A stretch of 64,000 bases of DNA from NCBI GenBank assembly GCA_963847095.1, contig CAWJYS010000021.1, forward strand, positions 123,590-187,589, in the 5' to 3' direction. The notes beneath the pieces were generated by a model. The model was not told the DNA's origin. It made no database searches and saw only the letters and a program-made list of their open reading frames with translations. The stretch's first letter is position 1. Every line of letters begins with the position of its first letter. The DNA is from Methanotrichaceae archaeon. Its GTDB lineage: Archaea; Halobacteriota; Methanosarcinia; Methanotrichales; Methanotrichaceae. Of this stretch, positions 1 to 64,000 are shown piece by piece. The position numbers and the translations under genes are program-made.

Positions 1-216
1 AATCGGCGTTCTCGGGCTCGTACTTAGCTTGTCCAAAGAGGTCGTTTCCTTCTTGATTCATGGCCATGATGACCTGATCATTCTCGATGCCGGTTATGGA
101 CCAGATGTACATTAAGTTCGGGACCGTTGTATTATTTTGGGAGATGTAAATATCTTGACCCAAGGATAAACTAGCAGTGAAAAGGAATATTAAGAGATAT
201 ATAATTCTCTTGTTCA
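1..216 (-). CDS. Partial CDS (N-terminal part) of a secreted protein, running off the window start
   Basis: Minus-strand frame reads MNKRIIYLLIFLFTASLSLGQD..., a signal-peptide-like N-terminus. The rc TTG start at 214-216 has GGAGG 7 nt upstream. Confidence 0.4.
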
Positions 217-369
217 AGCATATGCCTCCATTTTTTGCTGCTATGATCTTCTGCCCTTTCCCCCAGAATTAGCCTATATTTAAGCTATCTCTTTATAAGC
301 CTTTCATATAAGAGATGAAGGTTCCTGGATAACTTAGATAAGCTAGTTGAAACATCAAAGGAGATTGAA

Positions 370-624
370 ATGAATTCTCCCGAGTGCGACCTTAAGGGCC
401 ACGGGCCTTGCGGCGGCCCGATCTGCCAACGTGGCATGAGCCTCAATCACAGGTGCGATGCACATGTGAGGCTTCAGTCATACTGGACCGAGCGTAACCC
501 AGGCAAGAAGCTCATCGATTGGCTCGATGGACTTCTCAATGTGGAACGTGAGGATGTATTGAGGAAAGCTTCGCCCAGAGGCAAGTACTGGCAGGAGGTC
601 AGTGTAGGATCAGCTGAAGAGTAG
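370..624 (+). CDS. Small Cys/His-rich hypothetical protein (84 aa)
   Basis: ORF with a CDLKGHGPCGGPICQRG...HRCDAH cluster. No recognisable family. Confidence 0.3.
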   Translation: MNSPECDLKGHGPCGGPICQRGMSLNHRCDAHVRLQSYWTERNPGKKLIDWLDGLLNVEREDVLRKASPRGKYWQEVSVGSAEE

Positions 625-891
625 AATGATAAGGCCAACTAGGCCAACTACCTGAGCAGTAGCATACTCGTAGTATACTCATACTACAGCTATGAGTTTT
701 GACTGACCTTCAAAGGTTTAATCGGGAAGCATAAAAGGACCGGCGACTTCGTAGTACAAGAAGTAATCTTGTGATATTCAGCATAACTCACTGAGGCCCT
801 TTTTTGAATAAAGCTTTTCCCTCGCCAGATTTTATCTTTATAGAGGTGTGCGATCTCTTGTGTTTTTAAATACCAGTCATTCGTGTCATTC

Positions 892-1624
892 TCATTCTAA
901 ATGCCTGACCGGCCCGTGCCCCGGGTAAATCGTCTTAACATTCAAGGCTCGTATTTTCTGCCAGCTCAGTTCGACCTGGTGCATTGAATCTTCTGCCCAT
1001 GTTGAACCAGGTAAGTCACCTGTAAAAGCTATTCCCTCATCCAGGATCAAGCTAATACTGTCATCTGAATGCCCCGGTGTGTGGATGATTTCACCCTCTA
1101 TGTCTAGACGCAACAGGAACGCTCGGCTGTCTTTGAAGCTGAGATTGAGATTGTCATCAAGAGTAATCTCAAGGAAAGGATTACTTGGTTTCATATACGT
1201 GCGCAACTTTGGAATAAAGGACAGCTGGTTTTCTAAGACAACAAGCTGAATGCCTTTCTGACTTAACTTCCTGTGCCAGGCCAGCATGGTCTGGATGATA
1301 ATGCGTTACCAGCAAATACTTGACGTCCTGCAGCGGGACGCGCTTTCTCTTGAATATATTAAGCAGCTTGGGCAATGTGCCAGGCCATCCAACGTCGATT
1401 AAGAGTCGGGTGGTGTCCTGGCCGATCAGGTAGTAATTCGTTGAGTCGTATCCGACGTTTAGGATATTCATCTTATGGTGCTGGGTAGGATCGATAGTTG
1501 CCACGGGTTCTCCTTTTTCTACCATTATCCTCGTCTCATCGGAGGATACTTCTATATTATAATGTTTCGTGGGACTGGAGAACCAAGTCAAGGGTAATGT
1601 ACCGAATTTCCTGTAAATTGACAA
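892..1624 (-). pseudogene. Metallo-beta-lactamase-fold hydrolase split by a frameshift into two overlapping ORFs (1181-1624 and 892-1287)
   Basis: The N-terminal ORF carries the HYHPDHAG (HxHxDH) motif. The C-terminal ORF carries HTPGHSDDS and PGHGP MBL motifs. The frame changes near 1255-1290. Confidence 0.6.
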
Positions 1625-1801
1625 TAATGAGAAAGGCCCTGTATCCTACCTGGCTTGGGAAACCGGTAGGATAACAGGACTTTCGATTATTGCCAATTTA
1701 CAGAAAATTCGTTACACTGCCCCATGATACGATCGCGAAAAGTAAAACTTTAAATATAAATAGAGTATTCTTGTCCAAAACCTAAACCTTGAGGATTAAA
1801 C

Positions 1802-2908
1802 ATGCCTGTCCGAATAGCCACCTTTAATGTGGAAAACTTGTTCCGACGCCCTAAAGCCATGAATTTTTCCTCATGGTCAGATGGGCAGCCAATCTTAGAT
1901 TCCTATAATAAACTAAATAGCCTGCTGAATAAGGAAACCTACACTGAAGAAGATAAACAAACCATCTTGACTCTCCTAAAAGAAAATGACCTGCTGGCAA
2001 CTAGGCCCAAGAGCCCTTACCTTGAGCTTAGAAAGATTAGGGGACGCCTTTTCCAGATGCATGAGAATAAGCCGCCAGAGATTGTGGCCAACGGTAAAGG
2101 CGATTGGGTCGGGTGGATAGAACTCAAGAAGGAAGCTATTGCAGATCAAGCGATCGAGAATACAGCCAGGGTTATAGCTGAGGTCAATCCCGATATTCTT
2201 GTATTGGTAGAGGTCGAGAACCGATCTACTCTACAACACTTCTATGATCAGGTGCTGGTCCCAAGGTTGGAAACAGACGGTCATGAAAAGTATGCCTATA
2301 ATATGGTCATAGATGGAAACGACACTCGCGATATTGACGTAGGCATCTTAAGCCGCTTCCCGATCGCCCGCATGCGTTCGCATATTACAGATGAAGAAAG
2401 CGGCAAACCGGTATTTAGCCGCGACTGCCCAGAGTATTTCATCTCGCTCGAAGGAGGCAACGAATTGATTGTACTGCCTAACCACTTCTCCAGCAAAGGC
2501 AGCGATTTAGCAGGTAAGCGCCGAAAAGTTCAGGCAAAGAAGGTTAAGGAGATCTACGAAAGGCTCAAGGCAGACCATGAGCATATTGTAATTGCTGGGG
2601 ATATGAACGATCACCCCAATGGAGGCTCGTTAGATATGCTGCTTACAGGCAGCGATCTTAAGGATGCAATGTCTCTGCCTGCGTACGAAGGCTTTCCTGG
2701 AACATATAAACATGCTAATGCCAAAGAAAAGCTGGATTATCTATTGCTTTCGCCCGTCTTGGTTCAGGCTGTCGTTGGTGTGGATGTAAATCGCAGGGGC
2801 TTCTATGCGCCTACGAAATGGAAGTCATTCGAGAATATCACCAAGGAGACTAAGGATCGCTTCCAGGCATCAGATCACCACTGCCTCTGGGCCGACATAG
2901 AGCTTTAG
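1802..2908 (+). CDS. Endonuclease/exonuclease/phosphatase (EEP) family protein
   Basis: Motifs IATFNVENL, LVLVEVEN, GDMNDHPN and C-terminal SDHHCLWADIEL are typical of the DNase I-like EEP fold. Confidence 0.75.
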   Translation: MPVRIATFNVENLFRRPKAMNFSSWSDGQPILDSYNKLNSLLNKETYTEEDKQTILTLLKENDLLATRPKSPYLELRKIRGRLFQMHENKPPEIVANGKGDWVGWIELKKEAIADQAIENTARVIAEVNPDILVLVEVENRSTLQHFYDQVLVPRLETDGHEKYAYNMVIDGNDTRDIDVGILSRFPIARMRSHITDEESGKPVFSRDCPEYFISLEGGNELIVLPNHFSSKGSDLAGKRRKVQAKKVKEIYERLKADHEHIVIAGDMNDHPNGGSLDMLLTGSDLKDAMSLPAYEGFPGTYKHANAKEKLDYLLLSPVLVQAVVGVDVNRRGFYAPTKWKSFENITKETKDRFQASDHHCLWADIEL

Positions 2909-3382
2909 CATAGTAGTCTTTGCTGCATAACTGCATAAACCTGGATACAGGAAAAAGCTGTTATCCTCGTCGTTCTTGTCATCCGATGAACCCTTGTAGG
3001 CTCTTAATGACGGAGATGACAGGGATGACGATGTTTTTTCTATAATGGCCTCATGATAGAGTCAGATCCACCCAACGCCTTTTCAATATCTACTGCATAA
3101 TCTTTATTTTTAATGAATACCACGCAGCTTGCAGCGGGGTGCGCCGTCGCCAGTTTGACTTCCATCAAGCCGATACCGATCGTAACCATCAAGGATTAAC
3201 TTAAAGAAGAAGTAATGCAGAAAACCCGCTTATGCGCTGTGCCTGACTGGAGTGTGGGGCTAATTGAGCCTGTACCTATTCTTATACCTATTATGCCTCA
3301 ACAAGGACAGGGTATATAGAGAAAATCTGGCGAAAGCAATGCCTCTCGTCTGCAATAAATTGAGGAGGTTACCCCTACTACC

Positions 3383-4687
3383 ATGATGCATGCCACCCTC
3401 GACGATTGGATTCGACATGAAGCGATTCCTTTCTCCGTCGATTCGTCCGAAACCTTCAACGCCGCCGTCGACAAGATGATCGCCTCACTTGGTGACTCGG
3501 TGGAGTTGCTTGGCTTTGGAGAAGCACTCCACGGCGGCGAGGACATTCTTATACTCCGCAACCGGCTCTTCCAGCGCCTGGTGGAGGCGCATGGCTACAG
3601 CGCCATTGCCATCGAGAGCAGTTTCCCTCGGGCGCGCGTAGTGAACGAGTACATTGCCGGTCGCGGCCCGGCATCGTATGACGCTCTGCAGGACACTGGA
3701 TTTAGCCACGGCTTTGGCCGGCTCGACGCGAATCGAGAACTCGTAGAGTGGATGAGGGAGTTCAATGCCGATCCAACGCATCGCGTCAAACTCCAGTTCT
3801 ACGGCTTCGATAGTCCGACTGAAATGATTGGCACCGATAGCCCAAGGCAGGTCCTCCATTTTGTTCTCGATTACCTCACCTCGATTGACAGTGCTAGCGG
3901 GGAGGAGCATTGCCAGCGTATCGACCAGCTTCTTGGCCAGGACTCTGATTGGGAGAACCCCGCTGCAGCGATGGACCCAACTAAGTCGATAGGCCAGTCA
4001 CCGGCCGCAACTGCGCTCCGGATTGAGACTGAGGATCTCATTGCAGAACTGGGCGCACGCCGCCCTGAACTGGTGGCCAAAAGCGACGAGAACCGCTATT
4101 TGGAAGCCGTGCAGTACGCAACGGTCGCACGGCAGTTGCTGAACTATCATGCCGCGCTGGCGCTAAAGTTGGACGATGACGCGAAACGGATCGTCAGACT
4201 TCTCGGTATGCGCGATGCGTTGATGGCAGATAATCTGGCGTATATGGTGGCCCGTGAGCGTGGCCGAGGGAAAGTGCTGGCCTTCGCTCACAACAGCCAC
4301 CTTCAGCTTGGGAAGGCACAATGGCAACTTGGCACTTACGTATTAACATGGTGGCCTGCTGGAGCGCAGCTCCAGGAGATGCTCGGCTCACGTTATGCCG
4401 TCATCGGAACGGCCGTGGGCGTTTCTGATGCCAATGGCATCGGCCAGCCAAAAGACGGCACTCTAGAGGCGCGGCTGACTGCCGGCCCAGGGCCCACGCG
4501 GTTCATTCCAACTCACAAAGGCCAAGGGCTTCCAACCTCGGCAATCGCAGCTCTTCCGACTCGCTCGGGCAGTATGAAGAACCCGACCTACTTCGCACTA
4601 ACTCCTCAAAGCTTCACCGATTTCGACTGGCTGGCTGTCCTAGATTCAACGGCATACAACCGCGGTGGGCCGCCGCTGCAACAATAG
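3383..4687 (+). CDS. Erythromycin-esterase-family (Ere-like) protein
   Basis: N-terminal LLGFGEALHGGEDIL...AIAIESSF resembles the LGEATHGT..FAIE core of erythromycin esterases. The gene is GC-rich relative to its flanks. Confidence 0.7.
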   Translation: MMHATLDDWIRHEAIPFSVDSSETFNAAVDKMIASLGDSVELLGFGEALHGGEDILILRNRLFQRLVEAHGYSAIAIESSFPRARVVNEYIAGRGPASYDALQDTGFSHGFGRLDANRELVEWMREFNADPTHRVKLQFYGFDSPTEMIGTDSPRQVLHFVLDYLTSIDSASGEEHCQRIDQLLGQDSDWENPAAAMDPTKSIGQSPAATALRIETEDLIAELGARRPELVAKSDENRYLEAVQYATVARQLLNYHAALALKLDDDAKRIVRLLGMRDALMADNLAYMVARERGRGKVLAFAHNSHLQLGKAQWQLGTYVLTWWPAGAQLQEMLGSRYAVIGTAVGVSDANGIGQPKDGTLEARLTAGPGPTRFIPTHKGQGLPTSAIAALPTRSGSMKNPTYFALTPQSFTDFDWLAVLDSTAYNRGGPPLQQ

Positions 4688-4789
4688 GACGCTAACCCCA
4701 AGCAGTGACTTCCTCCCCACCCTACCCCACCCTAAAGGGTCGGGCTTCCTGATTCATAGAGATGGCTCCTTTGGTTATCCACAAAAGCC

Positions 4790-4832
4790 TTTTGTAGTTT
4801 TTCTCTGTGTCTCTGTGCCTCTGTGGTGAGTT
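4790..4832. repeat. Copy of the dispersed CTCTGTGCCTCTGTGGTG repeat element
   Basis: ctctgtgtctctgtgcctctgtggtgag is identical to 36131-36155. Confidence 0.6.
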
Positions 4833-5036
4833 TAGTTTTGTTTAGTAGATGAAGCGGTGATTTCGAAGATCAGCGTGCCGAACTGTCCTCCTGCATGATG
4901 ACGAAGACATTGCCCTCTGTATCCTGGTAGTTTGCAAATTCCCATTTTTGTATCTTCCATCCAAATACTTCAGAATTCATTTCCTTTTTTGGAATTAAAG
5001 TTAACTTGGGTAGTCTACCTAATTAAATATCTTGCT

Positions 5037-5648
5037 TCATACTCCCGACATTCTCCTAAAAAAGAGCGCCAATAATAACATCGACCCTGTAGCGGTAACG
5101 ATCCACGGCAAACCGAGAAGCAGTAAAGTCGTGGAAAAATCCGGATAAAAATATACAAAGGCAATCAGGGGAGTAATTAAGCCATTAGCCAGGAAAAACC
5201 ATCTGAGCCACTTCTGCAGCCCCTGTTTCGCAAACACTGGGACTGCAAATAAAGTCGCCAAACCCAATGCTACGTATCCCAACGCATCAACAGTCCAGAA
5301 AAGAGAGTGAGGTGTTTGTACAAGAACTGGGTTCGGGGCATCATAAGGAATCACAGCTGCTAATTGAACAACGTAATTCAAAGTGACGTATGTGGCATAC
5401 ATTACGGCAAAGAGAACAGCCGCATGGCTCCAAAACCTCTTCTCGTCTGGTGTCACATAGTGAAGTGCAAGCAACGCGAGCATAAATGGCGTTGCAATAA
5501 AAAGTGAAAATCCATAGATAAGAATCTCATCCCATGGATACCTAACAAGGCCAATAATTTGCAGAATTTGAGCAATAGAGAATCCGGATGCTGCAACAAA
5601 TGCAACAAGCGCTGACCAGAAACCGACTCTATATAATGTTTTGTCCAT
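5037..5648 (-). CDS. Polytopic membrane protein, function unknown
   Basis: 203 aa with about six hydrophobic segments. Confidence 0.55.
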   Translation of the reverse strand: MDKTLYRVGFWSALVAFVAASGFSIAQILQIIGLVRYPWDEILIYGFSLFIATPFMLALLALHYVTPDEKRFWSHAAVLFAVMYATYVTLNYVVQLAAVIPYDAPNPVLVQTPHSLFWTVDALGYVALGLATLFAVPVFAKQGLQKWLRWFFLANGLITPLIAFVYFYPDFSTTLLLLGLPWIVTATGSMLLLALFFRRMSGV

Positions 5649-5765
5649 CTAAATAGCCTCGCTTTTCCATTCTCAAATTCTTTTTAAGTTCATCCTCTAT
5701 AGTCTAACCCTTTTTATAAAGGGGCAGATCCTTTGCAATCACTTACAAAAAATTAGAAATATCAG

Positions 5766-7205
5766 TTATACAAAAGTCCGGATCTCATGCCCATTCTTAT
5801 CCCCTCTTCCAATTCCCTTATATACGAAACCCATATCAATAAATTTATCAGGTTCCACCACATTTCGGCCGTCCACGATGATAGGATTCTTCTGGCCGGT
5901 CAGCCTTTTTATCCAGGCTGGATCGAGCTTGAAATAATCAGAGTGAGCGGTCATTATCGAAACACTATCAGCCCCCCTCACAACCTCCTCTAAATCCCTG
6001 TCAAGTTCCACACCAGGATAACTCAGCACATGCGGATCATGTACGGCGACTTCAGCCCCTGCTTCATGCAAAAGATCTCTGTACAGCTCTGAGGGAGGAT
6101 TTCGTGCATCATCTGAATCGTTGATGAAAGCCCACCCGAGGATTGCGATCTTGGATCCTTCCGGCCTTTTGCCGATGCGTTCAAGCGCACTCACCGTCAG
6201 GTGATACATGTGCTTTGGCATGAAATCGTTCACCTTTCTGGCGAGAACATAGATCGAATCCGCTCCATCCGGATAATCCAGATCGCCACCTCGGATCTTC
6301 ACGCCGCGTTCCAGATGGTATGTGTCCTTTGTTAGACAATGCCCACCAACGCCAGCTCCCGGCCACAAAACGGCTCGTGTTATTCCTTCCCCTTTCAGGC
6401 TGTCAATGCCTGCTCTTACATCGTAGACATTGATGCCCATGGCCTCACAATACAGCGCCAGCTGATTCACGGCCGCAATCTGAAGGTCTCTGAATGTGTT
6501 CTCGGCGGTTTTGGTGACCTCTGCAGCGGTTGCCGTCATCTTGATGATCTTTCCTTTTGTCAGAACTGGGGAGTAAAGTTCAACCGCTCGCTCTGTGCTG
6601 GCGTCGTCGATGCCTCCGACAATCCGGTCATGTTCCCGAATGTTCTTGAGAAGACGCCCCACCATAACCCTTTCCGGCGCATGCGCAAGTGCAAAATCTT
6701 CCCCTGCAATGAGTCCCGACTCCTCCTCGAGGATCTGTCGCGCCATGCCATCAGTGGTTCCTGGTGTGATGGTTGACTCCAGCACTACTAACATTCCTGG
6801 CCGTAAATATTTTCCAGCATTACGGATGCCGGCATTCAGTGCACTGAAATCAGGCTCGAGGTCCTTTGGGCTGGCAAAGGGCGTCTGAATGGCCAATGTC
6901 ACCGCATCCATCTCTGAGATCCTGGAAAAGTCAGATGTACACTCAAACTTCTCAGCATTTACAACCTTCTTAAGCAGCTCTTCAAGTCCCGGCTCATTGC
7001 CTTTCAAGGGGCTTTCTCCTCTATTTAGCATATCAATCTTGTATCCTGATGTACTGGACGCTCGTTGAAACCCCAAAACAAGGTCGAATTCGTCAGCATC
7101 TGCAAACAGGACTGCGGCAGGAATTCCTACATATCCCATGCCCATTACGCCGATCTTCTTAATTGGCCCTCTCTTCGATAATAACGATTGTAGTTTGCCG
7201 GTCAT
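5766..7205 (-). CDS. Nucleotide-sugar dehydrogenase (UDP-glucose/GDP-mannose dehydrogenase family)
   Basis: N-terminal IGVMGMGYVGIPAAV Rossmann motif and catalytic-Cys motif GAGVGGHCLTKD. Confidence 0.85.
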   Translation of the reverse strand: MTGKLQSLLSKRGPIKKIGVMGMGYVGIPAAVLFADADEFDLVLGFQRASSTSGYKIDMLNRGESPLKGNEPGLEELLKKVVNAEKFECTSDFSRISEMDAVTLAIQTPFASPKDLEPDFSALNAGIRNAGKYLRPGMLVVLESTITPGTTDGMARQILEEESGLIAGEDFALAHAPERVMVGRLLKNIREHDRIVGGIDDASTERAVELYSPVLTKGKIIKMTATAAEVTKTAENTFRDLQIAAVNQLALYCEAMGINVYDVRAGIDSLKGEGITRAVLWPGAGVGGHCLTKDTYHLERGVKIRGGDLDYPDGADSIYVLARKVNDFMPKHMYHLTVSALERIGKRPEGSKIAILGWAFINDSDDARNPPSELYRDLLHEAGAEVAVHDPHVLSYPGVELDRDLEEVVRGADSVSIMTAHSDYFKLDPAWIKRLTGQKNPIIVDGRNVVEPDKFIDMGFVYKGIGRGDKNGHEIRTFV

Positions 7206-7378
7206 GATATCATACCTTAGCTTGAAGTCACTCGTAAACTTTTCGCAAGATTAGCTGCGCACTCCATCAATCCTTCACAATATATTCACACAAAGAATTT
7301 AAAATTGACCCTTGATCCGTATCCATTCACATGGAAAACTCAGAAGCATACTGATTTCTCTTTGAGCTTTCAGGCGGC

Positions 7379-7821
7379 CTATTGGATGCATCGGCTCACC
7401 TGCAATGCATCCAGGATCCTGGTTAAAGCTGCAAGCCTACCTTCAAGCTCGTCGGTATTCTCCCATCCCGGGCGCAGACCTTCCGACCATTCGCCATAGC
7501 GATGCATCCTTACCAACAGACCATTCTCATAGAGAATCAACCTGTACTCGCTGAAAAAGCCCAAATCCTTCTCGAGCTGTACTCTCTCTTCGTTGGTCAG
7601 AATGACAATCTCACGGCGGTAGCATTGCTCATAGTCGATACTTAGCATAGGCACCAGGGCGTAACCTTCTCCAGGATCGCTTTCAGGACAGCCGCCTCTC
7701 TATCCAGGGTTTCCTTTTGTAGAGTGGCAATCTTGGCTGCCAGGGGCGGAAGCTCATCCAGTGCCGTGTTCAGTCCTGATAACATGCCTGAAGAGATCGC
7801 TGGATTGGTCACTATCAGCAT
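7379..7821 (-). pseudogene. Decayed copy of the multi-copy unknown gene family (full copy at 15732-16352), with a frameshift and an internal deletion
   Basis: DNA homology to 15732-16300. The N-terminal part reads MLIVTNPAISSGMLSGLNTALDEL...VTPWCLC*, then the frame shifts to MPMLSIDYEQCYRREIVILT...LEGRLAALTRILDALQ. About 40 codons are missing relative to the full copy. Confidence 0.5.
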
Positions 7822-7920
7822 GACGTTTTCAGTTTAGAGATAACTTTATCTGATCTCCATTATAATGATACCAAAGACTTATTAGCTACTAATGCACATA
7901 TTTGTAAAGGTGATATATTT

Positions 7921-8163
7921 ATGGTAGAGTTATCTCCGGATGATATAGATAAGATAGCAAACAAGGTCTTTGCAAAAATCGCTGAATCTATGATAAGAAA
8001 AGAGACTGGCGAGCCAACTCCAACCCCGACGCCAACTTGCCCAGAAGGTATGAAATTTGGATGCCCGAATAATGATGCTTTCGGATGTGATATAGGAGTG
8101 TTTGTGTGCACAGGTAAGGGATTCAAATGCCACCCCAAATATGTGGGATTTGAAAGGATATGA
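7921..8163 (+). CDS. Candidate RiPP precursor peptide (leader, PTPTPTPT linker, 5-Cys core)
   Basis: 80 aa reading MVELSPDDIDKIANKVFAKIAESMIRKETGEPTPTPTPTCPEGMKFGCPNNDAFGCDIGVFVCTGKGFKCHPKYVGFERI. There is no signal peptide, and it sits 81 nt upstream of an rSAM/SPASM gene. Confidence 0.45.
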   Translation: MVELSPDDIDKIANKVFAKIAESMIRKETGEPTPTPTPTCPEGMKFGCPNNDAFGCDIGVFVCTGKGFKCHPKYVGFERI

Positions 8164-8243
8164 AATCCAATATTTATAAGTTGGGCGGAGGCAAAATCCA
8201 GCATTAACTCAAACGCAGATTCATATTCTGATGGTAAGGCATC

Positions 8244-9422
8244 ATGCAAAGAGATATAATAAATGGGATTAGCAGTACTTTATTAGATCCTGATAACTTA
8301 ACCTCTTTCTGCATGAGCTTAAAAGAAGAGTTCAATTATACTCCGGAAGATTGCAGATCCTTCATTTATCAAGTAACTAAACAAATAAATGCAAAGCTAT
8401 TCCCCCCGATTACTGCATTAGAGCTGATAGTAACAGAAGACTGTAACCTAAGATGCGCATATTGCTTTGAGAAAGGTATGATTGGACGCGAGAAGATGTC
8501 TCTCAAAGTAGCTCAGGCAGCGATTGATCTTCTATTTGATTATTCTCAGGAGGAGAAAGACCTTTATATAACCTATTTCGGTGGAGAACCGCTTCTAAAC
8601 TTTCCTTTAATAAAATCTATTACTGAATATGTAGTGAAAAAGGAAGAATTCTCAGGGAAGAAAGTAGAATTCAGCATGACCAGTAATGGGGTTCTCCTCA
8701 ATGAATCAATGGCAGAATACCTTGCAATGCATAAGATAAATGTACTCTTAAGTATCGATGGATCTAAATTATCACATGATCTCTGCAGAGTAGATAAAAA
8801 AGGGCGCGGTACTTTTGAAAGATCAATAAAAGGATTGAAGATACTTAAGAAGTTTCAGCCGTGGATAGGAACAAGAATGACCGTTGTACCTGGTAATGTG
8901 CAAAGATTATACGAAGATGTAGTGGAGCTTCACGATCTAGGCATAAACCAATTTATCATTTGCCATGCCACGGGAATAGAATGGTCTAAAGAGGATATCG
9001 AGTCCTTTAGTTTGCAGATGAGAAAAATAGCGCATTGGTATAGGGAGAAATCCAGCAAAAATCTAAGGATATCTGTGCTAGATGAAGAAGATAGTGGATC
9101 AAGTTTTTTTGGCTGTCACGCTGCCAGAAATAGCATTTCCGTATCTGCAAACGGAGAGATATCTCCCTGTTCGAAGATTCTATCTTTGAATAATAAACGA
9201 TTGATATATAAGTTGGGCGATGTTGAATACGGCCTGATTAATGTTCTCAACAGGGCAGAGTTAATAAGTTGCTCAAAGCTTCGATCTGCTTGTAATGCGC
9301 TTCAGATAGCTGAAAGTTTCAGAGGAGGCTGCTTTGCAGCTAATTATGAGGATAATGGCGACATATTCCAGCCAAGTATTCAGGACCATGTATTCTCATT
9401 ACAATATCGATCTCTGTCATGA
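8244..9422 (+). CDS. Radical SAM enzyme with a C-terminal SPASM-type auxiliary-cluster domain (peptide-modifying maturase family)
   Basis: CNLRCAYC (CxxxCxxC) radical-SAM motif, followed by C-terminal Cys-rich CSKILS...CSKLRSACNALQ...GGCFAA. Confidence 0.85.
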   Translation: MQRDIINGISSTLLDPDNLTSFCMSLKEEFNYTPEDCRSFIYQVTKQINAKLFPPITALELIVTEDCNLRCAYCFEKGMIGREKMSLKVAQAAIDLLFDYSQEEKDLYITYFGGEPLLNFPLIKSITEYVVKKEEFSGKKVEFSMTSNGVLLNESMAEYLAMHKINVLLSIDGSKLSHDLCRVDKKGRGTFERSIKGLKILKKFQPWIGTRMTVVPGNVQRLYEDVVELHDLGINQFIICHATGIEWSKEDIESFSLQMRKIAHWYREKSSKNLRISVLDEEDSGSSFFGCHAARNSISVSANGEISPCSKILSLNNKRLIYKLGDVEYGLINVLNRAELISCSKLRSACNALQIAESFRGGCFAANYEDNGDIFQPSIQDHVFSLQYRSLS

Positions 9423-9454
9423 AGATCATTGCTAACGGTGACTATTCTGGTCAA

Positions 9455-9590
9455 TCCTCAAGGTATATTCCTCCTTTAGCTGGCTATAGCCATATAATCC
9501 AAAATAGCGCAAAGTAATTCACAGCAGAACTTGCCATCATCTTAAGAAGAGATTAAGGTAAAAGTTATTTGTGGAAGTTCCGGTAACTCA
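9455..9590. repeat. Copy 1 of a 135-bp direct repeat (promoter/leader-like)
   Basis: About 80% identical to 9893-10030. Shared core: ggctatagccatataa.ccaaaatagcgcaaagta. Confidence 0.6.
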
Positions 9591-9665
9591 GAACCTTAAG
9601 TAGAACTTTATCAGCCTTGATTAGCTACCAAATGAATTAATACTAGTAGTGTATTTAGCGGTTTT

Positions 9666-9776
9666 ATGGCAAACACACAAACAGATAAGAAGGTCGGTAA
9701 AGGAGAAGAAGAATCTAAAAAGGCCGGAAAAAATACAGGAGATACAACAGAAAAAGTAGTGGTGGTCAAAAGATAA
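9666..9776 (+). CDS. Small Lys-rich ORF (36 aa) downstream of repeat copy 1
   Basis: Reads MANTQTDKKVGKGEEESKKAGKNTGDTTEKVVVVKR. The only support is its position after a repeated upstream module. Confidence 0.2.
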   Translation: MANTQTDKKVGKGEEESKKAGKNTGDTTEKVVVVKR

Positions 9777-9892
9777 TCAGAATTCTTTCCGTTTTTTATA
9801 TTTTAGGACTTACGATTCGCAGAAAACTTCTTATAAATTTCTAATTTGACCTTTACGGCATGGATTTCCTGCTCGGATGGATGATTAGACAT

Positions 9893-10030
9893 GCCTTAAG
9901 GTATATTCACTCCATTAGGCGGCTATAGCCATATAAGCCAAAATAGCGCAAAGTATTTCATAGCTAAGCTTACCACCTTTTCAAAAAGAGATTAAAGCAA
10001 AGATAGTTAGCGGAAGTTCTGGAAATGAAG
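9893..10030. repeat. Copy 2 of the 135-bp direct repeat, immediately upstream of CDS 10038
   Basis: See copy 1. Confidence 0.6.
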
Positions 10031-10037
10031 GGATGAA

Positions 10038-10664
10038 ATGGACCTTAATTTAACAGGTGAACTTTGGGGTATGCCTATTAGTTTTATAGGCCAAATGACG
10101 GAAGAATCATCTATAGAGATTACTGATTGGTTACCTTCATTAATATCAATCGTCGTCGTGATAATAGGCGGTTTCATAACATATTCATCAACGATAAGTA
10201 TAGAAGAAAGAAAACTACAATATGAACTAAAAAAGAAAGCTTATTTTGATGTATTGGATGTAGTTCCTAAAATGGATGAAGTAATGAAATCTTGGGATAT
10301 ATATTGGTCTAATTACAATTCGCTTGATCGTGAAATGGAGAGGTTACAAACTGATAGGCCGAATTATATACAGAAAGACAAAGTTATAGTGGAAAGACTA
10401 AAAGAATCGGCAGATTTATTACAATCATATCAGATAAAAATACTAATTTGCGCTAATGAAGACGTAACCACTAGTTTTGATAAGGTAATGAACATGTTTA
10501 AAGATGAATTAAAGAGGTATGATTCATCTAACGAAGGTAAATATGATACCTTTAGTGACGAGCCTTATGATACCTTTAGCGGTATCCTATTCAAGGAATT
10601 AATACCAGCAATGAGAAATGATTTAATGAAAAGCAAAAAACAATGGTGGAAATTTTGGAAATAA
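10038..10664 (+). CDS. Hypothetical membrane-anchored protein
   Basis: 208 aa with one N-terminal TM segment (LISIVVVIIGGFITY). AT-rich. Confidence 0.5.
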   Translation: MDLNLTGELWGMPISFIGQMTEESSIEITDWLPSLISIVVVIIGGFITYSSTISIEERKLQYELKKKAYFDVLDVVPKMDEVMKSWDIYWSNYNSLDREMERLQTDRPNYIQKDKVIVERLKESADLLQSYQIKILICANEDVTTSFDKVMNMFKDELKRYDSSNEGKYDTFSDEPYDTFSGILFKELIPAMRNDLMKSKKQWWKFWK

Positions 10665-10974
10665 TTTTTATTTTTCTTTCATTCCCAGAGGTCACTCTGT
10701 TAACATGTTCATTCCATAGTTTATGAGAATAACCTCTTCCTGGAGCACACCATCACGATATCCATACCTTTACCAATATAAGGAGATTACAGAATTAGGG
10801 AGGGAGGATAGACCCATAAGGAGGCAAGCTTTTTCCTATCAGATCTACTCCCAATCTCATAATGTGATTTGTTCTAATATATAGATTGTGAGACAATATA
10901 AACGTTTAAATGTCATGTACCAATGATATAGAAGTTATTAAAAGCAAAATGATACAAACAGTTGGACGGGGGAA

Positions 10975-11277
10975 ATGGTCCGATATAGACCTGCTATCAA
11001 GATCGTGCTAAGGATTCTTGAGTGCATAGCTACAAGGCAATCAAGTGGGCGGGCCTTAAAAACTCATATAATCCAATGTGCAAACCTGAAGACCACTTCC
11101 GCTGAAAAGTATCTTGAGATGCTGAGAGAGGCGGGGTATGTCATTGAGAATAGAGAGAACTGGGGGGAGCGTGTGGTCATTGTATATGAGCTGACCCCTT
11201 TAGGGAGAGAGCGGTATAACTGGTTCAATAGGATCAATACCGAGCTTTTCAAGCCAAATGAATGGCTGGATGAGTGA
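10975..11277 (+). CDS. Small winged-helix transcriptional-regulator-like protein
   Basis: 100 aa with an archaeal wHTH-like pattern (TSAEKYLEMLREAGYV...ELTPLGRE). Confidence 0.5.
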   Translation: MVRYRPAIKIVLRILECIATRQSSGRALKTHIIQCANLKTTSAEKYLEMLREAGYVIENRENWGERVVIVYELTPLGRERYNWFNRINTELFKPNEWLDE

Positions 11278-11636
11278 TAATTACGGTCGAGGCCAATAAT
11301 AATCTTACAGATAGCTCTTATGAGCTGGTTGAGAGGATTGAGCGCAAAAGGATGTTGTTGACTGTAATCGTTATCGCTTGTTTTGTTCTTGCACCTATAG
11401 GAATAGGCAAAACTACTCATTCTATCATAGCAACATCTCACGAGAAAGGAGATTGGTCGAATACAAATATAGCTTCCACAGGAATTATTTTTGCAATTTC
11501 GGCTATGCTACTTGCTATGGGTATAAAGAAATATAAGGTGATCAAAGACTTAAAAAGCAAGCTAGCGCAGATGCAACTTTTTGAAGAGACAATCTATAAT
11601 GAGGTGCTAAAGTCAAATATGCGCCAATTGGAGTAG
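11274..11636 (+). CDS. Small membrane protein
   Basis: 120 aa with two hydrophobic segments. Its start overlaps the stop of 10975-11277. Confidence 0.4.
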   Translation: MIITVEANNNLTDSSYELVERIERKRMLLTVIVIACFVLAPIGIGKTTHSIIATSHEKGDWSNTNIASTGIIFAISAMLLAMGIKKYKVIKDLKSKLAQMQLFEETIYNEVLKSNMRQLE

Positions 11637-11686
11637 ACGATTATCAATTATCTGACAACCAAATGAAACCTAAAAACCAATGTCGG

Positions 11687-11740
11687 ATGGGGCCACTGCG
11701 ATTTGAACGCAGGTCACAAGACCCCCAGTCTTGTAGGATA
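11687..11740 (-). repeat. 54-nt perfect duplicate of the 3' part of tRNA-Pro(GGG), from the anticodon stem to the discriminator: att-site-like island boundary
   Basis: Identical to 21295-21348. Identity ends exactly at the tRNA discriminator on one side and inside the D-arm region on the other. Confidence 0.8.
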
Positions 11741-12220
11741 TCATTGAGCTTACGATTTCAATCCAAGGCTTTGTCCATAGAGCGCTTTATTCATATAGAG
11801 AAGATGAAGGCTTCTTAGGCCGCTTTAAAAGGTATGTGAAAGGAGTAGAGCCTTCGAATCTGATGGAGTTGATTTCATCTCGGAGGCTCTTTATTAGCAA
11901 AGAAATGGCACTGGATGATTTGATTCTCCCGAACGAAGCGTGATATGAATTTATCCAGTGCAACAACGGCATTGAGGAGGCTTATGGCTTGCGACCTTCT
12001 GCCTGGGTGAGCTGCCATGGGCAGGAGCTTTGAGAGCGTGAGGATAGGCGCGAAGTATGTCTCGGTCAAATGGCCGAAGGATGGATGATTAGGGGAATAA
12101 TCGGATTCGTAGGCATGGCCCGTGGATCTCATAATACTGTGATTCCTTCCTTCAACGATTACTCCATTATCTTGAGCAGCAAGAAAGGTATTCCAGCTAT
12201 CCGGGAGGTTTGTTATGCAG

Positions 12221-12790
12221 CTATTGCCGTGCCCTTTGTGCTAGATCTTCGGCCCACCGGTGGATCTCTTCCCAGTCCCTAGTATCGATCAATCCAGGGC
12301 TTGTCTCCTTAAAACCTGCTTCCTCAAATTGCTTGATAAGGGGAGCCAGGGTTCGCCGGAAGATAAAACCCATTTTGTTCTTATCCATGACGCCGCCAAA
12401 CAGGCCCAGAGCAATAGGATGCAGGTTATACTTTGATGCCTCGTCTTCTAAATACTGTTTCCTGAAGTTCTGTATATCCTCCATTTTGCCTTCGCGTTCA
12501 TATAGCGATTTTACGGCTGAAGAAACGAAGATGGCAACCTTCTTTTGGGCTAGGTCTTTCTGGAAGCTCTTTAGAAAAGCATCGCTCTCGCCGGTCCATC
12601 TGCCCATCTTTAGGCCGCCACCGACGACGATAAGATCGAACTCCGAGATATCTTTAATCTTCTCTTTTTTAAGGTCGACTACCCTGACGTCGAAGTTGTC
12701 ATGGCGGAGAATCTTGGCAATCTCTTCGGCGGTTCCGGCAGTGGCGCCATAACGGGTAGAGTAGGCAATTAAGGTTTTCGTTTTTCTCAC
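12221..12790 (-). CDS. Flavodoxin
   Basis: N-terminal KTLIAYSTRYGATAGTAEEIA FMN-binding loop, 189 aa. Confidence 0.75.
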   Translation of the reverse strand: MRKTKTLIAYSTRYGATAGTAEEIAKILRHDNFDVRVVDLKKEKIKDISEFDLIVVGGGLKMGRWTGESDAFLKSFQKDLAQKKVAIFVSSAVKSLYEREGKMEDIQNFRKQYLEDEASKYNLHPIALGLFGGVMDKNKMGFIFRRTLAPLIKQFEEAGFKETSPGLIDTRDWEEIHRWAEDLAQRARQ

Positions 12791-13014
12791 ATCCTTGGTA
12801 TAATGAATTGACGCCCATACTATTGCATTTGATATATTAATATGTTATTAACAATTAAAATTACATTGATAAGTTCTTAAAAACGTATTTAATATGCCTT
12901 GAATACTCTGCAGTCCTAGGCTTGGACAGCCTCCTTTATGCAAGCCGTCTCCATTTTGGGGATATAGCTTTCTACAGAATTAACTTTTTTTAGTTTGCGG
13001 TACAATTAACGGTT

Positions 13015-13782
13015 ATGAAATCGTTTATCATACTTTACCTGCTGGTGCTGTCAACGATCACCACTTGCGGGTGCCAGGAACGTGCGGACGATGGTAGCAC
13101 AAATGGCGGGGCTGTCGTTTCATCCAGCGTGGATATCCAGAGCGGGAACAGAACGTACCCCGCCTATCTGGCAGTGCCCGAGGGCGAAGGTACGTGGCCC
13201 GGTATCGTCCTCTTGCATTCGTTCGGCGGCCTCAATGCAGGATATAGAAATCTCACGGATAAGCTTGCATCAGAGGGCTACGTGGTAATCACCCCCGGAT
13301 GGCTGACCTTCGAGAGGCCCTCCGACGCCGTCATGGAAGCGATTGTAAGGGATTCGGTGAAATTCCTCGAGGACAGAGACGACGTGAACGAAGACCTCCT
13401 GGGGCTGACAGGCTTTTGCGCCGGTGGTAGGTACACAATGCTCTTCTTGCCCCAGATAGAGGAGTTCGAATCAGGAGTCGCCTGGTACGGGTTCCCCTAC
13501 AGAGAAAGCACAGTGAACGAGACGGCTCCGGCCGGGTACATAAATGAGCTTGATGACCCGATGCTCATCATCCATGGCACAGCAGACCAGTCGAGCAATG
13601 TGACGGACATCTACAGGTACGCGACAGACCTCGATAAAGCCGAAAAATACTTCGAGATGAAGATCTACCAGGGGGAGCCCCACGATTTCTTGATGACCGA
13701 AGAGGACGAGATCTCAGAGAGCTTCGCGGCCCAGGATGCTTACTGGCAGATGGCGACGTTCTTCAACAGGACTCTGCAATAA
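13015..13782 (+). CDS. Dienelactone-hydrolase-family alpha/beta hydrolase, secreted or lipoprotein
   Basis: Signal peptide ending in a TTCGC lipobox-like site, nucleophile elbow GFCAGG, and C-terminal HGTADQ and His motifs. Confidence 0.7.
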   Translation: MKSFIILYLLVLSTITTCGCQERADDGSTNGGAVVSSSVDIQSGNRTYPAYLAVPEGEGTWPGIVLLHSFGGLNAGYRNLTDKLASEGYVVITPGWLTFERPSDAVMEAIVRDSVKFLEDRDDVNEDLLGLTGFCAGGRYTMLFLPQIEEFESGVAWYGFPYRESTVNETAPAGYINELDDPMLIIHGTADQSSNVTDIYRYATDLDKAEKYFEMKIYQGEPHDFLMTEEDEISESFAAQDAYWQMATFFNRTLQ

Positions 13783-15011
13783 TAGAAGAGCGGAAAGCCA
13801 ATAAGGGCAAAGGAGGTAGGAGGGAAAAGCTCTTATCGGCTTTCGCCGAAGTCTATATAGACAATTGCCGAGATATATAGGTTTCGGCTTGAGTATGTAG
13901 GTAGGAGTCCTCCAGCAAGCAAGTCGAACTCCATTTTTCAGCCTCTCCTATACCTATCAGCCAGCTCCGATCCCTTATCCGCTAGGGGAATCTCATAACA
14001 GATCCTGGGTTTGTCATACCTGGCCAAATGTACAGATCTTTTTTCCAAACGAGGCGCATAATGGTCCACAGATACACACCCGCGAGCGCAGAAGAATCAG
14101 ATCACATTGGAGGCCTTCTCGTAAGGTTGCTTTGTAGACGATATGCCTGTCCTGTCAAGCCCTCGAGCATAACTAATCCATGGCGCACAGGTCTGGAGAC
14201 CGCCAAGGAGATAACAATACCACACAGGCTGTAGTTACTCCAAGGCTTCCTCCAGGCGTAGTGACGGACATTCCTGAAGATCAAACCGTAGAGTTGTATC
14301 CTGGGGTCCCCGCGCCCATTAGCTATCCCATCAGAGCAGTACAGAGCGGGACATATGCAGTCATCTCTCAGATAGCATACGCAGAGAACGGAACCTGGCG
14401 AGAGCTGCTGCTAGAGTCGCCTTTCACAGCCGAGGGAGAGATAGAATCTCCTCTTTTAGAGTAGTTTCAAATGATACCAGGCATCGAAATAACAGACGGC
14501 GGAGTGCCTATGGTTGAAGCTCCTTCCTAGGAAACCTCCTCGGCAAATGATAGTTCGTAATGGCGGAGATTTGCATCTCTATTATCGTGTGCTGAATATG
14601 TCCATTAAATCCGTACGCAGCTATCTACTCATTTAACATCAGTTATCAACACAGCACAATATAAAATGTACAAGGAGGGGTAGCCCTGAGATACCATTAG
14701 AGGTCTACCACATCGTTTATATCGTCGAATGCCGAGTAGGGTATCGGCAAAGTCGAGCAACATCAGTTTCCCTCCCAATTGTGACATCCTCGGCTTTGCC
14801 CTTAATCGCTTTATGTGGATATATTGGACGATAATCGCTTGAATACTCATCGTCCACTTAATTGCAGTTTGATGAGTCGTATGGCCTATATCTGCCATAC
14901 CTTTTTGCATTAATTCTAATTTTCTCTATGGATAATAGTAGGAACTATGAGCCATATGACCAAAAGGGTCACCCTACCCGAGCTTTCATGCAGCCTATTG
15001 AGCGCATCGGC

Positions 15012-15197
15012 TCACTGCAATGCATCCAGAATCTTAGTTAAAGCAGCGAGCCTGCCTTCAAGCTCCTCTTTAAGGATAACTACCGACGGGGCCTCGCCCA
15101 GGACCTTCATCAAGCCCTCTGAAATGGCTGTGAGGCCGAATGCTGTTATTGCTGCCTGAGGCGTAATCTCGTCCTCGTCGGCATTCTCCCAGAGCAT
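15012..15197 (-). pseudogene. C-terminal fragment of the multi-copy unknown gene family
   Basis: ADEDEITPQAAITAFGLTAISEGL...LEGRLAALTKILDALQ matches the C-terminus of 15732-16352. The 3' flank gagcgcatcggctcactgcaatgcatcc is conserved. Confidence 0.45.
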
Positions 15198-15219
15198 TGC
15201 TTAAAATACATCAAAGACG

Positions 15220-15432
15220 TTGTATAAAGAGATGAAGACATTACGTTATAGAATTCAACTCATACGGGAGGATGACGGGAGTTACACAGTGATAGTCCCA
15301 GCCCTGCCTGGCTGCCTGACCTCTGGCGAAACTGTAGAGGAGGCAATAGAGATGGCAAAGGAGGCCATAGAGGGCTACATACAGAGCCTAGCTGCCAGAG
15401 GGTGGAGATCCCAATGGAAGAAGACAGGATAG
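15220..15432 (+). CDS. hicB: HicB-family antitoxin (UPF0150-like)
   Basis: YTVIVPALPGCLTSGETVEEAIEMAKEAIEGYI motif. Sits directly upstream of a HicA-like gene. Confidence 0.7.
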   Translation: MYKEMKTLRYRIQLIREDDGSYTVIVPALPGCLTSGETVEEAIEMAKEAIEGYIQSLAARGWRSQWKKTG

Positions 15433-15447
15433 AGACCACTGTGACTG

Positions 15448-15681
15448 TTGAGGCCAATGCCTAAATTACCTGTCATACCTCCGCAGAAACTGGCCAAAGT
15501 CCTGGAAAAGAAGGGTTTTGTGTTGGACAGGATTAATGGAAGCCATCACATATACATCCACCCCGAAACTAATGCAACCATCGTAATTCCATTCCATAAA
15601 AAGGAGATGAAGAAAGGTCTGCTTCTGGAGGCCTTGAAGCAGGCCGGGATTACAAGGGAAGAATTGATAGATCTTCTGTAA
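15448..15681 (+). CDS. hicA: HicA-family mRNA-interferase toxin
   Basis: KKGFVLDRINGSHHIYIHPETN motif (YcfA/HicA). Confidence 0.7.
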   Translation: MRPMPKLPVIPPQKLAKVLEKKGFVLDRINGSHHIYIHPETNATIVIPFHKKEMKKGLLLEALKQAGITREELIDLL

Positions 15682-15731
15682 TATGTTTCGCTGCTCTCCG
15701 TGCTTTCAGGTTAACTCCTGAGCGCATCGGC

Positions 15732-16352
15732 TCACTGCAATGCATCCAGGATCCTGGTTAAAGCAGCGAGCCTGCCCTCAAGCTCCTCTTTAAGGAGAAC
15801 TATCGACGAGGCATCACTAAGAACCTTTATCAATCCCTCTGAAATAGCCGCGAGGCCGAACGCCGCTATTGCCGCCTGAGGTGTAATCTCATCCTCGTCG
15901 GCGTTCTCCCACCCAGAGCGCAAACCTTCCGACCATTCGCCATAGCGGTGCATCCTTGCCAGCACGCCGTTCTCATAGAGAATCAGCCTGTACTCGCTGA
16001 AAAAGCCAGAACCCTTCTCAAGCTGTACCCGCTCTTCTTGAGTCAGAATGACAACCTCACGGCGGTAATATTGCTCGCAGTCATCGCTGAGCAGCGGCAC
16101 CAGGGGCGTGACCTTCTCCAGGATTGATTTCAGGACAGCCGCCTCTCTATCCAGGGTTTCCTTTCTTAGAATGGCAATCTTGGGGGCTATGGGCTGAAGC
16201 TCATCCAGTGCCGTGTTCAGGCCTGATAACATGCCTGTGGTTACTGGATTGGTCGCTATTAGCACGGCGTTCTCGGAAAGGTTTGGGGCGGACATTAGAT
16301 TGCCACCACCGCTTTGGTTAGGGCGCTTGCAGGAGACGAGGGTGGTATGCAT
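15732..16352 (-). CDS. Full-length member of a three-copy unknown gene family. The true start is possibly the Met at about 16295.
   Basis: 206 aa. It has a decayed paralogue at 7379-7821 and a fragment at 15012-15197. No recognisable domain. Confidence 0.55.
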   Translation of the reverse strand: MHTTLVSCKRPNQSGGGNLMSAPNLSENAVLIATNPVTTGMLSGLNTALDELQPIAPKIAILRKETLDREAAVLKSILEKVTPLVPLLSDDCEQYYRREVVILTQEERVQLEKGSGFFSEYRLILYENGVLARMHRYGEWSEGLRSGWENADEDEITPQAAIAAFGLAAISEGLIKVLSDASSIVLLKEELEGRLAALTRILDALQ

Positions 16353-16399
16353 ACATCCTTCGCTCCCTGGTATACGATCTCAAAAATTGTTCTTCCAAT

Positions 16400-16415
16400 C
16401 ATCTCAACTCACCAA
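16400..16415. repeat. Left arm of a 16-bp perfect inverted repeat flanking the RHH gene
   Basis: catctcaactcaccaa is the reverse complement of 16715-16730. Confidence 0.7.
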
Positions 16416-16512
16416 TGCCCTGATAGGAGAGTAAAATATTTAACTCTTTTGCTTCTTGGGTGGCTTGATGGGATAAAAGGTTTATAGCTAGAGATTTAGA
16501 CACATAAAGAGT

Positions 16513-16695
16513 ATGGAGTCTGAGAAGAAAACACCAACTAAAATGAATATATCGCTATCACCAGAAGTAGCAGCTGCGTTGAGGAAATTCGCCTTTGAGT
16601 CCACAGGGCAAATGAGAGGAGTTTCAGAGGTTGCAGAGAAGGCGATACGCGAATATTTGGAAAAGCATGGTGTTAAGATTAAAGGGCAGGCATAA
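16513..16695 (+). CDS. Ribbon-helix-helix (CopG/Arc-like) DNA-binding protein
   Basis: MNISLSPEVAAALRKFAFESTG...AEKAIREYLEKH is a beta-alpha-alpha RHH pattern. The start is likely the internal Met at 16543. Confidence 0.55.
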   Translation: MESEKKTPTKMNISLSPEVAAALRKFAFESTGQMRGVSEVAEKAIREYLEKHGVKIKGQA

Positions 16696-16714
16696 GCCCG
16701 CCCTGCATCTCTTC

Positions 16715-16730
16715 TTGGTGAGTTGAGATG
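16715..16730. repeat. Right arm of the 16-bp inverted repeat
   Basis: ttggtgagttgagatg. It is preceded by the hairpin gcagg-N11-cctgc at the RHH stop. Confidence 0.7.
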
Positions 16731-16989
16731 CAATAAGATCTCTATTGCTCTTTAAAGATAACTTTATCGATCTTTTCACTGAAAGCCTACAAAACGCCTA
16801 TCTATATGGCGATAAGCCTTATTTATTAGAATCGGGCAAAAACCAGATATAAGCTATTAGTCTTAAAATCCTCTACTTTATAAATATCGATCCATTACAT
16901 TCTCTAATAAATCCCCCTGATCAGTTCGAAATGGAGGCGGACTTAAATACTGTTGCTTAACTACCTATCTACTAACAGGGGTGCAGTCC

Positions 16990-17040
16990 AATAATTAGGC
17001 TTTTTCTGCCCGGAGAACAACATAAACTATATCTAAGTTA
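16990..17040 (+). promoter_or_regulatory. Conserved upstream module A (TTTTCTGCCCGG.GAACAACATAAACTATATCT.AGTTATCGCC)
   Basis: Four near-identical roughly 45-nt modules lie 40-60 nt upstream of four consecutive genes. The core is TATA-like. Confidence 0.55.
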
Positions 17041-17081
17041 TCGCCAATATCATCACCACAAAAAATAAAGGGAACGGGTAA

Positions 17082-17636
17082 TTGGTGAAAGATGAGCTAG
17101 AAATTTTATACAAAAATTTAGATCACATATCTAAAGCATATTTATCAACACAATCAGAAATAATTGCATGGGAAGCTATTTTTGCACTGGTGGTGGGCCA
17201 AATTTTTCTGGCTTTCATACAGCTAAATGATGATCAAAGAACAGGAATGATTGGCTCAGTTGTTATTATATTAGGATCTATTTTTTCACTGATTTGGTTT
17301 GCAGTATTTCCTAAAACTCAGCATTATCAAAGAGATAGGGTTAGAAAACTGAAAAAGTTAGAAGAACGCATTAGACGTATAGATCCAGAATTTTTAGGTT
17401 ATTCACATCCCGACAAAGACGTCGGAAAAATTAAAGCATGGCATATACTTAAAATAATTCCAGTTATATTTTCTATAATTTGGATATTTCTGTCCATAAT
17501 GTACCCTAATAAACAGCATACTACATATATCATAACGCTTGGAATCACAGTTATATGCTTTATAGCGATTTGGATTTTTATTTTGTGTTTATATGAAGAT
17601 TGGATCAAGAAATGGTGGTTACCTTCTCAGGGATAG
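17082..17636 (+). CDS. Polytopic membrane protein
   Basis: 184 aa with four hydrophobic segments. Preceded by module A. Confidence 0.5.
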   Translation: MVKDELEILYKNLDHISKAYLSTQSEIIAWEAIFALVVGQIFLAFIQLNDDQRTGMIGSVVIILGSIFSLIWFAVFPKTQHYQRDRVRKLKKLEERIRRIDPEFLGYSHPDKDVGKIKAWHILKIIPVIFSIIWIFLSIMYPNKQHTTYIITLGITVICFIAIWIFILCLYEDWIKKWWLPSQG

Positions 17637-18027
17637 ATGCAATACATTCAAACGCCGGTCTTAGTAAAGTGTGCATGAAGTTGGATAATAACCAAGATAG
17701 ATCCTAATATCCCTGCAAAGACTGTGATTAAACTTGGAGCATCAAGATTTGCAGGAAATAACTTGAAACTCACCCATGTAAGGAAACATGAACCTAGGAG
17801 CAAACCGCTTATTTTTGCCCATGATCCTTGGTGAATCTGCATTCATCATAAAGGTATTAACCTTAAAGATAAATAGTTTTTGTGAACCTAAAATCCATAT
17901 TTTGACTACATATTGTGATTAAGTATTCTCATTGCACATAGCATTTGTCTTTTTCTGTTGCTTTTGGTAAATGTCCGGAAGAAGAGATAAAAGAAAAGGG
18001 CAATTGGTGGCGGTTCTGGAAATAAGA

Positions 18028-18312
18028 TTAAGGAATAGGGTATTTAAGTCCACCACTCACCACAAAATCAAAGATCATTGCCGGAAGTTTGACATGGGTA
18101 ATTACAATTTTACCGCTGTACACTTTATTACCTGATTTAAAAACACCTTCAGCATCACCGGCATTAATTCCAAATTCGTTTGATTCCGCTCTTCCTCTCC
18201 AGCTATTCATACCAACTTGACTAACACTGTGATATATTTGCCAATCACCAATGGAAATGGATTTTCCATCCATTGTTATATTCCCACCATATCCGGCTAA
18301 GCGTTCGGACAT
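18028..18312 (-). CDS. Hypothetical small protein (94 aa)
   Basis: ORF only. Confidence 0.25.
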   Translation of the reverse strand: MSERLAGYGGNITMDGKSISIGDWQIYHSVSQVGMNSWRGRAESNEFGINAGDAEGVFKSGNKVYSGKIVITHVKLPAMIFDFVVSGGLKYPIP

Positions 18313-18370
18313 ATAATGATAGATTCATGGGTAAATATATAAGGGTTAGGCTCAGGGTGAAACTATTAAC

Positions 18371-18420
18371 GTTTTCTACCGGGTGAACGACGTAAACTAT
18401 ATCTCAGCTACCGCCATCCC
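18371..18420 (+). promoter_or_regulatory. Conserved upstream module B
   Basis: See module A. Followed by GGAGGGAGAAGAGC-TTG-AAA-CTC. Confidence 0.55.
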
Positions 18421-18444
18421 CATCAATAACGGAGGGAGAAGAGC

Positions 18445-18981
18445 TTGAAACTCAAAGAATTTGTAATTTTGATAGCCATGGTTCTAGCGGTGCTATTGAT
18501 AGCTGGATGCGCTTCAAGCGGAAAAAATATAGGACCATATACAGTAACTTTTGATGGTATTGATGAAGAATACAAATACGGCGGTGAAAGTTCTAAGGCA
18601 AAGGAGTTTAAAACAGATTCAGGGGTTTCATATACAGAATATAGTAGGATGTTTTGGAAAGAGAATATGGAAGGAGATATAACAATTGGAGTCAATACTT
18701 ACGCTATCCCGATGTATAATGATAACCAAAATCCAAGAGAAGTTTTAAAAAGTCTTATAGAACCAAATGATAATATAACGATAGAAAATATAGAGATGGA
18801 TGGCAAACCCGGCATTTTGGCAAAAGAAAAGTTTATTTGGGCGGGCGGTGAACCCGGTGCTACATATATGCTATTTTATTGGCTTGATCCAAAAACTAGA
18901 GTTGGAGCTTATTTTATGGAAAGCCCAAAGAATAAATGGGATGATGCAAGCAAAGCAATGATGTCCATCAAGGTATCCTGA
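18445..18981 (+). CDS. Secreted lipoprotein-like protein (TTG start)
   Basis: MKLKEFVILIAMVLAVLLIAGCASS signal peptide with a lipobox Cys. The RBS GGAGG lies 9 nt upstream of TTG. Confidence 0.6.
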   Translation: MKLKEFVILIAMVLAVLLIAGCASSGKNIGPYTVTFDGIDEEYKYGGESSKAKEFKTDSGVSYTEYSRMFWKENMEGDITIGVNTYAIPMYNDNQNPREVLKSLIEPNDNITIENIEMDGKPGILAKEKFIWAGGEPGATYMLFYWLDPKTRVGAYFMESPKNKWDDASKAMMSIKVS

Positions 18982-19035
18982 ATACCCATCCCTTTTTTAG
19001 CCACTTACCTTATTGAAATGCTCATGAAGCTAAGG

Positions 19036-19085
19036 CTTTTCCTACCCGGTGAACAACATAAACTATATCTGAGTTATCGCCATCA
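19036..19085 (+). promoter_or_regulatory. Conserved upstream module C
   Basis: Carries the identical leader GGAGGGAGAAGAGC-TTG-AAA-CTC seen in module B. Confidence 0.55.
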
Positions 19086-19110
19086 CCTTCATCAAAGGAG
19101 GGAGAAGAGC

Positions 19111-19737
19111 TTGAAACTCGTTGAAGCTGGAATAATCGCTATAACACTATTTTGTTTAGCAGGGAATGCATATGGAGTTATGCAAGTCTATGATAGTGAT
19201 TTTGGCAAAATTAAAGTTGATTTGCCCATGGTGCTAATCCCAAAAGATGGGAATACAGGTACTTGGATAGACTTAGTTAAGGAAGGATCAGAAAAGCCTG
19301 TCATCTCTATACGCATGCAAACAACTTATGGGGAAGATTTTAAAAAATACGCAACTTCATCAGGCTTTAAGAGTATACCGATTGAAACAACAACCAATGA
19401 CGGATATAAAATAATTTATTACTCTGACCACAGTGGCACTAATAGTCAATATCAACCTGTATATCATTATACTGCGTTTATTGATTACTTGAAAGATAAG
19501 GGTAAGATAGTGCAAATGTGGACTTATTCAGAAGTAAATGGGAAAGAAGGAGCAGTAGCTAGATTTGATAAAGATCAATTCCTTGAAATATCCAAATCCT
19601 TTGCTGTTATAAGTGAATCAGAAGCGCAAGCTATAGTGGCGGAAACTGCAAAAACAAACCAATCGCCGGGATTTGGATCATTCTTCGCTATTCTGAGCCT
19701 TCTCGGAGCTATTTTTATCATGCAAAAGATAAAGTAG
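19111..19737 (+). CDS. Secreted protein with a PGF-CTERM archaeal sorting signal (TTG start at 19111; the tracked ORF from 19018 is over-extended)
   Basis: N-terminus (M)KLVEAGIIAITLFCLAGNAYG. C-terminus SPGFGSFFAILSLLGAIFIMQKIK, i.e. a PGF motif, TM helix and basic tail. Confidence 0.6.
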   Translation: MKLVEAGIIAITLFCLAGNAYGVMQVYDSDFGKIKVDLPMVLIPKDGNTGTWIDLVKEGSEKPVISIRMQTTYGEDFKKYATSSGFKSIPIETTTNDGYKIIYYSDHSGTNSQYQPVYHYTAFIDYLKDKGKIVQMWTYSEVNGKEGAVARFDKDQFLEISKSFAVISESEAQAIVAETAKTNQSPGFGSFFAILSLLGAIFIMQKIK

Positions 19738-19996
19738 ATATAGATATTTTATTTTTTCCTACTTCTTTATTTTCCCGGTTCCTTAGAGATCATCCATAAT
19801 ACCCCAAATAGAGCTACAAAGACAGCTACCACATTAGGAGCATCAGGAAATAGCCGAAATACCGCCCATGTAAAGAAGATAGATGCTAGAACTAACCCGC
19901 CAATTCTAGCCCATGATTCTTGATGAATGAAGGACATCCATCATTGAAATATTAGTTTCGTAGGTATAAGGGTTTGGCTCAGGGCGTAACTTTTAG

Positions 19997-20045
19997 CCTT
20001 TTCTGCCCGGTGAGCAACGTAAACTATATCTAAGTTACCGCTGTC
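19997..20045 (+). promoter_or_regulatory. Conserved upstream module D
   Basis: See module A. Modules B and D share an additional roughly 30 nt upstream (ggctcagggyg.aac). Confidence 0.55.
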
Positions 20046-20104
20046 ACTACCATCAAAAAAAAGTCAAACCCGGAGGGTAAAATATTTTCTCAAATTTTGG
20101 GGTA

Positions 20105-20773
20105 TTGATACAGAATGCGCAATCATCAAGTGTGCTGATTTGGGTAGCAATTATATCTGCACTATCAGCTATAGCATCAGCTTCAATATCAGCTTATCTA
20201 GTCGGTAAAGTGAATTATGATACAAATAAGAAGTTAGAGCAACAAAGGTTTGAGAACAACAACAGATTAGAAAAAGAGAAAGCTAAAAATCTAAAAATCC
20301 AAAAACAATGGGAAGTATTCAGCAAGTTAAAAGGTATTCAAGCGGCATTACCTCAAGATTATATAAATACATATCAAACTGTTGTAGGAATCGTCAGTCA
20401 ACAAGCTGCATCTAGACTACATTCTGAAGAAGAAAATCAACGACTTCATATTGATGAAGCTAGAAGGTTAATTGATAGATCATACGAAAATAAAAAAACA
20501 TTTGCTAGGAATCGACAAAAATTATATGAAATAATAGGTTTAATTCTGATTTTATTTCCAAATAAACCCGAATTGCATGAAAAGATCAATCCTATATATT
20601 CACAAATAACAGTATTTGAATCCGAATTTAATGAAACTAATCTAATAGAAGAGATTGAAGCCTTAGTTCCACATATTTTTGGCGATCTTAAGAAATGGGT
20701 TGAAACATTTGATCATGAAAAAGTAGAAGAGAATCTTGATAAGATTAAAGAATGGAAAACGGGGAAAGTATGA
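20105..20773 (+). CDS. Membrane-anchored coiled-coil protein
   Basis: N-terminal TM segment (VLIWVAIISALSAIASASISAYLVG), then a charged coiled-coil region. Confidence 0.5.
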   Translation: MIQNAQSSSVLIWVAIISALSAIASASISAYLVGKVNYDTNKKLEQQRFENNNRLEKEKAKNLKIQKQWEVFSKLKGIQAALPQDYINTYQTVVGIVSQQAASRLHSEEENQRLHIDEARRLIDRSYENKKTFARNRQKLYEIIGLILILFPNKPELHEKINPIYSQITVFESEFNETNLIEEIEALVPHIFGDLKKWVETFDHEKVEENLDKIKEWKTGKV

Positions 20774-21295
20774 AAAAGTAAACCAACTAACAGTAGAAAA
20801 CGTATGTCAACAGCTAAAGGATTTACTTAATTATCTTCAAGCAGAAATACATACTTCGGAAGAGGATTCTATACTGATCATTAATTTTTTTCAAAGGTTA
20901 CTCTAAATTTAGGATTTAGGGTTTCCCATCTCCTCTTTTATATAGCCGTGTTTTAAGCATTCTGTTTTGCTTTATTGAAATGCTCATGGGAAGCTGGATA
21001 ATTACCGCGATTGATGCTAATATCCTGGCAAAGACAGTAGCCAATAATAGTATACCTCTATAAGCCCCTTACAAGCCCATAGCGAAGCTTTGCAGATAGC
21101 TTGAAGGGTAAACCTTATTATGTAGATCCATGTGCAATTTTGGGCCTACCATTGCTTCGCGGCATATTTTCAAGCCCTTAGAGTAACAAGACTGGCGACT
21201 GGTATCCAAAAAAGCTTATATCTTAGAAGCCCTATCTCACATTAAAACATGGAGAAAGTGATACAATCAAAATCACTACCAGCAAAATGTTTCCA

Positions 21296-21368
21296 TGGGG
21301 CCACTGCGATTTGAACGCAGGTCACAAGACCCCCAGTCTTGTAGGATACCAGGCTACCCTATGGCCCC
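21296..21368 (-). tRNA. tRNA-Pro (anticodon GGG), no encoded CCA
   Basis: The reverse complement GGGGCCATAGGGTAGCCTGGTATCCTACAAGACTGGGGGTCTTGTGACCTGCGTTCAAATCGCAGTGGCCCCA folds as a cloverleaf: acceptor stem 7 bp, anticodon stem CAAGA/TCTTG with loop CTGGGGG, and T arm CTGCG-TTCAAAT-CGCAG. Confidence 0.85.
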
Positions 21369-21456
21369 TCACAGCGCTACCCTAGGATGTAGAACAGGCA
21401 TATAAGGGTTTCCCATTCATCAAAAATCATAATAATATAAAAAGCTCCGAAGGCAG

Positions 21457-22179
21457 CTAGCCCCCAGATGCACTCATCTCCTTCTTGAAGAACTCGTTCA
21501 TCATTCCGATATACATCTCCTGCGGGAGAAGCGGGCGGCCAACCGCCTTTTGTGTTTCTGCCGACATCTCGCCCTGCGCTACTAGCTGGCGGCCCGCCTC
21601 CCTTGCTGCCTGAAGCACATCGTCCACAGGCGCGCCCATATTTATCATAGGCCTCAGCGCCTCGCCGTGCGGCCTGAGAAGCGCGCCGGCGAAGACCATG
21701 CTCCAGCTGCGACAAAATGCCCTCATCCATACGAGCAGCGGATCGAAGTTGTCCATCTCCCAGTATGCACAGCTGGATACCAGCACCACCTTTTTTGCCT
21801 TTGTCCCTTCGGGGTTGGGCTGATACGTGTGGCCGTCTTTGATCTCCATTAGCGGCTGGCCGAGGGGAAGCATTCTATCGATCACGTTCTTCAAAGGAGC
21901 CGAAATACCGCTATCGTAAACCGGAGACGCATAAACTATAACATCTGCCTCCCTGAACCGAGGATAGAGCTGCTGCATATCGTCTTTTATCGCGCACTCG
22001 CCGGGATGCTTGAGCCAGCAGCCCATATCGCCGTTGCAGGGCTTGACCTCAAGCTCCTGTGTGTAGAACAGCTCCACATCCCCGCCCGCAGATCTGATGC
22101 CCTCCAGGAATGGATTCAGGATTAAAGCAGTGTTGCCTTTGTCCATATGCGGACTGCCGTTGATGGCAAGGACCTTCAT
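21457..22179 (-). CDS. NAD(P)H-dependent FMN-reductase / flavodoxin-like-fold flavoprotein
   Basis: MKVLAINGSPHMDKGNT N-terminus with a Cys cluster CNGDMGCWLKHPGEC. 240 aa, GC-rich. Confidence 0.6.
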   Translation of the reverse strand: MKVLAINGSPHMDKGNTALILNPFLEGIRSAGGDVELFYTQELEVKPCNGDMGCWLKHPGECAIKDDMQQLYPRFREADVIVYASPVYDSGISAPLKNVIDRMLPLGQPLMEIKDGHTYQPNPEGTKAKKVVLVSSCAYWEMDNFDPLLVWMRAFCRSWSMVFAGALLRPHGEALRPMINMGAPVDDVLQAAREAGRQLVAQGEMSAETQKAVGRPLLPQEMYIGMMNEFFKKEMSASGG

Positions 22180-22525
22180 GGTTGTGGGATGGGTCCTTCT
22201 GTCTTACTTAGTTTTCGGTAATTGATTCAGCCTATAGCTAGCAAGGTAGCTGCCTTGATCACTTGCTCATTAGTGAGTTATCATTAACTATGTTACGATT
22301 CGAATTTTCTATACAGATATCAGAATTTTCGATATGCTTGGGCATCACCAAGTATTTATCTTCAAAAAACATAGAAGAAGTGGCGCTTGAGAGATTATCT
22401 CTGGGTTTCATATCGGAAAGGATGGATAGAGATGAGGGGAGCGAGCTTGAAATATTTAGTGATTATATTATTATATGCTGTAACAATGTGTATAGCGGGC
22501 ACGAGCGCCATGAAGATAGATTTGG

Positions 22526-23482
22526 ATGAAAAGGGTGTGCCGAACTGTCGATTACGGCTTTGTATCTAAACAGGGAGATAGTTCGGCTACTAAACAGGAT
22601 GGGTGGACATATGTCGGGAAACAAAGAAACCCCTTAACGGTCTCTACTCAGGGCATGACCTACTATAATCAATATCTGCAGGGCAACGAAAGCTCCAGGG
22701 ATCTTTTTTTGAACTGCTCAGATTGGCTTTTAGATAACGCCGCGAAGCGGGATAACATCCTGGTCTGGGAATACAAATATAGTTGGCCGACTTATAACAA
22801 TACTCCGCCCTTTTTGTCCGGCATGTCACAGGCCGCAGCGATCAAAGTCCTGGCTACGGCCTACAAACTCACCGGCGAAGAAAAATATAAGGACGCCGCC
22901 AAAAAAGGATTAGGGGCTTTCTTCATAGAAGTGAAAAATGGAGGAATAACGTATAAAGATAAAGAAGGCTGGTGGTACGAAGAGTACGCCCAACCTGGCG
23001 CAAAGATCGAACCTAGAGTTTTAAACGGCCACATGTTCGCCCTTATGGACCTCAATGAATATTATAATTTAACCCAGGATGGGCAGGCCAAACAACTCTT
23101 TAATCTTGGGTTAAGCGATCTAAAGGCACGCCTCGAAGATTATGACGCGAGGAACGGGAGCCGCTACGACAGAGTGGGAAATCTGGCCGTCTTCAAATAT
23201 CATGATATCCATGTAGGCCAGCTTCACGCGCTTTATAAGAATACGGGAGATTCTTACTTTAAACTTTACAGAAATCGCTGGGCTCAAAAAGAACTGGTTA
23301 CGCTCCAGAAGGACTTGGAAAAAACTAACAAAGCCATTTCCAAGCTCGAATTGTACCAGTCTGATTTAACCAAGAAGAAAGCAGACGTCGAGACCATGAT
23401 CGCCGAAGAAGAGAACCAAGAGCTAACCCAAACACCCACCCGGCAGAATTCACTCTTTGAATTCATCTCAAAGCTATTTTAA
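22526..23482 (+). CDS. Hypothetical protein, possibly a D-glucuronyl C5-epimerase C-terminal-domain-like fold. The N-terminus is uncertain (see finding).
   Basis: WPTYNNTPPFLSGMSQAAAIKVL and NGHMFALMDL segments. The family assignment is from recollection only. Confidence 0.35.
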   Translation: MKRVCRTVDYGFVSKQGDSSATKQDGWTYVGKQRNPLTVSTQGMTYYNQYLQGNESSRDLFLNCSDWLLDNAAKRDNILVWEYKYSWPTYNNTPPFLSGMSQAAAIKVLATAYKLTGEEKYKDAAKKGLGAFFIEVKNGGITYKDKEGWWYEEYAQPGAKIEPRVLNGHMFALMDLNEYYNLTQDGQAKQLFNLGLSDLKARLEDYDARNGSRYDRVGNLAVFKYHDIHVGQLHALYKNTGDSYFKLYRNRWAQKELVTLQKDLEKTNKAISKLELYQSDLTKKKADVETMIAEEENQELTQTPTRQNSLFEFISKLF

Positions 23483-23689
23483 CCATTTATGAATAGCAGC
23501 ACATGAAGGATATGATGGGGTAACAATGCAGTTGAATTGAGTTCATTGCGGAAACTGCAACATTTAGGGCGTTAATATTAAGCTCTTTGTGCATTTATCT
23601 TGTGATGAACTAATGTTTCTGACAAAGCGTAAGGTACAAAGAGATATCTAATGCGGTTTCCAGCAAAGTTGACCGTAAAATCCTTTGGG

Positions 23690-23846
23690 CGTCCTTTGTG
23701 GGCTTTGTGAGCTTTGTGGTGGTATTTCGTAAGCTTTTGTAGTTAATTACGGACTTAAATCAAACCCCAAAGCTCACAAAGAACTTTTAAGCTTAAGATC
23801 TCTTGACGACCCAAAATGAGGACTACTTAGTTTGGAGGGGCACTAG
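23690..23846. repeat. Dispersed inverted-repeat element of the CACCACAAAGCTCACAAAG family
   Basis: cctttgtgggctttgtgagctttgtggtgg...ccaaagctcacaaag. Homologous to 37538-37688 and 56512-56618. Confidence 0.65.
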
Positions 23847-23929
23847 ATCCCTAGACACAGGTCTATCGCAACTGCTAGTCTTGAAATGATCTGATTGTTT
23901 AGGCCTGATCCGGACATCGCTGTTTTATT

Positions 23930-24193
23930 TCAACGATCTTTCCCCGCAGGTTTCTTCAGGCCCACAGACACCATCCATGCTCCAACTACTACCGTTATCC
24001 CGAATAGAATCAGAGATGGAGCCTCGAGCCCGTGGGGGATGGTGAATAAAACCACGGCACCCATGACGACGCTGCCAAGACCAATGCCTATCACGCTCAA
24101 CCTCGGGTAGATGGGAGTTACGAAAAGGCCCAGGGTTATTAACGCTGCGGCCACGAGAAGAGGAGGCGAGAAAAGTGGGATGGATATTATCAT
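23930..24193 (-). CDS. Small two-TM membrane protein
   Basis: 87 aa, hydrophobic. Confidence 0.4.
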   Translation of the reverse strand: MIISIPLFSPPLLVAAALITLGLFVTPIYPRLSVIGIGLGSVVMGAVVLFTIPHGLEAPSLILFGITVVVGAWMVSVGLKKPAGKDR

Positions 24194-25399
24194 GTTACAA
24201 ACTCGATCTACAGAATACTTATAGTTTCTTCCCGGCGGTTCCCTTCACTGCAGGCAGTGTGCCCTTGACTGGACTGAAGTAGCTTTTTGCCTGGTTCCGA
24301 AACTGAGTTATGCGCGTGAAAGGTATTTATCTTGGGACGAGAGGGACGAATGAAGGATATAGGGCCTGGCCAAATTACAGAAATCTCGTTACACTACCCA
24401 CGACGTATTAAGGAGTATGTGCCTCTTCTCAGTTAAAACAGTGGTCATTATCCAATCGATTAGGCCTGGCATACGGGTTATTTTTTCTTCCAAAGGGGCT
24501 GAGATGGCATATTCGTAGCCTTCACAGCTACGCTTCACAGAATACTTTCGCTCTATCAACGCCTCCTTAATTCCTTCTTCGAATACTGAGACAAGATTCC
24601 CGTTTGAGTCGGGCGAAAGGCCATCAATGATGTGTGCTCTTATGTCTTCTCCTTGCGAATTGCAGGTCCGGATGCAGAGGGTGGCCTGATCATCGGTTAA
24701 GAGGACGAAGAAGTACCTATCGGGATGAGTCAGAATGTCACAACGCAGCTTTTCAAATGTGCATTCAATTCCAATCTTTATCGAAGTAATTCCCCCTTGT
24801 TAAATCATTTTGGTCGAATCCGAGGCGAGCCTTTCGAAGTCATCATCAGGCTTTGCTTTTCAGAGAGAATTTGGTAAGCTTCTTTTAGATTGACTCTGCC
24901 GAAGATTATAATTTAAATTAATCCGTGTCCAATAGTTAAAAATTTTTCGGTCTGTTGGCGGTGATATGATTGTTATATACGGCACTTACATCTCTTACAT
25001 CTTGACGCTACTAAGTTGTAATTAGAATGTATTCGGATCTTCATGCTGAAGATAAGCTCATAATATGCGGTTAAACAATACCCCTATTCTTCTAATATAT
25101 TTTTTATGTATTCTATCAATATATTTCTATAATATATTCTTCTAATATATACTTTTTAACATGCTGTCCAACATTCGGTGACTGCACAACCTCTCCCACT
25201 GTCAGACTAGCTGCAGATGCCAGACCAGCTCAAGCTGCAGGACTTAGTGCGAATCCCCATAAGATCCAGCTATAAATGCTAATTGTAGATGAGGGCGTCT
25301 TTTTTTCATTGTTTTATTTTAACGTAACGTATATCTGCAATATATTATCATTATTTGCCACCGCCCCAAAAATATATAAAAACATATCAATAGATAGTG

Positions 25400-25870
25400 T
25401 TTGTGGGATACTGGGCAGTCGGGTGAACTCCTCTCGCGGCCTAAAGGCCGGAGCTTCCTACTTTTGCTTCCTGATAGGGGATCATCGCCCTCTGGCTCCT
25501 CGCCCGTTTTGCAGGAATTTTCGGGTCGTCCTTCATTCAGTGAAGTTTGGCGTATCCAGGGACTCCAAAGTCAAGCCATTTCCTCACACAAGGGATCACA
25601 GGATAGGCGAATAGACGCTAAGTTCGGGTATTCCCTCCGAACGGTGAAGCCGAAGCCACACCTTGGATAAGAGATGAATGTAATGCCAAATATAGGTAAT
25701 GCACAGAGCGAAAGTAATCAGGGGGAGGGCTCCGCTTTCATCCTGTGGCTGACTTTTTGTCAGCCACTCCCCCGGACTCCGTCCGGGAGACCGCCCTAAA
25801 GGACGGGGACTTCTCGCTCCGCCCTCTCCGTTCCCGCAAGTTAAAAACGAAAGCTGAAAGCTTTATCGAT
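25400..25870. ncRNA. Candidate structured non-coding RNA, class undetermined
   Basis: A GC-rich island of about 470 nt inside a very AT-rich gene desert, with no credible ORF. It contains multiple perfect hairpins, e.g. GTGGCTGAC-TTTTT-GTCAGCCAC and CCGTCC...GGACGG. Confidence 0.25.
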
Positions 25871-26097
25871 CAAGCCTCAATCGAATGCAATCATCAGCAA
25901 AATTAGCGCTGTCAGTACATAAACAGATTTAGATAGATGAATGGATCATATTTTGCTGAGTTATCTAAAAAATTCAACATTATTGAGAGAGAAACAGCAA
26001 TCTATTGACCTATTATTACTAGATCCTTTAACCGCCGACTTAATATATCTTAGGATAGTGATATGATAAGACAGTAACTTTAATAGGAGAGTCACCT

Positions 26098-26856
26098 GTG
26101 TCACAAGGATGCATAAAGATGGCTAAGGCCATTATCTTCTCGCTATTATTCATATCCATGGTTGCAGCTGGCCAGACGAGCGACCAAAAGATCGCTTTTG
26201 AGCCGATAGATCATACTTATATCTACGATGTCAATAATGATGGGAGCGTCAAGTGCACATGGTCAACTACCATCCTCCCCAAAGAGCCGACCATACTTTA
26301 CACCTATTCTTTCCGCGGCGGGGAGACAAAGAACTACCAGGCAGAGGATTCCTTGGGCCAGATGATAGACCCTGACGTTAATGAGGATAACGGCCAGAGA
26401 ACCATCTCATTGCTGTTGGCAGGCTATCCCACGGGTAAGCCCTATCAGTTCAACTTAAGCTTTGACTGGAGCGGCCTCCTCACGAGAAATGGGGATAGAC
26501 ATACACTCTACACCAGCGTGAACGTAGGAGACCCCCAGGCAGCCGGGATAATAGTAATACCGCCCCAGGACTCCAGAATAGGGACCTCAGTTGTAACCAA
26601 GGGAAATAGCAGTGAGCCCTTCCAGAGAGAGATGCTCTCCAACAGGAACGCCTTAGTCTGGCGTAGCGATAATACTGGAAACGATACTGAGATAGTATTC
26701 CGGGCGAACTTCAACTACTACAGCGCCACTATGAGGCTGATGGATAACGTCTCATACATATTAATCGGTCTTACGATAATAATCGTAGCCGCTCTGCTGC
26801 TGGGATACCGGAAGAAGCTGCCGGGGATGGCGTCCAAGATCAAAGAGCGCATATGA
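26098..26856 (+). CDS. Secreted protein with a C-terminal TM anchor
   Basis: Signal peptide MAKAIIFSLLFISMVAAGQT. C-terminal ILIGLTIIIVAALLLGYRKK. First gene of a three-gene overlapping operon. Confidence 0.55.
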   Translation: MSQGCIKMAKAIIFSLLFISMVAAGQTSDQKIAFEPIDHTYIYDVNNDGSVKCTWSTTILPKEPTILYTYSFRGGETKNYQAEDSLGQMIDPDVNEDNGQRTISLLLAGYPTGKPYQFNLSFDWSGLLTRNGDRHTLYTSVNVGDPQAAGIIVIPPQDSRIGTSVVTKGNSSEPFQREMLSNRNALVWRSDNTGNDTEIVFRANFNYYSATMRLMDNVSYILIGLTIIIVAALLLGYRKKLPGMASKIKERI

Positions 26857-28979
26857 ATGAGGCGTCGGGCAGAGATTCCACCATGAGCAGCAATTCCGGG
26901 AAGCCGACACGGGTTAGAGATTTCCTTCCATATCTACCCCTCCTCTTCTTCATCTTCTGGGAATCGGGAATAGTGCACTCATACTTCCAGCTGATGACGC
27001 CCATGTACATCGTGAGCCTGGTCTCTGGTTTATCCCTGCTCATCTTCTTCTCCTGGGGGAGGTTCGAGAAGGCCAGAGTTCTGGGCATCCCCATATTCTT
27101 CATGTTCTTCTTGCTGAGAAACCCAGTTCCTTATATTTTTCTTCTACTGGTAGTAGCATATTATTTTTATAGAAACGAGTACCTGTTGAAGACCATCTTC
27201 ATCCTGATTCCCTTAACCATCGCAGAGGGACTGGGCATCGGGCTGGACATCAGGGTCACCCTCCTCATAACCCTAATATTCTTCCTGATTGCAGCCCGCT
27301 ACAGCTTGGGAGAGGGTTTGAAGGCTAGAGTGAAGCCCATAACCATTGGCGTCCTCTATGCCTCTCTCATCCTCCTACTTATCAGCATATCTCCGCTGGA
27401 TCCCCTTGCCGGAGAAAAAGACAGCAAAATCGCATACGATGGGTTTCATCATAAGCTGGACTCAGCCTTCTTTGAGAACGACACAATAACTCACTCGACA
27501 TTGAGATACTTAAACTCAGTAGGGTACAATGCTACCGTTCTTGAGGAGCCGATCTCTCCAAAATCCCTGAAGGACGTAAGCATACTCATAATAGAAACTC
27601 CTGAGGAGGCTTACACCTCACAGGAGATCGATTATCTTACCGATTTTGTCAACAACGGCGGCGGACTCTTCGTATTGGGGGACCACACCAACATCATGGA
27701 TTGCTATACAACGCTAAACCCCATACTGCATGAGTTCGGCCTTCACCTTAACTTCGACTACAGCATGCTCTGGGAGCCTCATTTCACCAGCCTGGCGAAC
27801 TTCGACAGCACTGAAGAGACGGCCGGAGCTACGCTGAAGGTCAACAGATCCGATGCACTCATATTTTATGCACTAAAATATACTACCTGGGCAGATCTGG
27901 GCGATTGGACCGCGACAAACCATGCCTATATGGGCGATGTAGTACCCCAAGAGAACGAGCAGTACGGCGTCCTTCCCATATGTGCTGCTGTCAATTACGG
28001 CAAGGGACGGGTAGTTGCCATTGCTAACAGCGACTCCATGAGCGGTTCCAACCTGCTTTACAACTACGACTTCATCACGAAGATAATGGGTTACCTCAAC
28101 TACGAGAACAGCTTCTTCAAGAGCATCTGGTTCCAGGCTATTTTGGTCGTTTTAGTAATGCTTGGAATATTCAGGGCACGCCTGGCTGCAATACCGCCTT
28201 TGATCATCTCACTGGCCCTGATCCTGGTGCTGGTCCAGATACAAGCAGCAATCCCTGCAACATCAGAGCCTGCAAACCCGATTGCTCTCGACATCGGACA
28301 TGTGAACATCGAGGGCTACGGGTATCCTCATCAGTATAAGAGCGTCTTCTTCGCCATATTTGCCCAGCACTACGGCTTCAATCCCGTCCTGACAAAAGAG
28401 GTTCCAAGAGACCTGGAAAAGTATAAAGCCTACGTGACAATGGGACCGACCAACTCCTTTAGCCCTGATGAGGTGGAAAGGCTGAGAAGCTACGTCCAGA
28501 ATGGCGGCTCATTAGTGGTGTTTGACGGCTACCATTCCGATACGCCCGCCAATACTTCGAACAATGCTGCAAACTCCCTGGTCAAAGATTTCGGCCTCTA
28601 TCTCAACGGATCGCTACTGGGGGAGATCAGTTATTTCAACTACACAACTTGGGGCTTCAATCTGCCCTATCTGCAGCAGACGAGGATACAGATCACTCCG
28701 CAGAATGACCCTCTGATGGAGGGTATCGGCGGAAATATCACCATGTACTCCGCAGTAGAGGTCCTGGGCGGAACTCCCCTTGCCCTGTATAACAACACGA
28801 CGCCAGTCATGGTGATCCAGAAGCTCGGCAAAGGCAGGATAATTGTTGTAGGGGACCACACGATATTAAGGGAGTTCGTGAGGTACGAGCCTGTCTTCGC
28901 ATATCCGGATCCAAACCTGAAGAAGTTCATCGAAAACCTGTTCGTATCCATTGGAGGGAGGGAAGAGAATGGAATTTGA
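26853..28979 (+). CDS. Large integral membrane protein (708 aa) with extracytoplasmic domains
   Basis: About eight N-terminal TM segments, then soluble regions with recurring GDHT / GGxLxV motifs. Paralogous to the next gene. Confidence 0.65.
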   Translation: MNEASGRDSTMSSNSGKPTRVRDFLPYLPLLFFIFWESGIVHSYFQLMTPMYIVSLVSGLSLLIFFSWGRFEKARVLGIPIFFMFFLLRNPVPYIFLLLVVAYYFYRNEYLLKTIFILIPLTIAEGLGIGLDIRVTLLITLIFFLIAARYSLGEGLKARVKPITIGVLYASLILLLISISPLDPLAGEKDSKIAYDGFHHKLDSAFFENDTITHSTLRYLNSVGYNATVLEEPISPKSLKDVSILIIETPEEAYTSQEIDYLTDFVNNGGGLFVLGDHTNIMDCYTTLNPILHEFGLHLNFDYSMLWEPHFTSLANFDSTEETAGATLKVNRSDALIFYALKYTTWADLGDWTATNHAYMGDVVPQENEQYGVLPICAAVNYGKGRVVAIANSDSMSGSNLLYNYDFITKIMGYLNYENSFFKSIWFQAILVVLVMLGIFRARLAAIPPLIISLALILVLVQIQAAIPATSEPANPIALDIGHVNIEGYGYPHQYKSVFFAIFAQHYGFNPVLTKEVPRDLEKYKAYVTMGPTNSFSPDEVERLRSYVQNGGSLVVFDGYHSDTPANTSNNAANSLVKDFGLYLNGSLLGEISYFNYTTWGFNLPYLQQTRIQITPQNDPLMEGIGGNITMYSAVEVLGGTPLALYNNTTPVMVIQKLGKGRIIVVGDHTILREFVRYEPVFAYPDPNLKKFIENLFVSIGGREENGI

Positions 28980-31059
28980 GTCCAAGGTAACGGGCTTTGC
29001 AACCGGGCTCCTCCTACTTGGGAGCTATATCATGCTGTTCGACCTGTGGGATTATTCCAGCTTCCTGGTAGCCCTCTCCTCCATTCTCCTCCTGCTGGTC
29101 GCCTTCCGCGACCACAACTTTGGGAGAAGCGATATGGTGGGATTTGTTCTGGCCGCACTGGTTTTCCTGTTTTTTTTCATGGACCTGGCCAACAACACCT
29201 TCCTTCCATTGGTGGTAGTTCTGGCTCTTTCCCTGGCCGCAATCAACGCCAGGCCCGAGGCCTTTGTGCCGTCTTTAGCTGGCCTACTGGTATTGCAGTT
29301 CATGAACCCTGCGTTTCTTCTCAAAGGGCTGAACATAATCTTCGTAAGTCTGTCCCCTCTGCTCAAAATACGCTACGAGATAAACGATCTGGGATACATG
29401 GTGCTCTACCATTCCAAGACCCATCTGCCCATACTGGTAGATGACGTGAAGCTTCTCATTCCCTTTTACGCATCTCTGCTGGTGGCGGGCCTGGTTCTGC
29501 TGGTTATTCTTAACGAAGACAGCAAGAATGAAGACAGAAAGACTCAGATAAAGTACGCGCTCCTAATTGCCGCCGTCCCCTTCCTGTTCTCCATCCTTAC
29601 CCTGCAAAACCTGCTTTACGGGCCAGCAACAGCAAGCTTCCTTCCCGATAATCAGTCGGCTCTCGCTTTACCCCTGGCATCTGTTCTTCTGATGTCCATC
29701 TTGATTCCGGGAGCAAGCTTAAGGGGACTTCAGACTGGAGGCCTGAGAGGCCTGGCTGAGAAGAGAATCACTCTGCTCATTCTGGCGGCTTTCTTCTTCC
29801 TAAGCCTATTCTACTACACTCCAATTACTACCAGCTCAGATCCGGTAGTAATAATAGACGAGTCCAACAGCGAATGGGAGCCGACCTGGCCGGACTACGT
29901 TCAAACCTACAAGATAGATCCCGTAAGCGGCACAAACAACTACTTCGGGCTGCTGGGCATTCTCGCCAGCCTTTACGATGTTACTCTCACCGTTGACCGA
30001 CCTGAAAAGCAGCCGGCAGTCAGCTCAGTGAAAGCAGTGCAGATCGGTGATCTATCCCTGGAGACTTTGGAGGAGATCGCTGGCGGCAGAAAGGCTGTGC
30101 TGGTGGTAAAGTGTCTGACCAGCCCGTACAACCAGTCGGAGATAGATGCCATACTGGACTTCACAGCCAAAGGCAACGGTTTAATCCTGATCGGAGAGCA
30201 TACGGACATCTACGGCATGTGCACCTACCTGAATCCAATCTCAGAGCAGATGGGTTACAGGTTTTTGCCGACAGGCGTTCAGGACGTCTACACCGACACA
30301 AGAGGATCGATAACCCAGAAGGGAGAGCTTCCGCCTCTAATGGCTCGCTACATGACCGGCGACCAGGTATGGGAGACTAGCGCCAGCATGGAGAAGCTAT
30401 CGAATGCTAAGCCGCTCTTTGAGGTCATCACAAGGCCGAGCTACTTCGCTCATTACCGCAACGAGACCTCTGCCTTCTTCCTGACGAGAGAGTTCACAGA
30501 GGAGATCAAGCTCAACTCCCAGTTTGCGAGACACCTGGTGCTGGCGGGAACGACTTACGGCGATGGCAGAGTAGTCCTGTTCACCGATTCCACAGACTTC
30601 AATAATGGGATCATCGGCTTTGGAGACCACATGCCGATCTTCCTGGCAATGGTTGAGTATGTCTCTTCGGAGGAGAAGTACAGCAAAGCCTTCATTCCCT
30701 TCTTGCTTCTAATCATGGCCCTGGCAATAGTAATACTCAACAGGAGAAATGCATATAGTGCCCTGGTGGTGCTGTCCATATTGCTTCTCCTCTCATTCAA
30801 TCTCTCCTACCCGCTGGCGCATTACACGACGCAGTTCCCTGAGCTGAAAAGAGAGTCAACGATTGTCATACTAGAAGCCGACCAGCATTACATGGAGGAG
30901 TATCTATCAGGCATGTATGATATGGAGAAGCTGATGGACAAGTACTTCCAGAAGAACCTGACAGCTCTGATCATGGCAAACCCGCCGCAGGAGTGGATCG
31001 GCATCAGCAGCGAAGTGGAGAACCTGAAGGACGCCATCATGGATATAAAGCCCGCCTGA
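28951..31059 (+). CDS. Large integral membrane protein (702 aa), paralogue of 26853-28979
   Basis: Same architecture and motifs (LILIGEHTDI, GFGDHMPIF). Its start overlaps the upstream gene. Confidence 0.65.
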   Translation: MEGGKRMEFESKVTGFATGLLLLGSYIMLFDLWDYSSFLVALSSILLLLVAFRDHNFGRSDMVGFVLAALVFLFFFMDLANNTFLPLVVVLALSLAAINARPEAFVPSLAGLLVLQFMNPAFLLKGLNIIFVSLSPLLKIRYEINDLGYMVLYHSKTHLPILVDDVKLLIPFYASLLVAGLVLLVILNEDSKNEDRKTQIKYALLIAAVPFLFSILTLQNLLYGPATASFLPDNQSALALPLASVLLMSILIPGASLRGLQTGGLRGLAEKRITLLILAAFFFLSLFYYTPITTSSDPVVIIDESNSEWEPTWPDYVQTYKIDPVSGTNNYFGLLGILASLYDVTLTVDRPEKQPAVSSVKAVQIGDLSLETLEEIAGGRKAVLVVKCLTSPYNQSEIDAILDFTAKGNGLILIGEHTDIYGMCTYLNPISEQMGYRFLPTGVQDVYTDTRGSITQKGELPPLMARYMTGDQVWETSASMEKLSNAKPLFEVITRPSYFAHYRNETSAFFLTREFTEEIKLNSQFARHLVLAGTTYGDGRVVLFTDSTDFNNGIIGFGDHMPIFLAMVEYVSSEEKYSKAFIPFLLLIMALAIVILNRRNAYSALVVLSILLLLSFNLSYPLAHYTTQFPELKRESTIVILEADQHYMEEYLSGMYDMEKLMDKYFQKNLTALIMANPPQEWIGISSEVENLKDAIMDIKPA

Positions 31060-31576
31060 GTCCAGCCTGAATTTTTCCAAAAATAATTTTTCGTGAAATG
31101 ACATTTCGCAAAACGTAGTTTTTAGACAGGTATTTCGCATCACATCTCTTGACAGGCATTTTTTGTGAGCCCTTGGGAAAAGAGAGTATTTTTTGATCCT
31201 AGGACGTCAGCGGTATATGGATATTTGTGGTTAGCGGTTGAAGATCGGCTGGAGGGAAAGGCTATTAGAGCATCATCTATCACGTGGAAGGGCTCGGCCA
31301 AAGACGCCTGTCCCGGCCGATGGAGTTGGGAAAAATTGGCCAAGAAAGCGAAGCACAGCGATGCCGTCATGACCGGCATCCTCGTGACCAAGTTTAAGAA
31401 AGTGCTAATTGTGGCATCGATCAGCGACGGATCGGCAGGAGAGTACCAGCAGTTCTAAGTACCACGTGACCCCCCATGAACTGGTAGGTGTATCCATGTC
31501 TGAAAAATATACCTCACGGATCGAATCATCACAGGATCAAATATCTCATAATTAGTTCAAAATTAGAGGAATTAAT

Positions 31577-32425
31577 TTGAGAACAACGATAGGCGGAGAA
31601 ATAGTGGAGTTTAAATTGACCAAGCTATGGCCATTGCTGGTGATTTTTGGAATCGTTATAGTTGTGTTCTTTGGGCCGGTCTATACTATTGATGCAACAG
31701 AACGTGGTGTACTTCTGACCTGGGGAAAAGTCAGTGACAAATCCATCGATCCAGGAATACATTTTCGAATTCCAATCATGCAGAACGTTGAGCGTTTCAA
31801 TGTGAAAACCCAGAAGTATGAAGCAGAGGGGACCGCGGCTTCCAAGGATTTGCAGACGGTTAACACCAAGGTGGCAGTAATTTACCATCTGAGTCCGGAA
31901 AGCGTGCCAAAGATCTATGCAGAACTGGGACAGTTTTACGGTGAGAGCATAATCCAGCCCACCGTGCAAGAAGTGCTGAAGGCAAGCGCTGCCAGATTTA
32001 GTGCAGAACAATTGATCACAAACCGGTCAACAGTGGCCAGCACTATCCAGGATTTGTTATATCAGAGACTTCATCCCTATGGAATTATTGTAGAGTCAAC
32101 CGCAATCACTGACTTTAAGTTCAGCGAATCTTTTACGCAGGCCATCGAAGCAAAGGTGACAGCCTCGCAACAAATGCTCAAGTCGGAAACGGATCTAAAG
32201 CGCATTCAGGTGGAGGCACAACAAAAAGTCACTCAGGCAAAAGCAGAAGCAGACGCATTGAATTTGCAGAAGCAGGCCATTACTCCCGAACTGATTGAAC
32301 TGCGCAAAGTTGAGATGCAAACCAAAGCCGTTGAGAAGTGGGATGGCAAATTGCCCATGTACACTGGTGGAGCTATGCCCTTTGTGGATATAGCATCGAT
32401 AACATCAGCGGCTAAAACAGCGTAG
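31577..32425 (+). CDS. SPFH/band-7 (prohibitin/stomatin-family) membrane protein
   Basis: N-terminal TM segment, then the SPFH core (ERGVLLTWGKV...PGIHFRIPIMQNV...) and a C-terminal coiled coil. Confidence 0.85.
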   Translation: MRTTIGGEIVEFKLTKLWPLLVIFGIVIVVFFGPVYTIDATERGVLLTWGKVSDKSIDPGIHFRIPIMQNVERFNVKTQKYEAEGTAASKDLQTVNTKVAVIYHLSPESVPKIYAELGQFYGESIIQPTVQEVLKASAARFSAEQLITNRSTVASTIQDLLYQRLHPYGIIVESTAITDFKFSESFTQAIEAKVTASQQMLKSETDLKRIQVEAQQKVTQAKAEADALNLQKQAITPELIELRKVEMQTKAVEKWDGKLPMYTGGAMPFVDIASITSAAKTA

Positions 32426-32596
32426 CTGCTTGTTACCACAATCTCTGAAGAAGGCATCGGCAGCCAGAAGGTGGCCCTCCAGCTACTCTAAATAGCTATC
32501 CGCTATGAGAGTGGCCTGAGGGTGGCTATCTGGGATCTCCCCGCATGAATTGTAGTGGGAGCTAAACACATACCATTTTTAATGATATTGGCAGGA

Positions 32597-32935
32597 TTAG
32601 CGCCTATTTTCCACCTTTTCCAGATATAGCCTGCCCGTGAGCGTAGATCTGTAGCCGCCCTCCGCACGCTCAATCACCAGGCCCTTTTCAAGCATTGCGA
32701 GGTGATACTCTGCCTGCTGGGTGTTGAGACCAAACTCTATTTCGATATCCACTCTGGTCCTGATCTCCTGGCCCAGAAATTTGAGGATCTTCCGCCGCAG
32801 CCTGAGCTGCAAGACCTCCAGGGCGAATCTGTGGTCCTCAGCCGTCTCCCACCACCTGGCGTCGGCGGTTGAGATAGTTGAGATATCCGAATGGCCCAGG
32901 CTCAGTTTGGACTTCTCGGCATCTTTCGGCATCAT
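32597..32935 (-). CDS. Winged-helix (ArsR-like) transcriptional regulator
   Basis: 112 aa with ...YHLAMLEKGLVIERAEGGY... wHTH pattern. Confidence 0.5.
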   Translation of the reverse strand: MMPKDAEKSKLSLGHSDISTISTADARWWETAEDHRFALEVLQLRLRRKILKFLGQEIRTRVDIEIEFGLNTQQAEYHLAMLEKGLVIERAEGGYRSTLTGRLYLEKVENRR

Positions 32936-33076
32936 TTATGCCTTTTCTATCATCTTTATTGCGATAGAGATAAGCGAAACGGCGAGTTTCGCGAAAATTT
33001 TAACCAACATGTATATTAACTAGAGTATGCCTTTATAGAAGGCTGCATTGCGTCGATTCAAAGGTACGTGAATTAA

Positions 33077-33280
33077 ATGTTCGAGAGAAAGTACGAAAGC
33101 AGCAGCGGTAGCGATAGTAGAAGCAGCTTTAACCGCGCCCCAAGAGAGACGACAGACGTAACTTGTTCTGAGTGCGGAAAGCAGACTCAAGTCCCATTCA
33201 AGCCGGACGGATCCAGGCCGGTTTACTGCAGCGAGTGCTACCAGAAGCACAGGCCTGCAAGGTCACCCAGAAGATATTAA
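33077..33280 (+). CDS. Small zinc-ribbon protein (CxxC...CxxC), paralogue of 52503-52718
   Basis: TCSECGKQTQVPFKPDGSRPVYCSECYQKHRP. Confidence 0.5.
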   Translation: MFERKYESSSGSDSRSSFNRAPRETTDVTCSECGKQTQVPFKPDGSRPVYCSECYQKHRPARSPRRY

Positions 33281-33579
33281 ACCGATTTGATTATTCACTT
33301 TTTTAACTCCTAGAGACCCAATCGATGAGGAAAAGGAATAGTAGAATTGAACACCTCTGAACCGTGTGGAATTGGACTATCAGTATCAATTCGCTTTCCT
33401 ATCGAAGATTACGAAAAACTACTTGATCTAGTAGGCAGATAGCGGTGACATATTCTACCACGATTGCATGAGAAATATGAAAATATCTGACGAGCGGAGG
33501 GATCTAAATTAAACAATCTATAATTCCAGAGATAAAGAAATTTGACGACATAATCTCGGAGCTGGGGCGCAGAGGGATT

Positions 33580-33837
33580 GTGGTGCTGATGAACCGCCCT
33601 ACACGCTGGGGCTATGTCGTGGACGCTGTCATCCCCTCGGCAAAGGTAGTCATTCTGAAAATACCGGATTTAACCAGGCAAACCAAAGTGGCAATGGTCA
33701 CTTTCCGGGATATGAAAAATAGACTTGAAGGCGATGGATATCAAGTCCTCATAGTGCCTAATAGAAGCATGAACGAGGCGCAAATCAACGCCTTCTGTGA
33801 TCGGGTCTCAATCAAACCTGCCCTTGCTGCTGCCTGA
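33580..33837 (+). CDS. Conserved hypothetical 85-aa protein, paralogue of 53675-53932
   Basis: About 85% identical at the protein level to the second copy. Confidence 0.5.
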   Translation: MVLMNRPTRWGYVVDAVIPSAKVVILKIPDLTRQTKVAMVTFRDMKNRLEGDGYQVLIVPNRSMNEAQINAFCDRVSIKPALAAA

Positions 33838-34501
33838 TTTATTACATATGGCTGGAAATAATCTCTTTGTGTCCCTGTGGTATGGCACTCGGCATCCGGC
33901 AACGGATGTCAGGGTGTCAGGTGGCGCAAGATACGGTGGCCAAGGAGAGTCCTTGCCTTTGTAAATCTCATTTGATGTAATACCCTTATATGGCAGGGAA
34001 TCGATCTTGCTCATACATTCTCTCATGTCCATCTCCGAAGGCGAGGATGAGGCAGGCATAAGTGCTTGAGGCCTTTGATGAATAAAGCATTCCGAAATGA
34101 GGAGCCGATATGACTTGTGATCGTTGTACTAGAGCACCGGTTGGTGCATGCGTGGGCGAGGCGTTTTGTTCCTCCCTCCATCTGTCTGATGAGGACGCCT
34201 GCAGGCTTGCGGCTGATATCTGCCTCTCCTGGTGGCAGAAGAGAGATGAGGATATCGAGATAGATGATATGCTCTGGGAGATGTCTGAGCGGCGGATCGA
34301 TGAGCTGGCAAACGATCCTCAGGTAGCCCGCGCATATCTCGCCGAGAGGAGGATCGATTGATCCGGCTGTATTTTTCTATTAAATGCATAAAAAAACAAA
34401 AAAGTTTCACTTTTGGCACAGAATCCTTTGTCTGAGCTGCAGCTTTATGCTTTGCTTTATATTTCAGGCATTAGCGCAGTCAGTTTCTAGAATCCAGTCG
34501 C

Positions 34502-34891
34502 TTACTTCCTCTCCCGCCAAGATGGAAGTTTGACTTGTAACCCTGGGAAGCCCTTAATCCAGTCGCTCAGGTCTTTTTCGCTTCCTCCCTGTGAGATCAC
34601 CCAGTTCCGGACCTGTTCCATGCGCCAGTTATTGACCGCCTCCATAACCGGTGCCGGATCAAATCCGTGCACCTTGATGTACTCCTCGCGGGTCATCTCG
34701 TGCATATTTCCATCCACGTACAATTTCGTGGCCTGGTCTGCCTTCAGCCTTTCTCCAGTGGGCATATCGGCCGGATTGATGCATACATCCTCGCAGTAAA
34801 CCAATTCTTCATCGCCTTTCGCCCGCTCTATTCGGAAGGGCTTTCCACAGCCAGGACAAACTCCAATCATTTTCGCCACCTCACGCATCAA
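34502..34891 (-). CDS. Hypothetical protein with an N-terminal zinc-ribbon (CPGCG...C..C)
   Basis: 129 aa. Confidence 0.4.
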   Translation of the reverse strand: MMREVAKMIGVCPGCGKPFRIERAKGDEELVYCEDVCINPADMPTGERLKADQATKLYVDGNMHEMTREEYIKVHGFDPAPVMEAVNNWRMEQVRNWVISQGGSEKDLSDWIKGFPGLQVKLPSWRERK

Positions 34892-35131
34892 AATTTTCTC
34901 AAATAGTTTATCTCTTATCTTAGGTTAAATATCTTGCTGCGAACCAGATAACTATGATTAGCTAAGTGGCACTTTAGCGTTCTATAATTTTTCTATATCT
35001 GGAATAGCTATAAATCAGCAAGCTGAATTTCCTTGAGATACTCATTTACATTCAGAAATATTCAGAACGAAGATGCTAAATAATCTAATGTTGAATAAGA
35101 TAGTCTTAATAGAGTTCAATATGAATAAGAG

Positions 35132-35938
35132 GTGGATGGGATGAAAATCGCGAATTTGCCAAGCAGATCTGCCCCAAGAGGGAGAGAGATGCTCTTAAGA
35201 TGCTTATTATTTTGTTTCGCATTATGCCTTCTGACAACCCTTCCGGCTGCAGCACAAGCCGAGAGCCTCACTCCGATTAGCGCAGACCTGGATGGCTATG
35301 CGAATCTCGACTTCTATGTTCCCTCAGAAGTCGCGGTTGAGCATGAATCATTAGCGGAGGCAAATTATACTGAAGGAAGAGAGGTAAAGGCAGTTCTGCT
35401 TATTAACGGGAGCAGAGTGTCTCTGCATCTTCTCTATCCCTGCCAGGCTCCCACATCCCAGCTGGAGCCGGATGCCCTAAAGACTGAAATTAATGCATTC
35501 AATTCGGGGCTAAACCAAACAATCTATAGCCCCACACCACTGAATATTAGCGGACAATCTGCTTTGTGGGGCCAAGTGGGCAGCCAAATCGTTATCGCAT
35601 ATCAACCTTCGATTCAAACCATTGCCCTCGTGCTCATCGACGAGAGCCTGGATGAGAATACATTGGAATACCTCATTGGATCTTTGCAGATAACCGTCAA
35701 CCAGGGCAGTTCTCCGCTGTGGCCTGGTTACTGTCCCGACACTACTGGATCAGAAGCGGCTTCTGCCGAGCCTGCCGAGTCCGTCAATGAGGACATTGCT
35801 GTGGCCAGCAAAATGCTGGAAGACAAGGGACCTGAAGTTGAGGCTGAGCCAACCGTGCCCGAGTCCAGCAAAGATCGCATGTCTTCCGACATCGAGGCTG
35901 CCAAGGAAAAACTAGAAGCGGCAAAGAGGAAATTCTAA
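35132..35938 (+). CDS. Secreted hypothetical protein with an acidic C-terminal tail
   Basis: Signal peptide LLRCLLFCFALCLLTTLPAAAQA. Confidence 0.5.
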   Translation: MDGMKIANLPSRSAPRGREMLLRCLLFCFALCLLTTLPAAAQAESLTPISADLDGYANLDFYVPSEVAVEHESLAEANYTEGREVKAVLLINGSRVSLHLLYPCQAPTSQLEPDALKTEINAFNSGLNQTIYSPTPLNISGQSALWGQVGSQIVIAYQPSIQTIALVLIDESLDENTLEYLIGSLQITVNQGSSPLWPGYCPDTTGSEAASAEPAESVNEDIAVASKMLEDKGPEVEAEPTVPESSKDRMSSDIEAAKEKLEAAKRKF

Positions 35939-36039
35939 GGCTTCTGAAGGCTGCTGAGGCAGTTCTTCAAGCCTTTGATTAATTTTTACTATTGAGGCTA
36001 TCCCAAAAGGCATGCCGCTTACGAGTTTCTTTGCGCCTT

Positions 36040-36155
36040 TGTATCTTCGTGGTGGACACTTACGACTTCACCACAGAGGCACAGAGGGATTTTAATATTA
36101 CTATCCAACGGCTCTCAACTTTTCGTTCTCTGTGTCTCTGTGCCTCTGTGGTGAG
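36040..36155. repeat. Inverted-repeat element of the CACCACAGAGGCACAGAG family
   Basis: 18-bp arms at 36069-36086 and 36137-36153 are perfectly complementary. One arm recurs at 4803-4830. Confidence 0.7.
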
Positions 36156-36377
36156 CGTCATCTAAGCTAACCACTAATTCAAAAAACACAAAGAATTTAT
36201 CGCCAATTACTCCGATTGCAGTTTCGGAGTGAGCTCATCGCCTAAAAGCCTCCCGCTTTAGTGCCCCTGGGCTAATTTTCTCGATCTGCAGGCATGCCAT
36301 TGCATGGGATGTGCATTCATTGGTCCCTTTTGGTTCACTGATAGCATTATATATCGAGGTGATCAATTAGATTCCGG

Positions 36378-37388
36378 ATGAACGCTTCTACCTCTAACTA
36401 CGCCTCGATCGTGATCTCGAGCTGCCTGAAGGTTCGCCCTGGCGAGGACGTCCTCATATTCACAGACAGCCATAAACTCCAGTTCGCCGAAGACCTGGCC
36501 CGCTCCACGAGGGATGCCGGGGGAGCGGTCTCCATCGTCTACATCCCCGACTCGATCAGGCCGGTAGAGAAGATCACCGACCTGCACGCCGTCTCCCTGG
36601 CTGCTGCAGATGTGGTGATCTACGTCCTTGAGACGGAGACCTTGAGGAAGGAGAGCAACGAGATCGACCTGTCCAGGGAGGTGGCCTTCAGGCACCACCT
36701 TATCACCCTGCCATTGCAGTACAAGGGCCGTGTATGCATGATGCCTGGCTTCACAGAGGAGATGCTTGGAGCGGTAATGATAGACTACCAGGCGCTTGAT
36801 AATCGCTGCCGCCGTCTCCAGGAGATCCTGGCCGATAAGACTGTTCGGGTCACCAGCGAACTTGGAACCGATGTCTCGTTCAGCCTCAAAGGCAGGAAGT
36901 TCGTGATAGATAACGGGGATTTATCCAGACCGGGATTGCACGGCAACGTGCCCGCAGGCGAGATCTACACTGCCCCTGTGGAGGATGCCATGGACGGCCG
37001 CCTGGTGATCGACGGCAGTGTCGGAAGCCTGGGGATGGTCGAGCGACCCTTCAGGATCAGGCTTGAGGGCGGCGTGATCAAGGATCTGCAGCCCATCGGG
37101 GGCAAGGGACGGGTCTTCGAGAAGTTTGCAGAGATATGCGAGTTCGACGCACCTGCAACGAAGACTGTAGGGGAGTTCGGCATTGGCCTTAACCCTGGAG
37201 CGAAGATCATTGGGAATATGCTCCTGGACGAGAAGGTCGAGGGGACGGTACATTTCGCCTTCGGGGACTCTTACGGGCTGGGGAGGTCGAGCAGTGAGTT
37301 CCATACTGATCTGCTGATCACGAATCCGTCCATATTCGTTGAGGGCGAGTGCATTATGGATAAAGGGAAATTTGTTCTGGATATCTGA
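36378..37388 (+). CDS. Aminopeptidase-like protein (M29 AmpS/PepS-like, tentative)
   Basis: GNVPAGEIYTAPVE and GTVHFAFGDSYG segments resemble thermophilic metalloaminopeptidase motifs. Confidence 0.45.
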   Translation: MNASTSNYASIVISSCLKVRPGEDVLIFTDSHKLQFAEDLARSTRDAGGAVSIVYIPDSIRPVEKITDLHAVSLAAADVVIYVLETETLRKESNEIDLSREVAFRHHLITLPLQYKGRVCMMPGFTEEMLGAVMIDYQALDNRCRRLQEILADKTVRVTSELGTDVSFSLKGRKFVIDNGDLSRPGLHGNVPAGEIYTAPVEDAMDGRLVIDGSVGSLGMVERPFRIRLEGGVIKDLQPIGGKGRVFEKFAEICEFDAPATKTVGEFGIGLNPGAKIIGNMLLDEKVEGTVHFAFGDSYGLGRSSSEFHTDLLITNPSIFVEGECIMDKGKFVLDI

Positions 37389-37537
37389 TGAGGAGGCCTT
37401 CCCTGCAGGTCGGAGGAGTCCGGCATCCTGTGCGAGCGTTGTGTCAGAGCCATCAGGAACTGCATGCGGTTTGGCTAACATGGCCTGCCGCTCAAGGGCT
37501 CTGGCAACTGGAACGACGGCATGAAGGAAGTCGTTTA

Positions 37538-37688
37538 ATTAAGTCCGTAGTTGACTATAAAAGCTTACGAAATACCACCACAAAGCTCACAAAGAGCACA
37601 AAGGACTCATGAAGAATGTTTGAAGCTTAAGATCTAAGATCTCCTGACGGCTAAAAAATGAGAATATCTTAGTTTGAAGGGTACTAGC
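37538..37688. repeat. Dispersed element of the CACCACAAAGCTCACAAAG family
   Basis: Its first half is the reverse complement of 23690-23760. The second half is colinear with 23790-23846. Confidence 0.65.
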
Positions 37689-37756
37689 AATACCACTACC
37701 GAGAGACATCCTGTTACATCACGGTTATGCAGGCGGGGCGGCACATCAGATTCAGA

Positions 37757-39103
37757 TCAATGTCTTGATGGTCCAACCCTCTCAAAATCGATAAATCCCT
37801 GCTCGACATCTACGGATACAAGTTTAACGCGAATCCTGTCGCCGACATCAACACCCTGGTACCCGTTTTTCAGCATCCCTTCAATGGGAATACTGAGAAG
37901 CCGAACCCATGTGCCTTTCATAGATGCACCCGTAACCATGGCATCAAACTGTTCTCCGATTCTCGATTCAAGGAGAAGCGCAGCTGCGGATTTGCCGACC
38001 TGCCGCTCAACTTTAGTGGCAGCATCCTCTTTTTCGGTGCAATGAGCCGCCAGGTCATCCAGCTCATCCTTGCTGTAAGGCACAGGTATTGCGTCTATTG
38101 CGTCTATTGCGGCTTTCAGCAAACGCTGCGTAATCAGATCAGGGTACCGACGATTTGGAGCGGTGGAATGGGTATAGTCCTTGACGGCTAGGCCGAAGTG
38201 CCCTGTGGGATTTTCCCCCGGGAGTTCTGCAACATATTCACCCGATCCTAAAAGTTTGATAACCGCTAAAGACAGGTCAGGGAATCGAAGTGGGTCGGCT
38301 GCTTTCTCCATCGTTAGAAACATCTCCAGCGCTTTTGAGTCTGGATTTTTAGGAAGCTTGAACGCGTGTTCCGCTGCGATCTCGACGATTCGTTCCCATC
38401 GTTTTGGAACGCGGACCACGCGGCGAATTGATGGAATTCTTCTGGAGGAGAGATACCTGATGGTCACGCCGTTTGCCGAGATCATGAAATCTTCGATAAT
38501 TTCCTTGGCGCGGTTCTTTTCTTCCACTTGCAGATCGAGGATGGAATCACCCTCAAATATCGGTCTTGCCTCAATCGTTTCAAGACAAAGCGCCCCTCGA
38601 AGGTGCCGAAAATTCCTCATGCTTTGTGCCGCTCTGTCCTGCAGGCGCAGATTCTCAGCCAGTCCATTTACGGCTGCAATCGCCGGAGGCACAGATGCAT
38701 TTCCTTCCAGCCATGCGGCAACGCTGTTATAGGCGAGCTGTGCATGATTGCGGACAAGCGCCCGGTAGGCGTCCGAATCCTGAAGCGATCCGTCCGCGCC
38801 AATCACCATCTCAATGACAATGGCCAGACGATCCTCGTTGAGATTCAAGGATGTGAGGTTAGTGGAAAGCTTTTCCGGAAGCATTGGGAAAATCTTGGCG
38901 GCAGTATAAACCGAGGTCGTGTTGTGGCGCGCTTGTTCGTCGATGGCTGATCCCTTTTTAACGAGTGCGTCCACGTCCGCCACGGCGACCATTATCTTTA
39001 CTCTGTCGTCAGGCATCGCTACAGCCACAGTTAGCTGATCCAGGTCGCGAGAGTCGTCATTGTCGATGGAGGCCCAGATGAGATCTCTCAAATCACGCAC
39101 CAT
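37757..39103 (-). CDS. RNB-domain 3'-5' exoribonuclease (RNase II/R family) with a C-terminal S1 domain
   Basis: ASIDNDDSRDLDQLTVA RNB active-site region and an S1-like C-terminus (GDRIRVKLVSVDVEQGFIDF). Confidence 0.8.
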   Translation of the reverse strand: MVRDLRDLIWASIDNDDSRDLDQLTVAVAMPDDRVKIMVAVADVDALVKKGSAIDEQARHNTTSVYTAAKIFPMLPEKLSTNLTSLNLNEDRLAIVIEMVIGADGSLQDSDAYRALVRNHAQLAYNSVAAWLEGNASVPPAIAAVNGLAENLRLQDRAAQSMRNFRHLRGALCLETIEARPIFEGDSILDLQVEEKNRAKEIIEDFMISANGVTIRYLSSRRIPSIRRVVRVPKRWERIVEIAAEHAFKLPKNPDSKALEMFLTMEKAADPLRFPDLSLAVIKLLGSGEYVAELPGENPTGHFGLAVKDYTHSTAPNRRYPDLITQRLLKAAIDAIDAIPVPYSKDELDDLAAHCTEKEDAATKVERQVGKSAAALLLESRIGEQFDAMVTGASMKGTWVRLLSIPIEGMLKNGYQGVDVGDRIRVKLVSVDVEQGFIDFERVGPSRH

Positions 39104-39504
39104 TACACGCCGTCCGTTGTCGCTGGCACTTGAATTTGGTCAAGCTCAGCAAGGGCTTCTGCAGAGAAGTCCGGGAGCAATCCGCGCTCAAGCATTGCCC
39201 TCTTTGCGATGTCCTGTAAGATCGAACGGGCCTGATTATCATTCGTATTCATGGGATGCCTTCCTTTCCATCAATGTAGAGATGCGCTGATATTCATAAT
39301 CATTTGCCAGGCCTGCGCCTGCGGATGAAACCCCCTGGTCTTCACGATCTAGGTAATGGGTAAGAATCACATAGCGAGCCTGTCCTAAAACGCCTCGAAC
39401 TATGGAGATAAGGATAGATGCTTCGAGGCGACTTCACCATTGGCCGCGGCCTCAATCTAAAAATACCATGGGAACTGTAAAGGGCATAAGGCGGTAGTTA
39501 GTAC

Positions 39505-40206
39505 ATGAGTAGAGAAGATGATGGAATCCTCGATCGGCTCGAATCGAAAGAGTCTGATGTTTTTCTTAGAGGCGCTGCCGCGGATGTTGTTTTCCAATGT
39601 GCAAGGTGCGGTCAATGCTGTCAAGGCGAAGGATATACAATTGTCGATGACCAGGACATCAATAGAATAGCGGATGGAATGGGATTAATACCCGAAAATA
39701 TACGCGAGGCATTCACAATTTCGGACCCTGAGAACAGGCCGGGGATGAGGATAATCAAGATGATCGGCCCCAACAATTTGTGTGCTTTCTACGATGCTGA
39801 AAATAAACGCTGCACTATCTATGAGTCCAGACCTACTATTTGTAAAACACACCCAATGATGAATGTCCTTCAAGGATACGGGTTAATGCTCTATACTCAT
39901 TGTCTCGGCGCATCGAACCTGGTAAATACACTTCGTGAGGAGAAGGATAACCCCAGCGTAAAGAAGTATCTTGAGCGTCTCAAGAGGAAGAAAAGGGTTC
40001 TTAAGAGACTCAAAATAAAGCTCTTGATCCACATTCTCCAGCGGCAGGGATCTAAGGAGAAATCAGAGGAAGTTGCACGGCGTTATGGAATTAGGCTTCC
40101 GCTTGATATGAACGATTTCAGAAAGGCGTGTCTGGCATACTTATTGCTCTCTATTGATTTAAACGATCTTGATGGATATAAATATGAAGGGATACAAATA
40201 CAATGA
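39505..40206 (+). CDS. YkgJ-family Zn/Fe-S-binding protein (CxxCxxCC)
   Basis: CARCGQCCQ and CKTHP motifs. Confidence 0.55.
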   Translation: MSREDDGILDRLESKESDVFLRGAAADVVFQCARCGQCCQGEGYTIVDDQDINRIADGMGLIPENIREAFTISDPENRPGMRIIKMIGPNNLCAFYDAENKRCTIYESRPTICKTHPMMNVLQGYGLMLYTHCLGASNLVNTLREEKDNPSVKKYLERLKRKKRVLKRLKIKLLIHILQRQGSKEKSEEVARRYGIRLPLDMNDFRKACLAYLLLSIDLNDLDGYKYEGIQIQ

Positions 40207-40254
40207 GTTCATTGATCATGAAAATGAACTTGTCCGGCCAGATTTCATAAATTT

Positions 40255-41061
40255 TTGAGGTTAATTATGAAAGGTGATAGCTGGAAAATAAGACTCTTCA
40301 ATTGGTCCGATGTTCTTGAATCATATTTAATTACTTCTATCGAAACTGTTTTCCAAGGCTTCTGGTTGGGCCTTTTAGAACGAAAAGATTTTAATATTAT
40401 TACTCAAAAGTATTTCTCATCAACAGGAATGTACCAGGAGGAAGTGCACAATCTATCGGGCTTTTGGGATTGGGAGGAAAAGATTGTAAACAATTTTTTT
40501 AAAGATTGTCAAACAATTTTGGTAGGGGCGGCAGGAGGAGGAAGAGAAATTATAGCCTTATCAAAACGAGGAATGAATGTGGAAGCATTTGAATGCAATA
40601 ATAATCTGGTGCTATATTGCTCGCACTTATTAGAAAAATATGATATTTTGGCAAAGATAGTTCTTTCAGCTCCTGACCATGTTCCTAATGATTTGGGAAT
40701 CTATGACGGACTCATAATAGGTTGGGCGGGATATATGCATATCGTTGGCTACGAAAATCGAGTTCGATTTTTGAAAGAGTGTCATGAACACGTCAAGCCG
40801 AATAGTCCGATATTTCTCTCATTTTGGACAAGGAACGAGTTCTATGTATTTGATTTTTATAGCTCAAGGATAGCAAAGTTCATCCGTTTTCTTCGCAGGA
40901 ATGATGAGCCCATAGAAATTGGAGATACGATAGATTCACCCGGTTACTATCATAGGTTTACAAAAGACGAGATCGAAAAAGAGCTAAAAGAAGCGGGATT
41001 CCTTTTAGTGTTCTATTCTGAATCGGGTGTACCCCATGCTGTAGGAAAAGCATTTGATTAA
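40255..41061 (+). CDS. Class I SAM-dependent methyltransferase-like protein
   Basis: ILVGAAGGGREIIAL glycine-rich motif I. Confidence 0.5.
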   Translation: MRLIMKGDSWKIRLFNWSDVLESYLITSIETVFQGFWLGLLERKDFNIITQKYFSSTGMYQEEVHNLSGFWDWEEKIVNNFFKDCQTILVGAAGGGREIIALSKRGMNVEAFECNNNLVLYCSHLLEKYDILAKIVLSAPDHVPNDLGIYDGLIIGWAGYMHIVGYENRVRFLKECHEHVKPNSPIFLSFWTRNEFYVFDFYSSRIAKFIRFLRRNDEPIEIGDTIDSPGYYHRFTKDEIEKELKEAGFLLVFYSESGVPHAVGKAFD

Positions 41062-41159
41062 AATTGCATGCGGTTAAGTTGGTCGTGGAAAGCATTTTAT
41101 CTTCTAAGCTGTCGATTCTTGCGATTTCTTTCAGTAGCCCCCATTCACAACCAGAATTG

Positions 41160-41290
41160 GCCGAATTTGCTTTTGCAGAATATCCAAAAGTATCTCCCCA
41201 GCCGAGCCTCATCCCTGGAAACAGACCCGAAGATGGCCCTGATGGTCCCAATCCATCTGACAGCGGCAGTGAATCGATCTATGGCTATAA
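41160..41290 (-). pseudogene. Remnant of a minimal-nucleotidyltransferase (MNT) gene N-terminus
   Basis: The minus frame reads ...AIFGSVSRDEARLGRYF... against AVFGSVARDEARPDSDVDIL of the intact MNT at 42234-42620. 30 nt of DNA identity. Confidence 0.4.
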
Positions 41291-41439
41291 TCCGAATCCG
41301 GTGGAGAAAATCGCTTCAAGGAGTAGTCTGTAGAAGTTCGAGGATATCTAACGACGTCTGAAGTCGATTTGGGAAGGTGCGCCGACCCCTTCTAAATTAC
41401 TTTGGGATTGCTCTTCTAGTGGAAGACTCGAACAGCATG

Positions 41440-41545
41440 CTTCCGCGTGCGGGCATGCGGGAGCGTGGCCGCTCGGGCGGGCCCGCCCGGCGCCGGAAGG
41501 CCGGATCTCCCGAGCGGAGCTCGCCTCCCCTGCTCTGCTCACCGC
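41440..41545. other. GC-rich palindromic tract (16-bp perfect palindrome CGGGCGGGCCCGCCCG nested in a longer stem)
   Basis: gccgctcggg...cccgagcgg stem enclosing cgggcgggcccgcccg and ccggaaggccgg. Above 75% GC in an AT-moderate intergenic region. Confidence 0.5.
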
Positions 41546-41677
41546 TGCAAAAAGACGAAGGACCAAGATAGGGAAGATCAAGCCGGATGGTCGTGCCTTA
41601 GGGAAGAGAGGGCGAGGCGTAAGGGAAGATTTCTTTTTAGAGAATATCGGGTACCATTTTAACAGGGTAATCACTGC

Positions 41678-41953
41678 TTACTTTCTCTTGTATATCTCAT
41701 CATGGTGTCTGAGATCGAGCAACTTCACCGTCATATTCTCCTCATCCACTTCGAAAACCAATACAAAGGACTTCTCCAGGTGAACCCTTCTCAGCCCCTT
41801 CAAATCGTATCTTAAAGGCTTAAAGTGCTTGGGGTTATCTAAAATCTCCTCTGTTTTATTCAGCACTGCATCGTAAAGAGACCTGTTCTTCTTGAATAGC
41901 TTCTTCAAATGAGCCTTCAGATCCTCATCGATCAGCAGCCTGTAGCGCGGCAT
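41678..41953 (-). CDS. RelE/ParE-family type II toxin
   Basis: KPLRYDLKGLRRVHLEKSFVLVFEVDEE pattern. Confidence 0.7.
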   Translation of the reverse strand: MPRYRLLIDEDLKAHLKKLFKKNRSLYDAVLNKTEEILDNPKHFKPLRYDLKGLRRVHLEKSFVLVFEVDEENMTVKLLDLRHHDEIYKRK

Positions 41954-41955
41954 CT

Positions 41956-42201
41956 TCAGCTTTCCTCTAATGATCTCTTCAGGCTTTCTAGATCCGAGAA
42001 CTCCTCGAACTTGCCCTCCTGACGAACCTTCTGCAGCTTTTCAACGTATTCATCCTTGACCGTATAAACTGCGTCAGTATAGATATCAATGAGAGTCTCA
42101 AGCATGTCCTCCATCCTATCGACCTTTTCCCTCAGAACCTTCAGATCATTTTGAATGGAGCTTATAGCTGTATTTTCCGCCTCAATCATATCCAAAACCA
42201 C
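41956..42201 (-). CDS. Putative cognate antitoxin (coiled-coil, 81 aa)
   Basis: Immediately upstream of and co-oriented with RelE. Confidence 0.45.
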   Translation of the reverse strand: MVLDMIEAENTAISSIQNDLKVLREKVDRMEDMLETLIDIYTDAVYTVKDEYVEKLQKVRQEGKFEEFSDLESLKRSLEES

Positions 42202-42233
42202 TCCTACTTATTGGGGTTGAATATTAAAGCTTG

Positions 42234-42620
42234 TCATTTATTTGGAGCTTTTTTGAGCCGATGTCTTCCTTGACATATTGGGTCTTGTTCATTAAGAAAT
42301 CTCGCAGTTCTGCTCCGATTTACTCCTGCAAATCCCTGGACATAGAGGGCCTCACTCTCGATCTGTGTCTTGAGCCTGGGCCGGATGGACTTGCGGGTGA
42401 CCAGATCTACAGGACGGCCCAGCAGATCCTCAAGGAAGAATTCGAGATCCATGTACCCGTTGAAGGTGGCTGAACCCTGGAACTCAACCAGGATGTCTAC
42501 ATCGCTATCCGGACGGGCCTCATCCCTGGCAACAGACCCGAAGACTGCCAGAGTTTTCACCCCCATTCGGGTCAGCTCATCTCGATGGACGGCTAGCGTC
42601 TGCAGGATCTCTGATCTCAT
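42234..42620 (-). CDS. Minimal nucleotidyltransferase (MNT) of a HEPN/MNT-type module, with an atypical roughly 30-aa C-terminal extension
   Basis: LAVFGSVARDEARPDSDVDILVEF (GS...DxD) NTase motif. Confidence 0.7.
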   Translation of the reverse strand: MRSEILQTLAVHRDELTRMGVKTLAVFGSVARDEARPDSDVDILVEFQGSATFNGYMDLEFFLEDLLGRPVDLVTRKSIRPRLKTQIESEALYVQGFAGVNRSRTARFLNEQDPICQGRHRLKKAPNK

Positions 42621-42764
42621 CTTGATCCTCTCAAAGATTACTATGGAGATCTTTGATATAAAGGGGTTTTGAAATTCGGAAATGACAAAACATAATAATT
42701 GAGGTAAAAAATATATCCTCAGGTAAAGCTAAATAGGCTTGAACGTCCTTCATTCGAAATTACT

Positions 42765-43787
42765 ATGTACCAAAGTCAAATCCGAGATAGTCAAATAACT
42801 GCTCTAAAGGAAAAGGTAGAAAAGAAAAATTATGGAAAATATTTATATAAAATTAAGTTATTGCGTGTGCGGAATTTTGAAGATCAAGACGTTATCTTTG
42901 AATTCCCAGTAACCGCTCTGATTGGCCCAAATGGCGGTGGGAAAACCACAATCTTGGGTGCAGCTGCTTGTGCTTATAAGGAAATATATCCTAGGCAATT
43001 CTTCGTTAGAAGCGGCAATATCGATGACGGCATGCAAAATTGGAAAATTGAGTACGAGCTTGTTGATAAAGGAATTAATCCTAAGAATAATATCAAAAAA
43101 ACCGCTAGCTTTCATAGTTCTAAGTGGAGTCGTGAGACACTAAGTCGCAGCGTAGCAGTGTTAGGAGTTTCTAGAACGGTTCCAGCAACAGAGAGGCGGG
43201 AACTTAGAAAATACGCTTCAAATGCTTTTACTGTTGATGTTTCAAAGATAACTGAAATAGGAGATGCAATTTCATCTGCCGTAGAAAAGATATTAGGAAA
43301 AGACATCACTGGATATACACATATAATAGTAGATCAACATGGGCGTGTATCGCTATTAGCGGGTGTGACCAACAAAGGTACTCATTATTCTGAATTTCAC
43401 TTTGGAGCGGGAGAATCCAGTATAATACGTATGGTCATGAAAATTGAGTCAATGCCCGATAATTCTTTGATTTTAATAGAAGAAATAGAGAATGGCTTAC
43501 ATCCGGTTGCAACCGTTAGCATGGTAGAATATTTGATAGATGTAGCCGAAAGGAAAAAGATACAAGTTATTTTTACAACTCATTCTGAAGAAGCATTAAA
43601 ACCGCTTCCGTTTCAAGCCGTTTGGGCGGCTATTGACGGAAAGGTAGTGCAAGGAAAGCTGGATATCAGCGCGTTACGTTCTATTAGTGGAGAAATCGAC
43701 GCCAGGCTTGTAATTTTCACTGAAGATCGTTTCCTCAAAAAATTGGGTAGAATCCATGATTCGCGCCTATGGTGGTATTGCCGTTGA
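42765..43787 (+). CDS. ABC-type (AAA_21/AAA_15-like) ATPase, defence-system-like
   Basis: Walker A GPNGGGKTT, signature-like FGAGESS, Walker B LILIEEIENGLHP, H-loop TTHS. AT-rich. Confidence 0.8.
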   Translation: MYQSQIRDSQITALKEKVEKKNYGKYLYKIKLLRVRNFEDQDVIFEFPVTALIGPNGGGKTTILGAAACAYKEIYPRQFFVRSGNIDDGMQNWKIEYELVDKGINPKNNIKKTASFHSSKWSRETLSRSVAVLGVSRTVPATERRELRKYASNAFTVDVSKITEIGDAISSAVEKILGKDITGYTHIIVDQHGRVSLLAGVTNKGTHYSEFHFGAGESSIIRMVMKIESMPDNSLILIEEIENGLHPVATVSMVEYLIDVAERKKIQVIFTTHSEEALKPLPFQAVWAAIDGKVVQGKLDISALRSISGEIDARLVIFTEDRFLKKLGRIHDSRLWWYCR

Positions 43788-43901
43788 TCTAGTAAATGTG
43801 CACGCGATGGAAGGTGATGGTACCGCAGTCAAAGTTAATTTGTATCACAATATCGATCCAAGTGCTAAGGTACTTCTATCTGTTATATTGATGGTGATTC
43901 T

Positions 43902-44270
43902 ATGCAAGAAGAATCTACTAAACATAGGGTATTCCGTCTGCCTGGAGCAATACCAGAGTCTTTCATTTATAGCGAAGTAGTGGATGTTCTATCTGATAAT
44001 TCTGGCATACTTGCAGTTTCTTTGCATAAAAAATATGAAGATGCAGAAAGAGTAAGCACCCTTATCCGAGAAATCAAAATTACTAACAGAGATCCTCATC
44101 TTCTGTATTCACAAGTCGGTAGAGCATTAGGACTTATTCCACCGGAAATTATTATCGGAGGATTCTTAAATGTGTGGTGCACAGCATATCCTGAAAAAGT
44201 AAAGATTCTACTTGGACCGATAATAGATTTATTGCCCAAAGAAGAAACTCAAAGAGAATTGCATGAATGA
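43902..44270 (+). CDS. Hypothetical 122-aa protein, putative partner of the ATPase
   Basis: Co-oriented and 115 nt downstream. No recognisable domain. Confidence 0.4.
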   Translation: MQEESTKHRVFRLPGAIPESFIYSEVVDVLSDNSGILAVSLHKKYEDAERVSTLIREIKITNRDPHLLYSQVGRALGLIPPEIIIGGFLNVWCTAYPEKVKILLGPIIDLLPKEETQRELHE

Positions 44271-44286
44271 TTCAACTCAGAAATAG

Positions 44287-44520
44287 AGAAGTAACCTGGG
44301 GGCAATAGAGCTGCTTATTGATGAACTGGCGGCAAGAGAGGTGGCCTTGCAGCAGGGAGTTCCAATCATCGGGTTTCCCGGCATCTTAATCCGTGCCTGT
44401 CAGCAGGGCATGATGGAGCCGGAAGATGTGAAAAGCGCCTTGGAGGAGTGCCGGAGGCAGGGAACCCATTATTCTCCCAGGCTAATAAATGAGGTATATA
44501 ACAGATTGAAGAGGCCCTGA
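44287..44520 (+). pseudogene. C-terminal remnant of a DUF3368-family (PIN-like toxin) gene, lacking a start
   Basis: ...IGFPGILIRACQQGMMEPEDVKSALEECRRQG... resembles DUF3368 C-termini. The open frame begins directly after a stop. Confidence 0.35.
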
Positions 44521-44521
44521 A

Positions 44522-44789
44522 ATGAAAAAGAAACACGCACCACACGAGCCCAAGGAAGAGGTACTTTCTGCAGCTGATGCCTTTAAGGACGCAGAGCAGT
44601 CTGAAGCCCGCTGGCAGACCTTTGAAAGAGATCAGAAGCTACAGTCGGGTGCTGGTCGAGCTGCCTGAGCCGGCCTTTTCCAAACTGGAGAAGCTAGCCA
44701 GGGCGCGCAGGAGGACCGTCGCCAATCTTGTGGAAGAGGTTATCATCGGCCTGGTGGATGCTCTTACTCCTTCGGAAGAAGAGGCTTAA
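44522..44789 (+). pseudogene. RHH (CopG-like) antitoxin-like gene, apparently frameshifted
   Basis: The start Met frame (MKKKHAPHEPKEEVL...) ends at 44668. The RHH-like part (RVLVELPEPAFSKLEKLARARRRTVANLVEEVI) continues in another frame with no start. Confidence 0.35.
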
Positions 44790-45155
44790 AGAACAGATAG
44801 AAACAAGGTGAATGTAGTCCGATGCCCACTATAAAGTTTGACGATCAGGGCAGAATTCTGCTCCCGGCCGGTATGATCTCCATGGCGTCGGCAAAGGCAT
44901 CGATGGCCAGCAGCTCCCCGCCTCCCCGGCGGATGCATACGCCCGAAGCCTCATGGTCAGCTCTACCTCTAGAGCGCCGCCTCCCCAGAAGCCTGCCGCT
45001 TAAATTACTCTACTTTCCAACTTCTGTCATTTGACTTCAGCCTTGGCAGTATGTACTAAATCGAAGACGATCTATAATCCTCATAAAACTATGTCAGGTG
45101 CATAAGACTTTGCCTATCTCGATTATCAATTTTCGCAGATGATCAGCGTGGATCA

Positions 45156-45260
45156 GAGCAACCTTCTAATACAATTAATCCTCGCCTTAAACACACATGC
45201 TTACCTTTCACGCCTCATGTAAAGGATTAGAGTAACCTTCTAATACAATTAATCCTCACC
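45156..45260. promoter_or_regulatory. Two 32-bp direct repeats upstream of fdhA
   Basis: agagcaaccttctaatacaattaatcctcgcc at 45156-45187 and agagtaaccttctaatacaattaatcctcacc at 45229-45260. Confidence 0.5.
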
Positions 45261-45261
45261 A

Positions 45262-48033
45262 TTGGCCGGCGCGGTTGGGAACATGTTTGAAATCAGACTG
45301 ATCATCGATGATCGAGAGGTAACGGTCCCCGAGGGGACGACCATTCTCGATGCAGCCCGCAAAGCGGGCTCTTATGTGCCGGCACTTTGCCATCACCCGG
45401 ACTTGAAGCCCATAGGCTCCTGCAAGCTGTGCATCGTCTCTGTAAAGGGCCTTGATTACTATCCTACATCCTGCAATACTCTGGCGGAGAATGGAATGGT
45501 GGTACAGACCCGGACAGAAGAGCTGCAGGAGATGAGAAGACACACCCTGGAGATGCTCTTGGCTCTCACCAATCATCCCACCTCCTGCCTTTTTTGCGAG
45601 AGGAGGAACGAATGCACCGACCTGCGCGAGTGCATGAGGAAATTTCCGGTGACCGTGGGCTGCAAGTACTGCCCCAAGGATGGGGAGTGCGAGCTGCAGG
45701 AGGCGGTGCAGTTCGTCGGCCTGGAAAACATCAGATATCAGCTCTCTTTTAGGAATATGCCGGTTTTAAGAGAGCCCTTCTTCGATCGCAATTACAACCT
45801 CTGCATCATGTGCAGCCGCTGCGTGCGAACCTGTCAGGAGGTGCGCGGGGTGGGTGTGCTGTCCAGCAATCCCGATTTTCACCGCATGCACTGGATAGGC
45901 CCCGAGTCTCTGCAGGACTCAGACTGCAAGTTCTGCGGCGCATGTGTGGATGTCTGCCCCACCGGTGCCCTCTACGCCCGGTCTGAGAAATGGGTGCGGC
46001 CAGAGAAGACGGTCGTCACCGTCTGCCCCTACTGTGGCGTTGGCTGCCGATTAGAGCTTAGAGTCAAAGAAGACAGAATTATCTCTACCGCTCCTGACAA
46101 AGAAAGCCCGGTAAATCGGGGGCAGGCATGCATTAAAGGCCGTTTTGGACTGGAAGAGATTGTCCATCATCCCGACCGTTTGACCACTCCCCTGATAAGA
46201 CGCAACGGCAGACTTGAGGAGGCCAGCTGGGAAGAAGCACTCGACCTGGTCGCCAAGAGGTTCACTGAGATTAAAAATAAATACGGTCCTGATTCACTGG
46301 GAGCATTATCCTCTTCCAGGTGCACCAATGAGGAGAACTACCTGGTGCAGAAACTTGCACGGGCAGTGTTTCACACCAACAATGTGGACAACTGCGCGCG
46401 AGTCTGCCATGCCCCATCGGTCACAGGGCTTGCCGCCTGCTTCGGGAGCGGAGCAGCTACCAATTCCTTTGACCAAATTGTTGACGCCGATGTCCTGTTC
46501 GTTATCGGTTCCAATACTACCGAGGCTCATCCGATCGTCAGTCTGAAGATGATCAAGGCAGCTCACAAGGGCGCAAAGATCATCGTGGCTGACCCCCGTA
46601 AGATCGAGCTGGTCGACCTGGCAACAGTATGGCTCAACCTAAAGCCGGGAACTAATATCGCCCTGCTGAATGGAATGATGAATGTCATCCTCAGGGAAGG
46701 GCTGGAAGATAGGGACTTTATTGCCAGGCGTACTGAGGGCTTCGAGGAATTGCGGAAGGTGGTTGAGGAATATCCGCCAGAACGGGCTGCCAAAATAACC
46801 GGAGTTGCGGAGGAAGATATCATTGAGGCAGCCCGACTCTATGCTGAGGCAAAAAAGGCAATGATCATCTATAGCCTGGGAATAACCGAGCATATTACTG
46901 GAACCGCCAATGTAATGTCCTTAGGCAACCTGGCAATGCTTACGGGCAATGTGGGACGCCGGTCGACCGGGGTAATGCCTCTCCGCGGGCAAAATAACGT
47001 GCAGGGGGCCTGCGATATGGGGGCTCTTCCCAATGCTTACGTTGGTTATCAGCCGGTAGCGGACCCGAATATACAGTCCAAATTCGAACAAGCCTGGAAG
47101 GTCAAATTGCCCGCAACTCCTGGTCAGACCTCCACTCAAATGTTAGAGCGTGTTACAGAAGGGGGAATCAGGGGGCTTTATATCCTGGGGGAAGATCCTG
47201 CCCAGACCGACCCTGATACCAATCGGGTCCGTGCTTCACTCAAAGCCCTGGACTTCCTCGTTGTCCAGGAGATATTCCCTACTGAGACGACCAATTATGC
47301 CGACGTTATCCTGCCTGCTGCCAGCTTTGCGGAGTGTGACGGAACCTTTACCAATGGCGAGCGGCGCATTCAACGGGTGCATAAAGCGATACCTGCAATT
47401 TGTGGTCTGGAGAACTGGCAAACAATCTGCCTTATTGCCCAAAAGATGGGCTATCCGATGAACTACAGTCACCCTTCGGAGATTATGGATGAAATTGCCT
47501 CTCTTGCACCGATGTTTGCCGGAATAAGTTTCGCGCGGCTGGGTACCGGGGGGCTGCAGTGGCCCTGTCCGTCTATTGAACATCCGGGCACAGAGACGTT
47601 GCATGTTGAGAAATTCAGCCGGGGCCTCGGAAAATTTAACGCCGTGGAGCACAAATTCCCTACCGAGCAGACTGATCCTGATTATCCTTTGATTCTTACC
47701 ACCGGTAGGAGGAGAGAGCATTACAACTGCGGCTCCATGACCCGGCGCTCCAGTGGAATCATGTAGATATGGCCGGAGGAAGCAATAGAAATAAGCCCTG
47801 CGGATGCAAAAGAGCTTGGGGTTGAGGACGGGGAGATGGTTCTAGTCAGTTCCAGGCGAGGCGTTGTTAGGACAAAAGCAAGAGTTACCGATAAGTCACT
47901 ACGCGGCGTAGCCTTTATGTCCTTCCACTACCAGGATGTTCTTACTAACCTTCTTACCAACGCTGCCCTGGATCCTCAGGCAAAGACGCCGGAGTATAAG
48001 GCATGCGCCATACGCATAGAGAAAATCACTTGA
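45262..48033 (+). pseudogene. fdhA: Formate dehydrogenase alpha subunit (NuoG-like 2Fe-2S and 4Fe-4S N-terminus plus molybdopterin domain; Cys, not Sec, at the active site), interrupted by one in-frame TAG at 47764-47766
   Basis: 2Fe-2S CHHPDLKPIGSCKLC, ferredoxin CxxCxxCxxxCP twice, MopB VCPYCGVGC, active-site CARVCHAPS, and a C-terminal TGRRREHYNCGSMTRRS...VSSRRG...AFMSFHY. Both ORFs (45262-47766 and 47836-48033) are in the same frame, with 23 sense codons between them. Confidence 0.8.
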
Positions 48034-48667
48034 TGAAAGACTAAAGTGACTCTACTCTCCAACTTTCACAATGCTCAGAAGAAAAGAAACCTCGGGGAGA
48101 TGGCTGGACGGATCAGAGCTGAAGCCATCCTCGGCTTAATAGTAGAGGTTCTGGTACTCTTAAATCTGCCAATTCCCGATGAGAGGGGACTTGTTGAAAT
48201 GGTGAAAGCGATGGGACTAAAACTTGGAAAGTAGAGTAAATTACATAGCGCAAAATCATCATAGCTCAGTCCGTTTCGGGCATTCGCCATCTTATGCCAC
48301 ATGTTGCCTGGAAATGGCAACCAGCGGCCTTGGCAACATGTGCCGGAGCTCGTGCAACCCCCTCGTCTACGGTAGTGCCTTATACATAAAGAGATGAGTA
48401 TGTCAGAGGTTAAAATGGTAGAATGTGTTTTTTGCGGCAGCTTGAGTGCTGCGGGACGGTTTGTTGTCCCAGGTAGCTGGATATGTAGTTCGTGTGTAAC
48501 TCTTCTTGAAGAGCCATTAAATTGGGACTCGGTGGGTTGCCGAGCTTAGTGCGTCGCTCTGAAAAATAGTCATACACCCCCGTGTAGGGGGGTCATAATG
48601 ACCCAATGACCCTCACCCTCTCGCAAATACTATCAACATTATGATTATGCAAACGCTATAGCTCCAT

Positions 48668-49006
48668 ATGACAATGTCAACAATAATTGGGCGCGACGGT
48701 CGGCTGCTATGGGACAATTTTCCAGTGGCCTTAAAATATTGGATGATAGAGTGGGACAAACCGGATGGCGGAAAAGAGAGATGGCATGGTAAGGCGATTA
48801 TTTCGCAGACAGACCTTCGTGCTATGATGGAAGAGCGCGCAAAATCCGGCCCCATTCCTGTGAACGAGCCCATTTTCGGAGAGTTTCATAAAGGTAAAAA
48901 GGTCTACAGCGGACAGTTCCTTATTTCCTCATTTCCAGATCCTATTGACTCTAATCCAGTAGTTGATTTCACAGGCACTGGCGAGCTGAAGCTGAAGGAG
49001 CATTGA
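48668..49006 (+). CDS. Hypothetical protein (112 aa)
   Basis: ORF. A remnant of its 3' end recurs at 56627-56703. Confidence 0.4.
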   Translation: MTMSTIIGRDGRLLWDNFPVALKYWMIEWDKPDGGKERWHGKAIISQTDLRAMMEERAKSGPIPVNEPIFGEFHKGKKVYSGQFLISSFPDPIDSNPVVDFTGTGELKLKEH

Positions 49007-49278
49007 ACCCCCAGATCCGAGCCGGTTTTATTTTTTATCCAAAGGTGGTAGGATCTATACCCGTGTCGGTTGGGGACATTATGCGTTAATCCCGCATGAG
49101 AGTCTTATAGGCCGAAAGCAAGAGTGGCAAGTCATTCAGCATTCAGGTATCACCTTTAGAGAAATCTATGAACCTGCCCATCAAGACAGTACCCAAGCCA
49201 GTGGCTGCTTTTCAGATAGATATTAATGGTATAAAGAAAACAAGTAATTAAATTTCAAAAGGATTTAGGTGACGAATA

Positions 49279-49515
49279 TTGTCTACATCTGGAGAGGACG
49301 TTCAAATTCTTGAGGCAAGGATCAAGGAGCTGGTAGAGCGGCTCAGGACATCGGATGAAAGGCTGAAAGCATCCCAAGAACAAAAGCTCAGGATATCTGA
49401 GGAGAAGGTCAAGGTCTTGAATAATAAGATCAAGCAATTGAATAAGCATATCGATGAACTGGAGGGCGAGCTGGATATCTGCCTCCTCACATCAAGGCAG
49501 ATGCCTGTAGAGTGA
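49279..49515 (+). CDS. Small coiled-coil protein
   Basis: Heptad-rich LEARIKELVERLRTSDERLKASQEQKLRISEEKVKVLNNKIKQLNKHIDELEGELD. Confidence 0.35.
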   Translation: MSTSGEDVQILEARIKELVERLRTSDERLKASQEQKLRISEEKVKVLNNKIKQLNKHIDELEGELDICLLTSRQMPVE

Positions 49516-49926
49516 TCTGTAGATGTACGCTTCAGATTTGGATGCCGATAGCCTCGAAATGGTTGCTGTAATGGAATTGGGCCGGAGCGCAAAAGGTCAC
49601 CTCTGCTCACATGCCTCATATGCAGGCGTGTCGGCCGGGCATAGCTCACATGGCAGGAGGGCGAGATGAGTCAGAAGAAGGGCGCTAAGGGGATGCCCAG
49701 CGACGGGCCGGGCAAGCACAATCTCTCAAAGCCGGTGAAGAGCGGTAAAGTGGATTCTGGTTTTGACAAAACGGCACGCAGCAAGAAATACGAGGGACCC
49801 CGAAGGACCAGGACTTGAAAAGGTTATAGCTGGGGGATCATGGGGTTGATGCAAAACTGGCCATGCCATAAAAGAAGCCAGCGGCGACACGGCCCCTCAG
49901 CCGTTCTTAATCCGATCCCATCGACT

Positions 49927-51838
49927 CTAACCCTCAAGATCTCTGAACATCATACGCATTTCATAGACCCCTTCCTCACTTCTCTTCTCCATATCAAATC
50001 CCATATTTTTAAAGAGGTTAAGCATCGGCTTATTCTCAACTAAGACATCCGCAGTAAATCCCAGCAAGCCTCGCCTTCTGGCCAGACGGGTGAGATAAGT
50101 GAGCAGATCGTGGCCTACGCCCATATTTTGATACTCATCCTTTACCACCAGCGCAACCTCGGCGGTATGCATCTTCTCATTTATCTCATATTGCCCAATT
50201 GCGGCGATGGTTTCCTTACGGTCTCCCTCAACAATAGCCAGTATCATCATACTATTAGCATAGTCTACTATCCCGAATTCCTGCAGCCGCTTATGGGGCA
50301 TATCCATTCTTGCAGACATGAACCTTCGGTACATGCTCTCATTGGAAAGAGCATAGAAAAAGTCCTTCATCAAGGGCTCATCTCCGATCTTCACAGGCCT
50401 CAGGAGAATATTAAGCCCACTCCTGGTTGTCCTGAATGTCTCCAAAGCTACTGGATATACCCCTTTCACCCCAGGTATGAACGCCTGATCTTCATAGATG
50501 AGCAAACGCTTCTTGGCCTCAACAATTAGCCACGGCCTGAACTTGGGATGGGCAATAGCAATCAGATCCATGGCACGTTCCCTGATATTTTTGCCGTGGA
50601 GATATGCTATGCCATACTCAGTTACTACGTAGTGGACATCCCCTCGGGTCAGAGTCACTCCCGTACCCTCCTGGAGAGATGGCACTATCCTCGAAATGGT
50701 ATCGTTGACGGCAGTTGAGGGAAGGGCCAGGATGCTCTTTGCCGCCCGGCGCAAGCACGGCTCCTCTCATGAAATCTGCCTGGCCGCCGACGCCGAAGTA
50801 GAATGTCCCGCTCAGTGATTCTGCGGTCGCCTGGCCGGTCAAATCGATCTCCAGAGCGCTGTTGATTGCTGTCATCAACTTATTTTTGGCAATAATCAAA
50901 GGGTTGTTTACATAATCGATGGTCTTGAACTCGATAGTTGGATTCTCATCCAGAAACTCGTAAGTCTCCTTCTTGCCCATGCAATAAGAAGCCACAGTCT
51001 TACCCGTATCGATGGACTTCTTGGTGTTATCCACCACGCCCTTCTTCATCAGATCAACGATGCCGTCGCTCAAGAGCTCAGTATGTACTCCGAGATGCTT
51101 TTTCTCACCCAGGTAGGAGACCACAGCATTGGGTATGATGCCATATCCAACCTGCAGCGTAGATCCATCCTCAATGATCCGGGCAACATACCTGCCTATC
51201 GCCTGGATGATGTCCCCTGGGTCTTCTACCGTATACTCCAGCAATGGTTCATCGTAAGGAATAATGAAATCTACATCTTTTATATTTATGAATCCATCAC
51301 CCTGGGTGCGAGGCATATGGGAGTTTATCTGGGCCACGATCAGCGATGCCTTCTGGGTCGCAGCCTTTACGATATCTACGCTAATCCCCAGGCTCATATA
51401 GCCGTGCTTATCTGGAGGAGATGTCTGGATTAACGCCACGTCTATTGGTATTATCTCCCTTCGGATGAGGCCGGGAACGGCGGAAAGAGATATGGGGGTG
51501 TAGTCTGCTGCGCCTCTGTTGATCGCATTTCTTGTGCCGTCGCTGATGAAGAATGAGTCGATCCGGAAGTTATCACGGAATTTTTCATCTATGTAGGGAG
51601 CAGCGCCCAGGGTCCATACGTGTATTAGCTCGATACCGAAAAAGGCTTTGGGATTGCTGCCAACGAAGTTCACCAGCGCCTGAACCAGATACTGGGGCTC
51701 GCCGCAGCCCGTGCCTATGAAGATCTTATCGCCAGCATGTATATGGCTGAATATCTCTTCTTCCGATGCGAACTTCTCTGGCCAAGCCTCCTTTAGATTC
51801 TCCAAGAAATTGATTCTTTCCATTGTTTTCCCTGCCAT
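49927..51838 (-). pseudogene. Acetyl-CoA hydrolase/transferase-family protein fused to a C-terminal GNAT acetyltransferase domain, split by a +1 frameshift near 50737-50742
   Basis: The N-terminal ORF (50618-51838) ends ...GGQADFMRGAVLAPGGK. The C-terminal ORF (49927-50754) continues ...KSILALPSTAVND..., then a GNAT motif (QNMGVGHDLLTYLTRLARRRG). An extra base in ggcggcaaaGagcatcctg disrupts the GGKSILALPST motif. Confidence 0.7.
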
Positions 51839-52234
51839 TCATTGAGCGGATCGCAGGGCTAAGCGCCTTGAGTCTGTAATCTCAGAGGGATGCATATCTT
51901 TAGGATGCGCACTATCTGCCCAGGGCGACCATGCTTCATTGAATCCAATATGCAAGCTCTCGATACCCTCAAGGCCATAGTATGCAGGATGAGTTACTCT
52001 ATCCGTTAAGAGAAGAAAAAGATGTGCTGCTTTTGAGGAGTTGAGACAATAGTTGTACAAAGCCCCAATGACCGGCTCGGATCTGTTCGTCAACTTAACA
52101 GATATTGGTTTATCTTGATTTTGTATGCAAAATTGGCGGAATGCGTCTAAGCTTCCGTTCTTGTACCAACATGTGATCTTCATTTTATTCCATATGTGAT
52201 AGGATCTATATACCGGTATTGCCTGGGGCTGCAT
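51839..52234 (-). CDS. Hypothetical protein (131 aa), adjacent to and co-oriented with the CoA-transferase gene
   Basis: ORF. Confidence 0.35.
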   Translation of the reverse strand: MQPQAIPVYRSYHIWNKMKITCWYKNGSLDAFRQFCIQNQDKPISVKLTNRSEPVIGALYNYCLNSSKAAHLFLLLTDRVTHPAYYGLEGIESLHIGFNEAWSPWADSAHPKDMHPSEITDSRRLALRSAQ

Positions 52235-52502
52235 TATTTGCTAATTCAACATTGGAGATAAACCAGGTCGCCAGTGAGGCCCAGGTGCAAAGTGAGCCAG
52301 AGGTCTTCTTTCAGTTATTCGCATGATTTCTGATAGTCCCAATGACTCGCACCCGGAGAGTCCCGTGACATTTTGATCAACAGGTATTTAAGGTAAGGAG
52401 GCCATTATAAGGAGGCTGCATTGCGTCGATTCAAAGAGATTTGTTTAGATGTTTTTTGTAGCAGGTTCGATTCTTTGAATCGATTCAAAGGTAGTGAATT
52501 AA

Positions 52503-52718
52503 ATGTTTGAGAGAAAATATGACAATAGCGGTAGCAGCAGCAGCAGAGGCGGCTACAGCAGCGGTCCGAGAGAGATGACAGACGTAACTTGTTCTGAGTG
52601 CGGAAAGCAGACTCAGGTCCCATTCAAGCCGGACGGATCCAGGCCGGTTTACTGCAGCGAGTGCTATCAGAAGCACAGGCCTGCACAAGGTCACCCAGAA
52701 GATATTAAACTGATTTGA
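52503..52718 (+). CDS. Small zinc-ribbon protein, paralogue of 33077-33280
   Basis: TCSECGKQTQVPFKPDGSRPVYCSECYQKHRP is identical in both copies. Confidence 0.5.
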   Translation: MFERKYDNSGSSSSRGGYSSGPREMTDVTCSECGKQTQVPFKPDGSRPVYCSECYQKHRPAQGHPEDIKLI

Positions 52719-53046
52719 TTATTCTTTAATCGATCTGTTTTAACCTGACCGCATCTGAAACTGCGGAACAGACAAATGCTGGGCAATTTCATGCCCTGCA
52801 AATTTTTACTCCTCGCCGTTTTGTGCGGCACTTCGAAAAGCTGTTCTGATATGTGGCCGGCAGACTGGGCCAAGGTGGGGAGATAATGGATAGAATAAAT
52901 GAATAGAGTATCTTAATAATAGTAGGAGATGACGACTTCATGGGTCCCGTATCTGATAGAGGTGGCTTAGGTAGAGGAGTTATGCGCATGATACGGATGC
53001 CCGTCTCCGAAAGATACAATAAAGAGCTGAGGCTTTCAGGGCCTGG

Positions 53047-53508
53047 GTGGAGCAGAGGAAGATGACTGAGCACAAGCAGACCGCAATTCTCGATCCAACA
53101 TCAAACCAAATGATTGAGGTTGACGTTGGAATAGCTCCATTACTTAAAGCCATCTGGGGTTTTGGAATTACGACATGCAATTCCTGCCAGGAAAATAAAC
53201 CTGGCATTACATGGATAGAGTTCCTCCGGGCTGAAGATGCAGAATCATTCTTGACCCGCGTAATATCAGGTCTTGATCCCTTTAATAGTCCTGAAGCAGA
53301 CAACTGGCTATACTCCAGAATAATAGGTCTTAATGGAGGCTGGCAATATAACGCACATCCTCATGATTTTAGAGAATGCATCGATGAGGAAAAAGGAATA
53401 ATAGAATTGAACGCCTCCGAACCATGTGGAATTGCACTATCGATATCGATTCGCTTTCCCATCAGAGATTACGAAAGGCTTCTCGATCTGGTAGGCAGAA
53501 AGCAGTGA
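53047..53508 (+). CDS. Hypothetical 153-aa protein. Only its 3' end survives at the paralogous locus (33310-33440).
   Basis: ORF. The 3' 130 nt are homologous to a non-coding stretch at 33310-33440. Confidence 0.45.
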   Translation: MEQRKMTEHKQTAILDPTSNQMIEVDVGIAPLLKAIWGFGITTCNSCQENKPGITWIEFLRAEDAESFLTRVISGLDPFNSPEADNWLYSRIIGLNGGWQYNAHPHDFRECIDEEKGIIELNASEPCGIALSISIRFPIRDYERLLDLVGRKQ

Positions 53509-53674
53509 AGCGAAGTCGGCATCACGGCTTTATTAAGAATCGGCAAAAATTAATTATGATTTGCATATATTAAATTTGAATTCGATAAATGGAGGAATCT
53601 AAATTAAAAAATCTATAATTCCAGAGATAAAGAAATTTGATGACATAATTTCGGAACTGGGGCGCAGAGAGATT

Positions 53675-53932
53675 GTGGTGCTGATGAATCGCTCTACAAG
53701 GTGGGGCTATGTCGTGGACGCCGTAATCCCTTCGGCAAAGGTAGTCATTCTGAAAATGCCAGACCTGAGCAGGCAGGTTAAGGTGGCAATGAGCATGTTC
53801 CGGGATATGACAGTTAGACTCGAAGGCGACGGATACCGAGTCCTCGTTGTGCCTAATAGAAGCATGAACGAGGAGCAAATAAAAGCCTTCTGTGATCGGG
53901 TCTCAATTGAACCAGCTCTTGCTGCTGCATAA
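53675..53932 (+). CDS. Conserved hypothetical 85-aa protein, paralogue of 33580-33837
   Basis: See paralogue. Confidence 0.5.
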   Translation: MVLMNRSTRWGYVVDAVIPSAKVVILKMPDLSRQVKVAMSMFRDMTVRLEGDGYRVLVVPNRSMNEEQIKAFCDRVSIEPALAAA

Positions 53933-54024
53933 ATGAGCTGGGAATCCATCCAGATATGAAAAGAAATAATTGGCTATTTTTTGAATATAAAATAGCCTCG
54001 CCCGGATTTGTTGCCTTCTATCAA

Positions 54025-55290
54025 CTAGTATCGTCTAACCGGATACGACTTCCGAGGACCAGATTTGTACGTGCTCTCCTGTCTGGAACTTCTCGGTCTC
54101 GGCAAGCCCCTCGATCTGTTCGGAGTCGGCTCTGCAGCCGCGCCCACAGCGTTCTTTGCCCGTTCCGAATGATACTGGTGCTCCATGACCTCTATTTCCA
54201 TCCGCGTTAGCCTCTCGATGCTGCGAAGATAGTTGCGTTCATCAGCTGCACAGAAAGAATATGCTGTGCCCTCTGCTCCTGCGCGCCCCGTACGGCCGAT
54301 GCGATGAACATAGCTCTCAGGCTCGTTAGGCAGGTCGTAATTTATGACATGGGATATGTCTTCGATGTCGATGCCGCGCGCCGCGATATCGGTGGCGACC
54401 AGCACCTGCAATCGGCCTGATTTGAAATCATGCATGGCTTTGGTGCGCTGGCCCTGCGACTTGTTGCCATGAATTGCGTCGGATCTGATGTTGTTCTTGT
54501 TAAGCATAAGCGCGACCTTGTCGGCACGGCGCTTCGTGCGGGCGAACACCAGAACGCGTTTCAGATGTCTCTGCTTGAGAAGCCCCTGCAACAGCGTATA
54601 CTTGTTATCCTGATCCACAAAGAAAACACGCTGTTCGATGCAATCAAGCGTGCTCGCCTGTGGAGCTGCCTCGATATGTACTGCGTCCGTGAGAAGTGTT
54701 TTTGCAAACTCGTTTGTCTGCGGCGACAGCGTGGCCGAGAAGAAAAGCGATTGACGCTTCAGCGGCAGCATCGAGACGATCTTGCGCACATCTTTGATGA
54801 AACCCATGTCGAGCATCCTGTCTATCTCGTCAAGAACGAAGAACTCGACACCCTTCAGCTTTATGTGACCCTGGTTCATCAGGTCGAGCAGCCGGCCGGG
54901 TGTGGCGACGAGAATATCGACGCCTCGAGAAAGAATCTTGACCTGCGGCCCTTGATGGACACCACCGAATATGACTGTGTGCTTGAACCGGAGAAACTGA
55001 CCATATGTTGCAAAGCTCTGACCTATCTGTGCTGCGAGCTCTCTTGTCGGTGCGAGCACAAGTACGCGCGGAACTCCAGGAGTTGGATTCTTGAGCTCTT
55101 CAGACATCCTTTGGAGTATGGGCAGTACGAATGCCGCTGTCTTGCCCGTACCTGTCTGAGCGATGCCCATCAGGTCCTTACCCTTCAACAGATGTGGTAT
55201 GGCCTGCATCTGTATAGGCGTAGGCGTTGTGTATCCTTCTTTGGCTAATGCCCGCGAAAGCGGAGCTATGATATTTAGATTTTCAAATGA
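54025..55290 (-). CDS. DEAD-box ATP-dependent RNA helicase (start taken at MSFENL; the tracked ORF is extended upstream to 55485)
   Basis: Q-motif TPIQ, AQTGTGKT, DEID (DEAD variant), SAT, HRIGRTGRAG, and an Arg/Ser-rich C-terminal tail. Confidence 0.85.
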   Translation of the reverse strand, partial: SFENLNIIAPLSRALAKEGYTTPTPIQMQAIPHLLKGKDLMGIAQTGTGKTAAFVLPILQRMSEELKNPTPGVPRVLVLAPTRELAAQIGQSFATYGQFLRFKHTVIFGGVHQGPQVKILSRGVDILVATPGRLLDLMNQGHIKLKGVEFFVLDEIDRMLDMGFIKDVRKIVSMLPLKRQSLFFSATLSPQTNEFAKTLLTDAVHIEAAPQASTLDCIEQRVFFVDQDNKYTLLQGLLKQRHLKRVLVFARTKRRADKVALMLNKNNIRSDAIHGNKSQGQRTKAMHDFKSGRLQVLVATDIAARGIDIEDISHVINYDLPNEPESYVHRIGRTGRAGAEGTAYSFCAADERNYLRSIERLTRMEIEVMEHQYHSERAKNAVGAAAEPTPNRSRGLPRPRSSRQESTYKSGPRKSYPVRRY

Positions 55291-56212
55291 CATTTTTTTC
55301 CTCTTGTCTTCAAGTATGAGGTTGTACAGGATGTACAGGGCGTACAGGGTAGTCCTGTGCGTAAAACCCGAAACGTTGGGATCGACGCAAGTGACTAACT
55401 CTCTTCGTGAGAGGAACCGCACCCACGGACTGTGGGGGATACCAGTCGAGATCTGACCTCTACTTGAGGCGCAAGCTTCCAGCAAGTCAGATTGATGAAG
55501 TGTTCAGACTCATGTCCGAACTTCTCCGACCCGCGGTAGGAAGGCAGGAAGCCCTACCCCTTCAGGGGCTGGGAGGAAGTCACTTTACTACCTTTGTATC
55601 GATTTCAAAGAACCGATCATGCTACAAAAACATCTCAACAATATTTTTGAATCAATGCAATGGAGCCTTTTATAGAGAGACCATCCAAGATATATATCTG
55701 TCGGTCCAAAAATGCTTGCTCACTGAAATCTCGTAACTACTATGAAAGACCGCAGATCTTCCACCAGCTCATAGTCGAAGCCTGCACGACCCAGGATTCT
55801 CAGAGCCTTGTTCCGTTCGCCAAAGGTCTTGAACTCGACGCGGTAATAGTCATTATCATAGTAATCGTCCAGCTCTTGGAAGAGATTTCTATTATTGCAT
55901 AAGCGCTGTTATTCCCTATTTTTTCCACCCTTTCTTTCCATCAGTTTTTCCATGTGCCCCCTTCTTCCCCACATCCGCTACCCCTTTCTTTGTATCTGCG
56001 CTTCCAGACGCCGCTGTCTTCCCTACATCAGCCGCCGCTTTCTTCGCATCAGCCTTTGTTCTCTTATCTTTTTTATTTTGCATTTTAAATTCTCCATTTA
56101 AACTTATTCTGCGATTCTCTTAATACGATATTTTTAAATAAAAAGCTTTTGGTACCTAAATTTATAAGTATCATAATCTATATATACGTAATGTCTTGTA
56201 AGCTAGGGAGTA

Positions 56213-56368
56213 ATGCCCAAAACTACATTGACCTTATCCGAACCTATAGCCAAAACTCTAAAGGTTTATACTGCAAAAACAAAGAGCAGCCTGCGTGCCC
56301 AAAGTGAAGTTGTAGAGGAAGCGTTAAGAGAGTTCTTTGAGAGGCGCAACGTGAAGATCGAAGTCTAA
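56213..56368 (+). CDS. Small ribbon-helix-helix (CopG-like) protein, 51 aa
   Basis: MPKTTLTLSEPIAKTLKVYTAKTKSSLRAQSEVVEEALREFFERR is a beta-alpha-alpha pattern. Below the ORF-track size cut-off. Confidence 0.4.
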   Translation: MPKTTLTLSEPIAKTLKVYTAKTKSSLRAQSEVVEEALREFFERRNVKIEV

Positions 56369-56511
56369 TTCAAGACAAGCAGTATCCGATCAGGTAAACC
56401 AGAGGTTGATATATCTTTTCGTCAAGTTGAGGCCTTCCTTCGCCAGATTCCCCAGAGAGCTGCTGTGTTGCATAAATCAGGTTCATTTTAAGACTGCAAC
56501 CAGGCATTAAA

Positions 56512-56618
56512 TCCTTTGTGCGTTCTTTGTGAGCTTTGTGATCTTTGTGGTGGATCTCGTTCGTTTGGCTGCTACGAGACAAAACGGAATCCACCACAAA
56601 GGCACAAAGAAACGCACA
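56512..56618. repeat. Dispersed inverted-repeat element of the CACCACAAAG family
   Basis: ctttgtgagctttgtgatctttgtggtggat...atccaccacaaaggcacaaag. Confidence 0.65.
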
Positions 56619-56931
56619 TGACCTGAATGTCACCCATGAGGATGAAAATGGACCTCATCTTTTTGGACGATTTCACAGGCACCGGCGAGATGAAGGAGCA
56701 TTGACACCAGCTCCACACTTGTTCTTTCTCGACCGCATCGTTCTTTCTACCAGAACGTCCTCTCGATTTCTATGCCTCTGAGATGACCATAGAATTGGAA
56801 TAGGGCATCTTTCCCGTCACGGTATTTATTGAAGATCCGGTAAATTTACCATATGTAGATCAATGCGGAATGTCCTGATAATCGACCAAAACTCATTAAA
56901 CAAGTTGGATCATAATAGATAATAGACGAAT

Positions 56932-58374
56932 ATGGCCCACGAGAACACCTCCCCTTGGTTAAGACAGGTGAGAAGAACCCGCCCGGTTATCGCCCTTTCG
57001 GAAGATGCCAATGCAGACGTAGCCATCGTGGGAGGAGGAATCTCCGGAGTGGCGACCTCCTACTTCATTCTCCAAGATACGAACAGAAGTGTAATCCTGA
57101 TGGAAAAATGCAGGGTGGCTCACGGGGCCACGGGCTATAACGGCGGCCAGGCGGTAGCCGCCTTCGAGCGGACCATGCTGGAGCTCTGCAAAAAATTTGG
57201 GGAGGATCTGGTCTCTGAAGGACAGAAGGCAATCAATAGCGCCTGGGGACTACTTTACTCGATAATCGAGGAGACAGGAATCGATGTCGGCCTCCAGGAA
57301 GTCACTGCTTACCTCGCACTCTCTTCCATTGATGATGTCCTGTTCATGCTCAGGGAGAGGCAGCTCTCAGATCGGTTAGGTTTGCCTAAGAGAGACATGC
57401 TGCTGGCAGAAGACGTTGCCGGAGAGGTTCCCGAAGAATACCACTCCCTGTTTAAGATGGTGCACAGGAAGGAACTGGACGAGATGCTCCTGACGCGAGA
57501 TGGCGATTATATCTGCGCTCTTGGGGCGAGAGTGGGGTTGATCAACAGCGCCCTCTTTTGCGAAGAGCTGGTCTCATGGTTGCTGGACCGGTACTCCGGC
57601 AGGTTCAGAGTTTATGAGGATACCTCAGTCCAGAGGATCACGGTAGACAATGGCGTAGGCATTGGCGTACGCAACGACATAGGAAACGACATAGGAAACG
57701 GCGCAGTTCTCATGACGGGCAAAAACGTGGTTAAGGCGAAGCACGCTGTCCTTTGCACCAATGGCTATGACGATCTGGAGATCGAGGGCGTGGACGCCTC
57801 GATAAAGGGGGCCATACACGGCGTTTTAGGGTTCCTGGTCGGGTACATGGATGAAAAGGAGAGGGACCCTGCTGCCGCGGTCTACTTCAGCTCAAGAAAG
57901 TCAGGCCAGGCCGAGGGATACTTCTACCTGGCCAGGCGGAGATATATTGAGGGCCCTAAAAGAGAGCTTACAAGTGTGGGCGGGCCCGACCGTCCCCTCA
58001 GGGAGACAGAAAGGTACAGCTCGGAGGATATCTCGGAGGAAATCCCAGAGGTGGAAGAATATTATTCCAGGATCGAGGAATTCTACAGGATGACTGCCAT
58101 CGATGCGTCCGCAGATACGCAGCGGGACTTCTCCTGGAACGGCCTCATGGGCTATACTTCTAGCGGAGTCAGGGTGATCGGACCGGACCCCACGAACCCT
58201 TCCTTGATCTACAACATGGGCTGCAACGGCATAGGCATACTGCCGTCGATCTACGGTGGCAAGAAGGTAACGCAGGTTATCATGGGAGAGACGTTGGCCC
58301 CATCCATATTCGATCCTGTATCCGCTTCGCTTATGGCAGCTTCGAAACCAATTGTCTCTAAAAAAGGAAAGTGA
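56932..58374 (+). CDS. FAD-dependent oxidoreductase (DAO-like)
   Basis: VAIVGGGISGVATSY dinucleotide-binding motif. Contains an in-frame 12-bp tandem duplication at 57676-57699 (DIGNDIGN). Confidence 0.65.
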   Translation: MAHENTSPWLRQVRRTRPVIALSEDANADVAIVGGGISGVATSYFILQDTNRSVILMEKCRVAHGATGYNGGQAVAAFERTMLELCKKFGEDLVSEGQKAINSAWGLLYSIIEETGIDVGLQEVTAYLALSSIDDVLFMLRERQLSDRLGLPKRDMLLAEDVAGEVPEEYHSLFKMVHRKELDEMLLTRDGDYICALGARVGLINSALFCEELVSWLLDRYSGRFRVYEDTSVQRITVDNGVGIGVRNDIGNDIGNGAVLMTGKNVVKAKHAVLCTNGYDDLEIEGVDASIKGAIHGVLGFLVGYMDEKERDPAAAVYFSSRKSGQAEGYFYLARRRYIEGPKRELTSVGGPDRPLRETERYSSEDISEEIPEVEEYYSRIEEFYRMTAIDASADTQRDFSWNGLMGYTSSGVRVIGPDPTNPSLIYNMGCNGIGILPSIYGGKKVTQVIMGETLAPSIFDPVSASLMAASKPIVSKKGK

Positions 58375-58405
58375 AAATAAAAAAGAAAAAGGGTTAGGTT
58401 AGGAC

Positions 58406-60052
58406 TTACTCGAAGTCCTCTCCGCCCATGCCGCCGGGCATTCCGCCTGGCATGCCGCCTGCACCGCCCGGTCCACCGGACTGGGAGGCAATGACGTCAT
58501 CGATCCTGAGGATCATGACAGCGGCCTCGGCTGCAGACTGGATGGCCTGGGTCTTGACCCTGAGCGGCTCCACAACACCTAAGGACAGCATGTCAACGGG
58601 CTTGCCGGTGTCCATGTCCAGGCCTGCGCTCTTCATGCCCTGCTCGTGCTTGCTTCTTAGCGCCACCAGAGAATCGATCTGGTCAAGGCCCGCATTCTCT
58701 GCCAGGGTCTTGGGTATGATCTCCATGGCATCGGCAAAGGATTCGATAGCCAGCTGCTCACGGCCTCCTACTGTCGAAGCGTACGCCCTGAGCCGGAGAG
58801 CAAGCTCCACCTCGGGAGCGCCGCCTCCGGGAACCAGCATCTGGTCTTCCACAGCGACGCCAACGACCCTCAGTGCGTCCTCCATTGCCCGCTCAAGCTC
58901 ATCGACCACGTGCTCCGTTCCGCCGCGAAGAATGATGGATACGGACTTGGGGTTCTCGCACCCTTCGACGAAGGTCATCTTCTCGTCGCTGACCTTCTTC
59001 TCTTCGACTACGCAGGACTTGCCAAGGTCGTCCTTGGTCAGCTCGTGAATGCTGGTAACGATCCTGCCGCCCGTCGCCCTCGCGAGCTTCTCCATGTCGC
59101 TCTTCTTGACGCGCCTGATGGTGTAGATTCCGGCCTTTGCGAGGAAGTGCTGGGCCAGGTCATCTATGCCCTTCTGGCAGAAGACCACGTTAGCTCCGGT
59201 GGCTACGATGCTGTCGACCATGTCCCTGAGCATGGTCTCCTCCTGGTCCAGGAAAGCCTGGAGCTGGTCTGGGGAGGTGATCTGAATCTTGGCATCGACC
59301 TCTGTCTTCTCGATCTCAATCGCAGCGTTTAAGAGAGCGATCCTGGCATCTGTGACCTTCCTTGGCATGTTGGGGTGCAGCCTGTCCTTATCGATAACCA
59401 CTCCGCTCACAAGCATGGAGTCGCTGATCCCGCCGCCGACCTTCTTCTCCACAGTAATGTTATCGGTATCCACAGTCCCGTCTTCGTCTACCACGGACTT
59501 GATTGCCTCAACCGTCATCACTGCCAGCTCATCCCGGGCGACCTGAGAGCCCTTGCCGGTCATGGCTGTGGTGGCGATCTTACGGAGAAGCTCTTCGTCC
59601 TCCGTGGTGACCTTTGTCGCTATGGACTTCAGGATCTCCATGGACTTGTCAGCCGCTGCCCTGTAGCCTGCAGCTATGACTGTAGGATGGATCTCCTGGT
59701 CCAGCAGCTCCTCGGCCTGCTTGAGAAGCTCTCCCGCGAGCACGACAGCGGTGGTCGTCCCGTCTCCGACCTCCTGGTCCTGGGTCTTGGCAATCTCCAC
59801 CATCATCTTGGCCGCAGGATGCTCGATGTCCATCTCTTTGAGTATGGTTACGCCGTCGTTGGTAATCACAACGTCGCCCATGGTGTCGACAAGCATCTTG
59901 TCCATGCCCTTGGGCCCTAGAGTAGTCCTGACGGCTCCAGCCACTGCCTTGGCCGCCATGATGTTCGATCTCTGCGCATCTCGTCCGGCAGTCCTCTGGC
60001 TGCCTTCCCTGAGAATGAATATGGGTGTTCCACTGAATTGTCCAGCCATCAA
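58406..60052 (-). CDS. ths: Thermosome subunit (group II chaperonin)
   Basis: Conserved along its length ([21 protein letters not shown]) with a C-terminal [13 protein letters not shown] tail. Confidence 0.95.
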
Positions 60053-60796
60053 TACCTCAAATTAACTCAATAATAATGCCATTTAAGCATCTATTCGTTG
60101 TTTGAGCTTCTATATAAAATGTATGCTTGCTCGAGCATAGTTAGTACTATGGTATTATAATCAATCGCCAAAGATTAATTATCAACTCCCGTATATTCCT
60201 GATTTGGAAATTATGATACTCCTCTAGTTCGCGAGTGAGCGATTGGCTAGCCTAAGAAATCGGACATGTTGTTAATGCAATCGATGTATCAATTGCATGG
60301 GTAAAGAAATATCTGAGAACATCCTAGGCTTTTATTCACTTTGTGTCTTAGTTGTTTGTGTCTTCGTGATTTAGCGCGCATTAGTTCACCACTTTTCGTA
60401 CCGGCTTATCGCTAAGCTAAACAGAATTGCAGTTTGGGAATCAGCACAAACCGATTGCCTTTTGTTCGCCGAAGCTTTGGGTATATAGAGACAATAGGGA
60501 AAATACAGATATATACTTTAATAAGACAAGAGATATATTGACCTAATCCCTACACTAGAATGTGAGCGTTGTTTTCTCCTTTGAGGATTGCAGGTCTGAG
60601 GCAGAGCCCAACGCTTATCTAAGGCCTCGCTTCGAAGAGGACGCCCCGAAGAGGATTGATTTTTCAAACCAAATTTCCAAGCACTGCCTTTGTCGGGCTT
60701 TTTTGATGAGTTCTTCAGGAAGATGTTGCACGGAATTTGCCGCCTGCCATCTGGCAGAGTTTTTCAACATGAGGCGAAAATTGGGAGATATAAAAG

Positions 60797-61312
60797 ATGT
60801 CTATTATCATAAGCTCTGAGGGTCTTCGCACCGGCGATAGTCTGATTAGCCACCTGGAGTACTACGAAGCGATCTTTGAGAGAAAGGCACTGGTTACCAG
60901 GGAAGGCGAGTTCAGGAATCGCAAACTCGGCCTGACTGTAGAACTCCTGAAGATAGTAGGCATCCCCGAGAATCTCAAGACAGAGCTGATCTCTGCAGTT
61001 ATTGACGCCTGGAGGATGGAAGCCCCTGAAAAGACGGTTGAGCAGAGGGAAGAAGAGCTGAAGATGCTTCTGCATACCATCAAAGCTGTGAAGAACGCTG
61101 CGAATTGGGCCAGAGAGCACCCAAGCCCAATGATTGGGCAGCAGCTGGATGTGGCTGTCATGTTCTCTCTCCCGCTTATGTCCTCAGATCTCAGGCCTGA
61201 GGAGGTTTCCAAAGTCCACTGCCTGCTCTGCCAGGTTATGGACCATTACGCAGCCATGATAGACGGCTCCATTCTCAATAGACCTGAGAAGGACAGTTCT
61301 GATTCTGCTTGA
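60797..61312 (+). CDS. Hypothetical protein (171 aa)
   Basis: ORF. Confidence 0.4.
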   Translation: MSIIISSEGLRTGDSLISHLEYYEAIFERKALVTREGEFRNRKLGLTVELLKIVGIPENLKTELISAVIDAWRMEAPEKTVEQREEELKMLLHTIKAVKNAANWAREHPSPMIGQQLDVAVMFSLPLMSSDLRPEEVSKVHCLLCQVMDHYAAMIDGSILNRPEKDSSDSA

Positions 61313-61504
61313 TGCGCATGCATCCTGATTCTACCATTTTATCTCGGACCCGTCTCGAAACTGATCTATATAGAATAGCCTGCTGAATTGCACATACATA
61401 TTTTAATGGCCAAAGGAATATAATTTCATGTCTTCAGGGAGAGATCCATAACCCTCGAGGGCAGGCTCTTTTGCCTCAAGAGGAACGAAGGTCTGAGGGC
61501 ATCC

Positions 61505-62308
61505 ATGGCAACGGTAAAGGGCAGAGTAAAGGCCAGGCTGGAAGCTGGCAGCTATCAACGCAAAATCCTGGAGAACCCTGTCCAAAGAGCTAAGATCGTC
61601 CTCAAAGGGGGCACTCCTTATGTTCATATCTATGTAACCTGCAAAGTGCCTGAGAAAGAGGCGGATGATCCCGTGGGAGTAGATCTGGGCGTCAGGAAGC
61701 TTCTGGTGGCATCTAACGGCTTTAAAATAAATGGGGGACTGGTAAAGGCCAGGCAAAGGCATTTTAGGGCTCTCAGGGAATCTCTCAAATCAAAAGGCAC
61801 CTCCTCTGCACGGAGGAGGCTCAAACGGCTACAAAAGAGAGAGAACCGATGGATGAAGAACGTTCTTCATCAGTCCAGCAGGGGCCTGATCGTATCTCTT
61901 GAAGAGGGCAGCTACATTTCCCTGGAGAGGCTCTACGGCACGAAGATCAGGAGTAAGGTGAATAGGAATCGAAAATGTACAAGGAGAGCATACAAGTCCT
62001 CGGCCATGTGCAGGCTCCAGCACATGATAACTTACAAGTGTGAGGAGAGCGGCATTCCTGTGGTGCTGGTCAAACCGGACTTCACATCACAGCGCTGCCC
62101 CAGATGCGGCACCATAGATAGATATAATCGCAGGACGCAGGCGCTCTTTAGATGCGTGAACTGCGGGTATCAGCACAATGCAGACTTCGTGGCATCCATT
62201 AACCTCCGGGAGCTGGCTCGCGGAGGTTGGGCTGCTGTCAGCCAGCCTTATGCGATCCCAACTGTATATGGGGACTGCGAGCCCGTTTTGCAGCATTTTT
62301 TGCACTGA
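61505..62308 (+). mobile_element. tnpB: N-terminally truncated TnpB-like (IS200/IS605 OrfB-family) gene
   Basis: RuvC-I VGVDLGVRKLLVAS, zinc finger CPRCG...CVNCG, RuvC-III NADFVASINL. About 150-200 N-terminal residues are missing. No tnpA nearby. Confidence 0.65.
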
Positions 62309-62610
62309 ATATTTCGGGCAGCTGATCGAAAACAGGATGCTTTAACAGGCAGAGAGGTCAAGATTCAGTGTTCTCTTTTTCTATATAGACTTATATAGAG
62401 AATTTTTGCTACATATTTTATTGAGAATAACTATATGAGTGGATCAGACCGTTCCTAGAAATAGATGAATGACGGGACCAAGGTGTCTATAGTTACGCAT
62501 GCTGTGGCTCTCATTTTATTTTTATTATTAATATCATATTACCTATATCGTGTGGTGGGGATAAAAATTTGACTTCATGTTATTATTAAGTTAATATTAT
62601 CACTTGGGGC

Positions 62611-63624
62611 ATGAGCATGGAAACAAGAAAGGTACAGAGAACTGGCAAGTCCACTTACATCGTTTCTCTCCCTAAGAGCTGGGCGAGCAAGAACAGCATA
62701 GAGAGCGGCTCTATAGTATACCTCTCCCAAAGCGATAATGGAGCCCTAATGCTGCTGACAAATAGAAGAGAAAAAGACCTCAGCATCAAACTGGAGATAG
62801 GCGACAAGGTGGGCGAGCCGCTGATCAGGGACATTGTAGCTTGCTACGTTGCAGGCTACAAGACGGTAGAGATAACCTCCAGCCGCTTATCCGCAGCTCA
62901 GAAGAGAGATCTACACCAGATTGTGAACAAGCTCATAGGCCCTGAGATCCTGGAGGAGACGATAAGCAAAGTGGTCATTCAGGATCTTTTAAGCTCCGAG
63001 GAGCTAGAGGTTGAGAAGGCTCTTCGAAGGATGAGGACCGTCGTCAAGTCCATGATACAGGATGCAATCTCTTCCCTCATCAACTGCAACCAGGAGCTAG
63101 CAGCCGACGTAGTGCGGAGGGACGACGACGTGGACAGGCTGAATCTGCTCGTGTCGCGCCGGTTCACCGAAGTACTCAGGTCGGGAACCATCAAGCAAGA
63201 AGCCCTCAACGCCATAGCTACTTTCAATTACATGCAGGCGGCATCGAACCTGGAGAGGATCGCCGATCATGCTTTGAAGATTGCCAGGATAGTTGATAGC
63301 ACCGGCTGTAAGCTGCCGGAAGGCATAGCTATTGAGATCTCCAGGCTGGAACCTATTTTCGGCGGGCTGATCGATGACTCCGTTCAGGCATTGGTCCACG
63401 GAGATTCCAAAAAGGCCAACGAGCTTATCGATAAGACCAGAGAGGTGCAGAGGTGTTCACAGATGATGGCCAATACCTCCCGTGTTAAGGATAAAGATGA
63501 GATGCTGGTGCGGCTGGTGGTGGCCGGAAGCCTGGAACGCATGCTGGACTACATCATGAACATCGGAGAGCTGACCATCAACCTGCGCAATGCCTCAATA
63601 GGTGCAGAAGAAAATTCTCGCTGA
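62611..63624 (+). CDS. PhoU-domain phosphate-uptake-regulator-like protein with an N-terminal AbrB/SpoVT-type domain
   Basis: N-terminal RKVQRTGKSTYIVSLPKSWA swapped-hairpin motif and PhoU-like helical repeats (DDDVDRLNLLVSRRF...). Confidence 0.75.
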   Translation: MSMETRKVQRTGKSTYIVSLPKSWASKNSIESGSIVYLSQSDNGALMLLTNRREKDLSIKLEIGDKVGEPLIRDIVACYVAGYKTVEITSSRLSAAQKRDLHQIVNKLIGPEILEETISKVVIQDLLSSEELEVEKALRRMRTVVKSMIQDAISSLINCNQELAADVVRRDDDVDRLNLLVSRRFTEVLRSGTIKQEALNAIATFNYMQAASNLERIADHALKIARIVDSTGCKLPEGIAIEISRLEPIFGGLIDDSVQALVHGDSKKANELIDKTREVQRCSQMMANTSRVKDKDEMLVRLVVAGSLERMLDYIMNIGELTINLRNASIGAEENSR

Positions 63625-63831
63625 CCGCAAGCACAGCGATATCCGCCCTCTCCGCACCTGCGAGTTAAAGCTATGAGGCAGAGGAGCAACTGAAGCTATT
63701 GCGTATCAAGCTACATTATACCAGTCATTAATCTATTTTCCTCGTTTATTCTATTTGAGAAATCAATATATTGCTCTAGTTCCAGTAGAATAACCGAAAT
63801 ATAAAGTCAAAACCGATCCGCGGGGTTGAAG

Positions 63832-64000
63832 ATGAGCAGCTTGGATACGAGAAGGGTACAGAAGACCGGCAAATCGACCTTTGTGATATCCCTACCCAAG
63901 AACTGGGCTACTAAGAATGGCATACAGATGGGGACTATCATGTACATCTCCCAGGAAGAGAATGGCGGCCTGGTGCTCTCCGCCCATAAATCCAAGCGGG
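63832..64000 (+). CDS. Second, tandem PhoU-like paralogue (partial, runs off the window end)
   Basis: MSSLDTRRVQKTGKSTFVISLPKNWATKNG is about 60% identical to the N-terminus of 62611-63624. Confidence 0.6.
   Translation, partial: MSSLDTRRVQKTGKSTFVISLPKNWATKNGIQMGTIMYISQEENGGLVLSAHKSKR

Follow-up and report, generated by a model that had tools for sequence, protein, structure and literature searches.

What does a TAG codon mean when it lies in frame inside an otherwise intact archaeal gene for the alpha subunit of formate dehydrogenase? The question is raised by the fdhA gene of a 64,000-nucleotide stretch of DNA, called the window below, and the possible answers range from a nonsense mutation or a wrong base in the assembly to a codon that is decoded. 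From the comparison with relatives, we conclude that the TAG is an ordinary one-base lesion, caused by mutation or by sequencing error, in a well-conserved archaeal FdsA-type fdhA.

An FdsA-type fdhA with one internal stop

Close homologues of the reconstructed FdhA (at most 95% identity) all belong to metagenome-assembled genomes (MAGs) of Methanothrix, Methanotrichaceae or Methanocrinis. The host is thus an acetoclastic methanogenic archaeon and not a bacterium, which corrects the sequence-only reading that drew attention to the codon.

Pfam families matched by the reconstructed protein (PF04879, PF00384, PF01568, PF13510, PF22117 and PF10588) add up to the MopB domain set of a formate dehydrogenase alpha subunit, together with a NuoG-like N-terminal Fe-S module. 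The latter is represented by Fer2_4, Fer4_Nqo3 and NADH-G_4Fe-4S_3; Molybdop_Fe4S4 and Molybdopterin follow over residues 299-707, and Molydop_binding covers residues 803-909. FdsA of Rhodobacter capsulatus, from the NAD+-dependent Mo formate dehydrogenase FdsABGD (PDB 6TG9/6TGA), aligns over residues 4-912 (E = 1.9e-234 for 6TG9) and shares the NuoG-like 2Fe-2S/4Fe-4S module at the N-terminus, the MopB domains and the Cys-His pair. At this pair, where the metal ligand (Cys or Sec) is followed by His, ARVC375H376 of the window protein aligns with CARVCH of FdsA, in line with the initial assignment of a Cys-type active site. The bacterial protein has Trp at the site of the window TAG. Unlike its R. 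capsulatus counterpart, the window gene is archaeal, monocistronic and interrupted at codon 828, and FdsB/G-type (NuoF/NuoE-like) partners are lacking both in the window and beside its orthologues.

Translation of positions 45262-48036 confirms a single internal stop, followed by 88 sense codons and a TGA (48031-48033); the DNA around the stop reads GGA ATC ATG TAG ATA TGG CCG GAG (47755-47778). The earlier count of 923 codons is reproduced when the frame is read from TTG 45262. The conserved start, as placed by upstream alignment with nine orthologous loci, is nevertheless ATG 45283, which gives 916 codons; the same alignment identifies the sequence 5' of this ATG as a conserved non-coding element that does not encode protein. 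Over its whole length the reconstructed FdhA is 95% identical to the database protein P0001 (100% coverage, end to end); it is more than 80% identical to dozens of Methanothrix proteins, and its C-terminus, ...IRIEKIT, is that of P0001, P0002 and P0004. Given this end-to-end alignment and the shared terminus, the continuity of the frame across the TAG is non-random, and conservation runs straight across the codon as first described.

Orthologues hardly differ over the approximately 65 nt that precede the ATG (block at about 45215-45282), and this leader has no match in Rfam even at E <= 1. A 22-nt motif, AACCTTCTAATACAATTAATCC, is present in the window in two exact copies, with 0 expected by chance. 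In 11 other loci, too, exact copies are found ahead of an fdhA orthologue or paralogue, and in other Methanotrichaceae the motif stands unchanged, 28-49 nt ahead of fdhA paralogues of ~55-62% identity (loci L027, L035, L043 and L050). It is probably a shared archaeal fdhA promoter, or else an operator or regulator-binding site.

The gene had also been described as orphaned. Indeed, a scan of the window ORFs that took in almost every one of 150 aa or longer finds no fdhB or fdhD family. What does not hold is that this isolation sets the window apart: the intact orthologues of loci L077 and L078 are monocistronic too, FdhB, FdhD and NuoE/F-like genes being absent over a distance of 10 kb, and their flanks are not syntenic with the window. 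Immediately upstream of fdhA, the window holds a cluster of small genes of toxin-antitoxin or defence-like character (41348-44789; Table 1), while in L078 the orthologue is preceded by HicA/HicB instead. The flanks of fdhA are therefore variable, and the accessory genes differ by genome.

Table 1 Window features discussed in the text, with positions counted from the first nucleotide of the window
Feature	Position	Strand	Description
fdhA, whole frame	45283-48033	+	predicted FdsA/NuoG-type formate dehydrogenase alpha subunit; 916 codons + TGA, one TAG inside
fdhA, 5' part	45283-47763	+	827 codons; all Fe-S domains, Mo/W-bisPGD domains I-III, Cys375-His376
fdhA, in-frame TAG	47764-47766	+	codon 828; TGG (Trp) in closest relatives
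fdhA, 3' part	47767-48033	+	88 undecayed codons + ancestral TGA; most of domain IV
22-nt motif	45234-45255	+	28-49 nt upstream of ATG; intact
22-nt motif, second upstream copy	45160-45181	+	exact copy, from upstream alignment
EEP gene	1802-2908		ended by TAG
Erythromycin-esterase-like gene	3383-4687		ended by TAG
Flavodoxin gene	12221-12790	-	ended by TAG
PGF-CTERM protein	19018-19737		ended by TAG; signal at residues 217-234 of 239
ParE toxin	41678-41953	-	upstream of fdhA
MNT-type nucleotidyltransferase	42234-42620	-	upstream of fdhA
AAA_21/AbiEii-like ATPase	42765-43787		upstream of fdhA
RHH_5/CopG-like protein	44577-44789		upstream of fdhA
Acetyl-CoA hydrolase/transferase-GNAT fusion gene	49927-51838	-	+1 frameshift at 50737-50740, ~3 kb from the fdhA TAG

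Codon 828 in relatives and constraint past the TAG

The closest homologues, database proteins P0001-P0011 (91-95% amino-acid identity), read ...RRS[SKR]GIM-W-[IV][WY]PEE... at the site. At the DNA level, codon 828 is TGG in L077 (95% identity), L078, L001 and L059, so that the window TAG is a single G-to-A transition removed from the TGG of its nearest relatives. In a tally of 49 motif sites from 76 genome loci, which takes in paralogues and second MopB genes, TGG is found at 17 sites and TAC or TAT at 13, with a few other codons and not one TAG. The corresponding column in 64 full-length orthologous proteins holds 44 W and 16 Y; the residues that occur there among homologues are W, Y, F, H, R, E and K.

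The truncated form is equally absent elsewhere. None of the best 120 database proteins ends at ...GIM, and the metagenome collection yields 0 matches both to the degenerate pattern SGIM-TAG-[IV]WPEE and to an exact 27-mer in which codon 828 is given as TRG. Exact-protein look-ups returned no identical database protein for the truncated FdhA, nor for the DAO oxidoreductase, the RNase II-like protein or the frameshifted acetyl-CoA hydrolase fragment of the window. Since it is missing from the orthologues, the genome loci and the metagenome contigs, the TAG is, among all sequences compared, private to the window sequence. The conservation in orthologues that marks the TAG of a pyrrolysine gene is thus not seen at any of the 49 sites, in the 64 proteins or in the metagenome contigs.

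Past the TAG, the gene shows no sign of decay. Against L077, the 827 codons that precede the TAG have a dN/dS of 0.144 and the 88 that follow it one of 0.132; comparisons with other close relatives give similar figures. Only two states of the window FdhA are private with respect to the 64 orthologues: H700, which falls in a variable column, and the TAG itself; no window-unique residue lies downstream of it. The 22-nt motif ahead of the gene is undamaged as well. As for the hallmarks of a recent pseudogene, the frame is disrupted relative to intact orthologues by the stop at codon 828, and neither dN/dS nor private residues indicate relaxed selection or further lesions beyond it. From the undecayed 3' codons, the shared C-terminus and the intact upstream motif, we infer that the change is either extremely recent, or unreal, or functionally silent.

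TAG as a terminator in the window

A rival explanation is that the TAG is decoded, by pyrrolysine insertion or by readthrough with a near-cognate or suppressor tRNA, to give full-length and active FdhA. The preservation of all 88 codons past the TAG would fit this explanation, as would the tolerance of column 828, where an inserted residue might be accepted among the several found in homologues. Pyrrolysine is moreover used by some families of the wider Methanosarcinales, the group in which the relatives fall. We nevertheless consider decoding very unlikely, in the first place because no orthologue or metagenome contig carries the TAG. A recoding signal would be expected to be conserved in orthologues, which the window TAG is not, and this argues against recoding.

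The use of TAG elsewhere in the window points in the same direction. Ten of the 35 window ORFs of at least 150 aa end in TAG (~29% of stops), in contrast to constitutive Pyl-decoding archaea such as Methanosarcina, where TAG makes up <5% of stops (PMC4153887; PMC12180501); the depletion of TAG as a terminator that accompanies pyrrolysine genes is therefore absent here. Methanotrichaceae have also been grouped with the taxa that do not use pyrrolysine (PMC12180501).

Pfam supports nine of the ten TAG-ended ORFs: EEP, erythromycin esterase, flavodoxin, 8xMP, FMN reductase, Band 7, DEAD-box helicase, the GNAT end of the acetyl-CoA hydrolase fusion and a PGF-CTERM protein. The first three had already been cited as genes in which TAG is an ordinary terminator, and all three are confirmed. 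The PGF-CTERM protein is particularly informative: the sorting signal must be C-terminal, and so the TAG that closes this gene is a working terminator, which speaks against decoding. In-frame extensions beyond the terminator TAGs are short and meaningless. The original argument that genome-wide pyrrolysine decoding is unlikely therefore stands, on the grounds that TAG is a frequent and genuine terminator in the window and that the fdhA TAG is private.

Also against decoding, no other conserved window gene bears an in-frame TAG. The one candidate for a second such gene, at 34129-34419 (minus strand), where alone another TAG has a long open run behind it (106 codons), was rejected as an Arg/Pro-rich, low-complexity and non-coding frame with no gene hallmarks. 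The 64-kb window has no pylT, pylS or pylBCD, and its sole tRNA is tRNA-Pro(GGG). Neither is there a PYLIS-like structure, which is not obligatory, 3' of the TAG: the 107 nt from the TAG fold with an MFE of -28.6 kcal/mol, insignificant against shuffled sequences (z = -1.03).

Two known kinds of in-frame stop codon invite comparison. The pyrrolysine TAG of mtmB, mtbB and mttB in Methanosarcinaceae and Methanomassiliicoccales resembles the present one in that it lies in frame within a conserved gene, here of a Methanosarcinales-related methanogen. It differs in that the window TAG is unconserved, TAG stops are not avoided, and the window contains neither pyl genes nor tRNA-Pyl. Selenocysteine-type formate dehydrogenase genes, exemplified by Sec140 of E. 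coli FdhF, likewise have a stop codon in frame within an fdh gene. In the window, however, the codon is TAG rather than TGA, and residue 828 falls within domain IV, away from the metal ligand, which is Cys375. We find no evidence for a recoding signal and conclude that the TAG is not one.

Slightly more doubtful still is the notion that this Methanothrix lineage decodes the TAG, whether by efficient natural readthrough or by a hidden system for pyrrolysine or amber suppression, and so makes full-length FdhA with a residue other than Trp at position 828. If true, this would bring both Methanotrichaceae and a formate dehydrogenase into the range of amber decoding.

Recent mutation, consensus error or split gene

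We favour a non-programmed, lineage-private and very recent nonsense substitution in real DNA, with a probability of roughly 0.58. The privacy of the TAG, the TGG of close relatives and the lack of relaxation downstream all support this reading, which was also the one preferred at the outset, with a base-call error and readthrough as lesser alternatives; our ranking agrees on each.

According to this preferred reading, one G-to-A transition would have turned Trp828 (TGG) into TAG, and translation would stop at residue 827. The predicted truncation removes ~82 of the 107 Molydop_binding residues, or about 80% of domain IV. In the solved MopB enzymes of the FdhH and FdsA types, domain IV caps the bis-PGD cofactor; with most of it lost, the product is predicted to be inactive or unstable, and the window fdhA would be a newborn pseudogene. 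Its loss would be tolerable, since Methanotrichaceae genomes usually carry further fdhA paralogues.

A split gene would offer a way around this loss, if the 827-aa product formed an active enzyme with a separately initiated C-terminal fragment. The same frame does contain an ATG-initiated ORF of 65 aa that could supply the latter (47836-48033). Such a fragment would nonetheless lack the first 24 residues past the TAG as well as the portion of domain IV that precedes the TAG. Division of this kind is seen in none of the orthologues, and there is no sign of a conserved start signal. Of all the explanations considered, we regard this one as the most improbable.

A true loss by mutation has parallels in relatives. 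Among 31 completely covered orthologous loci, fdhA is intact in 29. The orthologue in L059 is frameshifted by one extra G at ~12066-12070, and in L066 only remnants are left (657-1560), made of residues 1-40 and then 656-916 with a frameshift, ~615 codons having been deleted. Both are the same fdhA with a lesion that most relatives lack; they differ from the window, with its one nonsense substitution and no further damage, in the kind of lesion (a +1 insertion in L059, a deletion and a frameshift in L066). Loss of this orthologue thus recurs naturally. At the same time, 29 intact loci out of 31 and a dN/dS of ~0.13 indicate that the gene is normally maintained. Together, these observations suggest an orthologue that is useful yet dispensable, probably because of the paralogues. 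Paralogues of ~55-62% identity indeed share a MAG with the orthologue in several cases (L021 and L073, L037 and L049, L010 and L057, L014 and L058), and a tandem second copy lies shortly downstream of the first in L010 (9579-10211), L020 (3083-3412) and L059 (12862-13080). Downstream of fdhA in the window there is no such tandem copy or remnant.

The main competitor of a recent mutation is an artefact of sequencing, polishing or consensus, in which the true codon would be TGG, and a miscalled base, or a minority-strain allele taken up into a metagenome consensus, would account for the A at 47765. We judge it the less probable of the two, while still giving it considerable weight. Only one base distinguishes the TAG from the codon that all closest relatives share, and the unrelaxed constraint after it is equally compatible with an error and with a recent mutation; an error in the base call or the consensus would in fact look exactly like a real substitution. 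A comparable one-base lesion, an insertion, is moreover found in the fdhA of another MAG, that of L059.

On the other hand, H700 is the only other FdhA residue unseen in the 64 orthologues, which speaks against a noisy consensus. Substitution errors in an assembled consensus are also rare compared with indels. Apart from a short TnpB-like ORF, no split or interrupted Pfam matches occur in the other ORFs of at least 150 aa with Pfam hits, and the remains of the orthologue in L066 document a natural loss.

A second lesion ~3 kb away, in the acetyl-CoA hydrolase/transferase-GNAT fusion gene, could reflect an imperfect consensus and fits either reading. Pfam places positions 1-81 of AcetylCoA_hyd_C in the ORF 50618-51838 and positions 77-153 in the ORF 49927-50754. 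One frame reads GGK|EHPGPS at the frameshift, and the other carries on with ...AAKSILALPSTA. In L015 (20900-22654) the orthologue is undivided, an intact ORF with GGKSILALPSTA across the site. Both window lesions strike plausibly dispensable accessory genes, which counts against an artefact.

For annotation, the locus is best described as an interrupted fdhA, a pseudogene or a possible sequencing error, and neither as a truncated enzyme nor as a recoded gene. In metabolic reconstructions, this copy should not be counted as a functional formate dehydrogenase unless the reads are checked. Beyond annotation the lesion is of little importance, and the comparative fdhA result is of minor value.

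Some other parts of the window deserve mention. The TnpB/Cas12f-like ORF (61505-62308, plus strand; 267 aa) matches OrfB_IS605 and the TNB zinc ribbon and looks truncated at its N-terminus. Upstream of it, two ORFs of 85 and 171 aa (60562-61312) have no Pfam hits; the region may be a degraded IS200/IS605 element. A segment of ~2.6 kb (23483-26097) is AT-rich in places and stop-dense in all six frames. It contains just two ORFs of at least 70 aa, 23930-24193 (87 aa, minus strand) and 25276-25614 (112 aa), the latter without a Pfam hit; the segment may be degraded or may not code for protein. Finally, two adjacent paralogous ORFs of 708 and 702 aa (26853-31059, plus strand) overlap by 29 nt; they give DUF4350 or ABC_transp_aux/GATase1-like hits and are preceded by an ORF of 252 aa.
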